Shown here: positions 1-64,000 of the stretch, piece after piece
Layout of the letters: every line of letters begins with the position of its first letter
How positions within the stretch are numbered: position 1 is the first letter of the stretch
DNA from: Trueperaceae bacterium
GTDB taxonomy: Bacteria; Deinococcota; Deinococci; Deinococcales; Trueperaceae
Direction: 5' to 3'
DNA length: 64,000 nt
Assembly (NCBI GenBank): GCA_965213925.1
Contig: OZ243927.1
Location: 3,648,001 to 3,712,000, forward strand
Program-made: the position numbers and the translations under genes
The notes under the pieces: generated by a model
Told to the model about the DNA's origin: nothing
What the model saw: the letters and a program-made list of their open reading frames with translations, nothing else
Databases searched by the model: none

Positions 1-1643
1 AAGCCAGCAGGCGTCTGACCGATGAAGACCGAGGCTTGGTTGTCGAGCGTACCCGTGCGCCCCGGCGTCGCGACGAACTCGAAGGTTTTGCTCTCGTTCG
101 CCTCCAAGGTAACGGGGATGACGAGGTCGCCCTCTAAACCCAACCCCTGCTGCGGCGACTCGCGCAGTTCGAAGGAGACGGTGCGTCCCAAGGGGTTCGT
201 CACGCGCACGGTAAAGCGCGTCTCTTGACCCTCCAAAGCCGTCTCGGTCTCGGCACGCTTTTCGACCAGGATGAGGCGTCGCGTGAGCGTGTCAGGCGCG
301 GCCACGTCACCCACAGAAGAGGTCAGCCGCGCCGTAAACTCGCCCGTTTCCTCCGCGCCGAAGCGCACGGAGGCTTCGTAGGTGTGCGTCACAGCGTCGC
401 CCGCGGCTAAGGTGCCTTCGAAGAGCGGTGGCTCTAAAGGCTCCAACCACTCGGGCGGCAGGTCGCTCAAGGTGTAGGAGACGCTTTCGTCGCTGTCGTG
501 GCTCACGGTCAGAGAGACCGTAACGACTTCGCCGGGCAAGACCTCGTCTAAGTCGAGGTCTCTGGTCAACATCACTGCAGCTTGCGCTTCGGGTTCCGGC
601 GTCGGCTCGGGTTGCGGCGTTATAGGTTCTGGCGTCACCGGCTCTGGGTCCGGCTCGGGCTCCAGTTCCGTCCCGGTAGTCTGCTCCAAGACGTAGCGCA
701 CCTGCCCGCCTCCAAAGCCAAAGTCGACCCGCGTCCCCTCACCTCTTGCGCCGTCCGTCTCGATGTCGACGAGCCTATACTCGCCCGGCACCTCCAGCGT
801 GACGGTGCGTTCGCTGTAGCCTGTGATGCGGACGGGAATATCTAAAGGATTGCCCGCCGTATCCACCACCTCGGCGACGACGGGCTCAGGGTAGAGCGTC
901 TTCGTCGCGACGGTGTTGGAGTACTGATACGCGCCTTTGGGTTGACGGAGGTAGACGGTGTAGGTACCGGCCTCGTCGAACTCCCAGACCTGCCACGCCA
1001 AGTCCTCCGAGACGGGCAAGCTGCGCTCGCTGCCGTCCGCCATGACGACCTTGGCCTCTAGCTCGCCCGCGCCGTCGCCGTCGTAGAGCGCGTAACGCGC
1101 GGGCACGCCCTCGCGGGGCAGCTTGGCTTGAAAGGCTTGCGTCCACTCGCCCCCGCGCACGTCGAAGAGTTCGACGCCTTCGGCGAAGCGGAGCGAGCTG
1201 ACGCTCGGGTCGGGTGTCGTTACGCGGATGATAAAGGCGTTTTTGCCGAGCCCGGTGAAGCGGCTGCGCAGGGTGTACGCGCCCTTCTCCAAGGTGCCTT
1301 CGAAGAGCGTTTCCCACTCGTGTTGCTCCACTTCGTAGCGCCTTTCGGCAATGGTGTCGCCATCTTCTAAAACGAACGCTCCGACGAGCGGCGTATCGCC
1401 GTAGCGTTCGTCGCCCAGCTCCTCGCGCCCGTCCAAGGCGGCGCGGTAGTCGTCCGGGTCGAAGCCGGGGGAGTAGATTTCGAGCTTCACCGGGCTGTCC
1501 TGACCGAGCGAGAGCGTCATCACGACCTCTTCGATTTCCCAGCCCAAAGCGTCGCCGGGCACGATGCCTTTGACCGTGTTGTTACTCTCATCAGCGAGCG
1601 CGAAAGAAGCAAATAAGGTCAGAAATAGATATAAGTACTTCAC
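1..1643 (-). CDS. Large secreted DUF11/Ig-like repeat protein, 3' part outside the window
   Basis: Not in the ORF track because it runs off the window. The GTG at 1643 overlaps the TGA of the upstream gene (GTGA). It reads MKYLYLFLTLFASFALA|DESNNTVKG...YSPGFDPDDYR, a signal peptide followed by Ig-like strands and a PEP-rich linker near 580-665. Confidence 0.8.
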   Translation of the reverse strand, partial: MKYLYLFLTLFASFALADESNNTVKGIVPGDALGWEIEEVVMTLSLGQDSPVKLEIYSPGFDPDDYRAALDGREELGDERYGDTPLVGAFVLEDGDTIAERRYEVEQHEWETLFEGTLEKGAYTLRSRFTGLGKNAFIIRVTTPDPSVSSLRFAEGVELFDVRGGEWTQAFQAKLPREGVPARYALYDGDGAGELEAKVVMADGSERSLPVSEDLAWQVWEFDEAGTYTVYLRQPKGAYQYSNTVATKTLYPEPVVAEVVDTAGNPLDIPVRITGYSERTVTLEVPGEYRLVDIETDGARGEGTRVDFGFGGGQVRYVLEQTTGTELEPEPDPEPVTPEPITPQPEPTPEPEAQAAVMLTRDLDLDEVLPGEVVTVSLTVSHDSDESVSYTLSDLPPEWLEPLEPPLFEGTLAAGDAVTHTYEASVRFGAEETGEFTARLTSSVGDVAAPDTLTRRLILVEKRAETETALEGQETRFTVRVTNPLGRTVSFELRESPQQGLGLEGDLVIPVTLEANESKTFEFVATPGRTGTLDNQASVFIGQTPAG

Positions 1644-4456
1644 GGGTATCTCCAGCGGGCGTCAGGGTCAGTGAGACCGATAGGGGCGTTTAGGTCATAC
1701 GTCAGCGTTTGCTCGCCCTCGAACGCCTCGAAGGTGAAGCGGCGCGGAGCCGCGCCGGGGACGGGGTCGCTGACGACCAGCTCGGGGAGGGGCTCGGGGC
1801 TCGAGAGGGTTAGCACCACGCGCACCCCTTCGCCCCCGTCCGGCTGGGGCAGCGCGATGAGGCGCTTCTCCACGCTGAGCGGTCCGAAGCGCAAGGTCGT
1901 CTGCCGGTAGGCGCGAATCGTCCCCGCTGGCGCAACTAGGGGAAAGTCGCTCACCGTCAGCCCTTGTAAGACCGCGCGGTGCTGGTAGCCCTCCCTCAAC
2001 CCTTCGGGATGCGGCAGCGGCGCAAAGGGCGCGGACGCCGCGTCCAGCGTCACGGACCACGCGCCCGGCGTGAGGTCGCGGAAGGTGTAGCGCCCCTCGG
2101 CGTCGGTCAGCGTCTGCCAACCGTTCGGGAGCAGCACCCGTGCGCCGGGCAGGGGAACGTCGAGGCCGCGCTCGTACGCGCAGTTCTGATTGACGTCTAA
2201 GTAGACGCGCCCGCTCAAGAGGGCGTCGGGGCGACCTAAGACGCGCTCGTCTAACGCGACGTCCACTTGCACCTCGTCGCTCACCACGACAACGCCTGAA
2301 ACCGCACCGTCGCCGAACGTGCCGCGGGCGTACGCCGTATTGCGCAGCGGGCTGCTCGCGCCGGGCTGCACGCTGAGGGCGTACGACACGCTCACGCGGT
2401 CGCGCCCGTCCGCGCTGCCTTTAGGCTCTAAAAGGAAGTCCGGCTCATTCGTCAAGTCCCACACCAGTTCGTCGCCGCGCGCTTGAGGTTCGGTGGCACT
2501 TTCGTTCGCGCCGCTTTTCACGACCGCGCTGCCCGCCACGTACGCCGTGCGCTCAGGTGGGGTGTCGATGAGGGTCAGCTCGAGCGCCACGTCGTTCGGG
2601 TTCGAGACCGTGACCGTGTAGTGCAGCGTGTCGCCGATACGCACGACCTCTTCTTCCACCGTCTTTTCGATGTTGAGGCTCAGGAGGGGAAAGGCGTGCG
2701 TGACCTCGTTCGAAGCCTTAGGCTCGGGCAACTCCTGCGCCGCCACGCGGAAGCGGTTACGCAACACAAAGCGCGCGCTGTCAGGCACATCTTCGGGCAT
2801 CTTCACGCCGAGCGTGAACGTCACGCTTTCGCCCGCGCCCAATTGCGAAACGCGCCAGGTCACGGTGCGCGTGTCCGCGTCGTACGTGCCTCCGTCCGAC
2901 GCGGACACGAAGGTCGGCGCAGGCACGCCCAGCGCGCTCCCTCCGTCCACATTTTCGAAGCCCTGCAAGGTGTCGCTGACGCGCACGTCATTTAGGTCGA
3001 AGTCGTGGTCGTTCGTCACGCTGAGCGTGTAGGTGAGCAACTCCCCTTCTCCGACCGACCCCTCCGGCTCGGCGCGTTTGACGAGGTCCAGTTCGGGACC
3101 CGCCGCGACGACCTCGTCTACGCGGTCGTAGGTGAGGTTCGTCCTGCCCGTCTGCGAAGTCGCCGTGAGGGTGACGGTGAAAGGCTGAACGAGGTCATTC
3201 GCCGTCACGCAGAACTGAAAGTTGCGGCGTTCGCCCGCGCGCAGCTCGAGGGTGCGCGGCAACGGCTCGCCACCTACACTTCTAAGCGTGCCCGTGACGC
3301 CCGCAGGCAAGCCGCTGAAGGAGACCTCGTAACGGTCTCGAGCGGTGCTCGCGTTCTCCAGCGTGTGCGTGAAGCAGCTCGCCTGAGCGTAGACGAGCCG
3401 CCCGGTTTGGGTGTCGTCGGCGCTGCCTTCGCCACCAGGATTCGCCCGAGGGTTGCCGCCCGGTCCTAAAAAGTGGAGGTTATCTCTAGTGACGTCGAAC
3501 TCGGCGCTGGCCTCGGCGGGTCCGCCGGGTCCGGTCGCGAAGGCGCGGTTCTGACGCGCGCCCGCCGCCGCACCAAAAGTGACGCGCAGGTCGAAGCGGA
3601 GAAAGGCCGCGCCGCCGACCGCGAGCGAATCGAGCCGCAGACGAACGCCGCGCACCGCCGCTGGCTCATTTTGCGTCCAGGTCGAGCCGTCCGAGTATTC
3701 GACCGTGCCTTGCGTCGCCGCCGCCGAGCCCGCCACAAAGGTGAGCCCGTCCAAGTTAGCGAGGTCGAAGTCGTCCGTGAGGACGGGACCGATAGAAGGC
3801 TGAGAGCCGTCATTGAGCAGGCGCACTTCGAAGCGTGCGGTGTCGCCGGGGCTCAAGGTAGGGCTCGAGACCGTCTTAAAGAGTTGCAGCGCCGAACCCT
3901 GGACGATCTGCACGAGCCCGTAGTTCTCCGCGTCCTCCTCGGCTGTCCCCTGACAGGTCGCGGCGGGCGAGAGCGTTTTATCGCCCGCCGCATCCGAGGG
4001 CGTCGCGACCTCTAGGATGAGCGCGGCGTCCGCGCCGCGCTCTAAGGTGAGCGACGAGACGGCCGTCTCGCCCGCGTCCAGGCGTCCGTTGCGGTTGACG
4101 TCCTCGTAGAGCGCGGTTTCGCTCGGCGTCCAGCCGCCTGCTCCTTGCGCTACGGACAGGTCGAAGGTGAAGCGGTCGTTACCAGCGTTCGTGAGCGTAT
4201 AGGGCAGATAGGCGCGCGCGCCCGCGCCCACGCTGACGCTTTGTCCCGGCGCGGCGGGCGTCCCGTTCGGCGTCAGATTAGGGGCGCAGACGGTCCGGAC
4301 CGTGGTGTCCACCTCGTTCGAGAGGTAGGTTTCGCCGTTCGCTTGCGCGCTCGCTTGGTTGCGGATAACCGTACCCGCGGGTGTGCCTGCGCCCCACGCG
4401 GCGGCGGCGATAAGCAGTGCCAAAATGCAGTGAATTGTCCTTTTCACGTGCGTCAT
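1640..4456 (-). CDS. Secreted DUF11-repeat protein with an SdrD-B-like C-terminal region
   Basis: Likely start MTHVKRTIHC at ATG 4456, followed by a signal peptide. Three complete K...D...N DUF11-type repeats (LQLFKTV, LDLVKRA, LNIEKTV), then a GRVYLDVNQN...TDAEGRYTF module. Confidence 0.85.
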   Translation of the reverse strand: MTHVKRTIHCILALLIAAAAWGAGTPAGTVIRNQASAQANGETYLSNEVDTTVRTVCAPNLTPNGTPAAPGQSVSVGAGARAYLPYTLTNAGNDRFTFDLSVAQGAGGWTPSETALYEDVNRNGRLDAGETAVSSLTLERGADAALILEVATPSDAAGDKTLSPAATCQGTAEEDAENYGLVQIVQGSALQLFKTVSSPTLSPGDTARFEVRLLNDGSQPSIGPVLTDDFDLANLDGLTFVAGSAAATQGTVEYSDGSTWTQNEPAAVRGVRLRLDSLAVGGAAFLRFDLRVTFGAAAGARQNRAFATGPGGPAEASAEFDVTRDNLHFLGPGGNPRANPGGEGSADDTQTGRLVYAQASCFTHTLENASTARDRYEVSFSGLPAGVTGTLRSVGGEPLPRTLELRAGERRNFQFCVTANDLVQPFTVTLTATSQTGRTNLTYDRVDEVVAAGPELDLVKRAEPEGSVGEGELLTYTLSVTNDHDFDLNDVRVSDTLQGFENVDGGSALGVPAPTFVSASDGGTYDADTRTVTWRVSQLGAGESVTFTLGVKMPEDVPDSARFVLRNRFRVAAQELPEPKASNEVTHAFPLLSLNIEKTVEEEVVRIGDTLHYTVTVSNPNDVALELTLIDTPPERTAYVAGSAVVKSGANESATEPQARGDELVWDLTNEPDFLLEPKGSADGRDRVSVSYALSVQPGASSPLRNTAYARGTFGDGAVSGVVVVSDEVQVDVALDERVLGRPDALLSGRVYLDVNQNCAYERGLDVPLPGARVLLPNGWQTLTDAEGRYTFRDLTPGAWSVTLDAASAPFAPLPHPEGLREGYQHRAVLQGLTVSDFPLVAPAGTIRAYRQTTLRFGPLSVEKRLIALPQPDGGEGVRVVLTLSSPEPLPELVVSDPVPGAAPRRFTFEAFEGEQTLTYDLNAPIGLTDPDARWRYP

Positions 4457-4538
4457 GCGGTGACCTCGTCCTCGCTGATGGAGGCGGAATAGAATAGGTG
4501 CGTCATAAAAATAGGTGATAGAGGGTGCGTAAGATACT

Positions 4539-4572
4539 CCCTGCCCCGGCACGAGAGCGTACCGGGGCAGGG
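4539..4572 (-). terminator. Stem-loop downstream of the 914-aa DUF11 gene (terminator or mRNA stabiliser)
   Basis: CCCTGCCCCGG-N12-CCGGGGCAGGG perfect 11-bp inverted repeat in the intergenic gap. Confidence 0.6.
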
Positions 4573-4581
4573 CGAGAGGGT

Positions 4582-7326
4582 TTACTGCACGGTCACTTCG
4601 AAGGTGAGGGTGACTTCCGCGTTGGCGGGGAAGGTGTCGTCGTCATCGTTCACGACGCCGTCGCCGTCCGTATCCACGTAGACGTAGATGCTCTCGCCTG
4701 CCTCGAGGCTGAGGGGGTCGCCTGTAGTGCCGTCGCCATTTTCGTCGTCTAGGTCGTCGGTGTAGGTCACGCCGTCCACGGAGTAGAGCAGCGTAGGCGC
4801 GGACGCGAAGCCGCTCGCGCTGGCGCTCACCGAGACGAAGTCTGTAAAGGCGGGCAAGGGGTCGGAGATGACGACCTCGGTGAGGTCGGCGTTGCCCAGG
4901 TTCTTAGCGACAACGGTGTAGGTGATGGTTTCGCCGGGCGCAGCCGTGGCTTTGTTCACCGATTTGTCGAGGCTCAGGTCGCCGCTGACTACGGTGGTGC
5001 GGTCGATGACAGAAGCCTGGGCGGTGTCCGTGTCGCCGGTGACAGAATCCGGGAAGGTCGCGGTTGCGGTGAGCGTTAAGACGTTGACGTCATCAGGGTT
5101 GTAACCCTGGGGCGCACTCACCCGGACGAAGAGGGACTGCGTGTCGCCGGGCTCGAGCGTCGCAGGCAGCGTGAGGCTCGAGTCGTTGAGCCCATAGAAG
5201 GTGGTGCCGTCATACGAATAGCTGTAGTCGAAGTCCACGCCGCTCTCGCTCTCCGTAAGGCTGATCGCGGTGAGGTCCCGGTTACCCGTGTTGGTGATCG
5301 TGTGCTCGTAAGTCACCGTGCCGGGCGAGGTGATGTCGCTGTCGCGGTCCGGCGAGAAGGTGAAGGTGTTAGCCTCGTTCACCGTGACGGTGTTGAGGTT
5401 GAAGGTCACGGGCGCGATATCGGGCGAGTCGATAGTCTGGTTGACGGTCGCCGTCTGCGGCGTCGCGCCGCTCGGCACGCTCACAACTGCGAAGACGGTG
5501 ATCTCTTCGTCCGGGTCGACCGAGCCGGTGTTCGTGATCGGGGTGAGCGCGTCCAGCTCAGCCTGGGTCACGGTGCCGTCGCCGTCTGCGTCTGGGTCGG
5601 TCGCGTAGTAGACCACGCTGACGGTCGTGGGTCCGAAGGTGACCGAGCCGTCCAGGGTGAACGTATCGCTGTTGCCGCCCGTATTCACCACGTCCATCGG
5701 GAAGACGACGATGTCGCTGGAGTCAGCGTCTTCGTTGACGCTGTTCGCATTGTCCACTCGCCCGTCGGTATCGTCAGCGACGATATCGTTACCGGCATCG
5801 TCGGCGTCTGCGTCGTTACCGAACGCCACGCCCGCGCCCACGATGTCGTTAATGGTGTTCGTAGTCGGGTCTGACGTGGAGCTGTCCGTGACTGAGGTCG
5901 CAGTGACGACGACGCTATGAACCACGTCACCGGTGTCGCCGCCATCATTATCGGTTGGCGTGTCGCCAGGAATCCGCACGCGGACGATGAAGTCGAAGGT
6001 TTCGCCTGCGCCTAGCGGTCCGGTATCCGGCACGCCGTCGCCGCCGGTCGGCAGCGCCGCGCCACTTGTCGAAAGGAGCTGGACGGTCGCGTCACTCGGT
6101 AGGTTGAGGTCGTCCGTATTCACTGTGAGGTTGAAGGTGTCGGTGTCGGTGCCTGTGTTCTGGACGGTATTGGTGAAGTCTACGGTGCTACCAGCGTTAG
6201 CGCTCGCGACAGTCTGAACGTCGCTGGGATCGCCATCAGGGTCGCCGTCTGGACCGAGTGCGACGCCGATGGAGGCTTGTACGTTGGTCGTAGCGGTGTT
6301 CGTCGTGATCGTTCTCGTCGTCCCAGCGTTGTTCGTGTAGGTGACGTCCGCGTCGTTATTGATGGAACCTGGCGTAGTCTTCGTGACGGTCACGGGGATG
6401 GTGAGGGTCACGCTCTGGCGGGCGGCGACGGTAGCGAAGGTCGCGGTGATTTCGGGTGTGGCTCCGGAGGTGTCTACGCTGACACTACCGCTCGTAGGGG
6501 AGGTAGTGGCGGGGTTGCTGGTGTCGTAGGAGACGCCACTAGGCAGCGTATCGCTAATCACAATGTTCGTCGCGTCGGCTGACCCCGTGTTCTCCACGGT
6601 GATGGTGTAGGTGAGTGAGCGCGCGCCGCTGGCGGGAACGGACGTCTGACTGACCGACTTGTTCGGGACGATCGCCGCGTCTTCTACGACGTTCGTCCGG
6701 TGGTAGTTGTTGTTGTCGACTTTGGTTGCATCGCCCTGGCTCGTGGCGACCGGGGTGGCGATGACGACGTCGTCGCTCGAGTCGGTCGTGTCGACGCCTG
6801 CCGGGACGTCATAAGCCATGATGAGCTTGCGCGTGTTGGCACCGTCCGTCGTCGTGGCGGGCAGCGTGACCTCGGTCACGGCGGTGTTTTCGCCGGACTG
6901 CAGCACACCGTCACCGTTGTCGTCGATGTAAAAGGTGATGTTGGCGGGCGTGACGTGGGTGGCGTCTGTTAGCGAGGTGTCTACGGTGCTCGTCAACTGG
7001 AAGGTGTCCGTGCCGTTCCCCGTGTTGGTGAGCGTGTAGGGGTAGTACACAGGGCTGCCGGGGATGGCGTCGCGGGTCTGACCGGGCGCGGCTACGTTGC
7101 CGTCAGGCGTCACGCTCACGCCGTAGACCTGCTGCACGGTGGTGATGACCAGGTCGGAGTTGACCGACTGCGGGTTGCCCGCCGAGTCGATATAGTCGGC
7201 GGTCGCCTGGTTCTCAATCTGGGTGCCTGCGGCGGTGCCGGCGGGGGTCTGTGTCTGCGCGAACGCTTGCGGCGCGAGGACCAGAGCCGCGAAGAGCAGC
7301 GCCAAGGCGGGGCGTATAGGTATCAT
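4582..7326 (-). CDS. Secreted acidic DUF11-repeat protein, candidate major filament subunit
   Basis: GGAGG RBS, signal peptide ending AFA-Q, repeated NTGN...DTF Ig-like modules, DUF11 motifs and DxDGDG calcium-binding-type loops. Confidence 0.9.
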   Translation of the reverse strand: MIPIRPALALLFAALVLAPQAFAQTQTPAGTAAGTQIENQATADYIDSAGNPQSVNSDLVITTVQQVYGVSVTPDGNVAAPGQTRDAIPGSPVYYPYTLTNTGNGTDTFQLTSTVDTSLTDATHVTPANITFYIDDNGDGVLQSGENTAVTEVTLPATTTDGANTRKLIMAYDVPAGVDTTDSSDDVVIATPVATSQGDATKVDNNNYHRTNVVEDAAIVPNKSVSQTSVPASGARSLTYTITVENTGSADATNIVISDTLPSGVSYDTSNPATTSPTSGSVSVDTSGATPEITATFATVAARQSVTLTIPVTVTKTTPGSINNDADVTYTNNAGTTRTITTNTATTNVQASIGVALGPDGDPDGDPSDVQTVASANAGSTVDFTNTVQNTGTDTDTFNLTVNTDDLNLPSDATVQLLSTSGAALPTGGDGVPDTGPLGAGETFDFIVRVRIPGDTPTDNDGGDTGDVVHSVVVTATSVTDSSTSDPTTNTINDIVGAGVAFGNDADADDAGNDIVADDTDGRVDNANSVNEDADSSDIVVFPMDVVNTGGNSDTFTLDGSVTFGPTTVSVVYYATDPDADGDGTVTQAELDALTPITNTGSVDPDEEITVFAVVSVPSGATPQTATVNQTIDSPDIAPVTFNLNTVTVNEANTFTFSPDRDSDITSPGTVTYEHTITNTGNRDLTAISLTESESGVDFDYSYSYDGTTFYGLNDSSLTLPATLEPGDTQSLFVRVSAPQGYNPDDVNVLTLTATATFPDSVTGDTDTAQASVIDRTTVVSGDLSLDKSVNKATAAPGETITYTVVAKNLGNADLTEVVISDPLPAFTDFVSVSASASGFASAPTLLYSVDGVTYTDDLDDENGDGTTGDPLSLEAGESIYVYVDTDGDGVVNDDDDTFPANAEVTLTFEVTVQ

Positions 7327-7367
7327 CTTTCCTCCATAAAATGTGGGATTAAATTGACGTCGCGGGC

Positions 7368-7895
7368 TTAGAGCACCCGCACGCGGTAGACGAACGTGCG
7401 CGCCTGACCCGGACCTAGTTCGCTGAGCAACTCCCAGCGCACCGCGTCGTACTGCGCGGGCTCGGCCGCCACCTCTTGCGCGTCGCCGTTTTCGTCCATA
7501 ACGGTGACGGTCGGCGCGGCGCTAAAGCTTTCACCTTCGTCGGCGCTAAAGGTGAGGTCGGACCCTCCTTCGCCCGTCGCCGACGCCGCGAGGTAGTGCG
7601 TGCGCTCGGGCACCGGACCCGTCGCCGCGACGCCTTCAGGGATCACCGTTTCGCTCTCGTTCTCGAGCGTGAGGTGATACTCCAGAACCTGACCCGGCTC
7701 GGCGACGTCGGTAGGGACGAGCTGTTCCTCGACTGTGCCGTCCTCTAATATCACCTCCGTCACAAGATAGCTCTCCAAGGTGACCGCCAACGGCGTTTGC
7801 GCCTGGGCGACGCCCATGGACATCCCTACGACGCCAAAAATAAGGGCGCAACAAAAGATGGGGCAGAAACCTAGAGCGGACCGGTAGTGTTGCAT
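7368..7895 (-). CDS. Small secreted single-domain DUF11-like protein
   Basis: GAGGAGG RBS, signal peptide (AQAQ) and PGQVLEYHLTLEN...FVYRVRV pattern. Confidence 0.85.
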   Translation of the reverse strand: MQHYRSALGFCPIFCCALIFGVVGMSMGVAQAQTPLAVTLESYLVTEVILEDGTVEEQLVPTDVAEPGQVLEYHLTLENESETVIPEGVAATGPVPERTHYLAASATGEGGSDLTFSADEGESFSAAPTVTVMDENGDAQEVAAEPAQYDAVRWELLSELGPGQARTFVYRVRVL

Positions 7896-8339
7896 GTAGC
7901 CTCCTCTTCATCAGGTGCACGTCAAATTTTGAGGGTATAGAAAACTCGTATAAAGTGCACTGACAAGCAGCTTACAAAGTACCGCTGTACCTCCTTGGTG
8001 GCATCTTCCACACGTCAAGTGCGCGCACACGCCGGATGTCTAAAACCTCACAAGAGGTAAAAAAATGTGAAAAATTAACGGTATCGAGGGTTACTCAGGG
8101 GGTTTTTTGGCAAAGGTAAGCGCTGAAGAGGCGATAAAACGAGGAAAAGTTTCAGGTGACTCTATGCCGAGAGGTCGTTCTTCCCACCTCTTCTGATGTA
8201 GTGCACCTGTACTTATACGGACACCTCACGCTAAAGAGGTTCGTCGCCAGCTTTCGCTACTCCGGCTCGGTGAGCGGCTAGCGTGACGCGAAGCGTTTGC
8301 ACAGCGTCAAACAGGGCGAGAAATACGGCGGACAGCAAC

Positions 8340-8370
8340 AAAAAAGCGCCACGTTCCAGACGCGGCGCTT
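8340..8370 (-). terminator. Intrinsic terminator of the SLH gene
   Basis: Minus strand reads AAGCGCCGCGT-CTGGA-ACGTGGCGCTT followed by a T run. Confidence 0.7.
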
Positions 8371-8488
8371 ACAGAAGATGCTATGAACATAAGGCTGTTT
8401 CGGTTCAGTGCTTAGCGCAAAACCTTAGAGAGGCTCAACCTCGAGCAGAACCAACTTTACATGGCTACAACACAGCCTGATTCACTAG

Positions 8489-9568
8489 CTAAAAACGCAG
8501 GTTGACGCCCACCGTGAACGCGGCGTCCGCGCTGCTCACGGGCGCGAAGCCGTAGCTCGTGATGAGCTGCCCGAACAAACCGACGCGCGGCGTCACGAAG
8601 TATTCCGCGCCGAAGGGGACCTCGAGCAAGAGCGCGTCGCCGTCAGGCCTTAGCGTGTAGCCGACGCCTAAGCCGCCGTAGAGGTCGAGGTCGGCGGTGA
8701 GCGCGTCTAAACGCAGGAGCGTGTCCACGCTGAAACGCAACTCGTCGTCGCCGCCGTTAAAGGTGAGGCGGCTTGCGAAGCCGACGGGACCGATGAGGTT
8801 ATCGTAGCCAGCTTGCACGCTCAAGTGGACCTCGCCCGCCGTCGAGATGACGCCGGGCGCGACGCCGAGGTAGAAGGGGTAGAGAGGTCGCTGGCTGAGG
8901 CGCACGCGGCTCACGCCGCCATTATCTTGGCTGTTATTCTGAACAACCGGACCGCCCGGTGTGCCCTCTCGAGCTGCCTGCCGCGCCGCGCTCCAAGCTG
9001 AGCGCTCACCCTGCGAACCGTCCTCTAAGGTGGCGGGGAATTCCTCCGTACCGCGCTCCACGTTGAGAACCCTCTCGAGGGCGACTAAGCGCCCCTCGAG
9101 CCTGCGCACATAGTCGAGCGACGCCGCGTCGCTCAGCGCCGCTTCCAGGCTCTCCGTGCGCTCTAAGAGGCTAGTGCGTCCTAAAGAGACCTCGTCGCGG
9201 CGCATCCGCTCCTCGAAGCGTGCGCCTGGCACCGCGCCTAAAATCTGGTCGGTGTAGTCGATGAGCCGCGCCGCGACCAAGGCGAGTTCGTAGCGCGACG
9301 CGCTCTGCTCGCCCCGGTAGTCGCCCCCCGGATAGCCCGTCAAAACGCCCAGCCGGGCGAGCGCGTCGACCGCCGGGTAAGCCCAATGAGAGGCCTGTAC
9401 GTCATTAAACTCGTCCGGGGCGGGACCTAGTGCGCCCGCTGGGAGCGGCGCTTGCGCGCTCACGCCCGTCATCAAAAGCGCGGCGAGAATCGCAGCAGAG
9501 AATACGCCGAGACGCCCAACAATGTACCTTGACTTGCGCCCATTTTCACTGCACTCACCTGCTCGCAT
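8489..9568 (-). CDS. S-layer homology (SLH) domain protein with coiled coil and C-terminal outer-membrane beta-barrel (SlpA/OmpM-like architecture)
   Basis: FNDVQASHWAYPAVDALARLGVLTGYPGG...SRYE SLH motif; amphipathic strands ending VGVNLRF; GGAGG RBS before ATG 9568. Confidence 0.85.
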   Translation of the reverse strand: MRAGECSENGRKSRYIVGRLGVFSAAILAALLMTGVSAQAPLPAGALGPAPDEFNDVQASHWAYPAVDALARLGVLTGYPGGDYRGEQSASRYELALVAARLIDYTDQILGAVPGARFEERMRRDEVSLGRTSLLERTESLEAALSDAASLDYVRRLEGRLVALERVLNVERGTEEFPATLEDGSQGERSAWSAARQAAREGTPGGPVVQNNSQDNGGVSRVRLSQRPLYPFYLGVAPGVISTAGEVHLSVQAGYDNLIGPVGFASRLTFNGGDDELRFSVDTLLRLDALTADLDLYGGLGVGYTLRPDGDALLLEVPFGAEYFVTPRVGLFGQLITSYGFAPVSSADAAFTVGVNLRF

Positions 9569-9711
9569 TATGACCTCCACTTCAGAGTATGCCAGTTTAA
9601 CAGGGCGATGATGTGTTGCATGGTGAAGTGTAGATGAGGAACTCTTCATGGAGCGTTGGCGCGGGGAGATCAGGGCCGCCTCCGCATAGCGGTCTCCACA
9701 CAACAATAGTT

Positions 9712-9738
9712 GAGGGGAGGCTACTCGAGCCTCCCCTC
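9712..9738 (-). terminator. Stem-loop after the DUF2203 gene
   Basis: GAGGGGAGGCT-N5-AGCCTCCCCTC inverted repeat. Confidence 0.55.
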
Positions 9739-9764
9739 CTCAATCCGCAATTTCACTGATAACG

Positions 9765-10166
9765 TTAAGCTGTAGCCGTCTGGCTCACACTTTCGCTCGG
9801 CAAGGGCTGCCGCGCCTTGACCTCTTGGTTGAGGCGGTGATAATGCGTCACCGCGTCCTTACCTTGCTCCCAGCACAAGTAGATGACTTCCGCGCCTAAG
9901 CGACTCGGAAAGTCCACGAGCCCGGTCTCGACATCTTGCAAATGAACGCCCATGCTGTCGAGTTCCAGCTTTTCCTGCTGCACCACGCCGAGCAAAAACT
10001 TGATCTCTTCGGCGGTCTGCTGCGCTTCTAAACTCAGACCGTTCATCGGCTGAAGCGCCTCGCGGAGCGCCAGAATATCCTTGATCGCCCCCTGCATCTC
10101 GCTCAATTTCTGGTCGACGACGGGGATGAGGTTGTTCGCTTCCTGAACTGTAAAAAGTTTGTACAT
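9765..10166 (-). CDS. DUF2203 family protein
   Basis: FTVQEANNLIP...GLVDFPS...YLCWEQG...HYH signature. Confidence 0.85.
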   Translation of the reverse strand: MYKLFTVQEANNLIPVVDQKLSEMQGAIKDILALREALQPMNGLSLEAQQTAEEIKFLLGVVQQEKLELDSMGVHLQDVETGLVDFPSRLGAEVIYLCWEQGKDAVTHYHRLNQEVKARQPLPSESVSQTATA

Positions 10167-10492
10167 CGTCTACCGCCCTTTCGGTGACAGGGGTCATCTG
10201 GTCGCTAACACGCTCGGTCAAAGAGGTATGCCGTAAGTTTGCACGTTGCGAGATGACTCCTGTAGCGATCCTGATTAAGACGTCTTCAGAACCGCCTCAT
10301 TGACATTATTATAAGGCGCTGGATACTAAAATTGTGTCATCAATTATACAAAATCTTAGTGAAGTATTATCAAGTCTGAAGAAAGCGTTAAGGCTAGATG
10401 TGAGGGGGTGTTGCGGCTCAGTTTGACGGCAGATGGGCGAGAAGTCTGTAGCCCTTTTCTCAGGGCACCTGTGCGGTGTTACACTCCTCTTT

Positions 10493-11803
10493 GTGTCTAC
10501 TCTTTCTGCGTCTACTCCCCTCGCCGAACGGTTGCGTCCGCACTCGCTGGACGAGGTTGCCGGCCAGTCTCACCTCGTCGCGCCGGGCAAGCCCTTGCGC
10601 GTCGCCTTAGAGGGGGGGCGGCTGCGCTCAGTTTTGCTGTGGGGACCGCCCGGCGTGGGCAAAACGACGCTGGCGCGGCTTATCGCGGAAGCGAGCGGCG
10701 CACACTTCGCGCAACTCTCCGCCGTGACTTCGGGCGTGAAAGAGGTGCGCGCGGTGGCGAAAGAGGCGCTTTCAAAGCGTGAAGCGGGCGAGCAAACCGT
10801 GCTCTTTTTAGACGAAGTTCACCGCTTCAACAAAGCGCAGCAGGATTTGCTCTTGCCGTTCGTCGAGGACGGCACCCTGACGCTCATCGGCGCGACGACG
10901 GAGAACCCCTCCTTTGAGGTGAACGGGGCGCTCCGCTCGAGGATGCAACTCTTCGTCCTCCAACCTCTCTCGGAAGAGGACTTAGCGGCGGTCATCCAGC
11001 GCGCGCTAGCGCACCTCGAAGGCTTCGCAAATGCGCTCACGGTAGACGAGGATGCCGTCGCACTGCTGACCTCTTGGGCGGACGGCGACGCGCGGCGGGC
11101 GCTTTCGGCGCTGGAGGTGGCGGAGGGCTACGCTGTCAATAATCACCTCAATGCGGAGCAGGTCAAACGAGCTCTAGGCGCGAAGGCGATCGCTTTTGAC
11201 AAAGGGGGCGAGCATTTCTACAACCTCATGAGCGCCCTGCACAAGTCGGTGCGCGGCTGCGACCCCGACGCCTCGCTCTACTGGCTGGCGCGGCTTTTAG
11301 GTGGCGGCGCGGACCTTATGTATGTCGCGCGCCGCCTGGTGCGTATGGCGAGTGAGGACATCGGTCTGGCAGACCCTAATGCCTTGCGTTTGGCGATCGC
11401 AGCAAGGGACGCCGCGCAGTTCTTGGGACAGCCCGAAGGCGAACTAGCGTTGGCGGAACTCGCCGTTTACCTGGCAGTTGCACCTAAGTCGAATGCGATT
11501 TACACCGCCTGGAAACGCGCCCGCAAGGAGGCGGAGCGCCACGCCTCGGTACCCGTGCCGCTCAACTTGCGCAACGCGCCTACTGCGATGATGAAAGGGC
11601 TCGGCTACGGCGAAGGCTACCGCTACTACTTCGACGACAAAGAGGCGAGCTTTTTACAGCCTTACTTGCCTGAAGAGGTGCGAGGGGGCCTCTACCACGC
11701 GGACGGGGAGGGCTGGGAGGTCAAGGTGAGAGAGAGGCTCGAGACCTTCAGAAGGTTAAAAGAGGGCGAAACGTTAAAAAAGGACAGAGCGGCTCGACGC
11801 TAA
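10493..11803 (+). CDS. rarA: Replication-associated recombination protein A (AAA+ ATPase)
   Basis: [37 protein letters not shown] and SALHKSVRG motifs. The start is placed at GTG 10493, 7 nt after TACACT. Confidence 0.95.
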
Positions 11804-11818
11804 AAGTGGACGTGAATT

Positions 11819-13009
11819 GTGGCTGAATCTGAACGTCAATCCGAACCGATAACCCTATCAGAAACTTCCCCCATCTTAGTCGTCAACGCGGGCAGCTCGT
11901 CGCTCAAGGTGAAGCTGTTGCCGCAAGACCACACCTTCTTAGTCGAGCGCATCGGCGGCGCGGCGTCGGCGAAAACGAGTTTAGAGGGTGAGGTCGATAC
12001 TGACAGCATCACGGACGCTGAAAGCGCGTTGAAAGCGTGCTTAGAGGTGCTTCGCCGAGAGGTTGATTTGGACACCATCACCGCCGTAGGACACCGCGTG
12101 GTCCACGGCGGCGAGCGTTATACTGAAACGACTCGTTTAACTAAAGAGGTCATCGCGGATTTGGAGACGCTCTCGCCCCTCGCTCCGCTCCACAACCCCG
12201 CAAATTTAGCAGGTATCCGCGCCGCTATATCACTCTTGCCGGGCGCGGTTCACGTCGCCGTCTTCGACACCGCCTTCCACAGTACGCTGCCGCCACACGC
12301 CTATCTCTACGGTCTGCCGCGCTCCGCGTACGAGAAGGGCGTGCGGCGCTACGGTTTCCACGGCACCTCGCACGACTTCGTGACGCGCCGCGCGGCTGAG
12401 GTGCTAAGCAAACCTCGAGACACGCTTAAGCTCATCTCGCTACACCTGGGCAACGGGGCGAGCGCCGCCGCTGTCAAGTATGGCGCGTCGGTAGACACGA
12501 CGATGGGCATGACGCCACTCGCAGGGCTGCTGATGGGCACCCGCTCGGGCGACGTGGACCCCGGCGCGCTCCTCTACCTCTTGGAGCAGGGCACCTCGGC
12601 GGAAGAACTGGATACGCTCCTCAATAAAAAGTCCGGGTTGTTAGGACTCTCGGGCGTCTCGAACGACATGCGTGATGTTCACGCGGCAATCGAAAAAGGA
12701 AACGCCGAGGCGAAAGAAGCGTTCGACGTCTTTTGCTACCGCATCCGTAAAACTGTCGGCGCGTACGCCGCCGCGATGGAGGGACTGGACGCGGTTGTCT
12801 TCACGGGCGGCATCGGTGAGAACGACGCGAAGGTGCGGGCACGTTCGGTGGCGGGCTTGGAATTTTTGGGGCTCGAGCTTGACCCACAAAGAAACGCGAG
12901 GAGCGAGGGGACGATTAGCACACCTAACAGCAGCGTCCACCTCCTCGTTGTTCCCACCGACGAAGAGCGCATGATCGCAGAAGCCACCCTGAGCGTCGCC
13001 TCGCCGTAA
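11819..13009 (+). CDS. ackA: Acetate kinase
   Basis: NAGSSSLK, GHRVVHGG, APLHNP, FDTAFH, RRYGFHGTSH and FTGGIGEN motifs. Confidence 0.95.
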   Translation: MAESERQSEPITLSETSPILVVNAGSSSLKVKLLPQDHTFLVERIGGAASAKTSLEGEVDTDSITDAESALKACLEVLRREVDLDTITAVGHRVVHGGERYTETTRLTKEVIADLETLSPLAPLHNPANLAGIRAAISLLPGAVHVAVFDTAFHSTLPPHAYLYGLPRSAYEKGVRRYGFHGTSHDFVTRRAAEVLSKPRDTLKLISLHLGNGASAAAVKYGASVDTTMGMTPLAGLLMGTRSGDVDPGALLYLLEQGTSAEELDTLLNKKSGLLGLSGVSNDMRDVHAAIEKGNAEAKEAFDVFCYRIRKTVGAYAAAMEGLDAVVFTGGIGENDAKVRARSVAGLEFLGLELDPQRNARSEGTISTPNSSVHLLVVPTDEERMIAEATLSVASP

Positions 13010-13220
13010 CTGCAACCTCAGCCGTAAACAGGTGTCGTTCCCTCAAACGCACAGCTTTACTAGAATGGACCTGAGGCGTACTATCAGCTATGTCACATTC
13101 AGCTATGGCGTCCGGTATCTTGGGGCGCACTCACGGCAGAACATCTCAACGGACACGCCCTTTCCTTTCCCACCTCTTACTTCTCACTTCCCACCTCTCG
13201 CTTCTCACTTCTTCCCGCTC

Positions 13221-14108
13221 ATGAAAACCCTCGGCTTAGACTTGGGCGGCACCAAAATCGCCGCCGCCATCGTCGAAGACGGCGAGATGCTCAGCCAACA
13301 CCAGGTCAGCACCCCGCATTCGGGCTATGACGATGTGTTGGGAGCGCTGAGCGAGGCGGCGAAGTTCGTCCTGGCGGACTACCCCGACGTCGAGCACGTC
13401 GGTCTCGGCTCGCCCGGACCGCTCGACTTAGAGGCGGGCAAGGTGCTCTTTGCGCCGAATATTCCGGGCATGGAAGACGTTAGCATCGCTAAAGATTTAG
13501 GGGAGCACTTGGGGCGCGCCGTCGTGCTGGAGAATGATGCCAACGCTGCAGGCTACGCCGAACACCTCTTCGGGGCGGCGCGCGACCTAACCAGCAGCAT
13601 CTACGTCACCATTTCGACGGGCGTTGGCGGCGGCCTCTTTTTAGGTGAAGACATCGTTCACGGCGCGGACGGCGTTGCGGGCGAAGTCGGGCACATGACC
13701 CTGCAGCTCGGCGGACCCCTATGCGGCTGCGGTCACTATGGCTGCTGGGAGGCAGTCGCGGCGGGGCGGGCGATCGCCAGAGACGCCTCACACAGTTACG
13801 GCGAAGACTTGAAGACTCGTGAGGTCTTCGAGCGAGCTAAAGCGGGCGAGCGCAAAGCCCTCCAAGCCGTGGACCAAGCGGCGCGCTATACGGGGCTCGG
13901 GCTCGCCAACTTGCTCAAAGCCTTTAACCCCGACGGGTTCGTGATCGGTGGCGGGCTGATCCGCGCAGGCGACTTCTACATCGACAAGATTCAGGCGGCA
14001 GCAGACGAGTTCTGCGTAGGCTATCCAAAGGTGGAGATACGCATCGCCGAACTCGGCACGGACGCGGGCGTGATTGGGGCGGCGAGCGTGGCGACGCGGG
14101 AAGTGTAA
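13221..14108 (+). CDS. ROK family sugar kinase (glucokinase-like)
   Basis: GLDLGGTKI, ENDANAA and GEVGH...CGCG..GCWE motifs; start at MKTLG (13221). Confidence 0.9.
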   Translation: MKTLGLDLGGTKIAAAIVEDGEMLSQHQVSTPHSGYDDVLGALSEAAKFVLADYPDVEHVGLGSPGPLDLEAGKVLFAPNIPGMEDVSIAKDLGEHLGRAVVLENDANAAGYAEHLFGAARDLTSSIYVTISTGVGGGLFLGEDIVHGADGVAGEVGHMTLQLGGPLCGCGHYGCWEAVAAGRAIARDASHSYGEDLKTREVFERAKAGERKALQAVDQAARYTGLGLANLLKAFNPDGFVIGGGLIRAGDFYIDKIQAAADEFCVGYPKVEIRIAELGTDAGVIGAASVATREV

Positions 14109-14245
14109 CACTGGTTCCGCATGAACCTTGACACACGTAATTAAGTACTCGTACATAGTTGCATTACAACTTTTGAGCCGTCCGTCGAGCATGAGGTTTG
14201 ACTCGAGCCCCCTGTTCTCTCTAAGCTCAACCGTTAAACTAAAGC

Positions 14246-14857
14246 ATGATCGACATTACCAGAGCCCTCAAGACCAAATACCCAACCTGGCCCGGCGACA
14301 CCGACTTCAAGCTTAAAGACACCGCCAACATGCGCGACGGCTCGCCCGTGAACATCATGGCGATAAAGACGACGACGCACGTCGGCACACATTTAGACGC
14401 GCCCTACCACTACACGGATGAGGGCGACAGGCTCAGCGCAGTGCCCCTAGAGCTGCTCGTCGGCGACGCGCAGGTGCTGCACGCGCTCGCCTACGACGCG
14501 GTGCCCGCCGAGACCGTCGAACCTTTTGACGCGCTACCCGAGCGCGTCCTCTTCTTCACCGGACAGCCTGACGTGTGGGCTGAGTTTCCCGAGGACTTCA
14601 CCGCGCTCACCCCCGAACTCATCCACGCGCTCAGCGAGCGCGGCGTGAAGGTCGTCGGTATTGATAGCCCGAGCGTGGACCAATTCAACAGCAAGGACTT
14701 GCCCGTTCACAAAGCGTGCGCCGAGACGGGCCTCTACATCGTCGAAGGCTTGAATTTGCAGGGGGTGGACGAGGGGCGCTATCACCTCATCTGCTTGCCG
14801 CTCAACATGCCCGACGCCGACGCTTCGCCGGTGCGAGCGGTGTTGACCAAACCGTGA
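14246..14857 (+). CDS. kynB: Kynurenine formamidase (cyclase family)
   Basis: HVGTHLDAPYH metal motif, GIDSPSVD and DASPVRAVL; adjacent to kynU. Confidence 0.88.
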   Translation: MIDITRALKTKYPTWPGDTDFKLKDTANMRDGSPVNIMAIKTTTHVGTHLDAPYHYTDEGDRLSAVPLELLVGDAQVLHALAYDAVPAETVEPFDALPERVLFFTGQPDVWAEFPEDFTALTPELIHALSERGVKVVGIDSPSVDQFNSKDLPVHKACAETGLYIVEGLNLQGVDEGRYHLICLPLNMPDADASPVRAVLTKP

Positions 14858-14864
14858 GCCGCCC

Positions 14865-16046
14865 GTGAAGCGCGAAGCGTTTTTGCTCCCTAAAGGCATC
14901 TATCTGGACGGCAACTCGCTCGGACCGCTCTCTTACGGGGCGCAAGCCGCCATCGAGCGGCGGCTCAAGCAGTGGCAGGTGTACGGCGTGAGCGCGTGGG
15001 AGGAGTGGTTCGCGCTCTCCGAGCGGCTCTCCCCTGCGCTAGCGAAACTCGTCGGCGCGAAACCGGCTGAGGTCATCGCGACCGGAACGCTGACGGGCAA
15101 CCTCCACGCTCTGCTCGCTACCTTTTACCAACCCGAAGGAAAGAAGCGCAACCTGCTCGCCACCTCGCTCGACTTCCCGAGCGACCTCTACGCGCTGCAA
15201 GCTTGGGCGGAGCGCATGGGCGCAGACCTCAAACTCATCCCCGCGAGAAACCCCCACACCCTCCACCCCGACGACATCCGCGACGCGCTCACGGACGACA
15301 TCGCGCTCGCCGTTCTCCCCACCGTGCTCTACCGGAGCGGGCAACTTCTGAACGTCCGAGAGGTCACGGCGCAGGCTAAAGAAAGAGGGATTACGGTCGG
15401 TTGGGACGCGGCGCACTCGGTCGGCGCGGTGCCGCACGCCTTTCACGAGGCGGGCGCGGACTTCGCGGTGTGGTGCTCGTACAAATATCTGAACGCCGGA
15501 CCGGGCGCACCGGGCGGCCTGTTCGTCCACGAAGAGCACCATCACCTCAAACCGGGACTGCCCGGCTGGTGGGGTCACGAAAAGGCGACGCAGTTCGAGA
15601 TGAACCACGACTTCACGCCCGCGGCGGGCGCGGGCGCGTATCAGATGAGTACGCCTAGTATCTTGGCGTTGGGGGGGCTCGAGGGCGCGCTCTCCCTCTT
15701 CGAAGAGGTCGGCATCGAGGCGGTGCGCCGACGTTCGCTGGAGTTGACCGACACCTTCATCAAACTCGCGGACGAACACCTGCCCGAGATGACCTTGCAG
15801 ACGCCGCGCAGCCACGCCGGGCGAGGCGGCCACATCGTCCTGGAGCACCCGAACGCGAAGCAGCTCAGCGCCGCCCTGCGTCAGCGCGACATCATCCCGG
15901 ACTACCGCGAGCCCGACCTCTTGCGGCTCGCCCCCACCGCGCTCTACAACACCGAAGCGGAAATCGAAGAGGTTGTCGGAGTGCTCAGGGAACTGTTGGA
16001 TAGCGGGAGTTATCAAGAGGTCGAGGCTGAGCAGCAGGTGACTTGA
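14865..16046 (+). CDS. kynU: Kynureninase
   Basis: YLDGNSLGP, FPSDLY, WDAAHSVG, WCSYKYLNAGPG and GWWGH motifs. Confidence 0.95.
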   Translation: MKREAFLLPKGIYLDGNSLGPLSYGAQAAIERRLKQWQVYGVSAWEEWFALSERLSPALAKLVGAKPAEVIATGTLTGNLHALLATFYQPEGKKRNLLATSLDFPSDLYALQAWAERMGADLKLIPARNPHTLHPDDIRDALTDDIALAVLPTVLYRSGQLLNVREVTAQAKERGITVGWDAAHSVGAVPHAFHEAGADFAVWCSYKYLNAGPGAPGGLFVHEEHHHLKPGLPGWWGHEKATQFEMNHDFTPAAGAGAYQMSTPSILALGGLEGALSLFEEVGIEAVRRRSLELTDTFIKLADEHLPEMTLQTPRSHAGRGGHIVLEHPNAKQLSAALRQRDIIPDYREPDLLRLAPTALYNTEAEIEEVVGVLRELLDSGSYQEVEAEQQVT

Positions 16047-16076
16047 ATCCCTTCGGTATTGCTCTAGGCTAAAGTT

Positions 16077-18755
16077 TTGATAGTATTGATTGTGTTAAGC
16101 GAAATTCAGAGCCTTCACAATGAAAGTGACGTGGAGCAGAAGCTCATATTTCCTCTGCTCACGTTACCAGAACCGCAGGGACTAGAGTACCCTGAATCAC
16201 AGATTCGGACTAAACCGGATATTCGACAGTTCTATATAGGAAAAGGAAAAGAGAAAAAGTTGTACTTTCCTGATTATATAGTGCTCGCATCTGGACATCC
16301 TGTTCTACTTATAGAAGCTAAAGGTCCCGGTGAAGACCTTGAAGAAGCATATAGAGAAGCGAGACTTTACGTAACAGAACTGAATGCTCAGTACAAAGCA
16401 GATTTCAATCCACTTACCCGAATTATTTGTACAAATGGCAACTTACTTATCGCTGGTAGGTGGGACACAAACCAGTACGAGCACAGCTTGTCGATTGATA
16501 AATTGCAAGTTGGAAATCCTGAGTTCGCCACTTTTGTAAGTTCTTACTCCAATTCTACCCTTCTTAAAGAAATAGAAGCATTTTTAGATACGTTGGTTGA
16601 AAGACCCTTTCATATGCCTATTCGCCTTATAGGTGGACAAGCTATTCAGAATGCAGAAATTGGACGAAATGGTTTTGGTAATACATTAGCTTTAGAGTAC
16701 CGTCACTTATTCAATCCTTCATCGCGGAAAGAACGGGTAAACATAGTAAGTAACGCATACGTCTCATCTAAGCATCGAGAGCGATATATCGACCCTATTG
16801 ATCGAATTATTCGAGCAGCTTTGCCATCAAGTAGGGCTGATTCAAAACTCATTGCAAATGTAGACAATCCTAGAGAACTTTTAAGTATTCTCTCCCGGGG
16901 TAAAGAGTTGGAGCAACAAGTTCTTCTCCTAATAGGCGGAGTTGGAACGGGGAAATCAACTTTCATAGACTACCTGAGAGCAGTTAAGTTACCTGATGAT
17001 CTTGTAAAAACTACTAACTGGGTACATATCAACATGAATAGGGCTCCTATCAACCCGGAAGCTATTTACCAGTGGATCGCTGATGAGATCGTCTCCGCAC
17101 TTCAGCAAGATTACTCAGATATCGATTTCGAAGAGCTGGAAATTATTCAGAGAGTTTTTTCGGTTGAACTTAATCGTCAGCGGAAAGGACCGCTAAAATT
17201 ACTGACGCCTAGGAGCGAAGCATACAATACTCGTCTCGCGGATGCCATTACAAATCTGCAAAATGATTGGAAGGCGTCTGCCAATGCTCATATCAGATAT
17301 TTGTGCGCTGAACGAGGCAAGCTGTTGATTATCGTTTTGGATAATTGCGATAAGCGGCTCCGCGATGAGCAGTTATTAATGTTCGAGGTGGCTCAGTGGC
17401 TTCAAGGAGAATTTCGATGCCTCGTTATCCTTCCTTTGCGAGAGGAAACGTACAATAACCATCGGGCTGAACCACCATTAGATACAGCTCTAAAAGATTT
17501 AGTTTTCAGGATTGAACCTCCTCCATTCCATAGAGTCCTTCAAGAAAGAGTCAATCTCATGATCAAAGAAATGAGAGAGAGAGACAATGGACGCAATTTT
17601 TCATTTGATTTACCGAATGGGGTGCGAGTAACATTCACCCTGGAAGAACAAACGAAGTACCTGAATACCCTTCTCAAGTCTCTATTTCTCCACAACAATT
17701 TCATCAAAAATATGATCGTGGGCTTGTCAGGTCGCAACCTCCGTCAGGCGATGGAAATATTTATAGATCTATGTACGAGCGGTTACATCGGCGAGGATGA
17801 AATCTTCAGAATTCGTCAAGCAGAAGGTGACTATTCGATACCATTTCACGTAATTTGCAGGGTTTTACTTCGACTTAACAGACGTTACTACAATGGTGAT
17901 GATTCATATATCAAAAATTTGTTTCAGGCTGACCCACAAGACGCTAATCCAAACCATTTTGTCAGGTTAGCAATTCTAAGATGGCTACAAGATAGGTTTC
18001 AAATGGAAGGTCCAAGTAGCGTAAAAGGTTTCTTTCCCCTGAGGAATATAAAGGCAGATTTAACACTACTTGGGGTAAATGAACAGGTAATTCACCGTGA
18101 GTTGATTTATCTGCTGAAATCCCGGTGCATAATTGCAGAGCATCTGGGCAATGATAAAGTAGTAGATGATGACTTAGTATGTTTAGCGCCGGCTGGTTTC
18201 GTACATTTAGACTTAGTTGAGAAGGTGGATTACTTCGCAGCTATTGCTGAGGACACTTGGTTTGATCGTGAAGCTGAGGCTCGGCAAATCGCTCATAGAA
18301 TTGGCTCAGACAGTCATCTAAAAATAAATGCTCAGGCACGAAATGCGGAAACAGTAGTAAACTACCTAAAGGATAAATTGGAAAATGCGCTCCCGCATCC
18401 CGAAGGCTTTCTGCTTAATTCTCCGTCTGAGCGCTTACTTGACTTCTCCAAATCTGTGGAAGGTGTAAACAAGTTCTTACGTATGCGAGCTGCCAAAGAC
18501 CCTTGGTTTGCGGTAAATGAGCGATATCAAATTGGTCAAGTCGTAACTGGAGTTGTCCGGAGAAATCATCCTGAACTTGGCGTCTTCATTGAAATTGAAC
18601 CAGGTATAGATGGGCTAGCACACAAGAGAGGGTTTTCCAATCAAGGTTTTGAAGAAGGATTGGTTTATGATCAAAGGATTTCAGTAAAAATCTTAGACAT
18701 TCAAGATTTGAGAGAGCGAATGAGCTTGAAAGTGGTTTTCGATGGTTATGCTTGA
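16077..18755 (+). CDS. HsdR-N-like PD-(D/E)XK nuclease + P-loop NTPase + C-terminal S1-like domain; putative defence protein
   Basis: NESDVEQK, FPDY...LIEAK, Walker A GGVGTGKST, Walker B IIVLDNCD and C-terminal GQVVTGVV...GVFIEIEPGIDGLAH. Visibly AT-richer than its flanks. Exact start uncertain. Confidence 0.8.
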   Translation: MIVLIVLSEIQSLHNESDVEQKLIFPLLTLPEPQGLEYPESQIRTKPDIRQFYIGKGKEKKLYFPDYIVLASGHPVLLIEAKGPGEDLEEAYREARLYVTELNAQYKADFNPLTRIICTNGNLLIAGRWDTNQYEHSLSIDKLQVGNPEFATFVSSYSNSTLLKEIEAFLDTLVERPFHMPIRLIGGQAIQNAEIGRNGFGNTLALEYRHLFNPSSRKERVNIVSNAYVSSKHRERYIDPIDRIIRAALPSSRADSKLIANVDNPRELLSILSRGKELEQQVLLLIGGVGTGKSTFIDYLRAVKLPDDLVKTTNWVHINMNRAPINPEAIYQWIADEIVSALQQDYSDIDFEELEIIQRVFSVELNRQRKGPLKLLTPRSEAYNTRLADAITNLQNDWKASANAHIRYLCAERGKLLIIVLDNCDKRLRDEQLLMFEVAQWLQGEFRCLVILPLREETYNNHRAEPPLDTALKDLVFRIEPPPFHRVLQERVNLMIKEMRERDNGRNFSFDLPNGVRVTFTLEEQTKYLNTLLKSLFLHNNFIKNMIVGLSGRNLRQAMEIFIDLCTSGYIGEDEIFRIRQAEGDYSIPFHVICRVLLRLNRRYYNGDDSYIKNLFQADPQDANPNHFVRLAILRWLQDRFQMEGPSSVKGFFPLRNIKADLTLLGVNEQVIHRELIYLLKSRCIIAEHLGNDKVVDDDLVCLAPAGFVHLDLVEKVDYFAAIAEDTWFDREAEARQIAHRIGSDSHLKINAQARNAETVVNYLKDKLENALPHPEGFLLNSPSERLLDFSKSVEGVNKFLRMRAAKDPWFAVNERYQIGQVVTGVVRRNHPELGVFIEIEPGIDGLAHKRGFSNQGFEEGLVYDQRISVKILDIQDLRERMSLKVVFDGYA

Positions 18756-18794
18756 AGTGATAAGCGTTCGTGAGAATCTGAGTGTCTAGCAATA

Positions 18795-21416
18795 CTATAG
18801 TGGCAGCCTCAATCCCACCCTATACCAAAACCCGTCCGCGTAGCCCAAGGTTACGCTAAAGCTCGTCGGCGCACCGTAGTTGACAACTGTGTCGAGCGAG
18901 AGGGTGAAATCCGCGCCGACGTGAAGCTTGGAGTCCAGCCAGGTGCGCACTCTGGGCTCTAAAGACACGCGCTCGGCGGCGTAGAGCCCGTCGCCATAAC
19001 GGAGCGTGAGGGGCAAACTGCGGCGGTAGCCCACGGTGAAGGTGGTGTTTAGGTCGGTATCCGTTGGGGCGGGAATGAGCTTCGCCGGGCGGTAGCCGCT
19101 GCGTCCGCTAAGCTCTAGGGTTCCCGCCGACAGGGGCGCGTAGTAGGCGGCGTCTAGCCAAGCCCCCAGCGAGGGACGTTCCGGCGTCGCACTCCACACC
19201 CCTGACACGCCCCCTCTAAATCCCCGTATTCGGTAGTCCCAGTTATCGCTGCGCAGCTTTGAAAGGGACGCGCTCGTGTAGCCGTCGAACTGGAGATCGC
19301 CGCGCGACGGCAGGCGGAGCGCGCCCGCTCGGAGGAAGGCGTAGAGCGTCCACTGGTCAAGGGGCAGCCGCGCCGCCACGTCGCCCATTAGCCCGAACGC
19401 GACCTCTTCGGCTCTTTTGAGGTGTGGGTCGTGCGGCCACAGCCCCGCACGCACGCCGAAACTTAGCGGCTGCTGCGCCTCTAAAAGCCCGCCCTCGCCG
19501 TAAGCATAGCGGAGATTCGAGAAGAGACCCAAGGGCGTCCCCGAGAGGCGCGTGTCGAACCCGAGCGCCACACTGTAGTTGTGAACGCCGCTGTTATCTT
19601 GCCCTAACACCAACGCGCTCGCCGCCACGTTCAGAGGCGAAAATGCCACCTCGCTCCCCGTCGGCAACCAACCATACGGGAGGAGGCTAGGGAACGGTGA
19701 GTAGTCTCTTACCGGAAAGGGTCGCGCCACCTCTACGTCAGTAGCGGGGAGCGGCTCTCTTACGAGTTCTGCGGACAGGTCTAAAGGATCGTCTAAAAAA
19801 GCGAGGTTGTAGCCCTTGGTACCTAAGCGCGTGTAGAGAAATCCGTCTTCACTCACCTCCGGACTAAACGCGCCGCCGACGGTGCGCGTCAGTTGGGTAA
19901 GGGTTTGGGAGGACAGCGCCAAGCTGTAAAGCTCGAAGACCTCTTCCCCGTTCGCGTCTCTATCCGAGCGGAAGACGATTTCCGTCTCACCGCGCCAGGT
20001 GGGGTCTAAGTCCTGCGCGGCGTCTTGGGTGAGGTAGCGCAGCCTGCTCTCTTCCAACACCGCCAAGTCCACAAACCCCGCCCGCCACACGCTGAGCGCG
20101 ACGCGCCCCGCGTCACTCGCGGAGAGTCCGACGACGTGCTCGCCGTTCGGTGCGCGCCAGAGCGTCTCGGTCTCCCCGTCACACCAGCGCCGCACCTGCG
20201 AGGGCTCGGTCACGATGTCGTGGACGTAGAGGATGCACCCGTCTGGAGTCGGAGTCGGAAACTGCGTCCGCGCGCCCTCTGTCAACTGCGTTTCTTTGCC
20301 CGTCACCACGTCCAGCGTGAAGAGTTCGGAGAATTCGCTCCCTGGGCGGCGCACGGGGCGAGCGTAGAGGAGCGTCCGCTCGTTCAACCACGCCAGCGTG
20401 CTCGGCAGCCTGTCGCGGATGAGTTGGCGCTGATTTGAAAGTTCGCCGTCTATAAAGTCCGCGACGACGATAGCGGGCGGCCACGAGACCCACGCGAGCT
20501 TCGTTCCGTCGCGGCTCGAGGCGGGCGCGCGGGTGTACCAGTTCGTCTCGGTGAGCGTGCGCCCCGCCTGAACGTCGTCCGCCTTAGCCTCGGCGACCTC
20601 TTTGGCTGAGTCCCACCACGCCTCCCACTCGTCCGCTAAATCCGTCCCGACCGCCCGCTGCCACGCGCTAGCGAAGGGCGTGAAGAATGCGCCAGCGTTG
20701 TAGATGCGCAACGTCTCTAATATCGCCTCGAAACTGTGCCGCTCGATCAAATAGTCAATAAACGCCGCGCCGTAGAGGTAGCGCGCCGCGCCGCCGGGCC
20801 ACGCGCCATACGTCGTCAAGCTCACGTCGCTAAGGGGAGGATGCTCGCCCAGCGCCGCGCTCCGCACGAGTCCGGTGGTGAGCGCATCTTCTAAGCGCCC
20901 CCCTAGAGTGAATTCAGACTCCACCCACACCGCCAAACCCTCGATGAGCCAAGGGGGAGGCACGGCGGCGAGGTCTTCGCCGACGATGCCCAAGCGCGGC
21001 AGACCAGGCGTTTCACCCTCAGGGAGCGCGTTGTAGCTGAGTTGAATATTGTGGGTGAGTTCGTGCAGGAGCAAGAGCGTGAGGTCGTCCTGGGTGCGGT
21101 AGCCCAAACTCAGGTCGTTGGGAAAGAGGGCGCGAAGCGCGACTTTGGGGCGGGGCAGGGCGAACGCGGTGGCGTTGTAAACGTCGGTGGTGGGGTCGAT
21201 CGTCAGGGTGATGGTGTCTGGCGCGAAGTCGAACAGCGGGATGAGCACGTCCAGTGCCTCTTCCGCTTCCGCTGCGACGCGCTGGGCGAAAGGTTCTAAG
21301 CTAGGGTCGTCGAAGAGGACGCGCACGCGCGGCGCAACGACCTCTTGTGTCGCCGACGCGCAGGGTGTTAGGACGAAGAGGAGAGCGAACAGTAAGCAGG
21401 CTTTAGCGTAGCGCAC
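18795..21416 (-). CDS. Secreted protein with zincin-like domain (HELTH), TolB/PD40-like beta-propeller and probable C-terminal beta-barrel
   Basis: Signal peptide, LLHELTH...PPWLIEGLA, repeated 'QLT...P' propeller blades and terminal amphipathic strands. Confidence 0.8.
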   Translation of the reverse strand: MRYAKACLLFALLFVLTPCASATQEVVAPRVRVLFDDPSLEPFAQRVAAEAEEALDVLIPLFDFAPDTITLTIDPTTDVYNATAFALPRPKVALRALFPNDLSLGYRTQDDLTLLLLHELTHNIQLSYNALPEGETPGLPRLGIVGEDLAAVPPPWLIEGLAVWVESEFTLGGRLEDALTTGLVRSAALGEHPPLSDVSLTTYGAWPGGAARYLYGAAFIDYLIERHSFEAILETLRIYNAGAFFTPFASAWQRAVGTDLADEWEAWWDSAKEVAEAKADDVQAGRTLTETNWYTRAPASSRDGTKLAWVSWPPAIVVADFIDGELSNQRQLIRDRLPSTLAWLNERTLLYARPVRRPGSEFSELFTLDVVTGKETQLTEGARTQFPTPTPDGCILYVHDIVTEPSQVRRWCDGETETLWRAPNGEHVVGLSASDAGRVALSVWRAGFVDLAVLEESRLRYLTQDAAQDLDPTWRGETEIVFRSDRDANGEEVFELYSLALSSQTLTQLTRTVGGAFSPEVSEDGFLYTRLGTKGYNLAFLDDPLDLSAELVREPLPATDVEVARPFPVRDYSPFPSLLPYGWLPTGSEVAFSPLNVAASALVLGQDNSGVHNYSVALGFDTRLSGTPLGLFSNLRYAYGEGGLLEAQQPLSFGVRAGLWPHDPHLKRAEEVAFGLMGDVAARLPLDQWTLYAFLRAGALRLPSRGDLQFDGYTSASLSKLRSDNWDYRIRGFRGGVSGVWSATPERPSLGAWLDAAYYAPLSAGTLELSGRSGYRPAKLIPAPTDTDLNTTFTVGYRRSLPLTLRYGDGLYAAERVSLEPRVRTWLDSKLHVGADFTLSLDTVVNYGAPTSFSVTLGYADGFWYRVGLRLPL

Positions 21417-21613
21417 GCGCCAGTATACCGGGAGAGCGGCCTCGCTTCTTTCAGCTATCTCACTTGCGTCCTATCTTTTACGGGTCGTCAAGCGTGAGGC
21501 GGAGCTACCTGCATCCGAGACGCCGCCTCGCGCTCACTTGTACAAAGAACGTCAAACACCACCTAACGTTCACCGCAAAGCGCAATTCAAAATCCTACTT
21601 ATTTGGAGTCACT

Positions 21614-21646
21614 GTCAGAACTTTGTAAGAGGTCGAGGCGTACAGT
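21614..21646 (+). promoter_or_regulatory. Direct-repeat box plus -10 element upstream of the riboswitch and S8 gene
   Basis: GTCAGA-ACTTT-GTAAGAG, 9 nt, then TACAGT. The same layout recurs at 23431 and 46835. Confidence 0.6.
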
Positions 21647-21683
21647 AGGCGCAATGCAAGCGTTGTCAGGTCCACTGCAACCT

Positions 21684-21763
21684 TGTAAGAGGCGCTGACC
21701 CACCTAACACATCCCATCGGGCGCTAGGACAGGTGGTGAGCCAAGTGGCGCGACCGGCTTACA
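21684..21763 (+). ncRNA. c-di-GMP-II riboswitch (variant 3' junction GCGACCGG)
   Basis: P1 TGTAAG/CTTACA, AGGCGCTGA, stem CCACCT/AGGTGG, loop GGGCGCT able to pseudoknot with GGCGC, and GAGCCAAGT; located in the 5' UTR of the S8 gene. Confidence 0.75.
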
Positions 21764-21783
21764 GAGAGTAGCAAGAAAGGATC

Positions 21784-23109
21784 GTGTATTACGCTATGCA
21801 GTGTAACCCTAAAAAACCCGTCACCAAATTTTTGAGGACGTGGCTGAGAGCCACGCTCCCTCCCCTACTCGCCACCGCGCTGGTCGCTTGCGGCGGTCTA
21901 ACCGTCAAAGAGGTCACGTCACCCCAGGGCGCGCCGGAGCGCTTCGACTACTCGCTCAACGTGGACGTTGCGGTGGACGCGAAACGAGCGGACGTCGAAG
22001 CGCTTTATGGCGGCGAGGTCGTCGTGTGGCGACCCGAAGCGGGCTTCGCGGTGCTCGGTTTGAACGATACGGGAGAGTTGAGCACGCTCAGCAAGAAACG
22101 GAGGAATAAGAACGTAGTCAAGTCTCCCGAGGTGATGGCGAGCGGCGCTCAAAGCGGCGGGCGCTCAGCTTGGAGCGGTGGGCGCTCGGCCTGGAGTGGC
22201 GGACGTTCGGCTTGGAGCGGCGGCGAACCGACGACGTTCACTGAGAACCTCAAGTTTTGGGACCAGATCAATTTAGCCGATGCTCAGCGGACGGCGCGCA
22301 ATCTAGGGCGCGGCGTCAAGGTCGCCGTGATCGACACCGGCATCGACCTCAACCACCCAGGCTTCGAGGGCAAGCTGGCTCCCACTCACGAGTGGAAAGA
22401 CTTCGTCGACGGAGACCGCTATCCGCAAGAGGTCGAAGGCTCCAACTACGGCCACGGCACAGGCGTCGCGAGCGTCGTCATTCAAGTCGCGCCCCGCGCG
22501 ACCATCCTGCCCTTACGCGCCCTCAGACCCGACGGGAGCGGCGACGTAACTGACGTGACTGCCGCGGTGGACTGGGCCATTGCGCAAGGGGCAGACATCA
22601 TCAACCTTTCGCTTGGCACGGTGGACTACGACCGCTCCATCCAAAGGATGGTCGAATACGCGGCGCGTAAAAAGGTCTACGTGGTCGCCTCAGCCGGGAA
22701 TAGCGGCGACCGGCGCGTCACCTACCCGGCGGCTAACGGCGATGACGGTAGCGGCGACACCAAGAATTTCGTTCTGGGCGTAGGTAGTGTCAACCAACGG
22801 GACAAGAAGTCGAGCTTCTCGACCTACGGGGACCAGCTCGAGCTGCTCGCTCCCGGTGAGAACATGCTTACGCTCGCGCCTGAACGCAAGGTTGCTTTCT
22901 GGAACGGCACCTCTTTCGCCGCGCCAGTTGTCTCGGGTGCCCTCGCCCTAGCTTACGGTGAAAGGCTGGACAGCCGCGACGAATACGAGAAGCTCGCTGA
23001 CCACATTAACTCCTCGGCGAAAGACATCTCTGATCAAAATCCAGACATCACTCTGGGCTTCGGACGCCTCGACCTCAGGAGCTTCCTTAGAGATGAGCTA
23101 GACCTCTAA
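21784..23109 (+). CDS. Lipoprotein S8 (subtilisin-family) serine protease
   Basis: Lipobox LVAC; catalytic triad motifs VIDTG, GHGT and GTSFAAP. Confidence 0.92.
   Translation: MYYAMQCNPKKPVTKFLRTWLRATLPPLLATALVACGGLTVKEVTSPQGAPERFDYSLNVDVAVDAKRADVEALYGGEVVVWRPEAGFAVLGLNDTGELSTLSKKRRNKNVVKSPEVMASGAQSGGRSAWSGGRSAWSGGRSAWSGGEPTTFTENLKFWDQINLADAQRTARNLGRGVKVAVIDTGIDLNHPGFEGKLAPTHEWKDFVDGDRYPQEVEGSNYGHGTGVASVVIQVAPRATILPLRALRPDGSGDVTDVTAAVDWAIAQGADIINLSLGTVDYDRSIQRMVEYAARKKVYVVASAGNSGDRRVTYPAANGDDGSGDTKNFVLGVGSVNQRDKKSSFSTYGDQLELLAPGENMLTLAPERKVAFWNGTSFAAPVVSGALALAYGERLDSRDEYEKLADHINSSAKDISDQNPDITLGFGRLDLRSFLRDELDL
22153..22224 (+). repeat. 21-bp coding tandem repeat, (SGGRSAW)x3 + SGG
   Basis: Three copies differing only at synonymous positions. 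Confidence 0.9.
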
Positions 23110-23131
23110 AACAGAGAGCAGTTGGCAGTGC

Positions 23132-23161
23132 AGGCGGTGTGACGCTTACGTCACACCGCTT
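23132..23161 (+). terminator. Stem-loop after the S8 gene
   Basis: GCGGTGTGACG-CTTA-CGTCACACCGC. Confidence 0.7.
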
Positions 23162-23185
23162 CGCATTTATCTAGCAGCGTTAATA

Positions 23186-23376
23186 AGTGACTCGGCTTCG
23201 CTAACCTAAACTATCTCAATGAGACCTTAAGGCGGGCTTTGGCAGCATTATCTGGTTTAGATTATTTCGGTTAGAGTGCTTCGGCTTCGAAGACCTGAAC
23301 CATATTAGAAAAATTTTTTACGCTCAAGACGGACTTCGCCGGTATTTTCCAATTTAGATTATTTCGGTGCACCTAC
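23186..23376 (+). repeat. Dispersed repeat family A: one degenerate and one full ~100-bp copy in tandem
   Basis: Both units contain TCGGCTTCG...TTAGATTATTTCGGT; 23275-23376 aligns with 35711-35811. Confidence 0.75.
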
Positions 23377-23430
23377 TAAGTACTTAGAAGGCAGAATTTT
23401 CGTTAGGAGCAACGTATTTCGCAATCCTTT

Positions 23431-23463
23431 GTAAGAATCAGCTAAGAGGTCACGCCTTAAACT
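23431..23463 (+). promoter_or_regulatory. Direct-repeat box plus -10 element upstream of the diguanylate cyclase
   Basis: GTAAGA-ATCAG-CTAAGAG, 9 nt, then TAAACT. Confidence 0.5.
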
Positions 23464-23491
23464 AAAGAATAGAAATGGAGGAGCGTCCTAC

Positions 23492-25276
23492 ATGACCCGC
23501 GCGAGCGTTCAAATTGAACAAGAGCAGAGCGTCAGCCACAAGGTTGACGAGCTTAACGCGCTCGCTTGGGAGCTGCGCCGCACCGACACAAAGCGCTCGC
23601 TCGTGCTCGCTGAGGAGGCGCTCCGGCTCGCCCGGGCTGAGGGGTATGACGGCGGTCAGGCGTACAGCCTGCTCGCGCTAGGCTACGGCGCGATGCGCTC
23701 GTCCGACCTGCGAGCGGCGCAGACGAAAGTGCAGCGCGCCGCCGAGTTCTTCGGCGCTTCCGGTGATCAAGAGGGCAGTCGCCGAGCGCTCAACACGTTA
23801 GGCATTATCAATGGACAGTCCGGCAACTACGCGGGAGCACTTAAAACGTTTCTCACCTTGCAGCGTTTGTGCGCCGCAGCAGGCGAGCCTAAAGCGCTAG
23901 CGGACGCGCTCAACAACACGGGCATCGCGTATTTTCATCTCGGCGACCACACCAACGCCCTGAACTACCACTTTAGAGCGCTAGACGCTTTTCGCGAAGC
24001 AGCGTATTCACCTGGCGAAGTCACTACGTTTATCAACATCGGCATGGTCTACTTCGAGCGAGGTCACTTTGGGGAGGCGTTGGGCGCGTTTTTACAGGCG
24101 AAAAACGGCGAGGTCGAGGACAAGTACACGCACGCCCTCTTGCGTAACCACCTCGGGCGCACCTATTTGCAGCTCGGTCAGTTCGAACAAGCGCTCGTCC
24201 ACAACCAAGAGAGCTTAACCCTTATGACCGCCCTAGACGACCGCTTGGGCGCGAGCTACGCCCAAGACGACCTCGCGGCGATCTACGTCAAGCTCGGGCA
24301 GACGGAGCAAGCCGAAGCGTGTCTGACGCAGAGCTTAGGGACCAAAAGGGGCGCGGGCGACATCAAAGGGGAAGCGGAGGTCTGCTTGCAGCTCGGCGAC
24401 CTCTACTTGCGGATGGGAAGGCTCGAGCTTGCCTTAGACACGCTGCACGAAGGGCTCGACAACGCGGAAAAGAGCGATGCGGGAGACGAAGTCCGCAAGG
24501 CGCACCGCGCGCTCGCCGCTGTATACAAGAAAAACCGCCAGTTTCGCGAGGCTTGCTTGCACTTAGAAAAGCACGAAGACTTCAGCCAAGAAGCCTTCAA
24601 CCGCGACTCCGACCTCCGGCTCCAAGCCTTGCGCGTACAGCATGAGGTCGAGCAGACCGAGCGCGAGAAGGAACTCTACCGCCTTAAAAACGTCGAGCTT
24701 GCGCAGGCGGTCGAGGCGCTCCGCGAGCTGACCGCGTCGCTACAAGCAGCCAACGACGAAAAAGCCACCTTGCTGAGCCAGTTGGAGAAGCAGTCATGCG
24801 AGGACGGTCTCACGGGTCTTTACAACCGCCGCTACTTGGACGAGTCGTTAGCACAAGCCTTCGCAGACGCCAAGCGTTACGGCCGCGAACTGAGCGTCGT
24901 CGTATGCGACATCGACCACTTCAAGCGCGTCAACGACACCTTCTCGCACCAGATGGGCGACGTGGTGCTTAAAGAGGTCGCGCGGCTTCTTAAAAGCGGC
25001 GTTCGTCAAGGCGACACCGTCGCGCGTTACGGCGGTGAGGAATTCGTCATCGTGCTGCCCGAAGCGTGCGCGCAAAGCGCAGCGCATATCGTCGAGCGCA
25101 TCCGCCAGACGATTCAAAACCACCCCTGGCACACCTTCCACCCCGGGCTTAAAATCACGATGAGCGCCGGTCTCTCGGACGACCTCTCCTCCGAAAATTA
25201 CGAAAAGTTAGTCGGCACTGCTGACAAAAAGCTCTACGAGGCGAAGCGCGGGGGCAGAAATCGGCTCGTCGTGTAA
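23492..25276 (+). CDS. TPR-repeat diguanylate cyclase (GGDEF)
   Basis: GGAGGAG RBS, multiple TPRs, coiled coil, DGLTGLYNRR, DIDHFKRVND, I-site RQGD and active-site GGEEF. Confidence 0.95.
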   Translation: MTRASVQIEQEQSVSHKVDELNALAWELRRTDTKRSLVLAEEALRLARAEGYDGGQAYSLLALGYGAMRSSDLRAAQTKVQRAAEFFGASGDQEGSRRALNTLGIINGQSGNYAGALKTFLTLQRLCAAAGEPKALADALNNTGIAYFHLGDHTNALNYHFRALDAFREAAYSPGEVTTFINIGMVYFERGHFGEALGAFLQAKNGEVEDKYTHALLRNHLGRTYLQLGQFEQALVHNQESLTLMTALDDRLGASYAQDDLAAIYVKLGQTEQAEACLTQSLGTKRGAGDIKGEAEVCLQLGDLYLRMGRLELALDTLHEGLDNAEKSDAGDEVRKAHRALAAVYKKNRQFREACLHLEKHEDFSQEAFNRDSDLRLQALRVQHEVEQTEREKELYRLKNVELAQAVEALRELTASLQAANDEKATLLSQLEKQSCEDGLTGLYNRRYLDESLAQAFADAKRYGRELSVVVCDIDHFKRVNDTFSHQMGDVVLKEVARLLKSGVRQGDTVARYGGEEFVIVLPEACAQSAAHIVERIRQTIQNHPWHTFHPGLKITMSAGLSDDLSSENYEKLVGTADKKLYEAKRGGRNRLVV

Positions 25277-25370
25277 GCTGCAGAAACAAGAAGCGCTCGA
25301 GCCCTCTCCCATAATCGACGCGGTACAATCAACATGGTGCGAACGTCAGCCGAACCTGCTGACACACCGT

Positions 25371-26510
25371 CTACACCTTGTTCTTTCTCAACTCTGAGAG
25401 CGAATAGCGCGTACCCCGCCACGAAATACTCCCGCGCCACAGGGCCTTAGCAACTGCCTCTAAGGTCGCGTAACAAACCAGCGTGACGCCAAAAGGGTGC
25501 AGCGCCGCGTACCACACGGGCAATTTGGAAAGCCGCTTATTCCAAGCATAGACAAAGAATACGGTGACGACGGAGAAGGCGAACAGCCAACGCGCCAACC
25601 CCTCCGCGAAAAATACCGCGATGAAAGGGAGCACGTTGGTTACGAAGAGGCTGGCAACACCGAGTAGAGCAAGAGGTAGCGAGTAATTCAGCCCCGCAAA
25701 GGCGTTTTTATTGAGTCCGCGAATCGCCTCGCGCAGGCCCGTATACCACTCCACTTGCATGAGTTCAGGCGCAAAAACCGCCTCTTGCTTGTAGCCCGCC
25801 CTCTTCACGAGCTTACCGAGCTTCATGTCGTCGTCCGGGCGCAGGGCGATAGCTTGGTGCGTGCCCACCTTTTCGTACACCTCTTTCTTCAAGAGGTTGA
25901 ACGCGCCGATGCCGATGTGCCACCTCGAATTAGGCTTACTCGCACGCCACGGCTGGCTATAAATGCTAAAGAGGAGCGAAAACGCCGAGACAAACGCCTT
26001 GAGTGGGACGCTTTTGGCTTCTAAATAGGGCAGCGCGGCGAGGTGGTCTAGGTTTTGCCTTTGAGCGTAAGCGACAGCGATAGCGAGTGCGTGCGCGTCG
26101 AAACGTACATCCGCGTCCGTGAAGAGGAGCCACTTCCCTCTTGCCCTCTTCGCACCCACATAAAGCGCATGGTTCTTGCCGAGCCAGCCTTCGGGCAAGG
26201 TCTCGATGTGGATGACCTCTAAGCGCGAAACCCTCTTCTTCATCCCCTCCAAAATCTCGCCTGTGCGGTCGGTCGAGCGGTCATTTAAGACGATAATCTC
26301 TAAGTTTGGGTAATCCTGCGCTAAGACAGACTCCAAACTCCGCTCGAGGTCTCGCTCCTCGTTGAGCGCAGGGATAATCACCGAAAGCGTCGGGTAGGCA
26401 TCCAACATCGGTTCGCCGTGCGTGAGCTGGGTGATGCGGCGCATCCCCCTGTACCAATCCAAACCGAGAACGAGCCAGGAAAGGAGAATCGCGCCAGCGA
26501 GCCATGTCAT
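25371..26510 (-). CDS. Membrane GT2 glycosyltransferase (similar in layout to carotenoid/hopanoid glycosyltransferases)
   Basis: IIPALNEE, DRSTD, GWLGKNHA and FTDAD motifs; C-terminal transmembrane helices and WRG. Confidence 0.88.
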   Translation of the reverse strand: MTWLAGAILLSWLVLGLDWYRGMRRITQLTHGEPMLDAYPTLSVIIPALNEERDLERSLESVLAQDYPNLEIIVLNDRSTDRTGEILEGMKKRVSRLEVIHIETLPEGWLGKNHALYVGAKRARGKWLLFTDADVRFDAHALAIAVAYAQRQNLDHLAALPYLEAKSVPLKAFVSAFSLLFSIYSQPWRASKPNSRWHIGIGAFNLLKKEVYEKVGTHQAIALRPDDDMKLGKLVKRAGYKQEAVFAPELMQVEWYTGLREAIRGLNKNAFAGLNYSLPLALLGVASLFVTNVLPFIAVFFAEGLARWLFAFSVVTVFFVYAWNKRLSKLPVWYAALHPFGVTLVCYATLEAVAKALWRGSISWRGTRYSLSELRKNKV

Positions 26511-26609
26511 CGTTTTTTATCTTAGCGCCGTCACCCCCTAAGAGGTCGCGTTGGGCTTACGTCAAGAGGCGCGTCCTCGGTTTCTTCGGGGAGGTGGTAT
26601 GAAAGAGGT

Positions 26610-27545
26610 ATGGCTGTTTTTGTCGTGGACAAACCTCTCGGCGTCACCTCGCACGACGTTGTAGCGCGGGCGCGAAAACTCCTCAAAACCAAGCGGGTCG
26701 GTCACGCGGGCACGCTCGACCCTTTGGCGACGGGCGTGCTCATCATCTTGACCAAAGACGCCACCAAACTCTCCCCTTTTCTCACTGAGTCGGACAAAAC
26801 TTATCTCGCTTGGGTCTCGTTCGGCGCGAGCACGCCGACGCTGGACGCTGAAGGACCGATTGAAGAAAGTGGGGACGCTTCACACCTCACATGCGAAGAG
26901 GTCGAGAGGGCGTTGCCGCTCTTTTTGGAGTTGAGCGAACAGCTTCCGCCACAGTATTCCGCGATTAAAAAGGGGGGCGTGAAAGGCTACGAAGCGGCGC
27001 GAAAGGGTGAGGATTTGGAACTGCCGCCGCGTTCGGCGGGTTACAAATCCATCCAGCTTCTAGGCTTTGCAGATAAGAGAGACGCGCTGCCGAGCGCGTT
27101 TAGCCCTACGGAGAGAGGGTGGACGCCGAGCGAAAACGGGCAGACGTTCGACCTCCCCGAACCTCTTTCTACGCTGCCTACGGCGCTCCTCTCAGTAGAG
27201 GTACAAGCAGGGACATATATTCGGGCATTTGCCAGGGACTTAGGGACAGCGCTAGGTGTGCCCGCGCACCTCTCAGGCTTGGTGAGGACGCAAGCGGGGC
27301 GCAGTAAACTGGAAGAGGCGGTGAGGCTCGAGACCCTCCCCAGCGAACAAGGCAAGAGCAAAGCCGACGCGCTTCCCTATCCGCTGATTAAGTTGGATGA
27401 ACAAGAGGTCACGAGAGTACGCCAGGGACAGCGGCTCAGCTTAAACCTCACAGAGCGCGTCGGGCTCGTAGATAAAGTGGGGGAACTCGTGGCTGTTGCC
27501 GAGCCGCAAGGGGATAGATTCAGCTTACTGCGGGTCTGGCAATAG
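26610..27545 (+). CDS. truB: tRNA pseudouridine(55) synthase
   Basis: DKPLGVTSHDVV, GHAGTLDPLATG, PPQYSAIK and GTYIRA motifs. Confidence 0.95.
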   Translation: MAVFVVDKPLGVTSHDVVARARKLLKTKRVGHAGTLDPLATGVLIILTKDATKLSPFLTESDKTYLAWVSFGASTPTLDAEGPIEESGDASHLTCEEVERALPLFLELSEQLPPQYSAIKKGGVKGYEAARKGEDLELPPRSAGYKSIQLLGFADKRDALPSAFSPTERGWTPSENGQTFDLPEPLSTLPTALLSVEVQAGTYIRAFARDLGTALGVPAHLSGLVRTQAGRSKLEEAVRLETLPSEQGKSKADALPYPLIKLDEQEVTRVRQGQRLSLNLTERVGLVDKVGELVAVAEPQGDRFSLLRVWQ

Positions 27546-27629
27546 CGTTTGTTGCGGGTGTTTTCACAGTGCCTATACAATGTACTCGAGATTTTCGGTC
27601 AATCAGTACGTTGTTACGGGGGTGAATTT

Positions 27630-28259
27630 GTGCGAGCAAGGCAGCGACGTAGAAAGCGGGCGAAAGTTTTTCTTCTGTCCAATCTCTCTATCATCGCGCT
27701 TATTGCTGCGTTCTTCTTCGGCTATCGTTGGTTTTTTAGTGACCCGAGTCTAAAACCTGAGAGCTTCTCAGCCGACTTGCCACAGGATAGAGCTGCCGGA
27801 GCCCTCCACGAGGATATCGTCAATGGTGACGTCACGCTCCGCGTCACCTCTTACGAGCGCTTTAGCGCCGACGAGCTTCCGCCGGATATGGAGTTGGGCG
27901 CAAGGGCGACACCTGGGCGGACAACGCATTATGTCGCGCTCGAGCTCACCCTCCAAAATCGAGGGGACGAGCCCGTGTCGGCTGACTACTACGGGCAAGT
28001 TCAGTGCATGGACTTCCTGCTGGGCTCGAGGCAACCTACACCTCAAACGTATCTACCCGCGCTCCCTCGCGAGACCGAACGTGTTGCGGAGGCAACCGCC
28101 CTGCCGCCCCAGGCAATTCCTCCTAAAGAAGTGTTGCAGGGTTTCCTCGTCTTTCCTATCCCCGCATCTGCTAAAGCGCTGTCTCTGTTCGCGCTACCGC
28201 AAGCGGGGTGTACTGAGGCGCTACCGGCGTTTGAAGTTGGGCTCGAGCCCACCCCTTAA
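27630..28259 (+). CDS. Membrane-anchored Ig-like protein (DUF4352-like)
   Basis: Basic N-terminus, one transmembrane helix, then YVALELTLQNRG...GFLVFPIP; start placed at GTG 27630. Confidence 0.6.
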   Translation: MRARQRRRKRAKVFLLSNLSIIALIAAFFFGYRWFFSDPSLKPESFSADLPQDRAAGALHEDIVNGDVTLRVTSYERFSADELPPDMELGARATPGRTTHYVALELTLQNRGDEPVSADYYGQVQCMDFLLGSRQPTPQTYLPALPRETERVAEATALPPQAIPPKEVLQGFLVFPIPASAKALSLFALPQAGCTEALPAFEVGLEPTP

Positions 28260-28320
28260 AGTTGTATAAAAGTCTGAATACACCGTGTAGTTCGTCTCTC
28301 AAAGTGTCGTACACTACCTT

Positions 28321-29448
28321 ATGAAACTAGGCATCCCAAAAGAGGTCAAACGGCACGAGTACCGCGTCTCGGCGACGCCGGGCGCGGTCAAGGCATTTGT
28401 AGACGCGGGGCATGAGGTCGTCGTCGAGACGCAAGCAGGCGTCGGCAGCGGCTTTTCCGACGGTGACTACGAGGCGCAGGGCGCGAGGGTCGTGGACAGC
28501 GCGGAGGAGGCGTGGGCGCAGCCGATGGTCATGAAGGTCAAGGAGCCTATCGAGCAGGAGTACGGCTTTTTACGTGACGAACAGTTGCTCTTTACCTATT
28601 TACACCTCGCCGCCGACAAGCCGCTCACCAAGGCGCTCCTGAGCGCAGGCACGACGGCGGTGGCGTACGAGACGGTGCAGCTTCCGGACAAGTCGCTCCC
28701 GCTCCTCACACCGATGAGCGAGGTTGCGGGGCGCATGGCGTCGCAGGTGGGGGCGTTCTATCTGAGCAAGTTTTTGGGCGGGCGCGGGCTGCTCTTAGGC
28801 GGTGTGCCGGGCGTGCAAGCGGGCGAGGTCGTCGTGTTAGGCGGCGGCGTCGTCGGGACGAACGCGGCGAAGATCGCGCTGGGGCTCGGGGCCAAGGTGA
28901 CGATTTTGGATATCGACCACTCGAGGCTCCAATACTTCGACGACATCTTCGGCAGCCGCATCCAGACGCTCGCCAGCACGCCCGCCAACATCGCGGAGGT
29001 GGTCACGAAGGCGGACCTCTTGGTGGGCGCGGTTTTAATTCCTGGCGCGAAAGCGCCGAACCTCGTCACAAAGGCGATGGTCGGCACGATGAAAGCGGGC
29101 AGCGTTATCGTGGACGTGGCGGTGGACCAGGGCGGCTGCATCGAGACGAGCAAACCCACTACGCACGACGAGCCGACCTTCGTGGTGGACGACGTGGTGC
29201 ATTACGGGGTGGCGAACATGCCTGGAGCGGTGCCGAATACGAGCACGATCGCGCTCTCGAACCAGACACTCTCTTACGCGCTCGAGCTTGCCAAACACGG
29301 TACTAAAGCCCTGCAAGACGACGACGCCTTGCTGAAAGGCTTGAACGCGCACCAGGGTCAGCTCACGCATAAAGGCGTGGGGGAGGCGTTCGGGCTCGAG
29401 TCCGTGTCCCCGGAGAACGCCCTCTCCGAGTCTCCGCTGTTTGCCTGA
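28321..29448 (+). CDS. ald: Alanine dehydrogenase
   Basis: GIPKEVK..EYRV, KVKEP, FTYLHLA, PMSEVAGR, VDVAVDQGGC and VANMPGAVP motifs. Confidence 0.96.
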   Translation: MKLGIPKEVKRHEYRVSATPGAVKAFVDAGHEVVVETQAGVGSGFSDGDYEAQGARVVDSAEEAWAQPMVMKVKEPIEQEYGFLRDEQLLFTYLHLAADKPLTKALLSAGTTAVAYETVQLPDKSLPLLTPMSEVAGRMASQVGAFYLSKFLGGRGLLLGGVPGVQAGEVVVLGGGVVGTNAAKIALGLGAKVTILDIDHSRLQYFDDIFGSRIQTLASTPANIAEVVTKADLLVGAVLIPGAKAPNLVTKAMVGTMKAGSVIVDVAVDQGGCIETSKPTTHDEPTFVVDDVVHYGVANMPGAVPNTSTIALSNQTLSYALELAKHGTKALQDDDALLKGLNAHQGQLTHKGVGEAFGLESVSPENALSESPLFA

Positions 29449-29527
29449 TTCCTTAGTTTGTAGAGGTGTACCCTGGACTCATCGTAAAGGTGGCTTACAG
29501 GGTACACGCGAGCGTCGCCGCAGCAAG

Positions 29528-30988
29528 CTACCCCTTCACGACCTCTTTGCGCGCTCCGAGCTTCCAGCGCACCCCTTCGGGCGTATCCTCCAGCACCACG
29601 CCGAGCGCCGCCAACCTGTCCCGAATCGCGTCCGCCGAACCGAAGTCGCGCCTGATTCGCGCCTCTTGCCGCTGCTCGCTTACCAGGTTGATAAGCCCGT
29701 CCAAGAGGTCGGTCCGGTCGTCCGACGGGGCGACATGACCGCTGCCGAGTACGCCCAAGACCTCGCCCGCAAGGTCGTCATAGAACGCCCTAGCCGCTCG
29801 TAAGAAGTTTTGGTCAGGCGCTTTAGCCAGTTTCGCGTTGATCTCCCTCGTCGCGTCGAACAGGGCGGCGACCGCGCGGGGCGTGTTGATGTCGTCGTCC
29901 ATCGCCGCGTCGAACTGGTTGCGGTATCCCTTCAGAGGGTCATCCTGAACCTCTTGACCGGCGTCATCCAAGCGGCGCGACACCTCGGCGTAGGTCTCCT
30001 GGATGCGCCTGAGTCCCTGCGCGCTGCCGCGCAAGCTCTCCTCGCTGAAGTCCGAAACCGAACGGTAATGCGTGCCCAGGAGGTGAAAGCGCACCGCGAC
30101 GGGGTCGTGCTCGGCAAAGAGGTCGGCGAGCGTGACGAAATGCCCTTTCGACTTCGCCATCTTTTCGCCGCCCAAAGTCACCATGTTGAAGTGCATCCAC
30201 GTGTTCGCGAACGCTTTGCCCGCCGCTTTCGCCTGCGCGATCTCGCATTCGTGGTGCGGAAAGATGAGGTCTAAGCCGCCGCCGTGGATATCGAAGTGGT
30301 CGCCCAGATACTTGGTGCTCATGACCGAGCACTCGATGTGCCAACCCGGATAGCCCTCGCCCCAGGGGGACGGCCAGCGCATGATGTGACCCGCTTCGGC
30401 TTTTTTCCACAACGCGAAGTCGCGCGGGTCGTCCTTCTCGCCGCGCACTTGTACACGGGTCCCTTCAACAAGGTCGTCCGTGTTGCGACCTGAAAGTTCG
30501 CCGTAATCGTCCCACGCGGACACGTCGAAGTAGACGCTGCCGTTACGTTCGTAGGCGACGCCCGCTTCGATGAGCGCACTAGCGAGTTCGATCTGTTCGG
30601 TGATGTGACCCGAGGCGCGCGGCACGACGTCGGGTCGGCGCACGTTGAGACGCTCGAGCGCGTCGAAATAGGTCCAGAAGTACTTCTCGGCGATCTCCAT
30701 CGGCTCGAGCCGCTCTAACTTCGCCCGCTTGAGAAGTTTATCTTCCCCTTCGTCCGCGTCGTCGGTCAAGTGCCCTACGTCGGTGATGTTCGAAACCATA
30801 CGGACGCGGAGTCGCTTGCGCTCTAAGTAGCGCTTCAACACGTCGAACGTGACGGGACCTCTCGCGTGCCCCAGATGCGGTTCGCTGTAGACGGTCGGCC
30901 CGCAGAAGTAGATGCCGACGTGACCTTCACTAATGGGCTTAAAGGGTTCTTTGGTGCGGGTCAAGCTGTTGTAAAGCTCGAGGGGCAT
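29528..30988 (-). CDS. cysS: Cysteine--tRNA ligase
   Basis: [33 protein letters not shown] and KMAKS motifs. Confidence 0.97.
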
Positions 30989-31189
30989 AGTGACAAGCTC
31001 CTTTACAGGCTAAGAGGTGTAACCGTGTGTTTTTAAGGAAAAAAGGTATGGGTTTATCCGTGTGCCGGGAGGACTCGGAAGTCTGACCCGCTAAGCAGCT
31101 TTACAACATCGTTCGGTATGGACCTTAAACATCATCGTTCTGAAAGTCTAGCACGAATGCGCGGGCGAGGTACGTTAAACTGGTAGACC

Positions 31190-31804
31190 GTGTCTAAAAC
31201 CTCTTACTTCACCGTCGCCAAAGAGACCGAATTCGAAGAGGTCGTGAAGGGCTCGAGGTTTATCGGGCGGGTCTCGAGCGCTCGAAGCGTCCAAGCAGCA
31301 CTCGCCAAACTCGAGGCGGTTCGCGCCACCTACCCCGACGCCACGCACCACCCTTGGGCGTATCTCATCGGCAGTGAGTTGCGCTTTTCGGATGACGGTG
31401 AGCCGGGGGGAACGGCGGGTCGTCCGATGTTAGAAACGCTACAAAAACATGGGCAGAAACGCGCGCTCGACCGCGTAGTCGGCGTCGTGACGCGCTACTA
31501 CGGCGGGACGAAACTCGGGGCGGGCGGCTTGGTGCGGGCGTACGGCGGGACGCTCGCGAAGACCTTGGACGCAGCCGGCGTCGTCGAAGTTAAACCTACC
31601 GTGACACTTTTTGTCAACGTACCGTTTACCGAGCTGGACACCGTACATCGGCTTTTGGATGCGTGGCGCGGGTTGCGCAAGGGGGAGCCCGAGTACACAG
31701 CGCAGGGACTGCGCTTAGCGGTGACGTTGTTCGCGGAAGATGAGGAGAGGTTGGCGCGGACGCTTACAGAGGTGACGCGGGGGCAGGTCGTTCTCAACGC
31801 TTGA
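31190..31804 (+). CDS. yigZ: YigZ/IMPACT family protein
   Basis: KGSRFIG, SDDGEPGGTAG and RYYGGTKLGAGGLVRAY motifs. Confidence 0.92.
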   Translation: MSKTSYFTVAKETEFEEVVKGSRFIGRVSSARSVQAALAKLEAVRATYPDATHHPWAYLIGSELRFSDDGEPGGTAGRPMLETLQKHGQKRALDRVVGVVTRYYGGTKLGAGGLVRAYGGTLAKTLDAAGVVEVKPTVTLFVNVPFTELDTVHRLLDAWRGLRKGEPEYTAQGLRLAVTLFAEDEERLARTLTEVTRGQVVLNA

Positions 31805-31830
31805 AAAACCGGAGGGTAAGGCGGCGCGGT

Positions 31831-31859
31831 GTAGGGGCGGGTTTCAAACCCGCCCCTAC
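31831..31859. repeat. GTAG-type REP-like palindrome
   Basis: GTAGGGGCGGGTTTCAAACCCGCCCCTAC between convergent genes; a near-identical inverted copy lies at 37514-37542. Confidence 0.85.
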
Positions 31860-31909
31860 GTAATAGCGCTGCACACGAATGAAGAGGTGCGGTGACTCAA
31901 GCGAAATTC

Positions 31910-33475
31910 TCAGCGGAAGTAGTCGCGCAAGATGTCTTGATATTCCACCGGGATGCGTCCCTCGTTGATGGCTTCTTCGGCGGCGCGTTCGTACTCGGCG
32001 CTCGTCTGGGCGTTTGGAATGTCCACCTCTCTCGAGCCGGGGGCTAGCGTCTCGCCAGCGGCGTTGACCGCGCCTTCGCTGCGCTGCCCTTCCAGGAGTT
32101 CGGGTCCGGTTTGCGGAGTGCCCTCTAAGCGCTCGGCTGAACTAGGGGCGGCTTCGGACGGCAAGCTGCCCGAGCCGTTCGCGTCTTCGCCCTCGGGTAC
32201 GTTCTGCGCGCCGCCCTCTTGCTCGCCCTCTTGGGCTCCGGCTGAACCGCCCTGCGCGCTCTCGCCCTGAGTGGGGTCGCCCTCGCTCTGTCCGCTCTCC
32301 CCTGCTCCCTCTTCCTGCTGGCCCTCCTGCTGACCTTCACTCTCGCCCTGCGCCCCTTGGGGCTGCTCGCCCTCCGCGCTTTGCTCCTGCTCGGAGGGCG
32401 TACCTTCCGAGCCGCCTTCCTGTTGCTCGCCTTCGCGAGGGGACTGGGTCTGTTCCGGCGCGCCTTCACCGGACGCGCCCTCTTCTTGTCCGTCCTGGGC
32501 ACCCTCGCCTTGTTCTCCTTGTTCTCCTTGCTGACCTTGCTCTCCCTGTCCCTGCTGACCCTCGCCTTGTTCACCCTGCTGGTCTTGGGCACTCTGATCG
32601 CGCTGCCCCTCGTTCGGCGCTTGCGAGCCCTGGTTAGGCGCTGCGCCCCCCTCGCCCTGCGCCTCGTCCCTCGAGAAAGGGTTGCGCTCTGCGCCACTAG
32701 GCTGCGCCCCGTCCTCCTGCGCCTCTAAAGACTCCAAGTAACGCTCTAAGGTCTCGCTGTCGGCGCTTCCCTCTGCGTCCATTTCACCGCCCTCGCCGCT
32801 GACGTCTTCGCCGGGCGCGTCGAAGGTGCGCTCTAACTCGGGTTGCGCGTCCTGAGCGGCGTCCTCTGCCGCGGGAGCTTCGGGCGTTTCGGCTTCGTCC
32901 GCGCCACCGTCCGCACCTTCGTCTGCGTCGCTCTGCGCAGCGGGCGGCGCGCCCTCGTTGGGGGATAAGGGCGCGTTGTCGCCCCCTAAGCCGCCTCCCA
33001 AACCACCGGGGAGGCTGAGCGCCGGGAGCACCGCGAGGCTAAGCGCCACCGCGAGCAGCGGGAGCCACCAGGGTTGCGCGGCGGGCGGCTCGAGCCGCTT
33101 CGTCGTGCGCTCGACCTGCGCGCTCAGCGCCCGCACGAAGCCGTAGGCGTCCTCGTCCGGGCGCTCTGGTCGCTCCAGCGCCGTGCGGTAAGCGAGCCCC
33201 GCGCGTTCGTCTATCCAGCCGAGCGCCCAAGGTTCGGTACGCTCTAAAGGCCAGGCAAACCCCGCCGCGAACCCTAGCCCGACGGACGCGAGGTGTAGCG
33301 CGAAAGGGAGGTCGAGAAGCCAAGCCACAAACGATGCGGCGAGCGCCGCGCCCGAACAGATGAGGAGCCTCGAGCGCCGCGCGCGACCTCGTGCGAGCGA
33401 GCGGTGCAAGGTTAGGGAGGGCGCGGCTTCGCTTGCGCCCGTATTCTGTCTTTGTCTCTGACTGGGTTTAATCAT
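31910..33475 (-). CDS. Hypothetical membrane protein with long E/Q/G-rich disordered region
   Basis: N-terminal transmembrane helices, QGEQG repeats and C-terminal IPVEYQDILRDYF, a motif type seen in MoxR/VWA-associated proteins. Confidence 0.75.
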   Translation of the reverse strand: MIKPSQRQRQNTGASEAAPSLTLHRSLARGRARRSRLLICSGAALAASFVAWLLDLPFALHLASVGLGFAAGFAWPLERTEPWALGWIDERAGLAYRTALERPERPDEDAYGFVRALSAQVERTTKRLEPPAAQPWWLPLLAVALSLAVLPALSLPGGLGGGLGGDNAPLSPNEGAPPAAQSDADEGADGGADEAETPEAPAAEDAAQDAQPELERTFDAPGEDVSGEGGEMDAEGSADSETLERYLESLEAQEDGAQPSGAERNPFSRDEAQGEGGAAPNQGSQAPNEGQRDQSAQDQQGEQGEGQQGQGEQGQQGEQGEQGEGAQDGQEEGASGEGAPEQTQSPREGEQQEGGSEGTPSEQEQSAEGEQPQGAQGESEGQQEGQQEEGAGESGQSEGDPTQGESAQGGSAGAQEGEQEGGAQNVPEGEDANGSGSLPSEAAPSSAERLEGTPQTGPELLEGQRSEGAVNAAGETLAPGSREVDIPNAQTSAEYERAAEEAINEGRIPVEYQDILRDYFR

Positions 33476-33477
33476 CC

Positions 33478-34101
33478 TTATGCCCCCTCTTCACGCGGCG
33501 TCGGGCGAACGAGGTAGACCAGCGTCGCACCTGCACAGAGCCCCGCTAAGGCGAGGTGCAACGCGGAAACGTGCGCGACCGCGGTAAACGGATTGAGTAT
33601 CGGCTGCGCCACCCAAGAACTCGCCCACACGTCGAACGAGACGACGCCGACGAGGATGAGGGGCACGACGAGCGGCAAGAGCGTGCGCAGCCTCAGCTTG
33701 CTGAGCAGCGCGCCGAGCGCTAGACCGACCCCGAAGAACGCGGCGATGTCTAAGGTACACGCGAGGAGCGACCACCAGAGCGGCGTCACGGGGTAGCTCG
33801 CGGCGTAGGTCGCAGTTTCTAAAGGCAGCGCGAGCACGTGAAAGCAGCCGAGCGCGGCGAGCGTGAGCCGCTGCTCGGTGCGCGAGCGCGGGCTCGAGGT
33901 CGCGCCGTAAGCGAGCCCTAAAAGCGCCAACGCCGCCACCTTGGTCTGCGCGAGCGCGTACCAACTGTTGTTGGTCTCGAGCGCGTCCGAGGGCCAGGAG
34001 ATGACCAGCACGAAGATGAGGAGCGCGAGCAGCCCCATAAAGAGCTGCGTCATATCCTCACGGCGTAAGAGGGCGCTGAGCGCCCCTAAGGACGAGGTCA
34101 C
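33478..34101 (-). CDS. Hypothetical multi-pass membrane protein
   Basis: About six hydrophobic segments; translationally coupled (GTGA overlap). Confidence 0.75.
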   Translation of the reverse strand: MTSSLGALSALLRREDMTQLFMGLLALLIFVLVISWPSDALETNNSWYALAQTKVAALALLGLAYGATSSPRSRTEQRLTLAALGCFHVLALPLETATYAASYPVTPLWWSLLACTLDIAAFFGVGLALGALLSKLRLRTLLPLVVPLILVGVVSFDVWASSWVAQPILNPFTAVAHVSALHLALAGLCAGATLVYLVRPTPREEGA

Positions 34102-35591
34102 AGCCCTGCCTCCGCGCAGTAACGGGCTGTCCCGCCGTCCGCACCGCTTCGTTTTTGGGCGGGTCCGGTCGGCTCATCCGTCAGCTCGCCCACCCCTTCG
34201 CCTACCCCTTCGTCCAGCGCATCCCCGCGCGCACTTTCGGACGCGCTCGGTAGAGGCGACGTAGATGTGACCGCCGCTGCGCGCGAGCGCACTGCCGCGC
34301 GGGAGGTGCGGCAGGAGCGGGCTGTAGGTCGCAGGGGGCAAGCTGTCGCGCATCCGCACGGCGAGGCGTTCGCATCGGCGGCGATGTCGCCCTGTTGCCC
34401 GAACCCTACGACGAACACGTCGCCCAGGGGAGCCGAACCGCTATTGACCAGCGCGTCGCCCTCCCAGTAGAACGTCGCCGTTTCGAAGCGCGGCGCGAGC
34501 ACGAGCGTGACCGCCGACCAGCGCGGCATATCGAAGCGGAGGCTGCCTGGCGACGCCCGCCACGAGGTCAGCTCGAGGGGATAAGCGTTGACGTCTAAAC
34601 GGCGCGTCCCTTCGGGCAGGCTAAAGAGCGTGCGCAGCTCCAGGGTCTGCGCGAGCCCGCCGCTCGCTAGGGTGACGCTGCGGCTGCGGGTCAGGGTGGC
34701 GTCGGCGGGTCTCAGGTAGCCCCACGCGCCCGCGGCGAAAAGGAGCGCCAGCGACAGCCCCGCGATAAGCCCCGGCACGCGCCCGAAGCGGACCACGAGG
34801 AGCGCGGCGAGCGCGTAGAGGCTCGCACCCAGCAAAACGACTTGCTGCGGCATGCTCGGCGGGCCGCGCTGCAGGTCGGGCGAGATGAGGGCGCTTTGCA
34901 GCGCGTTACGCTCTATCGTCGGCAGTGGCGACACCTCCGCGCCTTCCCCTACGCGCTCGAGCCAACCCGACCCGAGACGCTGCACCTCGCGCCGCGCGAG
35001 CCCGCGCAGGTCACCCGTGAGCGGTTCTAACAGGCGCACACTCGTCCCCGCCGCCGCCGCCGCCGCTACCGTCCGAGCGGACGCCTCGCCTCCGACCCAC
35101 AGCGTCGCCACGCCCGCATACGCGCTCGGACGCCCAGGCAGCGTATCCGCACGCACGTCGACGACTCTCGCCTCACGCGCTAAGGCGTCAGGCGGTAAGT
35201 TGACGCCCATACCTAAGAGGTGGAGCGGTCGTGGGTCGACCCTGCGCCTATCGATGCTGCCACTCGCCAAGACGCTATCTTGGGTCCGCACCGCCCAGGT
35301 CAGCCGCCGCCACGCCGGGATGTAGAGGTCGTCTTCGAACACATAAAGACCGCTGCCCCCGGCTAAAGGGGCGCGGTAAGAGACGAGTTGCTCGCCGTCG
35401 CGCAGGTTGCCCTGGTCGATCTCTAAAACGAACTCGGCCGCGCTCCGGTCACGTAAGGAGATGCGCAGCGGGTTCCAGGTATTCGCGACCACCTCACCGG
35501 AGAAACCCAGCGTCACCTGAACGTCGCTGTTCTGAGCCAAAGCAACGCTCAACGCCGAAAGGAGTGCGAAGAAAAAACTAACTCTAACCAC
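34098..35591 (-). CDS. Hypothetical exported/membrane protein with an apparent compensated frameshift near the 3' end
   Basis: Start placed at GTG 35591, 7 nt after TAAACT. Signal peptide, TLGFSG...WNPLRISL and two transmembrane helices. Confidence 0.7.
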   Translation of the reverse strand: MVRVSFFFALLSALSVALAQNSDVQVTLGFSGEVVANTWNPLRISLRDRSAAEFVLEIDQGNLRDGEQLVSYRAPLAGGSGLYVFEDDLYIPAWRRLTWAVRTQDSVLASGSIDRRRVDPRPLHLLGMGVNLPPDALAREARVVDVRADTLPGRPSAYAGVATLWVGGEASARTVAAAAAAGTSVRLLEPLTGDLRGLARREVQRLGSGWLERVGEGAEVSPLPTIERNALQSALISPDLQRGPPSMPQQVVLLGASLYALAALLVVRFGRVPGLIAGLSLALLFAAGAWGYLRPADATLTRSRSVTLASGGLAQTLELRTLFSLPEGTRRLDVNAYPLELTSWRASPGSLRFDMPRWSAVTLVLAPRFETATFYWEGDALVNSGSAPLGDVFVVGFGQQGDIAADANASPCGCATACPLRPTARSCRTSRAAVRSRAAAVTSTSPLPSASESARGDALDEGVGEGVGELTDEPTGPAQKRSGADGGTARYCAEAGL

Positions 35592-35710
35592 TACCCATAG
35601 TTTACCAGCTGACTCCTGAGAAACCGTGACCCGCGCAGACGAACCCATCCGCATACGTGCAGCGTTTGCAAAGAGGGTTGCGAGCGTTCCGACCTTATTC
35701 TGAGCGTTGA

Positions 35711-35811
35711 AGTGCTTCGGCTTCGAAAACCTCAACCACTATAAAAAGGTTTCTACGCTTGAGGCGGACTTCGTTGGCGTTCTCCAGTTCAGATTATTTC
35801 GGTGAACCTAC
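35711..35811 (+). repeat. Dispersed repeat family A copy
   Basis: AGTGCTTCGGCTTCGA...ACGCT...CGGACTTCG...AGATTATTTCGGTG.ACCTAC, colinear with 23275-23376. Confidence 0.8.
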
Positions 35812-35987
35812 CTTGTTCTAAGCGTTTAGCAGTTACCAATCAGCGCTATGAGGCGTCGCGGCGAATCCTGCACACGCTGACGAGCGCGGCGTCGCCTGTG
35901 CCCGCAACCAAAAGAGAAACTCTCAGCCTAGAGACCGAGAGCTTGTCTTTTTCAACGCGACCTCTTCGCGAGGTCTTATAAAAGCGT

Positions 35988-36131
35988 TTAAGCTAACAGG
36001 TTGAGAACAATCGCAGCGGAGCCGCCTGTTTCGCCGCCCGTTTCGCCACCATTACCGTCTTCATCATCGCTGCAGCCTACGAGTGCGGTTGCTAAAACCA
36101 AGAGAAAAATCAAAGATGCGCGTTTCATCAT
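35988..36131 (-). CDS. Small lipoprotein (47 aa), below the ORF-track cutoff
   Basis: MMKRASLIFLLVLATALVG-CSDDEDGNGGETGGETGGSAAIVLNLLA; GGAG RBS, lipobox LVGC and downstream hairpins. Confidence 0.75.
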   Translation of the reverse strand: MMKRASLIFLLVLATALVGCSDDEDGNGGETGGETGGSAAIVLNLLA

Positions 36132-36303
36132 GTAAACTCCTATGTTGAGTGAAAATTTTTACACCACAGAGCGGCGTAAAGTGTTAAGAGCAAGAGTGAC
36201 ATGTGAAAGAATGAGAATTCTGCAATGCTTATGAGAAGATTAGAGAAGGACTCCGAGTAGGGCGTGCTCGCGACGGGTACTAAACTATGTCAAACTCGGA
36301 GCT

Positions 36304-37272
36304 ATGAACGCGATACAGATAACCGAAAACGGCAACGCGGACGTGCTCGAGCTTAGAGAAGTTGATGCGCCCCAACCTGACAAGGGTGAAGTTTTGGTCA
36401 AAGTTGAGGCGGCAGGCTTAAACTTCATCGACATCTACCGCCGCGAAGGACACTACCCGGTCTCGCTTCCGCACATCCCCGGCAGCGAGGCGGCGGGCGT
36501 GGTCGAGGCGGTAGGCGAGGGCGTCAGCGAAGTTGAGGTGGGGGACCGCGTGGCGGGCGTAAGTTTCAGCGGGGCGTACGCGGAGTTCGCGCTCGCGCCC
36601 GCTCAAACACTCGTCAAGGTGCCGGACGGGGTCAGCGGCGAGCAAGCGGCAGCCGTGATGCTCCAGGGTATGACCGCGCACTACCTCACGCACACGACCT
36701 ATCCGCTCCGAGAAGGTGAGACTTGCCTCGTTCACGCAGCGGCGGGGGGCGTCGGGCTGCTCCTCGTGCAGATGGCGAAGAAGCGCGGGGCGCGGGCTAT
36801 AGGCACCGTCTCCACCGAAGAGAAAGAACGCTTAGCGAGAGAGGCGGGCGCGGACGACATCATTCGCTACACGGAGCAAGACTTCGAGGAAGAGGTCAAA
36901 CGGTTGACGGACGGTGAGGGCGTGCAGGTCGTCTACGATTCGGTAGGCAAGTCGACCTTCGAGAAGGGGCTTGATTGCCTCGCCATGCGCGGCATGATGG
37001 CGCTCTTCGGGCAGTCGAGCGGGACGGTGGAGCCTTTCAATCTGCAGACGCTCAACGCGAAGGGCTCGCTTTTCCTGACGCGCCCTTCGCTCTTTCACTA
37101 CGTCGCCAAGCGCGACGAGCTTGTGGAGCGGGCGAACGACGTGCTCGGCTGGGTGGCGGCGGGCGAGCTTAGCGTGCGCGTCGATTCGAAGCTGCCGCTC
37201 GCCGACGCGGGCGAGGCGCACCGGCGTTTAGAGGGGCGCAAAACGGCGGGGAAAGTGTTGCTCGAGCCATGA
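36304..37272 (+). CDS. qor: NADPH:quinone oxidoreductase (zeta-crystallin type)
   Basis: GLNFIDIY.R.GHY, LQGMTAHYL, HAAAGGVG, YDSVG and GSLFLTRPSL motifs. Confidence 0.92.
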   Translation: MNAIQITENGNADVLELREVDAPQPDKGEVLVKVEAAGLNFIDIYRREGHYPVSLPHIPGSEAAGVVEAVGEGVSEVEVGDRVAGVSFSGAYAEFALAPAQTLVKVPDGVSGEQAAAVMLQGMTAHYLTHTTYPLREGETCLVHAAAGGVGLLLVQMAKKRGARAIGTVSTEEKERLAREAGADDIIRYTEQDFEEEVKRLTDGEGVQVVYDSVGKSTFEKGLDCLAMRGMMALFGQSSGTVEPFNLQTLNAKGSLFLTRPSLFHYVAKRDELVERANDVLGWVAAGELSVRVDSKLPLADAGEAHRRLEGRKTAGKVLLEP

Positions 37273-37274
37273 AA

Positions 37275-37490
37275 GCAGGTATACCCCGTTTGGGGCACCT
37301 TACCCGCTAAAGCAGGGCTTCTCCCGAAGGTGTGCGAAGCGTTACGGAGTAAGGGCTACGCAAACGAAGTTTTGCCTCCGGCAAACAGGTTATTTGGTCA
37401 CAAACGCGCTCACTGTGGAGAACACAGTTTAGCACGCACATAATAAAGATAATATCTGCGTGATTCAAACTCAGTATCTCTGTTAAGCAC
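37275..37490 (+). repeat. Dispersed repeat family B, degenerate copy
   Basis: Shares GCAGGTATACCC / TACCCGCTAAAGCAG, AGCACGCAC and CTCAGTAT...TGTTAAGC with 57491-57690. Confidence 0.55.
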
Positions 37491-37513
37491 GGTTGTTCCA
37501 GCAATCAATCTTC

Positions 37514-37610
37514 GTAGGGGCGGGTTTGAAACTCGCCCCTACACCGCGTCACATTCTACTGAACGGAATACAGCGCTGTCTCGTAGGGGGGATTCATGAA
37601 TCCCCCCTAC
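37514..37610. repeat. Two GTAG-type REP-like palindromes
   Basis: 37514-37542 GTAGGGGCGGGTTTGAAACTCGCCCCTAC and 37583-37610 GTAGGGGGGATTCATGAATCCCCCCTAC. Confidence 0.85.
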
Positions 37611-37620
37611 GCTCGGTTCC

Positions 37621-38841
37621 TCAGGTCCTAAAAATCACCCCTTCACGCTTGAAACTCCTGAAGGCAAAGTCCAGCAAGAGGGCGGTGTAGGCGAGCGTCG
37701 AACCGTACGTCAGGAGCAGCGGCAAGGCTTCGGCGCTCCCTTTCACGAGGTCGTTCATCACGATGAGCGTGTTGAGTACCGGGATGAGGTAGAGAACGGG
37801 ATTCGAGCCGAAGAAGTCCGCGAACTGCAAGCCGACCGCAGGCAAAATGAGCACGAACGAGAGCGGCGCGACGTAGCTCTGCGCCTCCTTGAACGAGCGG
37901 GCGAACATGGCGATGCTAATTAAGAGCGCGGCGATGAGCCCGGCGAGCAACAGGGCGCTGACGATGAGCATCACAACGCCGAACGCGCTCACGTCGAGCG
38001 CCCCGCCCATCACGCTCACGATGTCTTGCGCCTCCTCGCCCTGGAGCTTAAAGACCTGACGGAGCACCGTGCCGCCCAGCACGTATCCTAAAATCGCCAT
38101 GAGCGCGGCGGAGAGCCCGAAGGTCATGGTGGCCAAGAACTTGCCCACCACCACCTCGGCGCGGCGCACCGGGGCGACTAGGAGCGACTCCAACGTCCCC
38201 CGCTCTTTCTCTCCGGCGGTCGCGTCAATCGCAGTCATCTGCCCGCCCGCGAGCGTCCAGACCGCGATGAAGAAGGGGATGAGCCAGGCGAGTTGCCCGC
38301 TCGAGCGCTCCGAACGCTGCCGCGCATCCTGGTTGTCGATGGAAATAGGCACTAACACGCTCGGCTCCAAGCCCGCGCTGCGCAACCTCTCGGCGACGAG
38401 TTCTTGCTGGTATGTACCGATAGCGTCCTCTAACTTGCCCGCGCTCAGTTCGCTGCGCAAGTTGCCCGTCTTGCTGTACACGGTGAGTTCGCCTCGACCC
38501 TCTCTCAGGCTGCTTTCAAACCCTTCCGGCACCCCTAAAGAGACGGCGTAACGGTCCTCTCTCACGGCGGCTTCGGGGTCGTCAACGGGCGTCAAGACGA
38601 TGCTCTGCGCTTCTATTTCGCTGCGCAAATCGCCGGGTAAATTGCCCAAGCCTTGCACCGCCACCTCGGTCAGGGTGGTCTGTTCGCGCTCGAAAAGCCC
38701 GCCGATCAAGAGGGGCAGACCGAGCATCACGAGCGGCAAGACGAGCAGGGGGATGAGAAGGCTCGAGACGATCGCGCGCCTGTCCCTGAGCGTCGAGAGA
38801 ATTTCCTTGCCTGCAATGCTTAAAATGATGGCGAGCCTCAC
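37621..38841 (-). CDS. ABC-2 type permease, NatB-like
   Basis: KEILSTLRDRR, AIDATAGEKERGTLESLL and ARSFKEAQSY motifs. Confidence 0.9.
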   Translation of the reverse strand: MRLAIILSIAGKEILSTLRDRRAIVSSLLIPLLVLPLVMLGLPLLIGGLFEREQTTLTEVAVQGLGNLPGDLRSEIEAQSIVLTPVDDPEAAVREDRYAVSLGVPEGFESSLREGRGELTVYSKTGNLRSELSAGKLEDAIGTYQQELVAERLRSAGLEPSVLVPISIDNQDARQRSERSSGQLAWLIPFFIAVWTLAGGQMTAIDATAGEKERGTLESLLVAPVRRAEVVVGKFLATMTFGLSAALMAILGYVLGGTVLRQVFKLQGEEAQDIVSVMGGALDVSAFGVVMLIVSALLLAGLIAALLISIAMFARSFKEAQSYVAPLSFVLILPAVGLQFADFFGSNPVLYLIPVLNTLIVMNDLVKGSAEALPLLLTYGSTLAYTALLLDFAFRSFKREGVIFRT

Positions 38842-39617
38842 GCGCTCACCTCTTTTTTTGGTCCATGTTCTTCTTTCGGTCTATGGTCTTCTGGTCCTTG
38901 CGAACGTTCGACGAGGGTGAAAAACGCCTCCTCGAGGGTCTTCGTTTCCGCCTCCGCGACGAGTTCGCCTACGCTGCCCTTCGCGATCAGCTTGCCGCCG
39001 TAGATGATCGCCACGCGGTCGCACAGCTCCTCGACCTCGCTCATCACGTGCGTCGAATAGACCACCGCCCTGTCTTCGCTCGGGTAGCGCTTTACGAAGT
39101 TCAGCACCGTGCGCCGCGCCATCACGTCCAGCCCGGAGGTCGCCTCGTCGAAGAAGATGATGGGCGGGTCGTGCAAGACCGCCCGCGCGATCACGATCTT
39201 CTGCTTCATCCCGGTCGAGAAGTCGCCCGTGCGCCGCGTCAGCGTGGGGCCGAGGTCCAAGAGGTCATCAAGCACCGCCACGCGCGCCTCTATCTGCGCT
39301 CTGCTCAACCCGTACAGCCGCCCGAAGTAGCGCAGCACCTCCAAGCCCGTGAGCCTGTCGTAAAGCCCCATCCCGCCGTTGACCACGCCGATCTCGGCGC
39401 GGACCTTTTCAGCGTCCTGCTTGACGTCGTGAGCGTTGACCGTGGCGCTGCCCGCGTCGGCTTGAAGGAGCGTCGCGAGGATGCGCAGCGTAGTGGTCTT
39501 GCCCGCGCCGTTCGGTCCTAAAAGCCCGAAGACCTCGCCTGCAGGGACCGAAAAGCTCAGGTCGTCCACCGCTTTGACCTCGCCAAAGGATTTGCATAGG
39601 TTCGAAACGTGAATCAT
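38838..39617 (-). CDS. ABC ATP-binding protein, NatA-like
   Basis: GPNGAGKTT, FSTGMKQK and FFDEATSGLD motifs; start MIHVSNL at 39617. Confidence 0.92.
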   Translation of the reverse strand: MIHVSNLCKSFGEVKAVDDLSFSVPAGEVFGLLGPNGAGKTTTLRILATLLQADAGSATVNAHDVKQDAEKVRAEIGVVNGGMGLYDRLTGLEVLRYFGRLYGLSRAQIEARVAVLDDLLDLGPTLTRRTGDFSTGMKQKIVIARAVLHDPPIIFFDEATSGLDVMARRTVLNFVKRYPSEDRAVVYSTHVMSEVEELCDRVAIIYGGKLIAKGSVGELVAEAETKTLEEAFFTLVERSQGPEDHRPKEEHGPKKEVSA

Positions 39618-39750
39618 AGGGCTATTGTAGAGGTCTCGAGGTGAGAGGGAAGCGAGAAGCGTCTCAGAGGGGGAAGCGCGCCGGCATATCAACCCATCAG
39701 GAAAACCTCCGCACCTGACGTGCTGACGGGCTGACGTGCTGCTTATTCCT

Positions 39751-39865
39751 TAGCAGTTCCAAAACATACTGAGACAGATTACCGCAGATTTCACAGCTTT
39801 GCTGTAACGGAACTTCATCTCTGAAAGTGCGTACTAGACGGTAACTCGTAGAGTGAGAGTGTTGC
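39751..39865 (-). repeat. Dispersed repeat family B copy (inverted)
   Basis: The reverse complement contains GAGATGAAGTTCCGTTACAGCAAAGCTGTGAAA and TCTGTCTCAGTATGTTTTGGAA, both identical to stretches within 57617-57681. Confidence 0.85.
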
Positions 39866-39924
39866 TTCGCACAACTTCGTTCACTCTGACCAGATGATAC
39901 CTGCTACCTGTTATCATCACCCCT

Positions 39925-40713
39925 ATGGCAGACCGCGACATCGCCGCTCTGGAGAGCTATCAACTCATCCCCAAACTCCTGCACGACGTTCAGCTCGTGG
40001 ACGCTTCGTGTCGGCTTCTAGGCGCGACGTACGATACGCCCATCGTGCCGCTTTTGGAGCGCGCTTTGGGACGCCCGCCCGCGAACATCGGCACGCTCAG
40101 TTTGGTCGACGCCGAACTGCTTTTAGAGCAGCCCGAGACCTTTCACTTCAATCTGAGTCTCCCGCTCTTGAAGCCTGAAAAGATGGGCTACCTCATGCCC
40201 AAAGTGCGCAAGCTCGCCGCGGCGGGCGTGCCCGCGTTCGCGCTCGACCTCTCGGTGTTAGCCGACACGCCCCCCTACGGCTCACACGAGTGGCGGCCGC
40301 GCACCCGCGAAGACCTAGCCGAACTCCGCGCGGCGGCGGGCGTCCCGCTCTGGCTCTACGGCGTGTGCAGCGTGGCAGACGCCGACATCGCGACCGAGGC
40401 GGGTTTAGAGGGCATCGTGATCACCTCGAGCGCCGGGCACTTCCTTAACGGTCCGGCCGCCGCCGAGGTGTTCCCCGACATCTTCGACGCGGTGGCGGGC
40501 ACTATCTCGGTCTACGTGGGCGGTCCGGTGCGTAGCGGTATCGACGTGTTCCGCTATCTCGCCATCGGCGCAGAAGCCGTCGTCGTGGACAGCGACAGGT
40601 CGCTGGAGAACCTGCGGGCGGAACTCGAGTATGCCATGCGCTTGACCGGCTGCCAGACGCTCGCCGACATCGGCTACGAAGCGGTCTTCGCGCCGCTCTT
40701 TGGAGAGGTGTGA
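39925..40713 (+). CDS. Degenerate FMN-dependent alpha-hydroxy-acid oxidase-like protein
   Basis: YQLIPKLLHDV...LLG, EDLAELR....VPL, VRSGIDVFRYLAIGAEAV and EL..AM.LTGC..LADI motifs; the catalytic SNHGGR is absent. Confidence 0.75.
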   Translation: MADRDIAALESYQLIPKLLHDVQLVDASCRLLGATYDTPIVPLLERALGRPPANIGTLSLVDAELLLEQPETFHFNLSLPLLKPEKMGYLMPKVRKLAAAGVPAFALDLSVLADTPPYGSHEWRPRTREDLAELRAAAGVPLWLYGVCSVADADIATEAGLEGIVITSSAGHFLNGPAAAEVFPDIFDAVAGTISVYVGGPVRSGIDVFRYLAIGAEAVVVDSDRSLENLRAELEYAMRLTGCQTLADIGYEAVFAPLFGEV

Positions 40714-41306
40714 TGATCGCCTACCTAGATGGCGTCGTCGCCGAAATCAAAGGCGGCAGCGTCGTGATCCAGTCGGGCGCGTTCGGCCTGGAGGTCTTCG
40801 CGCCCAAGCCCACGCTCATCGTTTGTAAGGTCGGTGTGGCGCTGCGGCTCCACACCTACTTGCTCGTGAAAGAGGATTTGCTCGCGCTCTACGGCTTCCA
40901 CAACAAGGACATGCACACGCTCTTTACCTACCTCATCGGCGTGTCGGGCGTCGGCCCTAAACTCGCATTGGCGATGCTCTCGTCCATGCAAACGACGATT
41001 TTAGCGAGCGCCATTCTGAGCGGCGACGCGGGGCTGCTGTCGTCCGCCCCCGGCGTCGGCAAGCGGATGGCGGAGCGCATCATCTTAGACCTTAAAAACA
41101 AGTTGCCCGAAGAACTCATGGCGTCGTCGGGCGGGGCGCGCCCCACGGTGCTCACCTCGCAGGCGGGCGAAGACGCGGTGGAGGCCTTGCTCGCGCTCGG
41201 TTACCGCGAGTCGCAGGTCAAGGGCGTGGTGGCGGAGCTTGCGCTACAAGACCCCGATTCGGGCGCGGAAACGCTGATTCGCAAGGCGCTCTCGAAGCTG
41301 AGATAG
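40713..41306 (+). CDS. ruvA: Holliday junction branch migration protein
   Basis: MIAYLDG, EDLLALYGF, VSGVGPKLA, PGVGKRMAERI and EALLALGY motifs. Confidence 0.96.
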   Translation: MIAYLDGVVAEIKGGSVVIQSGAFGLEVFAPKPTLIVCKVGVALRLHTYLLVKEDLLALYGFHNKDMHTLFTYLIGVSGVGPKLALAMLSSMQTTILASAILSGDAGLLSSAPGVGKRMAERIILDLKNKLPEELMASSGGARPTVLTSQAGEDAVEALLALGYRESQVKGVVAELALQDPDSGAETLIRKALSKLR

Positions 41307-41458
41307 AAGGTAAGGTGTGACGTAAGACATATCAATATCGGTACAATTTGGCACAAATCGGCGGCGCTTAGCGGGGTGGTAGAGGATACGCCTGATGAGG
41401 TACGGTGGAAATCGGAGGAGCGCAAAGAGGCCGTGAAAGGATGGTTTGACCTCGAGCT

Positions 41459-42013
41459 ATGATTCAACGGTTCTTCACGGTAGAAGACTTTAGTGGAGAG
41501 ACACCTCAAGACATCATCGAACATCTCAGGATTAAAGTCTACAGTCCTGAGATGTTCGGGCGATATGAGCAAGAGGTGTTTCAGACGTTTCCAGAGCCAC
41601 TACAAACCATTCTACTCATCATTGACTTTGATACAGAAGTCGCGATGAACGGTATTCTCGGCTTTCTCGAGAACTCAACAGGTCTCTATTTGGATGAAAC
41701 CATCGAAGCATTTGCAAGAATTGGCGCTCTACAAACGTCTACGATTTTAGCGGAGGTAAAAACGATACTGAAAAATCATCAGACCTCCGCTCAAAACTTA
41801 CGAGATGAAGTCAATCAGATGCCGCTATACTCGATTACGAGTTTTCTCGAAATGCATGGAGAACACAGTAAAGGAATGACGGACGAGATTGGAAAGGTTA
41901 CAGCGAATCTATACGTAGATAGCAACTCCGCATCAGCCGAACCTGTTTACCTTGTGTTCCAAGAGTACGTTGCCAGATGGCGACTTTTCTTAATTCATCA
42001 AGTTAGCAACTAG
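41459..42013 (+). CDS. DUF4375/DMP19-like acidic helical protein
   Basis: DFDTEVAMNGILGFLENSTG..L.ETIEAFARIGA pattern; AT-richer than the host genes. Confidence 0.65.
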   Translation: MIQRFFTVEDFSGETPQDIIEHLRIKVYSPEMFGRYEQEVFQTFPEPLQTILLIIDFDTEVAMNGILGFLENSTGLYLDETIEAFARIGALQTSTILAEVKTILKNHQTSAQNLRDEVNQMPLYSITSFLEMHGEHSKGMTDEIGKVTANLYVDSNSASAEPVYLVFQEYVARWRLFLIHQVSN

Positions 42014-42046
42014 TGAATCAAAGTCAGGGTCTAGGTCAATTCAGCC

Positions 42047-42856
42047 TCAACCAAATGCTGTCAAGACCGCCCCACCATCCACCCGGTAGTTCGACCCGTC
42101 CACATACGCCGCAAGGTCCGAGCACAAAAACGCCACCACGTTCGCGACCTCTTGCGGTCTGCCCCGCCGACCCAAGTTGATACCGGGGCGCTTTTCGTCT
42201 AAAAAAGTCTCGACGGCTTCCTCTACGTCCGTATCCATTTTCTCCGCCCGCTGCTCCATCATCGCGTCGGTCATAGGCGTCTTGACGTAGGCGGGCGAAA
42301 CCACATTGACGTGAACGCCGTCGGGTCCATACGCTTTGGACAACCCTTTCGTTAGGTTGATGACGCCCGCTTTGGCGGCGTTGTAGGGCGTCTCTTCGAC
42401 GTAAGGCTGAATGGCGTTCTCCGAAGCGGTCAGAACGATGCGCCCGTAGCCGCGCTCACGCATTCCCGGAATAAAGGCGCGGCAGACGCGCACGGCGCTC
42501 ATGAGGTCCACGTTGAGGGTTTCCATCCAGCCTTCGTCAGTTAGCTCGAGAAAGTCCCCCGCCGCCCCTCGCGTCCCCGCTAAATGCGCGAGAACTGACG
42601 CGCCGCCCTGCTCATCGGCGGCTCGGAGGAGCTTCTTCACGTCGTCCGGGTTCGTGAGGTCAGCGGCGACGTAAGAAACCTCTGCGCCCTGCACCTCTTC
42701 TTTGACTTTGTCCGCGGCATCTTTAAGCTCGTCCTCTTTGATATCGCTGATGAGCACTTTCGCGCCCTCCGCCGCCAAGGTGATAGCCGTGCGCAAACCG
42801 ATACCCGAATCCGCGCCTGTGACTACAGCGAGTCGTCCGTTAAGTGCTAAATCCAT
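42047..42856 (-). CDS. SDR family oxidoreductase
   Basis: VTGADSGIG, YNAAK, VNVVSPAYVKT and YRVDGG motifs; start MDLALNG. Confidence 0.92.
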   Translation of the reverse strand: MDLALNGRLAVVTGADSGIGLRTAITLAAEGAKVLISDIKEDELKDAADKVKEEVQGAEVSYVAADLTNPDDVKKLLRAADEQGGASVLAHLAGTRGAAGDFLELTDEGWMETLNVDLMSAVRVCRAFIPGMRERGYGRIVLTASENAIQPYVEETPYNAAKAGVINLTKGLSKAYGPDGVHVNVVSPAYVKTPMTDAMMEQRAEKMDTDVEEAVETFLDEKRPGINLGRRGRPQEVANVVAFLCSDLAAYVDGSNYRVDGGAVLTAFG

Positions 42857-43029
42857 AATAAAAACTACCTGAGAACGCCGTACTTGACTCGGTGCTACGT
42901 CATAATTTGGTGAAAGAAATAACAAAAAGTGCTGCCCTCGTTTTTTGCTAAGCTCAATGCGTGTTTCAAGGGGCTAGAAGAACCTCAAGGAGCGAAGGTA
43001 GAAGGGCTTTGCCCCGAGGATATCCTTAC

Positions 43030-43345
43030 CTTCAGTGATCCGAATTGTGCCTTTCTCAAAGCCTAGCCCGCCCCGTTTTTGCTTCAGACGGGGAGAGGCG
43101 GCAATTTTTAGGGCGGTTCCGTCATCGCGGATAATGATACGAGGTTGCACGACATAGTTTGCAAACTATGTCGTGCCCATCTATGATGGGACATAAACTC
43201 GGCGCTCCGCTGAAAAGCTCTGACGCTCTCGGTAAAGATAAGTAAACCGTGCAATTCCGTATGACCACGCTTTGACCTTGCGCAACCTTATCCAAAAGCC
43301 CCTCGAGCCGAGTTTTTGCCTCTTTCACAGTTGTTGTCGTAGGTA
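43030..43345 (-). pseudogene. Disrupted Phd/YefM-type antitoxin remnant
   Basis: TTTVKEAKTRLEGLLDKVAQGQSVVI N-terminus. Fragments IIRDDGTALKI and KRGGLGFEKGTIRI follow in other frames after unrelated sequence. No ATG and no toxin gene seen. Confidence 0.55.
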
Positions 43346-43585
43346 TTAGTTTACACGTTCAAATCCAACTTACAGCTCGTGACCACCTTTTTTCTCTTCT
43401 GTCACCCTCTTTGCTCACCCCAAACCTCGTCTGTCGACCTGAGCGCAGCCTTGCAACGTCGAAGGGTTTTGCCTGGCACACTCTACCAAAAACGAATGCG
43501 GAGATTCTTCGTTTTGTTCAATCACCGAGCTATGAGCACCCCCAGAGCGAATCGCTGCGAAAGGACTATAGACGAGTCTGGGAAT

Positions 43586-44524
43586 CTAGGGGTTAGGCCG
43601 CACGTCGTAGATGAGGCGAAAGGTGTAGTCACCTGGCTGTTCCGATCCGTCGACCGAGAGCGAGAAGTCGCTCGGCGAGAGGAGCGGCTCGAAGCCGTAG
43701 GTCGGCGACGCGGTGCTGAAACGCCGCCCCTCGGCGCTCTGCCCGGCGAGGTAGAGGCGGTCAGTAAGTGACGCGCTAGCGGGATTAGGCAAGACGTCAT
43801 CTTGTACAACGCTGACGGTGACGGTGTAACCCTGTGGGTTGTTGGTGAAGACCTCGAGCGTGCGGATGTCGCTGCTCGTCGCGCTTAACGGCGTGAGCGT
43901 TTCGGTCGCCCGTAGATACGTCATGACCCCCTTGCCGCTGTAGTCGAACTCGAGCGTCGCGGTCTGCGCGGTGACGAGCGAGCGCTCGACGCGCAGCGAG
44001 GTCGCTGTGGGCACGACCACGCGAACATCGTGGCGCACGGACGAGTTGCCCGCGCGGTACGTCAGCGAGGTCGTGTAACTGCCCGCGACCTCGCCTCCCG
44101 AGAGCTGCGCGCGGTACTCCACGCTTATCTCGGTGCGCTTGTCGCGTCTGGCGATGACCTCTTGCCAAGGCTCGTCCAGCGAGAGCCAAGGCGTAACGTA
44201 CCGGTCGTCCTTTTTCGACGAAAAGGTGAGGCGCGCCTGCAGCTCGGGTGCACCAGCGGGGCGTGAAGACGGCTCGACCCGGAAGGTGTAGCGCTTACTT
44301 TTGTCCACGCGCATACGGATGTTGGGGCTCGAGGGCTCAGGCTCTACGCTGCCGCCGAGCGCCGCCAAGTAGACCTCGCTCGTCGGTGCGAAGGCGACGC
44401 GCCCGGAGGAGCGAAAGCGGAGCCGCTGGGCGTCTGCGGTGCCCAGCAGTCCGAAGAGGCACAAAAGGACTAAGCAGACGCGCCGGGCGCGTCTGCCACA
44501 GTGTCCTCTTGCAGGGGCGATCAT
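43586..44524 (-). CDS. Secreted two-domain pilin-like protein (candidate tip subunit)
   Basis: Signal peptide; two AG/PG-x-Y-T terminal strands separated by an internal HDVRVVVP. Confidence 0.7.
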   Translation of the reverse strand: MIAPARGHCGRRARRVCLVLLCLFGLLGTADAQRLRFRSSGRVAFAPTSEVYLAALGGSVEPEPSSPNIRMRVDKSKRYTFRVEPSSRPAGAPELQARLTFSSKKDDRYVTPWLSLDEPWQEVIARRDKRTEISVEYRAQLSGGEVAGSYTTSLTYRAGNSSVRHDVRVVVPTATSLRVERSLVTAQTATLEFDYSGKGVMTYLRATETLTPLSATSSDIRTLEVFTNNPQGYTVTVSVVQDDVLPNPASASLTDRLYLAGQSAEGRRFSTASPTYGFEPLLSPSDFSLSVDGSEQPGDYTFRLIYDVRPNP

Positions 44525-45312
44525 GGAACAGAGATCGGCAACTCCGCCACGAGCAGTTCGCCCCGGCTGTCCTGGATGAGCGCCAGCGCGACGTAGAAGC
44601 CCGCTTCGACCTCAGGAGGTAGGGGCAGGAGCAGCTCGCGCTCGCTGTCACGCAGTATCGGCACGCTAGGCACCTCTACACTGTGCTTGACCTCGCCCAT
44701 CTCGTCGCGCAGCTCGACGTGTCCGCCTAAACGCATGAGCGTGTTGCCCGTGTTGGCAATAGCCAGCGTCAAGGACGCTTCGTCTTCCTGCCAGAAGTCC
44801 ACGACTTCGGCGCTGTTACGCTCCGTACCCGCAACCGTGATGTAGACCGTCAAGCCGATGCGGGTCGTTGTCACCACGCCGACGCCCATCAGCGCAGACT
44901 CGGGCGGGACCACGCGGAAAAAGACCATGTCGTGATAGGTGCCCCCTTCGGCGTCCGGCGGAACCGTGACGGAAACGCGCAGGTCGCGGCTCGAATTGGG
45001 TTCCAAAAAGAAGTCCGTGCTCTCCAGACTGATCCAGTTCGCGGCGCTATGCTCCGAGCTGTTCGCAGGCAAGAAGGTGACGTTGCCCGCTAAGTCGAGC
45101 GTCCAGTCGTTCACTTCGGACGTGACCTGGAGCCGCTCCGAGCTATTGGTAATGAGCGTAACGGTCTCGGTGATGGTCTGACCGGGGCTGCCCACAAGCG
45201 TGAGGCGCGGCGGCGAAAGTCCGATGTCGGTCGCTTGCGCGACGAAGGTAGAGGCGAAGACGAGACTCAGTAGGAGCGGGGTTAGGACTCGAGAAAAGCG
45301 TAAGGTGTGCAT
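44521..45312 (-). CDS. Fimbrial chaperone-like protein (PapD/EcpB/DUF916-like two-Ig-domain)
   Basis: Signal peptide, IGLSPPRL, SAANWI...LEPNSSRDLRVSVTVP, YHDMVFF, RIGLTVY and NTGNT motifs. Confidence 0.75.
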   Translation of the reverse strand: MHTLRFSRVLTPLLLSLVFASTFVAQATDIGLSPPRLTLVGSPGQTITETVTLITNSSERLQVTSEVNDWTLDLAGNVTFLPANSSEHSAANWISLESTDFFLEPNSSRDLRVSVTVPPDAEGGTYHDMVFFRVVPPESALMGVGVVTTTRIGLTVYITVAGTERNSAEVVDFWQEDEASLTLAIANTGNTLMRLGGHVELRDEMGEVKHSVEVPSVPILRDSERELLLPLPPEVEAGFYVALALIQDSRGELLVAELPISVP

Positions 45313-45316
45313 ACCT

Positions 45317-45973
45317 TTAAGGATAGAAAATTGCATAGGTCACCGTTGTGGAATATTCGCCCGGGTCTTCGTCGCCGTCCACCTTGACGCGGTAGTCCTG
45401 CCCGCTAAAGCCCAGCGTCTGCCAGCCTCTCGTCCCGAATATGCTGAGAGCGACCTCTTGAGGGTCGGTGGAGAGCGCCCACGCACCGCTTATGCGACCC
45501 CACGCTACCGCGCTTTGATTAAGCCCGGAGACCGCGCCGCGCACCACTTGGATGTCCTCCAGGGCAAATCCTGCGCCTTGCGCTGCGCCGCGATACTCGA
45601 GCGGCGACGCTGTGACCTCCACATACCAGAGGGGTAGACCGAAGCCCGTACGGACGGACACCTGCACGTCCGCGAAGTCAGTCACGTTCGAAGCGCCTAT
45701 ATAGCCCGAGCCTTCATAAGCTTCTGTGTAAGCCGCCACGTCCGAGGCGTAGTCGAAATTCACGGCGGGCGAACCCCTCGGGACGTTCGCGTCGTTCACG
45801 ATGCGGATACCGAAGAAGCTCGGTATCCCGACCTTGACGTCGTGCTCAGCAGACTGCGCGGCGGCGCGTGAGAACCCGAGTGCGGCGCAGATGAGCGTAA
45901 GGAAGACCAAAGCTTTGACCAGACCTTGGCGCTCGGTATAGATTTGTCGGCGTTTTATCATCTGAGTCATCAC
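45317..45973 (-). CDS. Secreted pilin-like subunit
   Basis: AAA-QSAEHDVKVGIP...VDGDEDPGEYSTTVTYAI. Confidence 0.75.
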   Translation of the reverse strand: MMTQMIKRRQIYTERQGLVKALVFLTLICAALGFSRAAAQSAEHDVKVGIPSFFGIRIVNDANVPRGSPAVNFDYASDVAAYTEAYEGSGYIGASNVTDFADVQVSVRTGFGLPLWYVEVTASPLEYRGAAQGAGFALEDIQVVRGAVSGLNQSAVAWGRISGAWALSTDPQEVALSIFGTRGWQTLGFSGQDYRVKVDGDEDPGEYSTTVTYAIFYP

Positions 45974-46039
45974 CTAACCTTGTAAATGCGAACCGCGACG
46001 TAAGCGCCTGCACGTGGGTATGCGGCTCGCTACGCGAAA

Positions 46040-46066
46040 GTAGCCGCCGCGATACGCGGCGGCTAC
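46040..46066 (-). terminator. Stem-loop after the candidate major pilin
   Basis: GTAGCCGCCGCG-TAT-CGCGGCGGCTAC followed by TTT on the minus strand. Confidence 0.7.
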
Positions 46067-46082
46067 AGAGCTAAACTCAGGT

Positions 46083-46655
46083 TTAGTTGCTGAAGATGTT
46101 GTAGGTGACTGTGGTGCTGTAGTCGCCCGCGTCCTCGGTGCCGTCGAACGTGACGCGGAAGTTGTCGGGACCGAAGCCGAGGCTTTCCCAACCTCTGGTC
46201 TTAGCGCTGCTCTCAGAGCCGTCGTTGCCGGCGATGAACGGGTCCATCAGATCGAATGAGGCGTTGATATTCGCGCCAGTCGCGCCCTCGATTGTCACTT
46301 GGTCCCAGTCGAAACCTTCGCCGTCGACCGGCTCAGGGCCCGTCTTGTCAGACAGCGTCATCCCGACAAACCAGTTCACGTCGTTCGAGAAGACCTGGAC
46401 GTCATCCCAGTTGTAGCCGCCGTCGGTAGGCGTAGACGCCCCGAAAGATGTACCCGTCTCGAACCGTGTTGCGTCCGTTACGAAGTCGAACAGAACCGCG
46501 TCAGGTGCGCTGACCGGCGCGTTGCCGTCGACGAAGCGGATGCGCAAAACGTTAGGGATTTTGACCTCGACGTCGTGCTTACCCTCTGTCTGAGCGAAAG
46601 AGACACCTGAGCTGAGGACGGCTGCTGCTGCGAGTAAACCTAAAACCTTTTTCAT
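46083..46655 (-). CDS. Secreted pilin-like subunit (candidate major pilin)
   Basis: GGGAGG RBS; MKKVLGLLAAAAVLSSGVSFA-QTEGKHDVEVKIP...FDGTEDAGDYSTTVTYNI. Confidence 0.8.
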   Translation of the reverse strand: MKKVLGLLAAAAVLSSGVSFAQTEGKHDVEVKIPNVLRIRFVDGNAPVSAPDAVLFDFVTDATRFETGTSFGASTPTDGGYNWDDVQVFSNDVNWFVGMTLSDKTGPEPVDGEGFDWDQVTIEGATGANINASFDLMDPFIAGNDGSESSAKTRGWESLGFGPDNFRVTFDGTEDAGDYSTTVTYNIFSN

Positions 46656-46675
46656 GACATTCCTCCCGGAATAAC

Positions 46676-46748
46676 TTCGGCCGGTTGCGCTACTAGCTCC
46701 ATCTTGCCCAAGCGCCCAAATACGGGTCAAGACTTCATCGCGTCCGAA
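46676..46748 (-). ncRNA. c-di-GMP-II riboswitch
   Basis: Minus strand TTCGG-ACGCGATGAA-GTCTTGACCC-GTATTTGGGCGCTT-GGGCAAGAT-GGAGCTAGTAGCGCAACCGG-CCGAA matches the class II consensus, including the GCGCT/AGCGC pseudoknot; about 20 nt upstream of the start codon. Confidence 0.9.
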
Positions 46749-46803
46749 AGGAACCCTCCGCGTGGGTGAATTTGGGGTGGCGGAGGTGCGTTCAACTAAA
46801 ATT

Positions 46804-46835
46804 AGTATACGGATTCGCTCTTACAAAATTCTGAC
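46804..46835 (-). promoter_or_regulatory. Direct-repeat box plus -10 element upstream of the riboswitch and major pilin
   Basis: GTCAGA-ATTTT-GTAAGAG, 8 nt, then TATACT; 17 of 18 bases identical to 21614-21631. Confidence 0.65.
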
Positions 46836-47115
46836 GAGAAAGCGGCTCAGGGACGTTAAAAATCCCACTAAGTTTGCACGAGATAAACTCGCTCAAAACT
46901 GTAAAAACATCACGAAGCTTTGCCGCGCCAAAAGCAACCTAATCTTGAAGATATAGCGTCCTAAATAACCCGCAAGGCTCTACGCGCCTCACTTATATAT
47001 TGTGGGAGGTTCGCCGCAGTTACCGAAGAGGTAGACGAAGAGGTTGTGCGTTGAAAAGAGATTGAGCTTTAAGCTGCTCGAGCTTCTCGCCGAAACTTCA
47101 AGCGGACGTCATAAC

Positions 47116-47586
47116 TTAAGGGCGCGTCACCGTATACGTCACTGTGCCTTGATAGCGCCCATCCGCCGGCAAGCTCTGGAGACCGTAGCGCAGGTCGAAG
47201 TTCTTCCAGCCGCCCGTGTTCTCGCCGCTCTCGATAATCTGCGGATAGGCGGTGAAGCGCTCCCAGTTCCCCTCGGCTTCGGCTCGCCACATAAGCTGCG
47301 CCGCCGCGTCCGCCTCGCTCGCCGGGACGTAGCTCGCGGAGAGCTGCCACGCGCTATTGGCCATGACCTGAACGTTGCTGCCCGCGGGCGCAATTTCGAA
47401 CGCGCCGTTCGACACGCGGATGTCGACATCGACGTTCGCCTTATCTTGCGCGACCTTGTCGTCAATTTTGAGCCTGAGAACGTTGGGAATACCGACGCTT
47501 ACGTCGTGGCTTGCGCTCTTCTGCGCCGCTGCAATGTTGAGCGAACCTAAACTTACGAGAAAAAACAAAACGAAACCTTTACGCAT
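47116..47586 (-). CDS. Secreted pilin-like subunit
   Basis: MRKGFVLFF signal peptide; ASHDVSVGIPNVLRL...DGRYQGTVTYTV. Confidence 0.75.
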   Translation of the reverse strand: MRKGFVLFFLVSLGSLNIAAAQKSASHDVSVGIPNVLRLKIDDKVAQDKANVDVDIRVSNGAFEIAPAGSNVQVMANSAWQLSASYVPASEADAAAQLMWRAEAEGNWERFTAYPQIIESGENTGGWKNFDLRYGLQSLPADGRYQGTVTYTVTRP

Positions 47587-47768
47587 CCAAACCACCCTTT
47601 CGTGGAATGGATGCAACCACCTTGTAGAGCAGGTATCATCTGGTTATAAACGCCCTCTTTCGAGGAAGCGCTGCTCGAGCACGCACATTCAAAGATGAAG
47701 TCCCGCTAGCTCTTCGAGCTGAGACTTGCGTGGTTCAAGCTCAGTAACGATAAAACCGATAGCTCCAT

Positions 47769-47844
47769 GTTCGGCCGGTTGCATCACTGGCTCCCCGAGT
47801 CCCATGATGCCCAGATAGGGAAGATCGGTTCATCGCCTCCGAAC
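47769..47844 (-). ncRNA. c-di-GMP-II riboswitch (downstream member of a tandem pair)
   Basis: GTTCGG-AGGCGATGAA...TATCTGGGCATCA...GAGCCAGTGATGCAACCGG-CCGAAC; the pseudoknot GCATCA/TGATGC covaries relative to the other copies. Confidence 0.88.
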
Positions 47845-48008
47845 GCCATAAAAAACGCTCGACCAGGGGCACTTAGCCCGGCTGCTCGAGTGAGGTTCGC
47901 ATTTGGAGGGTAGCTTAGAGGCTACGCTCTGTTTTAGGTATTCGCAGTCGCGGTGCCGAGAGAACTCTCGAGACCGGGTGAAACCTGCTCAACAAGCGAG
48001 TTATTCAC

Positions 48009-48082
48009 CCTCGGCCGGGTGCGCTACTAGCTCAGCTTGTTCCAAGCGCCCAGATACAGAACAAGCGTCGTCGCTTCCGAAG
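48009..48082 (-). ncRNA. c-di-GMP-II riboswitch (upstream member of the pair; variant GCACCCGG)
   Basis: CTTCGG-AAGCGACGAC-GCTTGTTCT-GTATCTGGGCGCTT-GGAACAAGC-TGAGCTAGTAGCGCACCCGG-CCGAGG. Confidence 0.85.
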
Positions 48083-48484
48083 TTGTTCAGGTTGCCCTGA
48101 ACTTGTATAGAGTGTAGCGTGACTTAGGCGTAGAGGATGTGCATCCGTCACATCAGGCGCGAGTCCGTTTTTTAGTTAGCGCAAGAGGGTTTGAGAGAAG
48201 TCTTGGATGAGAGGGTATCACCCTAAACCGTTAAGCGAAGGGGCTCGTTTTTTATCCTCGCCCGGACCAAGGAAACAAAAGTGGAGATTCTTTTGCGGCC
48301 CAGTTTATTCAGAAGGGCAGCAGGAGGATACCGGTGATTCGCCCTTTCCTCTTGCATCAACACGCCTAGCGTCCACACCCGCACCTATGGTATGCTTTTA
48401 CGTCTTATCGGCGCATGGCGCTTTAGCGTTTTAGCCCTGAAGTCGCGCCCTTTAACTCGCATTCATTCCACCGGAGGAATCAAG

Positions 48485-48628
48485 ATGAAAAGAACCTATC
48501 AGCCCAACAAGCGCAAGCGTGCCAAGACGCACGGTTTTCGCGCCCGCATGAAGACCTCGACCGGACGCAACATCATCAAGCGCCGCCGCGCGAAGGGCCG
48601 CACGAAGCTCTCCGTCTCTGACGAGTAA
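48485..48628 (+). CDS. rpmH: 50S ribosomal protein L34
   Basis: [30 protein letters not shown]. Confidence 0.98.
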
Positions 48629-48633
48629 GCGCT

Positions 48634-48972
48634 GTGGTAACGCCGGTCTGCTCCTTGAAGGGCGACCGCGCGTTTCAGAGGATGCGGCGCGGCAAGGCGG
48701 GGCACGCAAAACTTTTGAGTCTCCGCTGGCGCAGCAACCGCGAAACGTGTGTGCGCGTTGGAATTGTCGTGTCGAAAAAAGTGGGCAACGCCGTAGTGCG
48801 AAACCGCGTGCGACGCCGCTTACGTGAGGCGCTCCGCGCACTTACGGCGGAAGGCAAGGTTTCTAAAACCTTCGACCTCGTCGTTATCGCGAGACCCGTC
48901 GCTGCTGACGCGGACTACTGGCAGCTCAAAGACGCGCTACGTTACGCGCTGAAAAAGGGTGGAGCGTTATGA
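48634..48972 (+). CDS. rnpA: Ribonuclease P protein component
   Basis: [25 protein letters not shown] motif; synteny. Confidence 0.96.
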
Positions 48973-49235
48973 GCGCTCCCACCAAGTTATCGTTTGCGCA
49001 GCAGCTTGCGCTGCTACCAGTGCGCGCGTACCGCCGCTTTTTATCGCCGCTTAAAGCGAGCCCTAGCTGCCGCTTTCATCCCACATGTAGCAAGTACGCG
49101 GTGGACGCGGTTACGCAGCACGGCGCTCTGAGAGGAAGTTATTTGGCGCTGAGGCGCGTGCTCAAGTGCCATCCGTTTCATCCTGGCGGGTTCGACCCCG
49201 TCCCGAGTGTTCGCGCGCAACGAGACGTCTCATGA
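48969..49235 (+). CDS. yidD: Membrane protein insertion efficiency factor
   Basis: [11 protein letters not shown]...[14 protein letters not shown]. Confidence 0.96.
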
Positions 49236-49304
49236 CCCGAAACGCTGAGGGGAACATCACGCAGAAGGTGACACGCCAAGGGCGTGCCCTCACCCGGAGG
49301 AATT

Positions 49305-50873
49305 TTGAAAGGTAAAGTATTTTCGGCGCTCGCGCTCCTCGCCGCGCTCGTGTTCACCTCGTTCGCGTTCGCTAGAGTCTCGTTCGGTATTCAAGACTTC
49401 AATGCGTCGCAGTTTAGCAACGCGGCGGATTTAGACGAGCTTTGCACCCCAAATCCCACCTCGTTTTGGTGCGACTTAAGAGGTCAAGACCTCAAGCTCA
49501 TCACGACGAAGAGCGTGGACTATATCTTCGACGAGAGCGGCGAAGTCGTCGCGCTTTTTGCCAAGCAGCAGCGCGGGCAAGATTTTAACGGCAACTATAA
49601 CCTCAACAACAACCAGAACCTCATCCCCTATACCGCGCAGATTCCTGGCGGGGCGGTCTTTGTGGGCGGGGAGAGGCTAGAGCCCGAAACCGCCACGAGC
49701 AACTGGCAAGAGGTCGAGCGCAACGGCGAAGACGCTCTACTAGGCGAATTCTCCTACGAGACGAACGGCTACGCAGTCGAGAAGACCCTCTTAGTCAGCT
49801 CGGCTAGAAATTCACTGGACGCAGAGATAACCGTCACGCGCACCGAGGCTGGCGAAGAGCCCGTAGAGGTGCAGTACGCCTACTCCGGCATTGGACGGCA
49901 AGACACGCCCGTTATCAAGATAGGGCAGGGCGAGAACTTCACGCTCAATCCGGTCTCACAACCCGTTCAAAATCCGTCTTACATCTCGTTGCAGAACAAC
50001 AACAACAACCGCGCTTTCGCCATCGTCATGCGCCCCGACCCTAACGCCGAAGGCGCGGGCGGACAAGACCTAGCCGCCCTGCCGCGCTCGGGGCGTCAGA
50101 TTGCCCTAGCCAAGACGCTGCCACCCGAAGCGAGCGCATCTGTGACGTTAGATGTGGAAGTCTATGGCGGTCCTAACGAGATGGTGCGCTACCTGCAAGA
50201 AAACTACCTCGATTTGCCAGGTCTCTTTAGGCCCAACATCTTAGGGCGCGTCTCACTCGGTATCGTCATCGCGCTAGAGACCATTCACGGCGTCGTCGGT
50301 AACTGGGGCTTGTCCATCATCGTGCTGACCCTTCTCTTCCGCATTTTGGTGTGGCCCCTCATCGCCACGCAGACAAAGTCCATGATGGGGATGCAGCAGC
50401 TTCAGCCGAAACTTCAAGCGTTGCAAAAGAAGCACAAGGACAACCGCGAAAAATTGACCGAAGAGACGATGAAGCTCTATAAAGAGGCGGGCGTCAACCC
50501 AGCGGGGGGCTGTCTGCCGATTCTCGTGCAGATGCCTATCTTCATCATCTTGTGGCGCGTTTTTATCAACTTCGAGTTCAACGAGGGCTTCTTGTGGATT
50601 CCCGACTTAGGACTCAACGACCCCTACTACATCTTGCCGCTTCTTTACGTCGTGGTGATGGCGGGGCAAGCCTTCATTTCGGCGCAAGGGAACATGCAGT
50701 CACTTAGGCAGCAACTCCTGATGAGCGGTATCTTCGTCTTTTTCATCTTTAACTTCCCTGCTGGCGTGACGCTCTACCTCATCACTTCGATGGCGATTCA
50801 GGTGCTGCAGCAGTTTCTCATCAAGCGCACCACCGCGCCACCCGCTACGGCTGCGCAAGCGAAAGCGAAATAA
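49305..50873 (+). CDS. yidC: Membrane protein insertase
   Basis: NWGLSII.LT...LYKEAGVNPAGGCLP.LVQMPIF; TTG start after GGAGG. Confidence 0.95.
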   Translation: MKGKVFSALALLAALVFTSFAFARVSFGIQDFNASQFSNAADLDELCTPNPTSFWCDLRGQDLKLITTKSVDYIFDESGEVVALFAKQQRGQDFNGNYNLNNNQNLIPYTAQIPGGAVFVGGERLEPETATSNWQEVERNGEDALLGEFSYETNGYAVEKTLLVSSARNSLDAEITVTRTEAGEEPVEVQYAYSGIGRQDTPVIKIGQGENFTLNPVSQPVQNPSYISLQNNNNNRAFAIVMRPDPNAEGAGGQDLAALPRSGRQIALAKTLPPEASASVTLDVEVYGGPNEMVRYLQENYLDLPGLFRPNILGRVSLGIVIALETIHGVVGNWGLSIIVLTLLFRILVWPLIATQTKSMMGMQQLQPKLQALQKKHKDNREKLTEETMKLYKEAGVNPAGGCLPILVQMPIFIILWRVFINFEFNEGFLWIPDLGLNDPYYILPLLYVVVMAGQAFISAQGNMQSLRQQLLMSGIFVFFIFNFPAGVTLYLITSMAIQVLQQFLIKRTTAPPATAAQAKAK

Positions 50874-50921
50874 GAGTAGTATAGCCGAACGACAGATACC
50901 GCGTAATTGTAAGGAGCTAGT

Positions 50922-51530
50922 GTGGCTGACGACAAGAATAACGATTTGGATACGTACCTCGATAACCTCGGCATCAATACAGGTGAAGAGGCGTCGGCCA
51001 CGCCCGAATTACCCGAAGATACGCTCCCCTCACAGCCCTTCGTCGCGCCGCTCGTTTTGGGGGGTGACGCGGCGGAGCGCTGTGAGTCATTTTTGGTCCA
51101 TCTGCTTCTCAACATCGATCCTGGCTACGCCGTCGAGATTCGACATGCAGATGAGGATGAAGTCGCCGTAGACGTCACCGGCGGCGATCCCGGTAAGATC
51201 ATCGGGCGTGGGGGACGCACCCTAGCCGCTTTAGAATACCTCACCAACGCCGTGGTGAACCGCGACGAGACCCGCGATAAGTCGGAGGGCAACGTGCGCG
51301 TCAACATTGACGTAGGCGGCTACAAGGCGCGTCGTGATGATAGGTTAAGAGGTGAGGCGCGTAAGGCAGCGGCACGGGTGCGCAAAACGGGCTTCGCCGT
51401 CGAGCTAGACCCGATGAACGCGGGGGAGCGGCGCGTGATTCATATGGCGCTCGCAGATGACCCATCCGTAAGGAGTGAGTCGTCGGGCGAGGGGCGCGAC
51501 AGGCGGGTTGTGGTCAAACCGGTGGAGTAG
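50922..51530 (+). CDS. jag: Jag/EloR-like KH-R3H RNA-binding protein
   Basis: GKIIGRGGRTLAALEYL (KH) and ERRVIH...SESSGEG (R3H); follows yidC. Confidence 0.9.
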   Translation: MADDKNNDLDTYLDNLGINTGEEASATPELPEDTLPSQPFVAPLVLGGDAAERCESFLVHLLLNIDPGYAVEIRHADEDEVAVDVTGGDPGKIIGRGGRTLAALEYLTNAVVNRDETRDKSEGNVRVNIDVGGYKARRDDRLRGEARKAAARVRKTGFAVELDPMNAGERRVIHMALADDPSVRSESSGEGRDRRVVVKPVE

Positions 51531-51800
51531 AACATTTAAGAAGGTGTGAAGGGGTCCTCATCGCAAGAAGTTGGGCGCAGCGCTGTGAGTGTAAGCTTAT
51601 CGTAGGAGCGAAGCACTATCACATGCCGACAAGTTATATAGTAACGTGATAAACTTCACTCTTTTTTCGCTTTTAGTGTCGTCTCTTATGACTACGCTAC
51701 AGTCACGTAAAAAGTGTCGTGCAACGCTAACAATTGCCTTGTGACGCTACGCAGCAAACGCAACGAACAAAAACGGTAAAGACAAAATAGAGAGGTCAAG

Positions 51801-52964
51801 ATGGTTCCAACGAAAGAAGAACTCAAAACGCTCGGTGCACAGACGGGGCTCAACGTCTCCATCTATATGCCTACTCACATGGCAGGAGCCGACACGCGCG
51901 AAAATCCCATCCGCTTCAAGAACCGCTTGCAAGAGGCGGAGCGCCGCCTGAACGAGCACGATATCGACCCGAGCAGGATTGACACGCTGCTCGGCTCGGC
52001 TCGGCAGCTCGTGGACAATAACGACTTCTGGCAGCACCAGCGCGAAGGCTTCGCGATGTTTCTAAGCGAGTCGGAGCAGCGCCAGTACAAACTACCTTTC
52101 TCGCCAAAAGAGATCACCGTCGTCGCGGAGCACTTTCACGTCAAGCCGATGTTGCCCTTTATCGGGGAGGGCGAGCACTTCTTCATCTTAGCGGCGAGTC
52201 TCAATAACGTACGACTCTTCGAGGCGACGCGCTTCGACGTGAGCGAAGTCGAGTTAGAAAACACGCCCACGAGCCTCGACGAAGCGCTCAGGTACGACGA
52301 CGCCGAGCCGACGCTGGACCACTACACCATCGCCGCAGGTGGACGCGGCGGCGTCGGGCAAGGCGCCGTCATTCAAGGGCAGGGCTCGGGCAAAGACGAG
52401 CGCAACGTCAACATCTTGCGCTTCTTTAAGGAACTCGACAACGGTGTGCGGCGCATCTTAGAGCCGCAAGGGAGCCGCATTCCGGTCGTGTTCGTAGGCG
52501 ACAAGGGTATCTTCCCTATCTATCAAGAGGCGAACCACTACGGCGGTCTTTTGGACGAAAACGTGGACGGCAATCCTGACAACTTAGACGCCAAAACGAT
52601 CCATGAGAAAGCGTGGCCCGTGGTGGAGCCGCACCTGCAAGGGCAGCGCGAAGAGGATAAGAACAACTACATGCATAAAGCGGGCGCGGACCCCGAGCAC
52701 GCCTCGGACAGTTTGGAGGACATCCTCCCCGCCGCCTTCGACAGCCGCATCGAAACGCTTTTCGTCGCGCAAAACGAGCACCGCTGGGGACGCTATGACC
52801 CGGAGGCGCGCGAGGTTAAACTGAACGATGAAGAGAGAGCGGGCGACAGTGACCTGCTCGACTTAGCCGCGCTTCACACGATCTTGAACGGTGGAACAGT
52901 CTACGCGGTGGAAAAAGAGAGCGTTCCCGGTGACGGGGTCGCGGCGGCGATTTACCGCTTTTAG
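51801..52964 (+). CDS. Bacterial archaeo-eukaryotic release factor (baeRF)-like protein
   Basis: VSIYMPTH...NPIRFKN, FHVKP.LP, GNPD and LNGGTVY...AAIYRF pattern. Confidence 0.8.
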   Translation: MVPTKEELKTLGAQTGLNVSIYMPTHMAGADTRENPIRFKNRLQEAERRLNEHDIDPSRIDTLLGSARQLVDNNDFWQHQREGFAMFLSESEQRQYKLPFSPKEITVVAEHFHVKPMLPFIGEGEHFFILAASLNNVRLFEATRFDVSEVELENTPTSLDEALRYDDAEPTLDHYTIAAGGRGGVGQGAVIQGQGSGKDERNVNILRFFKELDNGVRRILEPQGSRIPVVFVGDKGIFPIYQEANHYGGLLDENVDGNPDNLDAKTIHEKAWPVVEPHLQGQREEDKNNYMHKAGADPEHASDSLEDILPAAFDSRIETLFVAQNEHRWGRYDPEAREVKLNDEERAGDSDLLDLAALHTILNGGTVYAVEKESVPGDGVAAAIYRF

Positions 52965-52991
52965 CCGTTTTTTACAGCAGTCGATAGACTT

Positions 52992-53020
52992 AGGGGGCGC
53001 ACCTGTTGCGCCCTTCTTTA
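52992..53020 (+). terminator. Intrinsic terminator
   Basis: GGGCGCA-CCTGT-TGCGCCC followed by TTCTTT. Confidence 0.6.
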
Positions 53021-53124
53021 CATTTTTTCAGAGAATCGAGCAATTGTGATGCTGAAGCACGTCGCTGCCGCAGCTTCTTTGTTACCGTTCGGCTTATATC
53101 AAATAGCAAGGCAAAGGGGTGAGT

Positions 53125-54708
53125 ATGTTCGGGCTCGATATCCAAGTGGCGACGATTGACCTCGTTATCATCGCGCTCTATTTTATCGCGGTTTTTGCTA
53201 TCGGCTACTGGGTGTCGCGGCGCACCAAAAGCGGCGACGACCTCTTTTTGGCGGGGCGCAGCTTGGGCTGGGGCGCGGTCGGCTTGTCGCTCTTCGCTTC
53301 GAACATTTCAGGCTCTCACTTAGTCGGTCTCATGGGCGACGCTTACCGTACGGGCTTAGCACCCTCCGCCTATGAATGGATGGCAGGGTTGCTTCTTATC
53401 TTCGGGGCGTTTACGTTCTTTCCGTTCTTTTTACGCTCGAGAATCTCCACCATCCCCGAATTTTTAGAGAAACGCTTCGACGCGCGTTCACGTAAGTACT
53501 TCTCTGCGATCACGATCTTTTTGGCGGTTATCGTGGATACGGCGGCGGGTCTCTACGCGGGCGCACTCGTCGCGGAGGTCTTTATCCCGGGACTCAACAT
53601 TACCGTTTTCATCGTGACGCTCGCGCTTATAGGCGGCATCTACACGGCGGCGGGCGGTCTGGCGGCGGTGGTGTACACCGATATGCTGCAGTCCATCATC
53701 CTCCTCGTCGGCGCGTCCGCTATTTCCATCATCACCTTTTCGCAGTTCGGCTTTTCCTGGAGCGAAGCGACCCAAGCCTTGCCAGAGGGTCACCTCTCTA
53801 TCGTGCAGCCGGTATCTGACGACGTACTGCCGTGGCCCGGTCTCATTTTAGGCGTGCCGCTCTTAGGCTTCTACTACTGGATTTTGAACCAGTACATCGT
53901 GCAGCGTGTGTTAGGCGCAAGAGATGTAACCAACGCGCGGCGGGGTGCGATTCTAGCGGCAGCGCTCAAGCTCACCCCTCTTTTTATCTTGATGCTGCCG
54001 GGTGCGTTCGCCTTAACGCTTTTACCTGATTTGCAGTCGCCCGACCAGGTCTTCCCCACCCTCGTTCAAGAGTTCTTGCCTATCGGCTTAACGGGTATCG
54101 TCTTGGCGGGGCTCATTTCGGCAATTCTCTCGAGCGTCGACTCCGCTTTGAACTCCGCTTCGACTCTCTTAACCCTCGACTTCATCGAGCCAATGATGGG
54201 GCGCGACCTAGAGCCGAGCGAGTCGCGGCGCATCGGCACCTTTGCAACCTTGGGTTTTATGGTCGTTGCGGCGGTGTGGGCTCCCTCGATTCAGGGTTTT
54301 CCGGGTCTATTTTCCTACCTTCAGTCGATGTATTCCTACATCGTCACGCCTCTAGTCGCGGTTTTTATCTTGGGCTTCTTCTGGGACAGAGTCAACACCC
54401 AAAGTGCGCTCATCACCTTTATCGCAGGACACGTGATTGCGGCGATCACCTTTACACTTGTCCAAGTAGGTGTCATCAACATTCATTTCCTTTACGTAGC
54501 GAGCCTACTCTTCATCGTCTGCCTCATCATCTGCGTCGTGACGAGCCTGAACCTCGGTACAGCTCCGAGCCAAGAGAAGCTCTATGAGACGACCTTTAGC
54601 AGCGGCTACGCTGAGCCCGAAAGCAGCACGCTCTGGTACGCCGACTTCCGTATCCAAGCTGCCGCCGTCGTTTTACTCACCGTGCTGATACTTCTTATCT
54701 TCTGGTAG
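53125..54708 (+). CDS. Sodium:solute symporter (SGLT-like), paralogue 1
   Basis: FLAGRSL, SLFASNIS, YEW, TIPEFLEKRF, GGLAAVVYTD, YYW..NQYIVQR and LNSASTL.T.D motifs. Confidence 0.93.
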   Translation: MFGLDIQVATIDLVIIALYFIAVFAIGYWVSRRTKSGDDLFLAGRSLGWGAVGLSLFASNISGSHLVGLMGDAYRTGLAPSAYEWMAGLLLIFGAFTFFPFFLRSRISTIPEFLEKRFDARSRKYFSAITIFLAVIVDTAAGLYAGALVAEVFIPGLNITVFIVTLALIGGIYTAAGGLAAVVYTDMLQSIILLVGASAISIITFSQFGFSWSEATQALPEGHLSIVQPVSDDVLPWPGLILGVPLLGFYYWILNQYIVQRVLGARDVTNARRGAILAAALKLTPLFILMLPGAFALTLLPDLQSPDQVFPTLVQEFLPIGLTGIVLAGLISAILSSVDSALNSASTLLTLDFIEPMMGRDLEPSESRRIGTFATLGFMVVAAVWAPSIQGFPGLFSYLQSMYSYIVTPLVAVFILGFFWDRVNTQSALITFIAGHVIAAITFTLVQVGVINIHFLYVASLLFIVCLIICVVTSLNLGTAPSQEKLYETTFSSGYAEPESSTLWYADFRIQAAAVVLLTVLILLIFW

Positions 54709-54876
54709 CTTTTGGCACGACACTTATACATTTCAAACCCGAATACTCAGATGTGTACTCAAAAAATACACATTCCTGCACCACTTGATCTTCAACACAT
54801 TGTGACTCTGAGTCATGTTTGTACCTACCGCCTTTGTTAGTTTGAGTACAAATTCACAGGTAGAGAAAGGACAGGT

Positions 54877-56460
54877 ATGTTTGGACTTGATATCCAGGTC
54901 AGCACCGTTGACCTCATCATCATCGCTGTTTATTTCGTTGCTGTGTTCGCGATCGGTTATGTGGTGTCGCAGCGCACGGAGAGCGGCGACGACCTCTTTT
55001 TGGCAGGTCGCAGCTTGGGCTGGGGCGCGGTCGGCTTGTCGCTCTTCGCTTCGAATATCTCGAGTTCTACCCTCGTAGGTCTTATGGGTGACGCCTACCG
55101 CATCGGCTTAGCACCCTCCGCGTACGAATGGATGGCAGGGTTGCTTCTTGTCTTCGGCGCGTTTACGTTCTTTCCGTTCTTTTTGCGCTCGAGAGTCTCC
55201 ACCATCCCCGAATTTTTAGAGAAACGCTTCGACGCGCGTTCGCGCAAGTACTTCTCTGCAATTACGATCTTTTTAGCGGTAATCGTAGACACAGCAGCCG
55301 GACTCTACGCGGGCGCACTCGTCGCGGAGGTCTTCGTACCGGGGCTTAACCTGACGGTCTTCATCGTGACGCTGGCGCTGATTGGCGGCATCTACACGGC
55401 AGCGGGCGGTCTGGCGGCGGTGGTTTATACCGACGTGTTGCAAGCCATCATCCTCATCATCGGTACAGCGGCCATCGCGATTTCCACCTTCTCGCAGTTC
55501 GGCTTCTCCTGGAGCGAGGCGACGCAGGCGCTCCCTGACGGTCACCTCTCTATCGTCCGTCCTATCTCTAACGACGTCTTACCGTGGCCCGGACTCATCT
55601 TAGGTGTACCGCTTTTGGGCTTCTACTACTGGATTTTGAACCAGTACATCGTGCAGCGTGTGTTAGGCGCGAAAGATGTGACGAACGCGCGCAGAGGCGC
55701 AATCTTAGCAGGTCTCCTCAAGCTTACGCCGCTCTTCATCATGATGCTCCCCGGCGCGTTCGCGGTGACGCTGCTGCCCAACTTAGAGTCGCCCGACCAG
55801 GTCTTCCCCACCCTCGTTCAAGAGTTCTTGCCTATCGGCTTGACGGGTATCGTCTTGGCGGGGCTCATTTCGGCGATTCTCTCGAGCGTCGACTCCGCTT
55901 TGAACTCCGCTTCGACCCTTCTCACCCTCGACTTCATTGAGCCGATGATGGGGCGTGACCTAGAGCCCAAAGAAGCGCGGCGCTATGGCACGTTCGCCAC
56001 CTTAGGCTTCATGGTCGTTGCGGCGGTATGGGCACCTTCGATTCAGGGTTTCCCCGGTCTCTTCCAGTACATCCAGTCGATGTTTGCGTATATCGTGACG
56101 CCCATCGTGGCGGTTTTCATCATGGGCTTTTTCTGGGACAGGATGAACGCGCAGAGCGCCTTCGTCACCTTTATCGCGGGTCACGTCATCGCAGCGATCA
56201 CCTTTACCCTTGTGCAGACCGGCGTCGTCAATATTCACTTCCTCTACGTCGCGAGCTTGCTCTTCATCGTCTGCTGCATCCTCTGCGTTGTTACGAGCTT
56301 GAGCATAGGCACGGCTCCGACCACAGAGAAGCTTAACGAAACGACCTTCAGCAGCGGCTACGCCGAGCCCGAAGAGACCTTCGCTTGGTACGCCGACTTC
56401 CGCATTCAGGCGGCGGCGGTGGTGGTGCTTACCGTCATTATGCTCATCACCTTCTGGTAA
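54877..56460 (+). CDS. Sodium:solute symporter (SGLT-like), paralogue 2
   Basis: Same motifs; colinear, highly similar tandem duplicate. Confidence 0.93.
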   Translation: MFGLDIQVSTVDLIIIAVYFVAVFAIGYVVSQRTESGDDLFLAGRSLGWGAVGLSLFASNISSSTLVGLMGDAYRIGLAPSAYEWMAGLLLVFGAFTFFPFFLRSRVSTIPEFLEKRFDARSRKYFSAITIFLAVIVDTAAGLYAGALVAEVFVPGLNLTVFIVTLALIGGIYTAAGGLAAVVYTDVLQAIILIIGTAAIAISTFSQFGFSWSEATQALPDGHLSIVRPISNDVLPWPGLILGVPLLGFYYWILNQYIVQRVLGAKDVTNARRGAILAGLLKLTPLFIMMLPGAFAVTLLPNLESPDQVFPTLVQEFLPIGLTGIVLAGLISAILSSVDSALNSASTLLTLDFIEPMMGRDLEPKEARRYGTFATLGFMVVAAVWAPSIQGFPGLFQYIQSMFAYIVTPIVAVFIMGFFWDRMNAQSAFVTFIAGHVIAAITFTLVQTGVVNIHFLYVASLLFIVCCILCVVTSLSIGTAPTTEKLNETTFSSGYAEPEETFAWYADFRIQAAAVVVLTVIMLITFW

Positions 56461-56495
56461 GTCCACAAGACTTAGCGTTTGCGCTAGGCTGAGCT

Positions 56496-57473
56496 ATGTC
56501 TACAGGTATGTTTGCAGGTATGTTTGCAGATGTTCGCTCAGCTTGCGCAGAGGTAGCCAAGCGCTCGCGCTACGTTACGCTGAACAAAGATAAACTAGGC
56601 GCGTACGCCCGCTCGCTTTCCGCTGAAACTGCGCCGCCGACTTACGACACCGTTCATCACTTTCTAGGCTCACCGGACGACACGCTTGCCTATATCATTA
56701 CGCTAGACGCGGTCAACTTCGGCTCAGGGTACTTTCCGCACCTGCAGAAGCGCCCCGGTATGTCGGGATACTTCACGGTGGCGTCGGCCCTTAAAGACTC
56801 TTTTGATGAGAACGGACCGATTGACGCGGGGGCGCTGAGCAAGCTAAGGGTGGAAAGTTGCTCGAGCCTCTTCGGTCAAGACCTCATCAACCCCGTTCGC
56901 GCCGAACTGATGCAGCATTTCACGCGAGCACTCAATGACCTCGGCACCTACCTTTTAGAGCATTTCGGCGGACGCTTCACCACGCTCATAAAGAGCGCTG
57001 AACATTCCGCCGAACGCTTAGCGGCGCACCTCGCCGAGATGCCCTACTTCAGAGATGTCGCTACGTACGAGAACTTGCGCGTTCCCCTCTACAAACGCGC
57101 GCAGATCACCGCCTCTGACCTCGCGCTCGCTTTTAGCGGCGAAGGCTACGGTTCCTTTAACGATCTGGATAAGCTCACGATTTTCGCCGACAACCTCGTC
57201 CCGCACGTGCTCCGTTTAGACGGCGTCCTCCATTTTGGCGAGGACCTCCTCTCGCGCATCCGAGCGGGTCAACTCATCGCGCCCGGTTCACCGGAAGAGG
57301 TCGAGATTCGCGCCGTGGCGCTCCACGCGGTCGAAAGGATGGTGAGCGCTCTGCGCGAAAACGGACCTGAGCACGTCACGGCGCAAAACCTAGACGTGCG
57401 GCTCTGGAATAGAGGGCAGGACCCTCGGTACAAAGCGGAGCCGCGTCACCGCACGCAGACGGTTTATTATTGA
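56496..57473 (+). CDS. Queuosine salvage hydrolase (DUF2419/QNG1 family)
   Basis: LDAVNFGSG, FRDV...YKRAQI..SDL, LTIFADNLVPHVLR, EEVEIRA, D..LW and HRTQTVYY motifs. Confidence 0.88.
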   Translation: MSTGMFAGMFADVRSACAEVAKRSRYVTLNKDKLGAYARSLSAETAPPTYDTVHHFLGSPDDTLAYIITLDAVNFGSGYFPHLQKRPGMSGYFTVASALKDSFDENGPIDAGALSKLRVESCSSLFGQDLINPVRAELMQHFTRALNDLGTYLLEHFGGRFTTLIKSAEHSAERLAAHLAEMPYFRDVATYENLRVPLYKRAQITASDLALAFSGEGYGSFNDLDKLTIFADNLVPHVLRLDGVLHFGEDLLSRIRAGQLIAPGSPEEVEIRAVALHAVERMVSALRENGPEHVTAQNLDVRLWNRGQDPRYKAEPRHRTQTVYY

Positions 57474-57490
57474 CTGTGGAGGTTAAGCTA

Positions 57491-57690
57491 GCAGGTATAC
57501 CCGCTAAAGCAGCTAGCGGGCTAGTGGGAGCTTCGCGACTGCGCGCCACGCGACTGCACTTTCATCTGGTCTAAAACACTCCCACTATGAAAAACACCGA
57601 TGAGCACGCACGTTGTGAGATGAAGTTCCGTTACAGCAAAGCTGTGAAACCTGCGGCATTCTGTCTCAGTATGTTTTGGAAGTGTTAAGC
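57491..57690 (+). repeat. Dispersed repeat family B, longest copy (MITE-like)
   Basis: Begins with the hairpin CCCGCTAAAGCAGCTAGCGGG; the 3' half matches 39751-39865 in inverted orientation. Confidence 0.8.
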
Positions 57691-57838
57691 GTAGCGCGGA
57701 CACGCCGAGCTGTAGTCCCGTCACCATTAACCTTATCTTTATCCTAATGAGTGATAGTATTGGGTACATCCAAGGCGGCAAGGACACTGCCCTCTACGCA
57801 CGCTGACTTTAGAGCAATCTTATTTCTGTAGGTATTTT

Positions 57839-58678
57839 ATGAACGTAGCGAAAGCACTTTCCTTGACGCAGGAGACCCTCGAGGCTGCCCAAATCGACAG
57901 CCACCGAGTCGAGTCATTGGTGATATTAGAGCATCTACTAGGTGCGTCTAGGCTCGAGATCGTCACCAACTATCAGCGCCCTCTAAGCGAGTCACAGCAA
58001 GAGAAACTCAGCCGCTGGCTCGCGCGACGCGCGCAGCGCGAACCGTTGCAGCATATTTTGGGCATCGCTTACTTCTACGGTTTGGAACTCACTATTACGC
58101 CGCACGTGCTCATCCCACGCCCCGAGACGGAGCGCATGGTCGAGCTTGCCTTGCGGCGTTTAGGACGGCGGGCACCTCTTAAAGTGTTGGACATCGGTAC
58201 GGGCAGCGGCGCGATCGCGCTCGCGATCAAAGCGGAGCGCTCTAACGCCGAGGTGATGGCGACGGATATATGCGGCAAAGCGCTCGAGGTGGCTAAAACC
58301 AACGCCGCCAACCTCGGCTTAGACATTCGTTTTTTGGTCGCGGACCTTTTAGAAACGGAAGAGGTCAGGGCGTTCGCCCGAGACGCCGACCTCGTCATCT
58401 CCAACCCACCCTATCTGCCCGAATCGGACAGAGATGAAATCAGCCCGGAGGTGCGCGCTGATCCGCAGGGCGCACTCTACTCGGGCGAGGACGGGCTCAC
58501 GCACTTTAGACGGTTGGAGCGTGACGCCTTCGCCCTGCTCAAAACGGACGCTTGGCTTTTCGTCGAACTCGATCCGCGCAACGTACGCACCGCGTTTGAC
58601 GAGTGCGGAGGTTGGCGTCAGCGCTGGGTGGAGAAGGACTTGGTGCGGCGTGAGCGGTTTTTGCGGTTAAGGCGCTAA
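57839..58678 (+). CDS. prmC: Release factor glutamine methyltransferase
   Basis: REPLQHILG, VLIPRPETE, LDIGTGSGAIA and SNPPY motifs. Confidence 0.95.
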   Translation: MNVAKALSLTQETLEAAQIDSHRVESLVILEHLLGASRLEIVTNYQRPLSESQQEKLSRWLARRAQREPLQHILGIAYFYGLELTITPHVLIPRPETERMVELALRRLGRRAPLKVLDIGTGSGAIALAIKAERSNAEVMATDICGKALEVAKTNAANLGLDIRFLVADLLETEEVRAFARDADLVISNPPYLPESDRDEISPEVRADPQGALYSGEDGLTHFRRLERDAFALLKTDAWLFVELDPRNVRTAFDECGGWRQRWVEKDLVRRERFLRLRR

Positions 58679-58834
58679 AGACTGGGGTAGTGGCTTTATC
58701 CGGAATGACGCTGACGTCAAAGCAAGGGGTTTCAACCCCTTGTCCACTCCCCCTATTCAGTATGTAGAGATAGCAGAGGGAGCACATGGCAGCATTCGAC
58801 TCAGAACCGCTACCAAGACTGGTTTCGGATGGCG

Positions 58835-59356
58835 TCAGGTATCCCTTCGCGCGTCGGTCTCTGGGCTCGAGCTATAAACTTCGGGGTTTATAGACTCGTC
58901 CTCAGCCTCTTGCGGGCGCTCGAAGAAGCTCGAGATCAGCAGCAGCGCCGCCCCGCCCACCACGCACATATCCGCCACGTTGAAAACTGGATAGTTAAAG
59001 CCCTGTACGTAGAAGTGGATAAAGTCGCGCACAAAGCCGAGCAAGAAGCGGTCGATCATGTTGCCGATCGCGCCGCTCAGGATAAGCGTCAAGGCGGCGA
59101 GTTGCATTTTGGGCATCGTGCGGGCGTGGCGCAAGAGGTAGACGAAGATGGCGACAGAAACGACCGCCGAGAGAATACCTAAAAGAAACGTGCCGCCCTG
59201 CAAAATGCCAAAAGCTGCGCCCGTGTTGCGCGTGTAGGTGAAGTGGAAGCCGAGCCCGAGCGCGAGGTCGGGACCGTTCAGGGGAAAGGTGCTCGCCGCC
59301 CACCACTTGGTGAGCTGGTCTATAGCGACGAGGATAAGAACTGCGAAGAGGTACAT
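58835..59356 (-). CDS. lspA: Lipoprotein signal peptidase II
   Basis: DQLTK, NTGAAFG, GAIGNMIDR, VRDFI and FNVAD motifs. Confidence 0.96.
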   Translation of the reverse strand: MYLFAVLILVAIDQLTKWWAASTFPLNGPDLALGLGFHFTYTRNTGAAFGILQGGTFLLGILSAVVSVAIFVYLLRHARTMPKMQLAALTLILSGAIGNMIDRFLLGFVRDFIHFYVQGFNYPVFNVADMCVVGGAALLLISSFFERPQEAEDESINPEVYSSSPETDARRDT

Positions 59357-59686
59357 AGGGCTTAGTATACGGAGTGTGGACGCGGTTGGGGTGGATTGGC
59401 TTGCATTTTGTCATCAATTTTGTAAAAAAGCTCAGGAGTTGGTTCCCTTATTTTATCCGAGAACGCCGCGTCCACACCGCTATTTTCGCTTTCAGTTAGG
59501 TGCGAACGGCTCGAGCCTGTTGAGCAGGTGTCGCCAACTTCACATGAAGCTGTGTCCTTAAACCGTACGCTTTGGCAGAATTACACGCCATTTTTCAGCG
59601 TATACTCCTCCATATTCATCTTTGAAGCGGTGTGTGTGAGAGAAAGCGTCAGTTTAGATGCCAGAAACGGAATAGGAGGGGTAAGG

Positions 59687-62600
59687 ATGCCCGCGACCCT
59701 TAATCAGTTGCAGCAGTTCATCAAACGAAACCGCCAGGGAGCCGACGACCCCTTAGAGAACTTCGTTGGCTTTTTATTTGAGAAAGCCAGCCCCGACCTC
59801 TTGGAGATTTTCGACACGGAGAGCCTTCTAGCTGTCGGTAAAGGTGCGCTCTCTTTCATGCAGGACAAAGCGCCCGAAGAGGTGCGCGTGCGCGTCTACA
59901 ACCCGAGCTACGAGGCGGAGGGCTGGAAGACGCCCTACACCGCTTTGGAACTCACCCTCAAAGACCGCCCTTTCATCGTGGACTCGGTGCGCGCTGCCCT
60001 GCGCCGCAAGGGGTACGAAGTCTATCACCTCTTACATCCGATTTTGAGGGTCGAGCGTGAAGATGGCAGGGTCACAGACGTTGACATCGGGCAGGATGAA
60101 GATGAGGTCTTAGAGGCGTACGAGCTTTACCTCATCGAGCGCGAGGACGACGCGCAAGAGCGTGAATCATTAGAGGTCGCCATCCGAGAGGTTTTAGAAG
60201 ACGTCGTTTTAGCCACCGACGACTACCTGACTATGCGGGAGAAGACGGGGGAGCTTAAAGGGACGTTGGAGGACCTGCAAAAGTACGCCAAAAATCAAAA
60301 ACAAGCCGACGAGTTAGAGGAGTACACCGCCTTTATGAGCTGGCTGGCGGACGACAACTACGTCTTTTTGGGCTACCGCGAGTACGACATTATCGACCAA
60401 AACGGCACGCAGCACCTCGTCGTGGACCAGGATTCAGGCTTGGGCGTTTTGAGCAAGATGCAAGAGAGCGCCTACACCGAGCCCGTACCGCTCAGCGAAA
60501 TCCCGCAGGGGCTACGCGAGCGCGTCTTAGGCGGCAAAGTTTTGACCGTCACCAAAACGAACGCCGAGTCCACCGTCCACCGCCCCGCCCGCATGGACTA
60601 CGTCGGCTTGAAAAAGATAGCTGAGACCTGGCAGGTGCAGGGCGAACGGCGTTTCGTCGGGCTCTTCACCTCGAAAGCGCTCTCGACGTCCGTCGAAGAC
60701 ATCCCCATCTTGCGCCACAAGTTGCGCCTCGTTTTGGACAAAGACAAGGCGACCCCCGGCTCGCACGATTACAAGCGTATCGTCACGATTTTTAATTCAA
60801 TCCCGCGTGAAGAACTCTTCTGGAGCGACGCCTCGCAGCTCTATAAGGACATCCGCACCGTCATGGACACCGCCAAGGAGCGCGGCGTACGTTTAACCGT
60901 GCGCCCCGACCCACTCGCAAGAGGTCTCGCGGTCATGGTCATCATGCCCCGCGAGCGCTTTAACGCCGACGTGCGCCGCGAGATTCAGGCGTTTTTGGCG
61001 GATGAACTGGACGCCGAGCACGTCGATTATCAACTTGCGATGGGTGAGGACGAGGCGCAGGTGCGCTTTCACTTCTTCTTCACCACGAGTAAGAGCCAAG
61101 ACGACCTTCACATCGCTGAGTTGGAAGGAGAGGTCGCCGACCTCACACGCACCTGGAACGACCACCTCTTAGAGCGGCTGATGACGCAGAAGGGCGAGGC
61201 GGCGGGCAGGCGCTTGGCGGAGCGCTACGCGGACGCCTTCGACGAGCGGTACAAAGCGGATACCAGCAGCGCGGTCGCCCTGCGCGACATCGAGAACTTG
61301 GAGGCGCTAGGCGGCTCGCCCTATCTCGTGGACATCCTCAACCCTATCCACGGTTACGAGGGCGAAGAGGCGACGCAACTCAAGATTTATCACCAGGAGC
61401 GCACGCTCGTCTTGAGCGAAGTCTTGCCAATTTTGGAGAACCTGGGCTTCAAAGTCTTAGAGCAAATCTCTTACTACACGCGGGCGAGTAGTCAAGCCTC
61501 GAGCAAAAGTAGAGAGGTGCGCGGCATCGACATTTTCCGCGTGCAAGACCGCGCCGGCGAGATTATCGACGTACGCGAGCACGGCGAGCGGATTAAAGAG
61601 GCGCTCCTAGCGCTGCTCACCCAGAGCGCCGAGAGCGATACCCTAAACCGCTTAGTGCTCTACGGCAACCTCAGCGTACGGCAAGTCGCCCTTTTGCGAA
61701 CCCTGCAGATGTACTACGCCCAACTGAGTGCGGGGACGAGCCGGAGTTTCGTCGCCAGTGCGCTCCTCAACCACCCGAACGTCGCCAGCCTCATCTACCG
61801 CGCCTTCGACGTGAAGTTCAAGCCGAATGTAGGCGATAGAGAGGTGAAGTTAGACGAGGTCGAAGCGTCCTTTTCCGAGGCGCTGCAAGAGGTCGCCTCG
61901 TTGTCCGAAGACCAGACCCTGCGCGGGCTTTTTAACCTCGTCAGCGCGGCGGTGCGCACGAACTTCTTCTTGGACAAACCTTACATATCGCTCAAGCTCG
62001 ACTCTTCACAAGTCACCCGGATGCCCGAGCCGCGCCCCTTCTTCGAGATCGCCATGTCGAGCCCGACGGTCGAAGGCACACACCTGCGCGGCGGCAAGGT
62101 GGCGCGCGGCGGCTTGCGCTGGAGCGACCGCCCGGATGACTTTCGCACCGAAGTCTTGGGCTTGATGAAAACGCAGATGACCAAAAACGCGGTGATCGTG
62201 CCGGTCGGCTCGAAAGGCGGTTTCATCGTCAAGAACGCGCCTGATGACCGTGACGCTTTGCGCGAGTACGTGAGGACGCAATATAAGACCTATATTCACA
62301 GTCTTTTAGACCTCACCGACAACCGGGTGAACGGCGAAACGGTTCAGCCTGAAGGCGTCGTGGTCTACGACGAGCCCGACCCTTACTTGGTCGTTGCGGC
62401 GGACAAAGGCACCGCGACCTTCTCCGACCTCGCCAACGAGACCGCCGCCGAATACGACTTCTGGCTCGGCGACGCCTTCGCCTCGGGCGGCTCGCACGGC
62501 TACGACCATAAGGAAGAGGCGATTACCGCGAACGGCGCGTGGGAGTGCGTGAAGCGGCATTTCTATGAGATGGGAACGAACGTCTTTAAGCAGAGCGTCA

Positions 62601-64000
62601 CGGTGGCGGGCATCGGGGACATGTCGGGCGACGTCTTCGGCAACGGTCTCCTCTACACGGATACGCTCAAGTTGCAAGCGGCCTTTAACCACCTGCACAT
62701 CTTTTTAGACCCTGACCCTGATCCGAAAGGGAGCTTCGAGGAGCGCAAACGCTTGTTCGAGAAACCGCGCTCGACTTGGGAAGATTACAATCCTGACCTC
62801 ATCAGCGAGGGGGGCGGGGTGTACTCGAGGTTCAGTAAATCCATCACCCTCACGCCACAAGTTAAGGCGATGTTGGACGCCCAAGCGGACGCACTTTCAG
62901 GGCAAGACCTCATCCGAGCGATTCTCAAGATGCCCGTGGATTTGCTCTGGAACGGCGGCATCGGCACGTACATCAAAGCCTCTTCGGAAAGCCACGCGGA
63001 CGTGGGGGACTCGAGCAACAACGCCGTGCGCGTAGACGCGCCTGAGCTGCGCGCTAAAGTGGTGGGTGAAGGCGGTAACTTAGGCTTCACGCAGCTCGCC
63101 CGCACCGAATACGCGAAGCGCGGCGGGCGCATCAACACCGACGCCATCGACAACTCGGGCGGTGTGGACATGTCCGACCACGAGGTCAACATCAAAATCG
63201 CTTTAAGGCCTCTTGTCGGCAGCGGCGAGCTGTCCTTTGTGCAGCGCAACCGCCTCCTAGACGAAATGACGGATGAGGTCAGTGCGTCGGTCTTGCGCGA
63301 CAACTACGAGCAGTCCTTGGCGATCTCGCTCGCTGAGCGGCGCAGCGAAGAGGAACTCCTGCTTTTCGCCTCGCTACAAGACTACTTGTCAGAGCGCGGT
63401 CCCCTCAAGCCTGAGGTCGAATTCTTGCCGAGCCCGCGGGTCTTTAACGAGCGGCAGCGCTCAGGCGAAGGCTTGGCCCGGCCTGAACTCGCCATTCTCC
63501 TCGCCTACACCAAGATGGGCATCTACCGCCGCCTCTTAGAGACTGACTTCCCCGACGAGCCGCACTTTCAGCACTACTTGTTCGACTACTTTCCGAGCGC
63601 CTTAAACGAGCGCTTCCCCGAGGTCATTCAGGGCCACTCGCTGCGCCGTGAGGTCATCGCCACGCAGTTCACGAATACCGTCGTGGACCTTTTGGGCATC
63701 ACCTTTGTGCACCGCAGCATCCGCGACACGGGGGCGAGCCCGGTGGAGGTCATCCGGGCGGCGCTCGTCGCCTTAGAGATTTTAAGCGCGAGCGACTTTT
63801 TAGAGCGCGTCTTTGCGCTCGACTACGAGATTTCGGCGGACGCGCAGTACGCCATGTTAGAGGAGTTCGTCAGCGCGACTGAAGACATCGTCGCTTGGAT
63901 ACTCCTCTCGGACGTGGCGATACGCTCGATCCCCGACTTCGTCGAGACGTACAAAGAGCCGATGAGCGCGTTGCGAGAAAGCCTCGAGTCCTTCCTTCCC
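59687..64000 (+). CDS. Large NAD-specific glutamate dehydrogenase (GdhB type), 3' end outside the window
   Basis: Not in the ORF track. AGGAGG RBS and ATG 59687; in-frame HLRGGKVARGGLRWSDR..DFRTEVLGL, KNAVIVPVGSKGGF, YLVVAADKGTATFSD, GDMSGDVFGNG and SDHEVNIKI. Confidence 0.95.
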   Translation, partial: MPATLNQLQQFIKRNRQGADDPLENFVGFLFEKASPDLLEIFDTESLLAVGKGALSFMQDKAPEEVRVRVYNPSYEAEGWKTPYTALELTLKDRPFIVDSVRAALRRKGYEVYHLLHPILRVEREDGRVTDVDIGQDEDEVLEAYELYLIEREDDAQERESLEVAIREVLEDVVLATDDYLTMREKTGELKGTLEDLQKYAKNQKQADELEEYTAFMSWLADDNYVFLGYREYDIIDQNGTQHLVVDQDSGLGVLSKMQESAYTEPVPLSEIPQGLRERVLGGKVLTVTKTNAESTVHRPARMDYVGLKKIAETWQVQGERRFVGLFTSKALSTSVEDIPILRHKLRLVLDKDKATPGSHDYKRIVTIFNSIPREELFWSDASQLYKDIRTVMDTAKERGVRLTVRPDPLARGLAVMVIMPRERFNADVRREIQAFLADELDAEHVDYQLAMGEDEAQVRFHFFFTTSKSQDDLHIAELEGEVADLTRTWNDHLLERLMTQKGEAAGRRLAERYADAFDERYKADTSSAVALRDIENLEALGGSPYLVDILNPIHGYEGEEATQLKIYHQERTLVLSEVLPILENLGFKVLEQISYYTRASSQASSKSREVRGIDIFRVQDRAGEIIDVREHGERIKEALLALLTQSAESDTLNRLVLYGNLSVRQVALLRTLQMYYAQLSAGTSRSFVASALLNHPNVASLIYRAFDVKFKPNVGDREVKLDEVEASFSEALQEVASLSEDQTLRGLFNLVSAAVRTNFFLDKPYISLKLDSSQVTRMPEPRPFFEIAMSSPTVEGTHLRGGKVARGGLRWSDRPDDFRTEVLGLMKTQMTKNAVIVPVGSKGGFIVKNAPDDRDALREYVRTQYKTYIHSLLDLTDNRVNGETVQPEGVVVYDEPDPYLVVAADKGTATFSDLANETAAEYDFWLGDAFASGGSHGYDHKEEAITANGAWECVKRHFYEMGTNVFKQSVTVAGIGDMSGDVFGNGLLYTDTLKLQAAFNHLHIFLDPDPDPKGSFEERKRLFEKPRSTWEDYNPDLISEGGGVYSRFSKSITLTPQVKAMLDAQADALSGQDLIRAILKMPVDLLWNGGIGTYIKASSESHADVGDSSNNAVRVDAPELRAKVVGEGGNLGFTQLARTEYAKRGGRINTDAIDNSGGVDMSDHEVNIKIALRPLVGSGELSFVQRNRLLDEMTDEVSASVLRDNYEQSLAISLAERRSEEELLLFASLQDYLSERGPLKPEVEFLPSPRVFNERQRSGEGLARPELAILLAYTKMGIYRRLLETDFPDEPHFQHYLFDYFPSALNERFPEVIQGHSLRREVIATQFTNTVVDLLGITFVHRSIRDTGASPVEVIRAALVALEILSASDFLERVFALDYEISADAQYAMLEEFVSATEDIVAWILLSDVAIRSIPDFVETYKEPMSALRESLESFLP

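Follow-up and report, generated by a model that had tools for sequence, protein, structure and literature searches.

A DUF11 isopeptide domain split between the two chain ends of a secreted protein suggests a self-locking fibre in Trueperaceae and other diderm bacteria

Genes and RNA features of the locus

The window analysed here is a stretch of 64,000 nucleotides of contig OZ243927.1 from a Trueperaceae bacterium, and the four genes of interest lie on its minus strand. The central one, gene 2 (4582..7326), is an open reading frame with Pfam and NCBIfam matches and encodes a secreted protein of 914 amino acids, the putative major subunit, which carries both a donor and an acceptor element. 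A signal peptide was read from the sequence at residues 1-23 (7258..7326, minus strand); it ends with QAFA followed by QTQ, and the AlphaFold2 model shows a helix at residues 7-21 with low pLDDT. The ribosome-binding site GGAGG (7331..7335, minus strand) was likewise read from the sequence, and the ATG lies 4 nt further on.

All motifs quoted in a first-pass annotation of this DNA were found in the translation of gene 2. The Pfam family DUF11 (PF01345) reached 85.2 bits in three stretches (cut-off 24.6), and TIGR01451 of NCBIfam reached 90.8 bits (cut-off 24). Pfam yielded DUF11-type Ig families only and no membership in the TasA/camelysin-like group of BsaA and TasA. The single-chain AlphaFold2 model of the 914 residues has a mean pLDDT of 89.1. 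A PDB sequence search with the whole protein gave no match, with the internal domain weak matches only (intimin, AgI/II 6e3f and SPB1 4uzg; E = 0.005-0.014) and with the C-terminal domain no meaningful match; the DUF11 structure 9IFR was not recovered by these searches. Using the complete model, Foldseek returned generic multi-Ig chains only (ciliary central-pair proteins, PrgB and alpha-2-macroglobulins) with TM-scores of at most 0.21, a result that is uninformative on the docking site of the hairpin described below.

Upstream of gene 2 lies gene 1 (7368..7895, minus strand), which encodes a secreted protein of 175 amino acids. It consists of a single DUF11-like domain, matched by the profile of the C-terminal acceptor domain with 33 bits at residues 64-174, which ends after strand F and contains neither the N-terminal hairpin nor the Lys and the Asp, and we refer to it as a dead acceptor. 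Its match to TIGR01451 is weak (E = 0.0014), Pfam gave no match, and its neighbours in the atlas are DUF11-like hypothetical proteins of 164-181 amino acids.

Behind the major gene, a stem-loop (4539..4572, minus strand) with a 15-bp stem, a folding energy of -40 kcal/mol, a z-score of -6.4 and no U-tail was identified, and of 35 loci tested, 22 have an equivalent intergenic spacer that is strongly folded (z <= -3.4). The hairpin proposed at this position by the first-pass annotation is thus real, and its reading of gene 2 as a high-abundance major subunit fits both the strong ribosome-binding site and the recurrent folding of the RNA after the gene. Probably the stem-loop is an attenuator or an mRNA-stabilising hairpin which sets the subunit ratios. 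A search of the 450-nt leader with Rfam revealed no riboswitch, and a sigma-70 promoter scan of positions 4300-8600 gave no site.

Gene 3 (1640..4552, minus strand) is listed as an ORF of 970 amino acids with a likely start at the ATG at 4456. A signal peptide is followed by a hairpin, AGTPAGTVIRNQA...LSNEVDTTV, which matches the hairpin profile with 25 bits at residues 55-88, and there is no terminal acceptor domain; the protein is therefore donor-only. It matches DUF11 and SdrD_B in Pfam and RrgB_K2N_iso_D2 in NCBIfam, and its C-terminal end ...TDPDARWRYP is conserved in an alignment with 12 relatives.

Gene 4 (3..1643, minus strand) overlaps gene 3 by 4 nt and continues past the edge of the window, which holds its first 547 codons; the evidence for a barrel comes from a close relative, an 1828-residue protein of locus L003 (E = 3.9e-150). 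Relatives of gene 4 have 1600-1800 amino acids with a large predicted outer-membrane beta-barrel at the C-terminus. The AlphaFold2 model of the last 520 residues of the L003 protein comprises 30 strands (pLDDT 81.5, pTM 0.68). Its best PDB folds are LptD, FimD, PapC and MtrB at low TM-scores of 0.25-0.35 (0.29-0.35 for FimD and PapC), with TonB-dependent receptors matched alongside, and all top matches, low as their scores are, are large outer-membrane barrels. Pfam barrel matches stayed below the threshold. The third proteins of other phyla share a C-terminal motif with gene 4 of the Deinococcota, and an OmpA domain was found in two of the six proteins scanned (E = 3e-14 and 2e-13). Gene 4 may provide an anchor or a pore.

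The split DUF11 domain and its conservation

DUF11 has been shown experimentally to be a Lys-Asp-Asn isopeptide domain, with K715, D748 and N806 as the residues concerned in PDB 9IFR, according to the available text of PMC12617251. Gene 2 contains one complete copy of this DUF11/CLIPPER domain at residues 216-350 (6277..6681, minus strand), with the motifs VPNKSV (K223), VISDTLP (D259) and PGSINNDADVTY...TATTNV (N324); it also matches DUF7619 of Pfam. The C-terminal copy, the acceptor at residues 776-914 (4585..5001, minus strand), comprises LSLDKSV with Lys788 (codon 4963..4965, minus strand) and VISDPLP with Asp822 (codon 4861..4863, minus strand), and the chain terminates after strand F with LTFEVTVQ and the stop codon. 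On the DUF11 profile of 114 positions the C-terminal piece alone covers only positions 1-59, whereas the internal domain covers positions 6-101.

A donor hairpin at residues 29-67 (7126..7242, minus strand) follows directly after the signal peptide. Its sequence, AGTQIENQATADY...SVNSDLVITTV (residues 33-64), includes Asn39 (codon 7210..7212, minus strand). A profile derived from the corresponding hairpins in 29 relatives matched it with 61.6 bits; the second-best match of this profile in gene 2 is at residues 321-350, where the complete domain has its last strands, and Asn39 is thereby aligned with Asn324. In the AlphaFold2 model the hairpin has a pLDDT of 92-96, residues 36-64 form four short strands in the same pattern as residues 320-350, and the C-terminal domain consists of seven strands without a terminal hairpin. 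The position of the cut is exactly the F-G loop; a conserved TPAGT right after the signal peptide matches the TTPGS loop of the intact domain.

Taken together, Lys, Asp and Asn lie within one contiguous domain in the internal copy, but in the C-terminal copy the triad is split between both ends of the chain, and gene 2 combines an incomplete Ig-like fold with an N-terminal donor segment, as is characteristic of donor-strand complementation. The first-pass annotation had described a complete internal repeat and a C-terminal repeat that stops before its Asn strand, and had placed the missing strand at the mature N-terminus; the profile coverage bears out the former, the hairpin profile the latter.

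The recurrence of this pattern is far from chance. Of 173 relatives, 172 have N39, 167 have K788 and 170 have D822 (two more have Glu there), and all three residues occur together in 164, which belong to about ten diderm phyla; the residues of the internal triad are kept in 160 (K223), 162 (D259) and 164 (N324). No variation was seen at A33, I37, N39 and A41 in 89 relatives. The tail beyond the last strand measures 3-4 residues in 240 of 261 relatives. Conservation of the split in homologues, which the earlier reading had named as a check, is thus seen for the triad as well as for the end point. A pseudogene or truncated gene was rejected as an explanation because of this conserved end.

Related loci were searched with a 10-sequence alignment. 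Hairpin and terminal acceptor domain occur together in 53-54 ORFs of the 79 genome loci fetched, and the same split was found in 90 of 93 short representatives (<1200 aa) among the top profile matches. Relatives of nearly the same length as gene 2 number 433; at E <= 1e-30 there are 7354 representatives, a count that takes in generic DUF11 giants too. Proteins of 323 to about 1120 aa contain between 1 and about 7 middle domains, and a family of mini-subunits of roughly 330 amino acids has the same invariant N, K and D; one mini-subunit, L070:7980-8978, has 310 residues in its mature form. The system is present in Deinococcota, Pseudomonadota, Nitrospirota, Spirochaetota, Thermotogota, Abditibacteriota, Lentisphaerota and others. 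Cultured strains that carry the operon include Meiothermus hypogaeus DSM 23238 (L020), Deinococcus caeni NBRC 101312 (L001), Methylomicrobium lacus (L053) and Photobacterium angustum ATCC 25915 (L059).

The neighbouring genes recur as well. For 41 of 54 major ORFs a small acceptor-only homologue is located directly upstream, and of the 13 ORFs where none was detected 5 are at a contig edge. These small proteins rarely have an Asp at the position equivalent to Asp822 (3/41) or a Lys at that of Lys788 (6/41), but retain P825 (40/41) and N809 (41/41). Downstream, a large hairpin-bearing ORF was found for 37 of the 54 major ORFs and remained undetected for 17; none of 45 downstream ORFs has a terminal acceptor, and the hairpin Asn is present in 37 of these 45.

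These counts bear on whether a bond is formed at all. The hairpin might simply plug in, in cis or in trans, with Lys, Asp and Asn serving the folding only and no isopeptide bond. Some DUF11 domains have no bond (available text of PMC12617251), the gene 1 protein suggests that the fold accepts a hairpin-type partner without Lys and Asp, and BsaA oligomers lacking the bond are reported in the available text of PMC11580942 to be still SDS-resistant when unheated. We nevertheless regard this explanation as quite improbable, since the triad is maintained in major subunits across about ten phyla and yet lost precisely in the family of small proteins, and opposite selection of this kind is difficult to account for unless the residues act chemically.

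Complementation between chains and the proposed fibre

We propose, with a probability of roughly 0.6, that the 914-residue protein acts as major subunit in a fibre that is covalent, self-assembles head-to-tail and receives its ends from the operon. After Sec export and cleavage of the signal peptide the mature chain would begin with the extra beta-hairpin bearing Asn39 and end with a DUF11/CLIPPER (CnaA-like) domain in which strands A-F, K788 and the catalytic Asp D822 are present and the closing hairpin is missing. Each subunit would insert its hairpin into the open C-terminal domain of its neighbour and thereby restore an entire domain, which would bring the new N-terminus beside the C-terminus of the partner. 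With help from Asp822, an isopeptide bond between the two molecules would then arise from Lys788 and Asn39 without any enzyme.

The donor-only protein of gene 3 would terminate the chain and tie the fibre to the outer membrane; in other phyla its equivalent appears to be fused to the barrel that is encoded here by gene 4. The free hairpin at the far end of the fibre would be taken by acceptor-only proteins and, in some phyla, also by adhesin-like proteins with a terminal acceptor domain. Devoid of Lys and Asp, the gene 1 protein would bind the hairpin non-covalently and may act as a cap or a periplasmic chaperone. All support for this interpretation is computational, and from it we infer the insertion in trans, the bond, the length and polarity of the polymer, the roles of genes 1, 3 and 4 and the location at the cell surface.

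The first-pass annotation had considered the fibre to be sortase-independent, which agrees with the absence of LPXTG from gene 2, which ends with ...LTFEVTVQ like its relatives, and with the absence of a sortase among the nine neighbouring ORFs scanned. A sortase substrate was rejected on the ground of the missing LPXTG. An S-layer protein was also rejected, as one donor and one acceptor per subunit would give chains and not sheets.

Several comparative results speak for complementation between chains rather than for closure of a single chain. The operon neighbours encode acceptor-only and donor-only proteins, which need partners in trans and are unable to close on themselves. Furthermore, natural tandem fusions (L061 with 3481, L039 with 3437 and P0274 with 3865 amino acids, 2-4 junctions each) place every C-terminal domain right before the hairpin of the next unit, at a distance of 0-7 residues. 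A DUF11 or DUF7927 match of Pfam crosses all three fusion junctions tested; one of these matches is above the gathering score (25.4 against 24.6 bits) and the others reach 16.7-22.1 bits. Such fusions are rare, with 2 in 79 loci and 1 in 140 new top representatives, and none was detected among 32 longer homologue matches. The claim that the hairpin completes the domain of the next subunit thereby gains indirect computational support from the operon partners, the fusions and the matches across the junctions.

In the opposite case the hairpin would fold into the C-terminal domain of its own chain, a domain that would be a circular permutation with about 700 residues inserted, and a bond between Lys and Asn would yield a covalently closed monomer loop, a stable stand-alone adhesin or envelope protein that does not polymerise. 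The geometry permits such a closure at least in the mini-subunits, and nested or discontinuous CnaA-type domains are known from pilins, for example GBS104-like_Ig with residues 137-211 plus 587-717 (available text of PMC12617251). The high pLDDT of the hairpin together with a low-confidence hinge at residues 780-782, in front of the C-terminal domain, is the pattern expected from docking in cis, which the single-chain model neither shows nor excludes. Contacts that exist between molecules tend to be modelled in cis when AlphaFold2 is given a monomer. Considering also that the C-terminal domains of the fusions abut the hairpin of the next unit with normal DUF11 connectivity and that 1 to about 7 middle domains fit a rod better than a ring, we judge closure within the chain to be unlikely.

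An analysis of mutual information with APC correction in 222 non-redundant sequences revealed no covariation between hairpin and C-terminal domain; the hairpin is too conserved and the phylogenetic signal dominates. The strongest long-range partners of the hairpin were located in domain 1 (Q66-G105, and L59/I61 with G145-N147).

Insertion in trans would not by itself imply a long polymer. The split domain could be a one-off modular joint in a defined stalk of anchor, one or a few major units and a cap or adhesin, or in small closed head-to-tail rings, so that the product is a fixed-length adhesin of several pieces and not a long homopolymer. Giant DUF11 fibres made of a single chain, such as GhlA with 6596 amino acids (available text of bioRxiv 10.1101/2025.08.19.671072), are encoded by relatives, so a long stalk may suffice; the fusions comprise only about 4 units, and homopolymerisation is a prediction. 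On the other hand, donor and acceptor of the major subunit share the family profile and there is no visible bar to self-addition, the stem-loop after the gene and the strong ribosome-binding site suggest production in excess, and the mini-subunits of about 300 amino acids have the size of pilins. A joint of this kind therefore has little probability in our view, and the self-assembling fibre is preferred.

More tentatively, such fibres may represent an unrecognised and widespread class of covalent surface fibres of diderm bacteria, with natural tag-and-catcher subunits whose CLIPPER domain is split between the chain ends, a dead acceptor as chaperone or cap, and a barrel of roughly 30 strands on the donor-only subunit, which would hold the fibre in place and might also serve as its passage across the outer membrane. 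If this is true, double-membraned bacteria would possess a new covalent and enzyme-free route for building pili or stalks, encoded by an operon of three or four genes that occurs in several cultured strains as well as in numerous environmental phyla. This would also provide a natural counterpart of SpyTag/SpyCatcher with hundreds of sequence-distinct pairs, some of them from thermophiles or radiation-resistant bacteria, usable as parts for protein ligation and biomaterials, and would account for the constant length and ends of "DUF11 repeat proteins" of about 900 amino acids.

Comparison with known systems

No description of this split-domain fibre system was found in the literature searched. 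By analogy it resembles the "exchange-and-lock" filaments, BsaA and the archaeal threads, with the addition of a naturally split isopeptide domain. In the TasA-like matrix fibre BsaA of Clostridium perfringens an N-terminal segment with an Asn enters the sheet of the neighbour and is locked by a Lys-Asn bond, which forms without sortase, with an acidic residue in the acceptor as catalyst (available text of PMC11580942). The Asn-bearing N-terminal donor and the sortase-free Lys-Asn lock are shared with the fibre proposed here. The likeness is mechanistic and not familial, since BsaA has a TasA/camelysin-like fold and gene 2 a CnaA-like DUF11 fold. BsaA donates a single strand instead of a hairpin, is exported in a monoderm host by a SipW and type IV pilus-associated secretion system, as far as the available text goes, whereas the relatives found here are diderm, and, unlike gene 2, does not look like a known intramolecular isopeptide domain that has been split.

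The thread protein Saci_0406 of Sulfolobus acidocaldarius is assembled by donor-strand complementation with its N-terminal tail and with no known enzyme, and an isopeptide bond from the alpha-amino group of Asp24 to Asn57 of subunit n+2 has been proposed (available text of PMC9715654). It has in common with the proposed fibre the N-terminal donor, the proposed intermolecular isopeptide bond and the lack of a known enzyme. As described there, it differs from gene 2 in its fold, its archaeal host and the absence of a Lys-Asp-Asn triad.

Artificial systems of the same logic exist. In split domains of the SpyTag/SpyCatcher type a tag bearing one strand reacts spontaneously with a catcher that contains the remaining residues; these engineered pairs are man-made and derive mostly from CnaB domains. 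In gene 2, by contrast, the split is natural and both halves are located on one chain, an arrangement that would lead to a polymer.

The DUF11/CLIPPER domains represented by PDB 9IFR belong to the same Pfam family and have the same triad, and residues 216-350 of gene 2 are an ordinary member of this group, whereas the C-terminal copy has its Asn strand at the opposite end of the chain. In the available text of the survey PMC12617251 the terms "truncated" and "strand swap" are absent, and the two uses of "incomplete" concern other matters.

In chaperone-usher pili an incomplete Ig fold is made whole by an extension at the N-terminus of the next subunit, and the assembly has a tip that serves only as acceptor and a last subunit that terminates it (available text of PMC13721041). 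The system described here resembles them in the incomplete Ig fold, the N-terminal donor and the presence of acceptor-only and terminating, here donor-only, proteins. No Pfam family of a PapD-like chaperone or a PapC/FimD usher was detected in genes 1-4 or in 13 proteins of related loci, and no secretion or usher gene was recognised among the proteins scanned. Sortase pili resemble the proposed fibre in being covalent and in their division into tip, shaft and base. In contrast to both types of pili, the lock of this fibre would be autocatalytic, and the barrel is fused to, or encoded adjoining, what would be the last subunit.

Split C-terminal domain of the major subunit

The first-pass annotation had described the 914-aa secreted protein of gene 2 (4582..7326, minus strand) as carrying one complete DUF11 repeat and a C-terminal one whose closing hairpin is found at the N-terminus instead. 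All motifs quoted there are present in the translation. The DUF11 match of the protein in Pfam scores 85.2 bits. When the pieces were scanned separately, the internal domain (residues 213-347) spanned positions 6-101 of the DUF11 profile and the terminal piece, residues 776-914, spanned positions 1-59 only, after which the protein ends. A hairpin profile built from 29 relatives scored 61.6 bits at residues 29-67; its second-best match, residues 321-350, covers the strands that close the complete domain and aligns Asn39 on Asn324. In the intact copy, the counterpart of the TPAGT sequence behind the signal peptide is the loop TTPGS. An AlphaFold2 model based on an 89-sequence alignment (mean pLDDT 89.1, pTM 0.51) has seven strands in the C-terminal domain, and residues 36-64 form four short strands mirroring residues 320-350. 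From profile coverage, hairpin-profile alignment and modelled strands we place the cut in the F-G loop, and the split as a whole is confirmed by sequence, profiles and model.

The subunit also contains EF-hand-like DxDxDG loops at residues ~133-146 (DDNGDGVLQSGE), 578-594 (DADGDGTVTQAE) and 880-893 (DTDGDGVVNDDD), which are likely to be calcium sites of the sort that many adhesin stalks have; a weak polcalcin match (E = 0.48) points in the same direction. Residue 58 (codon 7153..7155), in the 'SN' motif of the second hairpin strand, is an Asp unique in the set, with Asn in 170 of 173 relatives.

A near-length protein search with gene 2 gave 433 matches. Most of the best 120 are 860-960 aa long and alike at start and end; the nearest among them come from uncultured bacteria and Trueperaceae (44-48% identity). 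The residues proposed to form the bond are conserved: Asn39 in 172, Lys788 in 167 and Asp822 in 170 of 173 members (with Glu at the last position in two more), and the three together in 164. Complementation of the domain without a bond would be very unlikely. The split is equally a property of the homologues, the chain ending 3-4 residues past the last strand in 240 of 261 members, and the median distance between the ORF start and the hairpin Asn is 45 residues (261 members). Among 1.84 billion representatives searched with a profile, 7354 proteins reached E <= 1e-30, a count that takes in generic DUF11 giants; 93 of the 140 new top matches are shorter than 1200 aa, and hairpin and terminal C-domain are present in 90 of these. 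A second family of ~320-345 aa (423 matches) has a single middle domain and the same invariant Asn, Lys and Asp, and most of its 120 listed proteins are without a precomputed Pfam domain.

Genes of the operon and their surroundings

Gene 2 is one of four co-directional genes on the minus strand at 1..7895. Gene 1 (7368..7895, 175 aa) precedes it; gene 3 (1640..4552, 970 aa as listed, with the ATG at 4456 as likely start) follows, and gene 4 runs from 1643 downwards, overlaps gene 3 by 4 nt and leaves the window after 547 codons. The strong RBS reported for gene 2 was found as GGAGG, 4 nt ahead of the ATG, and the stem-loop reported at 4539..4572 has a 15-bp stem (-40 kcal/mol, z = -6.4) and no U-tail. 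Of 35 loci, 22 have an intergenic region behind the major gene that folds with z <= -3.4 (30 simple shuffles each as controls). The leader ahead of the operon comprises ~450 nt; the terminator-like hairpin upstream (8344..8370, minus strand) belongs to the adjoining gene at 8489..9706 on the same strand. The porin-like protein encoded there has an SLH domain (E = 3e-8) and a por_somb match that, at 35 bits, falls short of the cut-off; it is an outer-membrane tether such as Deinococcota-type diderms possess.

Elsewhere in the window we observed four c-di-GMP-II riboswitch aptamers (52-76 bits, each above the gathering score), at 46670-46754, 47764-47849 and 48004-48087 on the minus strand and at 21679-21768 on the plus strand, the last shortly ahead of a gene for a mycosin-like subtilisin (21784..23109), after which comes one for a GGDEF diguanylate cyclase (23492..25276). 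None was found at the four-gene operon. A very large ORF (59528..64000, plus strand, 1491 aa) is still open at the window end.

In the gene-1 family the markers of the fold are retained, Pro825 in 40/41 and Asn809 in 41/41, but only 3 of 41 members have the catalytic Asp and 6 the Lys. Judged by these residues the gene-1 protein is a dead acceptor; it would bind hairpins without bonding and may either cap the distal end or serve as a chaperone in the periplasm. A variant operon with pilin-sized subunits of 320-370 aa, consisting of hairpin, one domain and truncated C-domain, was observed in the relatives' loci L062, L070, L076, L077 and L029. Two subunit paralogues often stand on either side of a small dead-acceptor gene there, and a hairpin-bearing protein of 1700-2000 aa comes next.

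The hairpin Asn is kept in 37 of 45 gene-3 proteins. Outside Deinococcota these are 1400-2500 aa long, and most end in a motif of the form NLWLS.GYN..GF.D.DL....Y...G.YLRLR.KFDE, which also ends gene 4 of Deinococcota; an OmpA domain is found instead in two of six scanned (E = 3e-14 and 2e-13). Pfam barrel matches stay below threshold. The last 520 aa of the gene-4 protein from the related locus L003, modelled with 27 sequences, form 30 consecutive strands (pLDDT 81.5, pTM 0.68), and the top PDB matches are large outer-membrane barrels throughout, LptD first (E = 8e-9), then FimD, PapC, MtrB and TonB-dependent receptors, all with low TM-scores of 0.25-0.35. Gene 4 of the window corresponds to the N-terminal part of this protein (E = 3.9e-150). 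In Deinococcota (the window at 3..4552, minus strand, and L003, L001 and L020) the counterpart of the anchor protein found in other phyla seems to be split over two genes, overlapping by 4 nt at 1640..1643. Gene 3 has the conserved end ...TDP.ARWRYP; gene 4 carries a separate signal peptide and begins with a conserved sequence of the form GIVPGD.LGWEI...LEIYSPGFDPDDYR. The last gene-3 domain contains a Lys (LSVEK) and a DP.P motif, from which a second split joint between the two products is conceivable.

Closure within one chain or between subunits

In the single-chain model the hairpin has a pLDDT of 92-96, with a weak hinge at residues 780-782; this counts against closure between subunits, as it would fit a hairpin docked in the model into the C-domain of its own chain. 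The operon survey, covering 79 fetched loci and the window, contained 54 ORFs with hairpin and terminal C-domain. A small upstream ORF with a C-domain-like fold and no hairpin adjoins 41 of them (5 of the other 13 lie at a contig edge), a large hairpin-starting ORF is located downstream of 37, and a terminal acceptor domain occurs in 0 of 45 downstream ORFs. Such acceptor-only or donor-only partners are unable to close on themselves, so the operon logic favours closure between subunits.

Natural fusions also speak against self-closure, which we consider unlikely. Tandem arrays of about four major-type units, 3400-3900 aa in all, were observed in Nitrospirota L061 (121-10563, 3481 aa), L039 (4977-15290, 3437 aa) and the profile-search protein P0274 (3865 aa). 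The hairpin of the next unit directly abuts each C-domain, 0-7 residues behind it, as in ...LTFGVQI -> AAGTPAG..VDNQTSATY. A DUF11 or DUF7927 match crosses all three junctions tested, one above the Pfam cut-off (25.4 vs 24.6 bits) and the others at 16.7-22.1 bits. In L039 the fusion takes the place of the third gene, after a small gene and a major gene that stand on their own, and it terminates with dockerin-like repeats.

Subunits vary in length, having as few as one and as many as about seven middle domains, as would be apt for a rod. Operon logic, fusions and variable length indirectly favour closure in trans. The earlier proposals that the hairpin of one subunit would complete the C-domain of the next, and that a self-crosslinking filament would result, draw support from conservation, operon logic and natural fusions. 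We give the covalent head-to-tail polymer of gene 2, as predicted from sequence, a probability of roughly 0.6; a short, defined assembly seems improbable to a similar degree as self-closure.

Such a fibre would run from an acceptor-only tip or cap through n major subunits to a donor-only, barrel-anchored base. Some proteobacterial and Abditibacteriota operons (loci L052 and L046) add adhesin-like proteins with CshA_NR2, SpaA_3 and SdrD_B domains that end in an acceptor domain and are candidate tip adhesins.

Comparison with known fibres

Full-text searches of the literature available without subscription gave no account of a polymer built on split DUF11 domains, and none appears in the first 300,000 characters of a 2026 review on bacterial surfaces. 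'Truncated' and 'strand swap' are absent from the DUF11 (CLIPPER) survey, which shows the intramolecular Lys-Asp-Asn bond by crystallography (PMC12617251). Giant single-chain DUF11 fibres are known (bioRxiv 10.1101/2025.08.19.671072). For BsaA, modelling and mutants indicate that strands are exchanged and that an intermolecular isopeptide bond then forms autocatalytically (PMC11580942), and the same was proposed for archaeal threads (PMC9715654). In contrast to the system described here, both BsaA and the archaeal threads have a fold other than DUF11 and do not come from a diderm bacterium. By its sequence the split-DUF11 system is a new variant of this exchange-and-lock principle and probably represents a new fibre class among diderm bacteria, with a putative polarity that follows the same tip-to-base logic as chaperone-usher and sortase pili.
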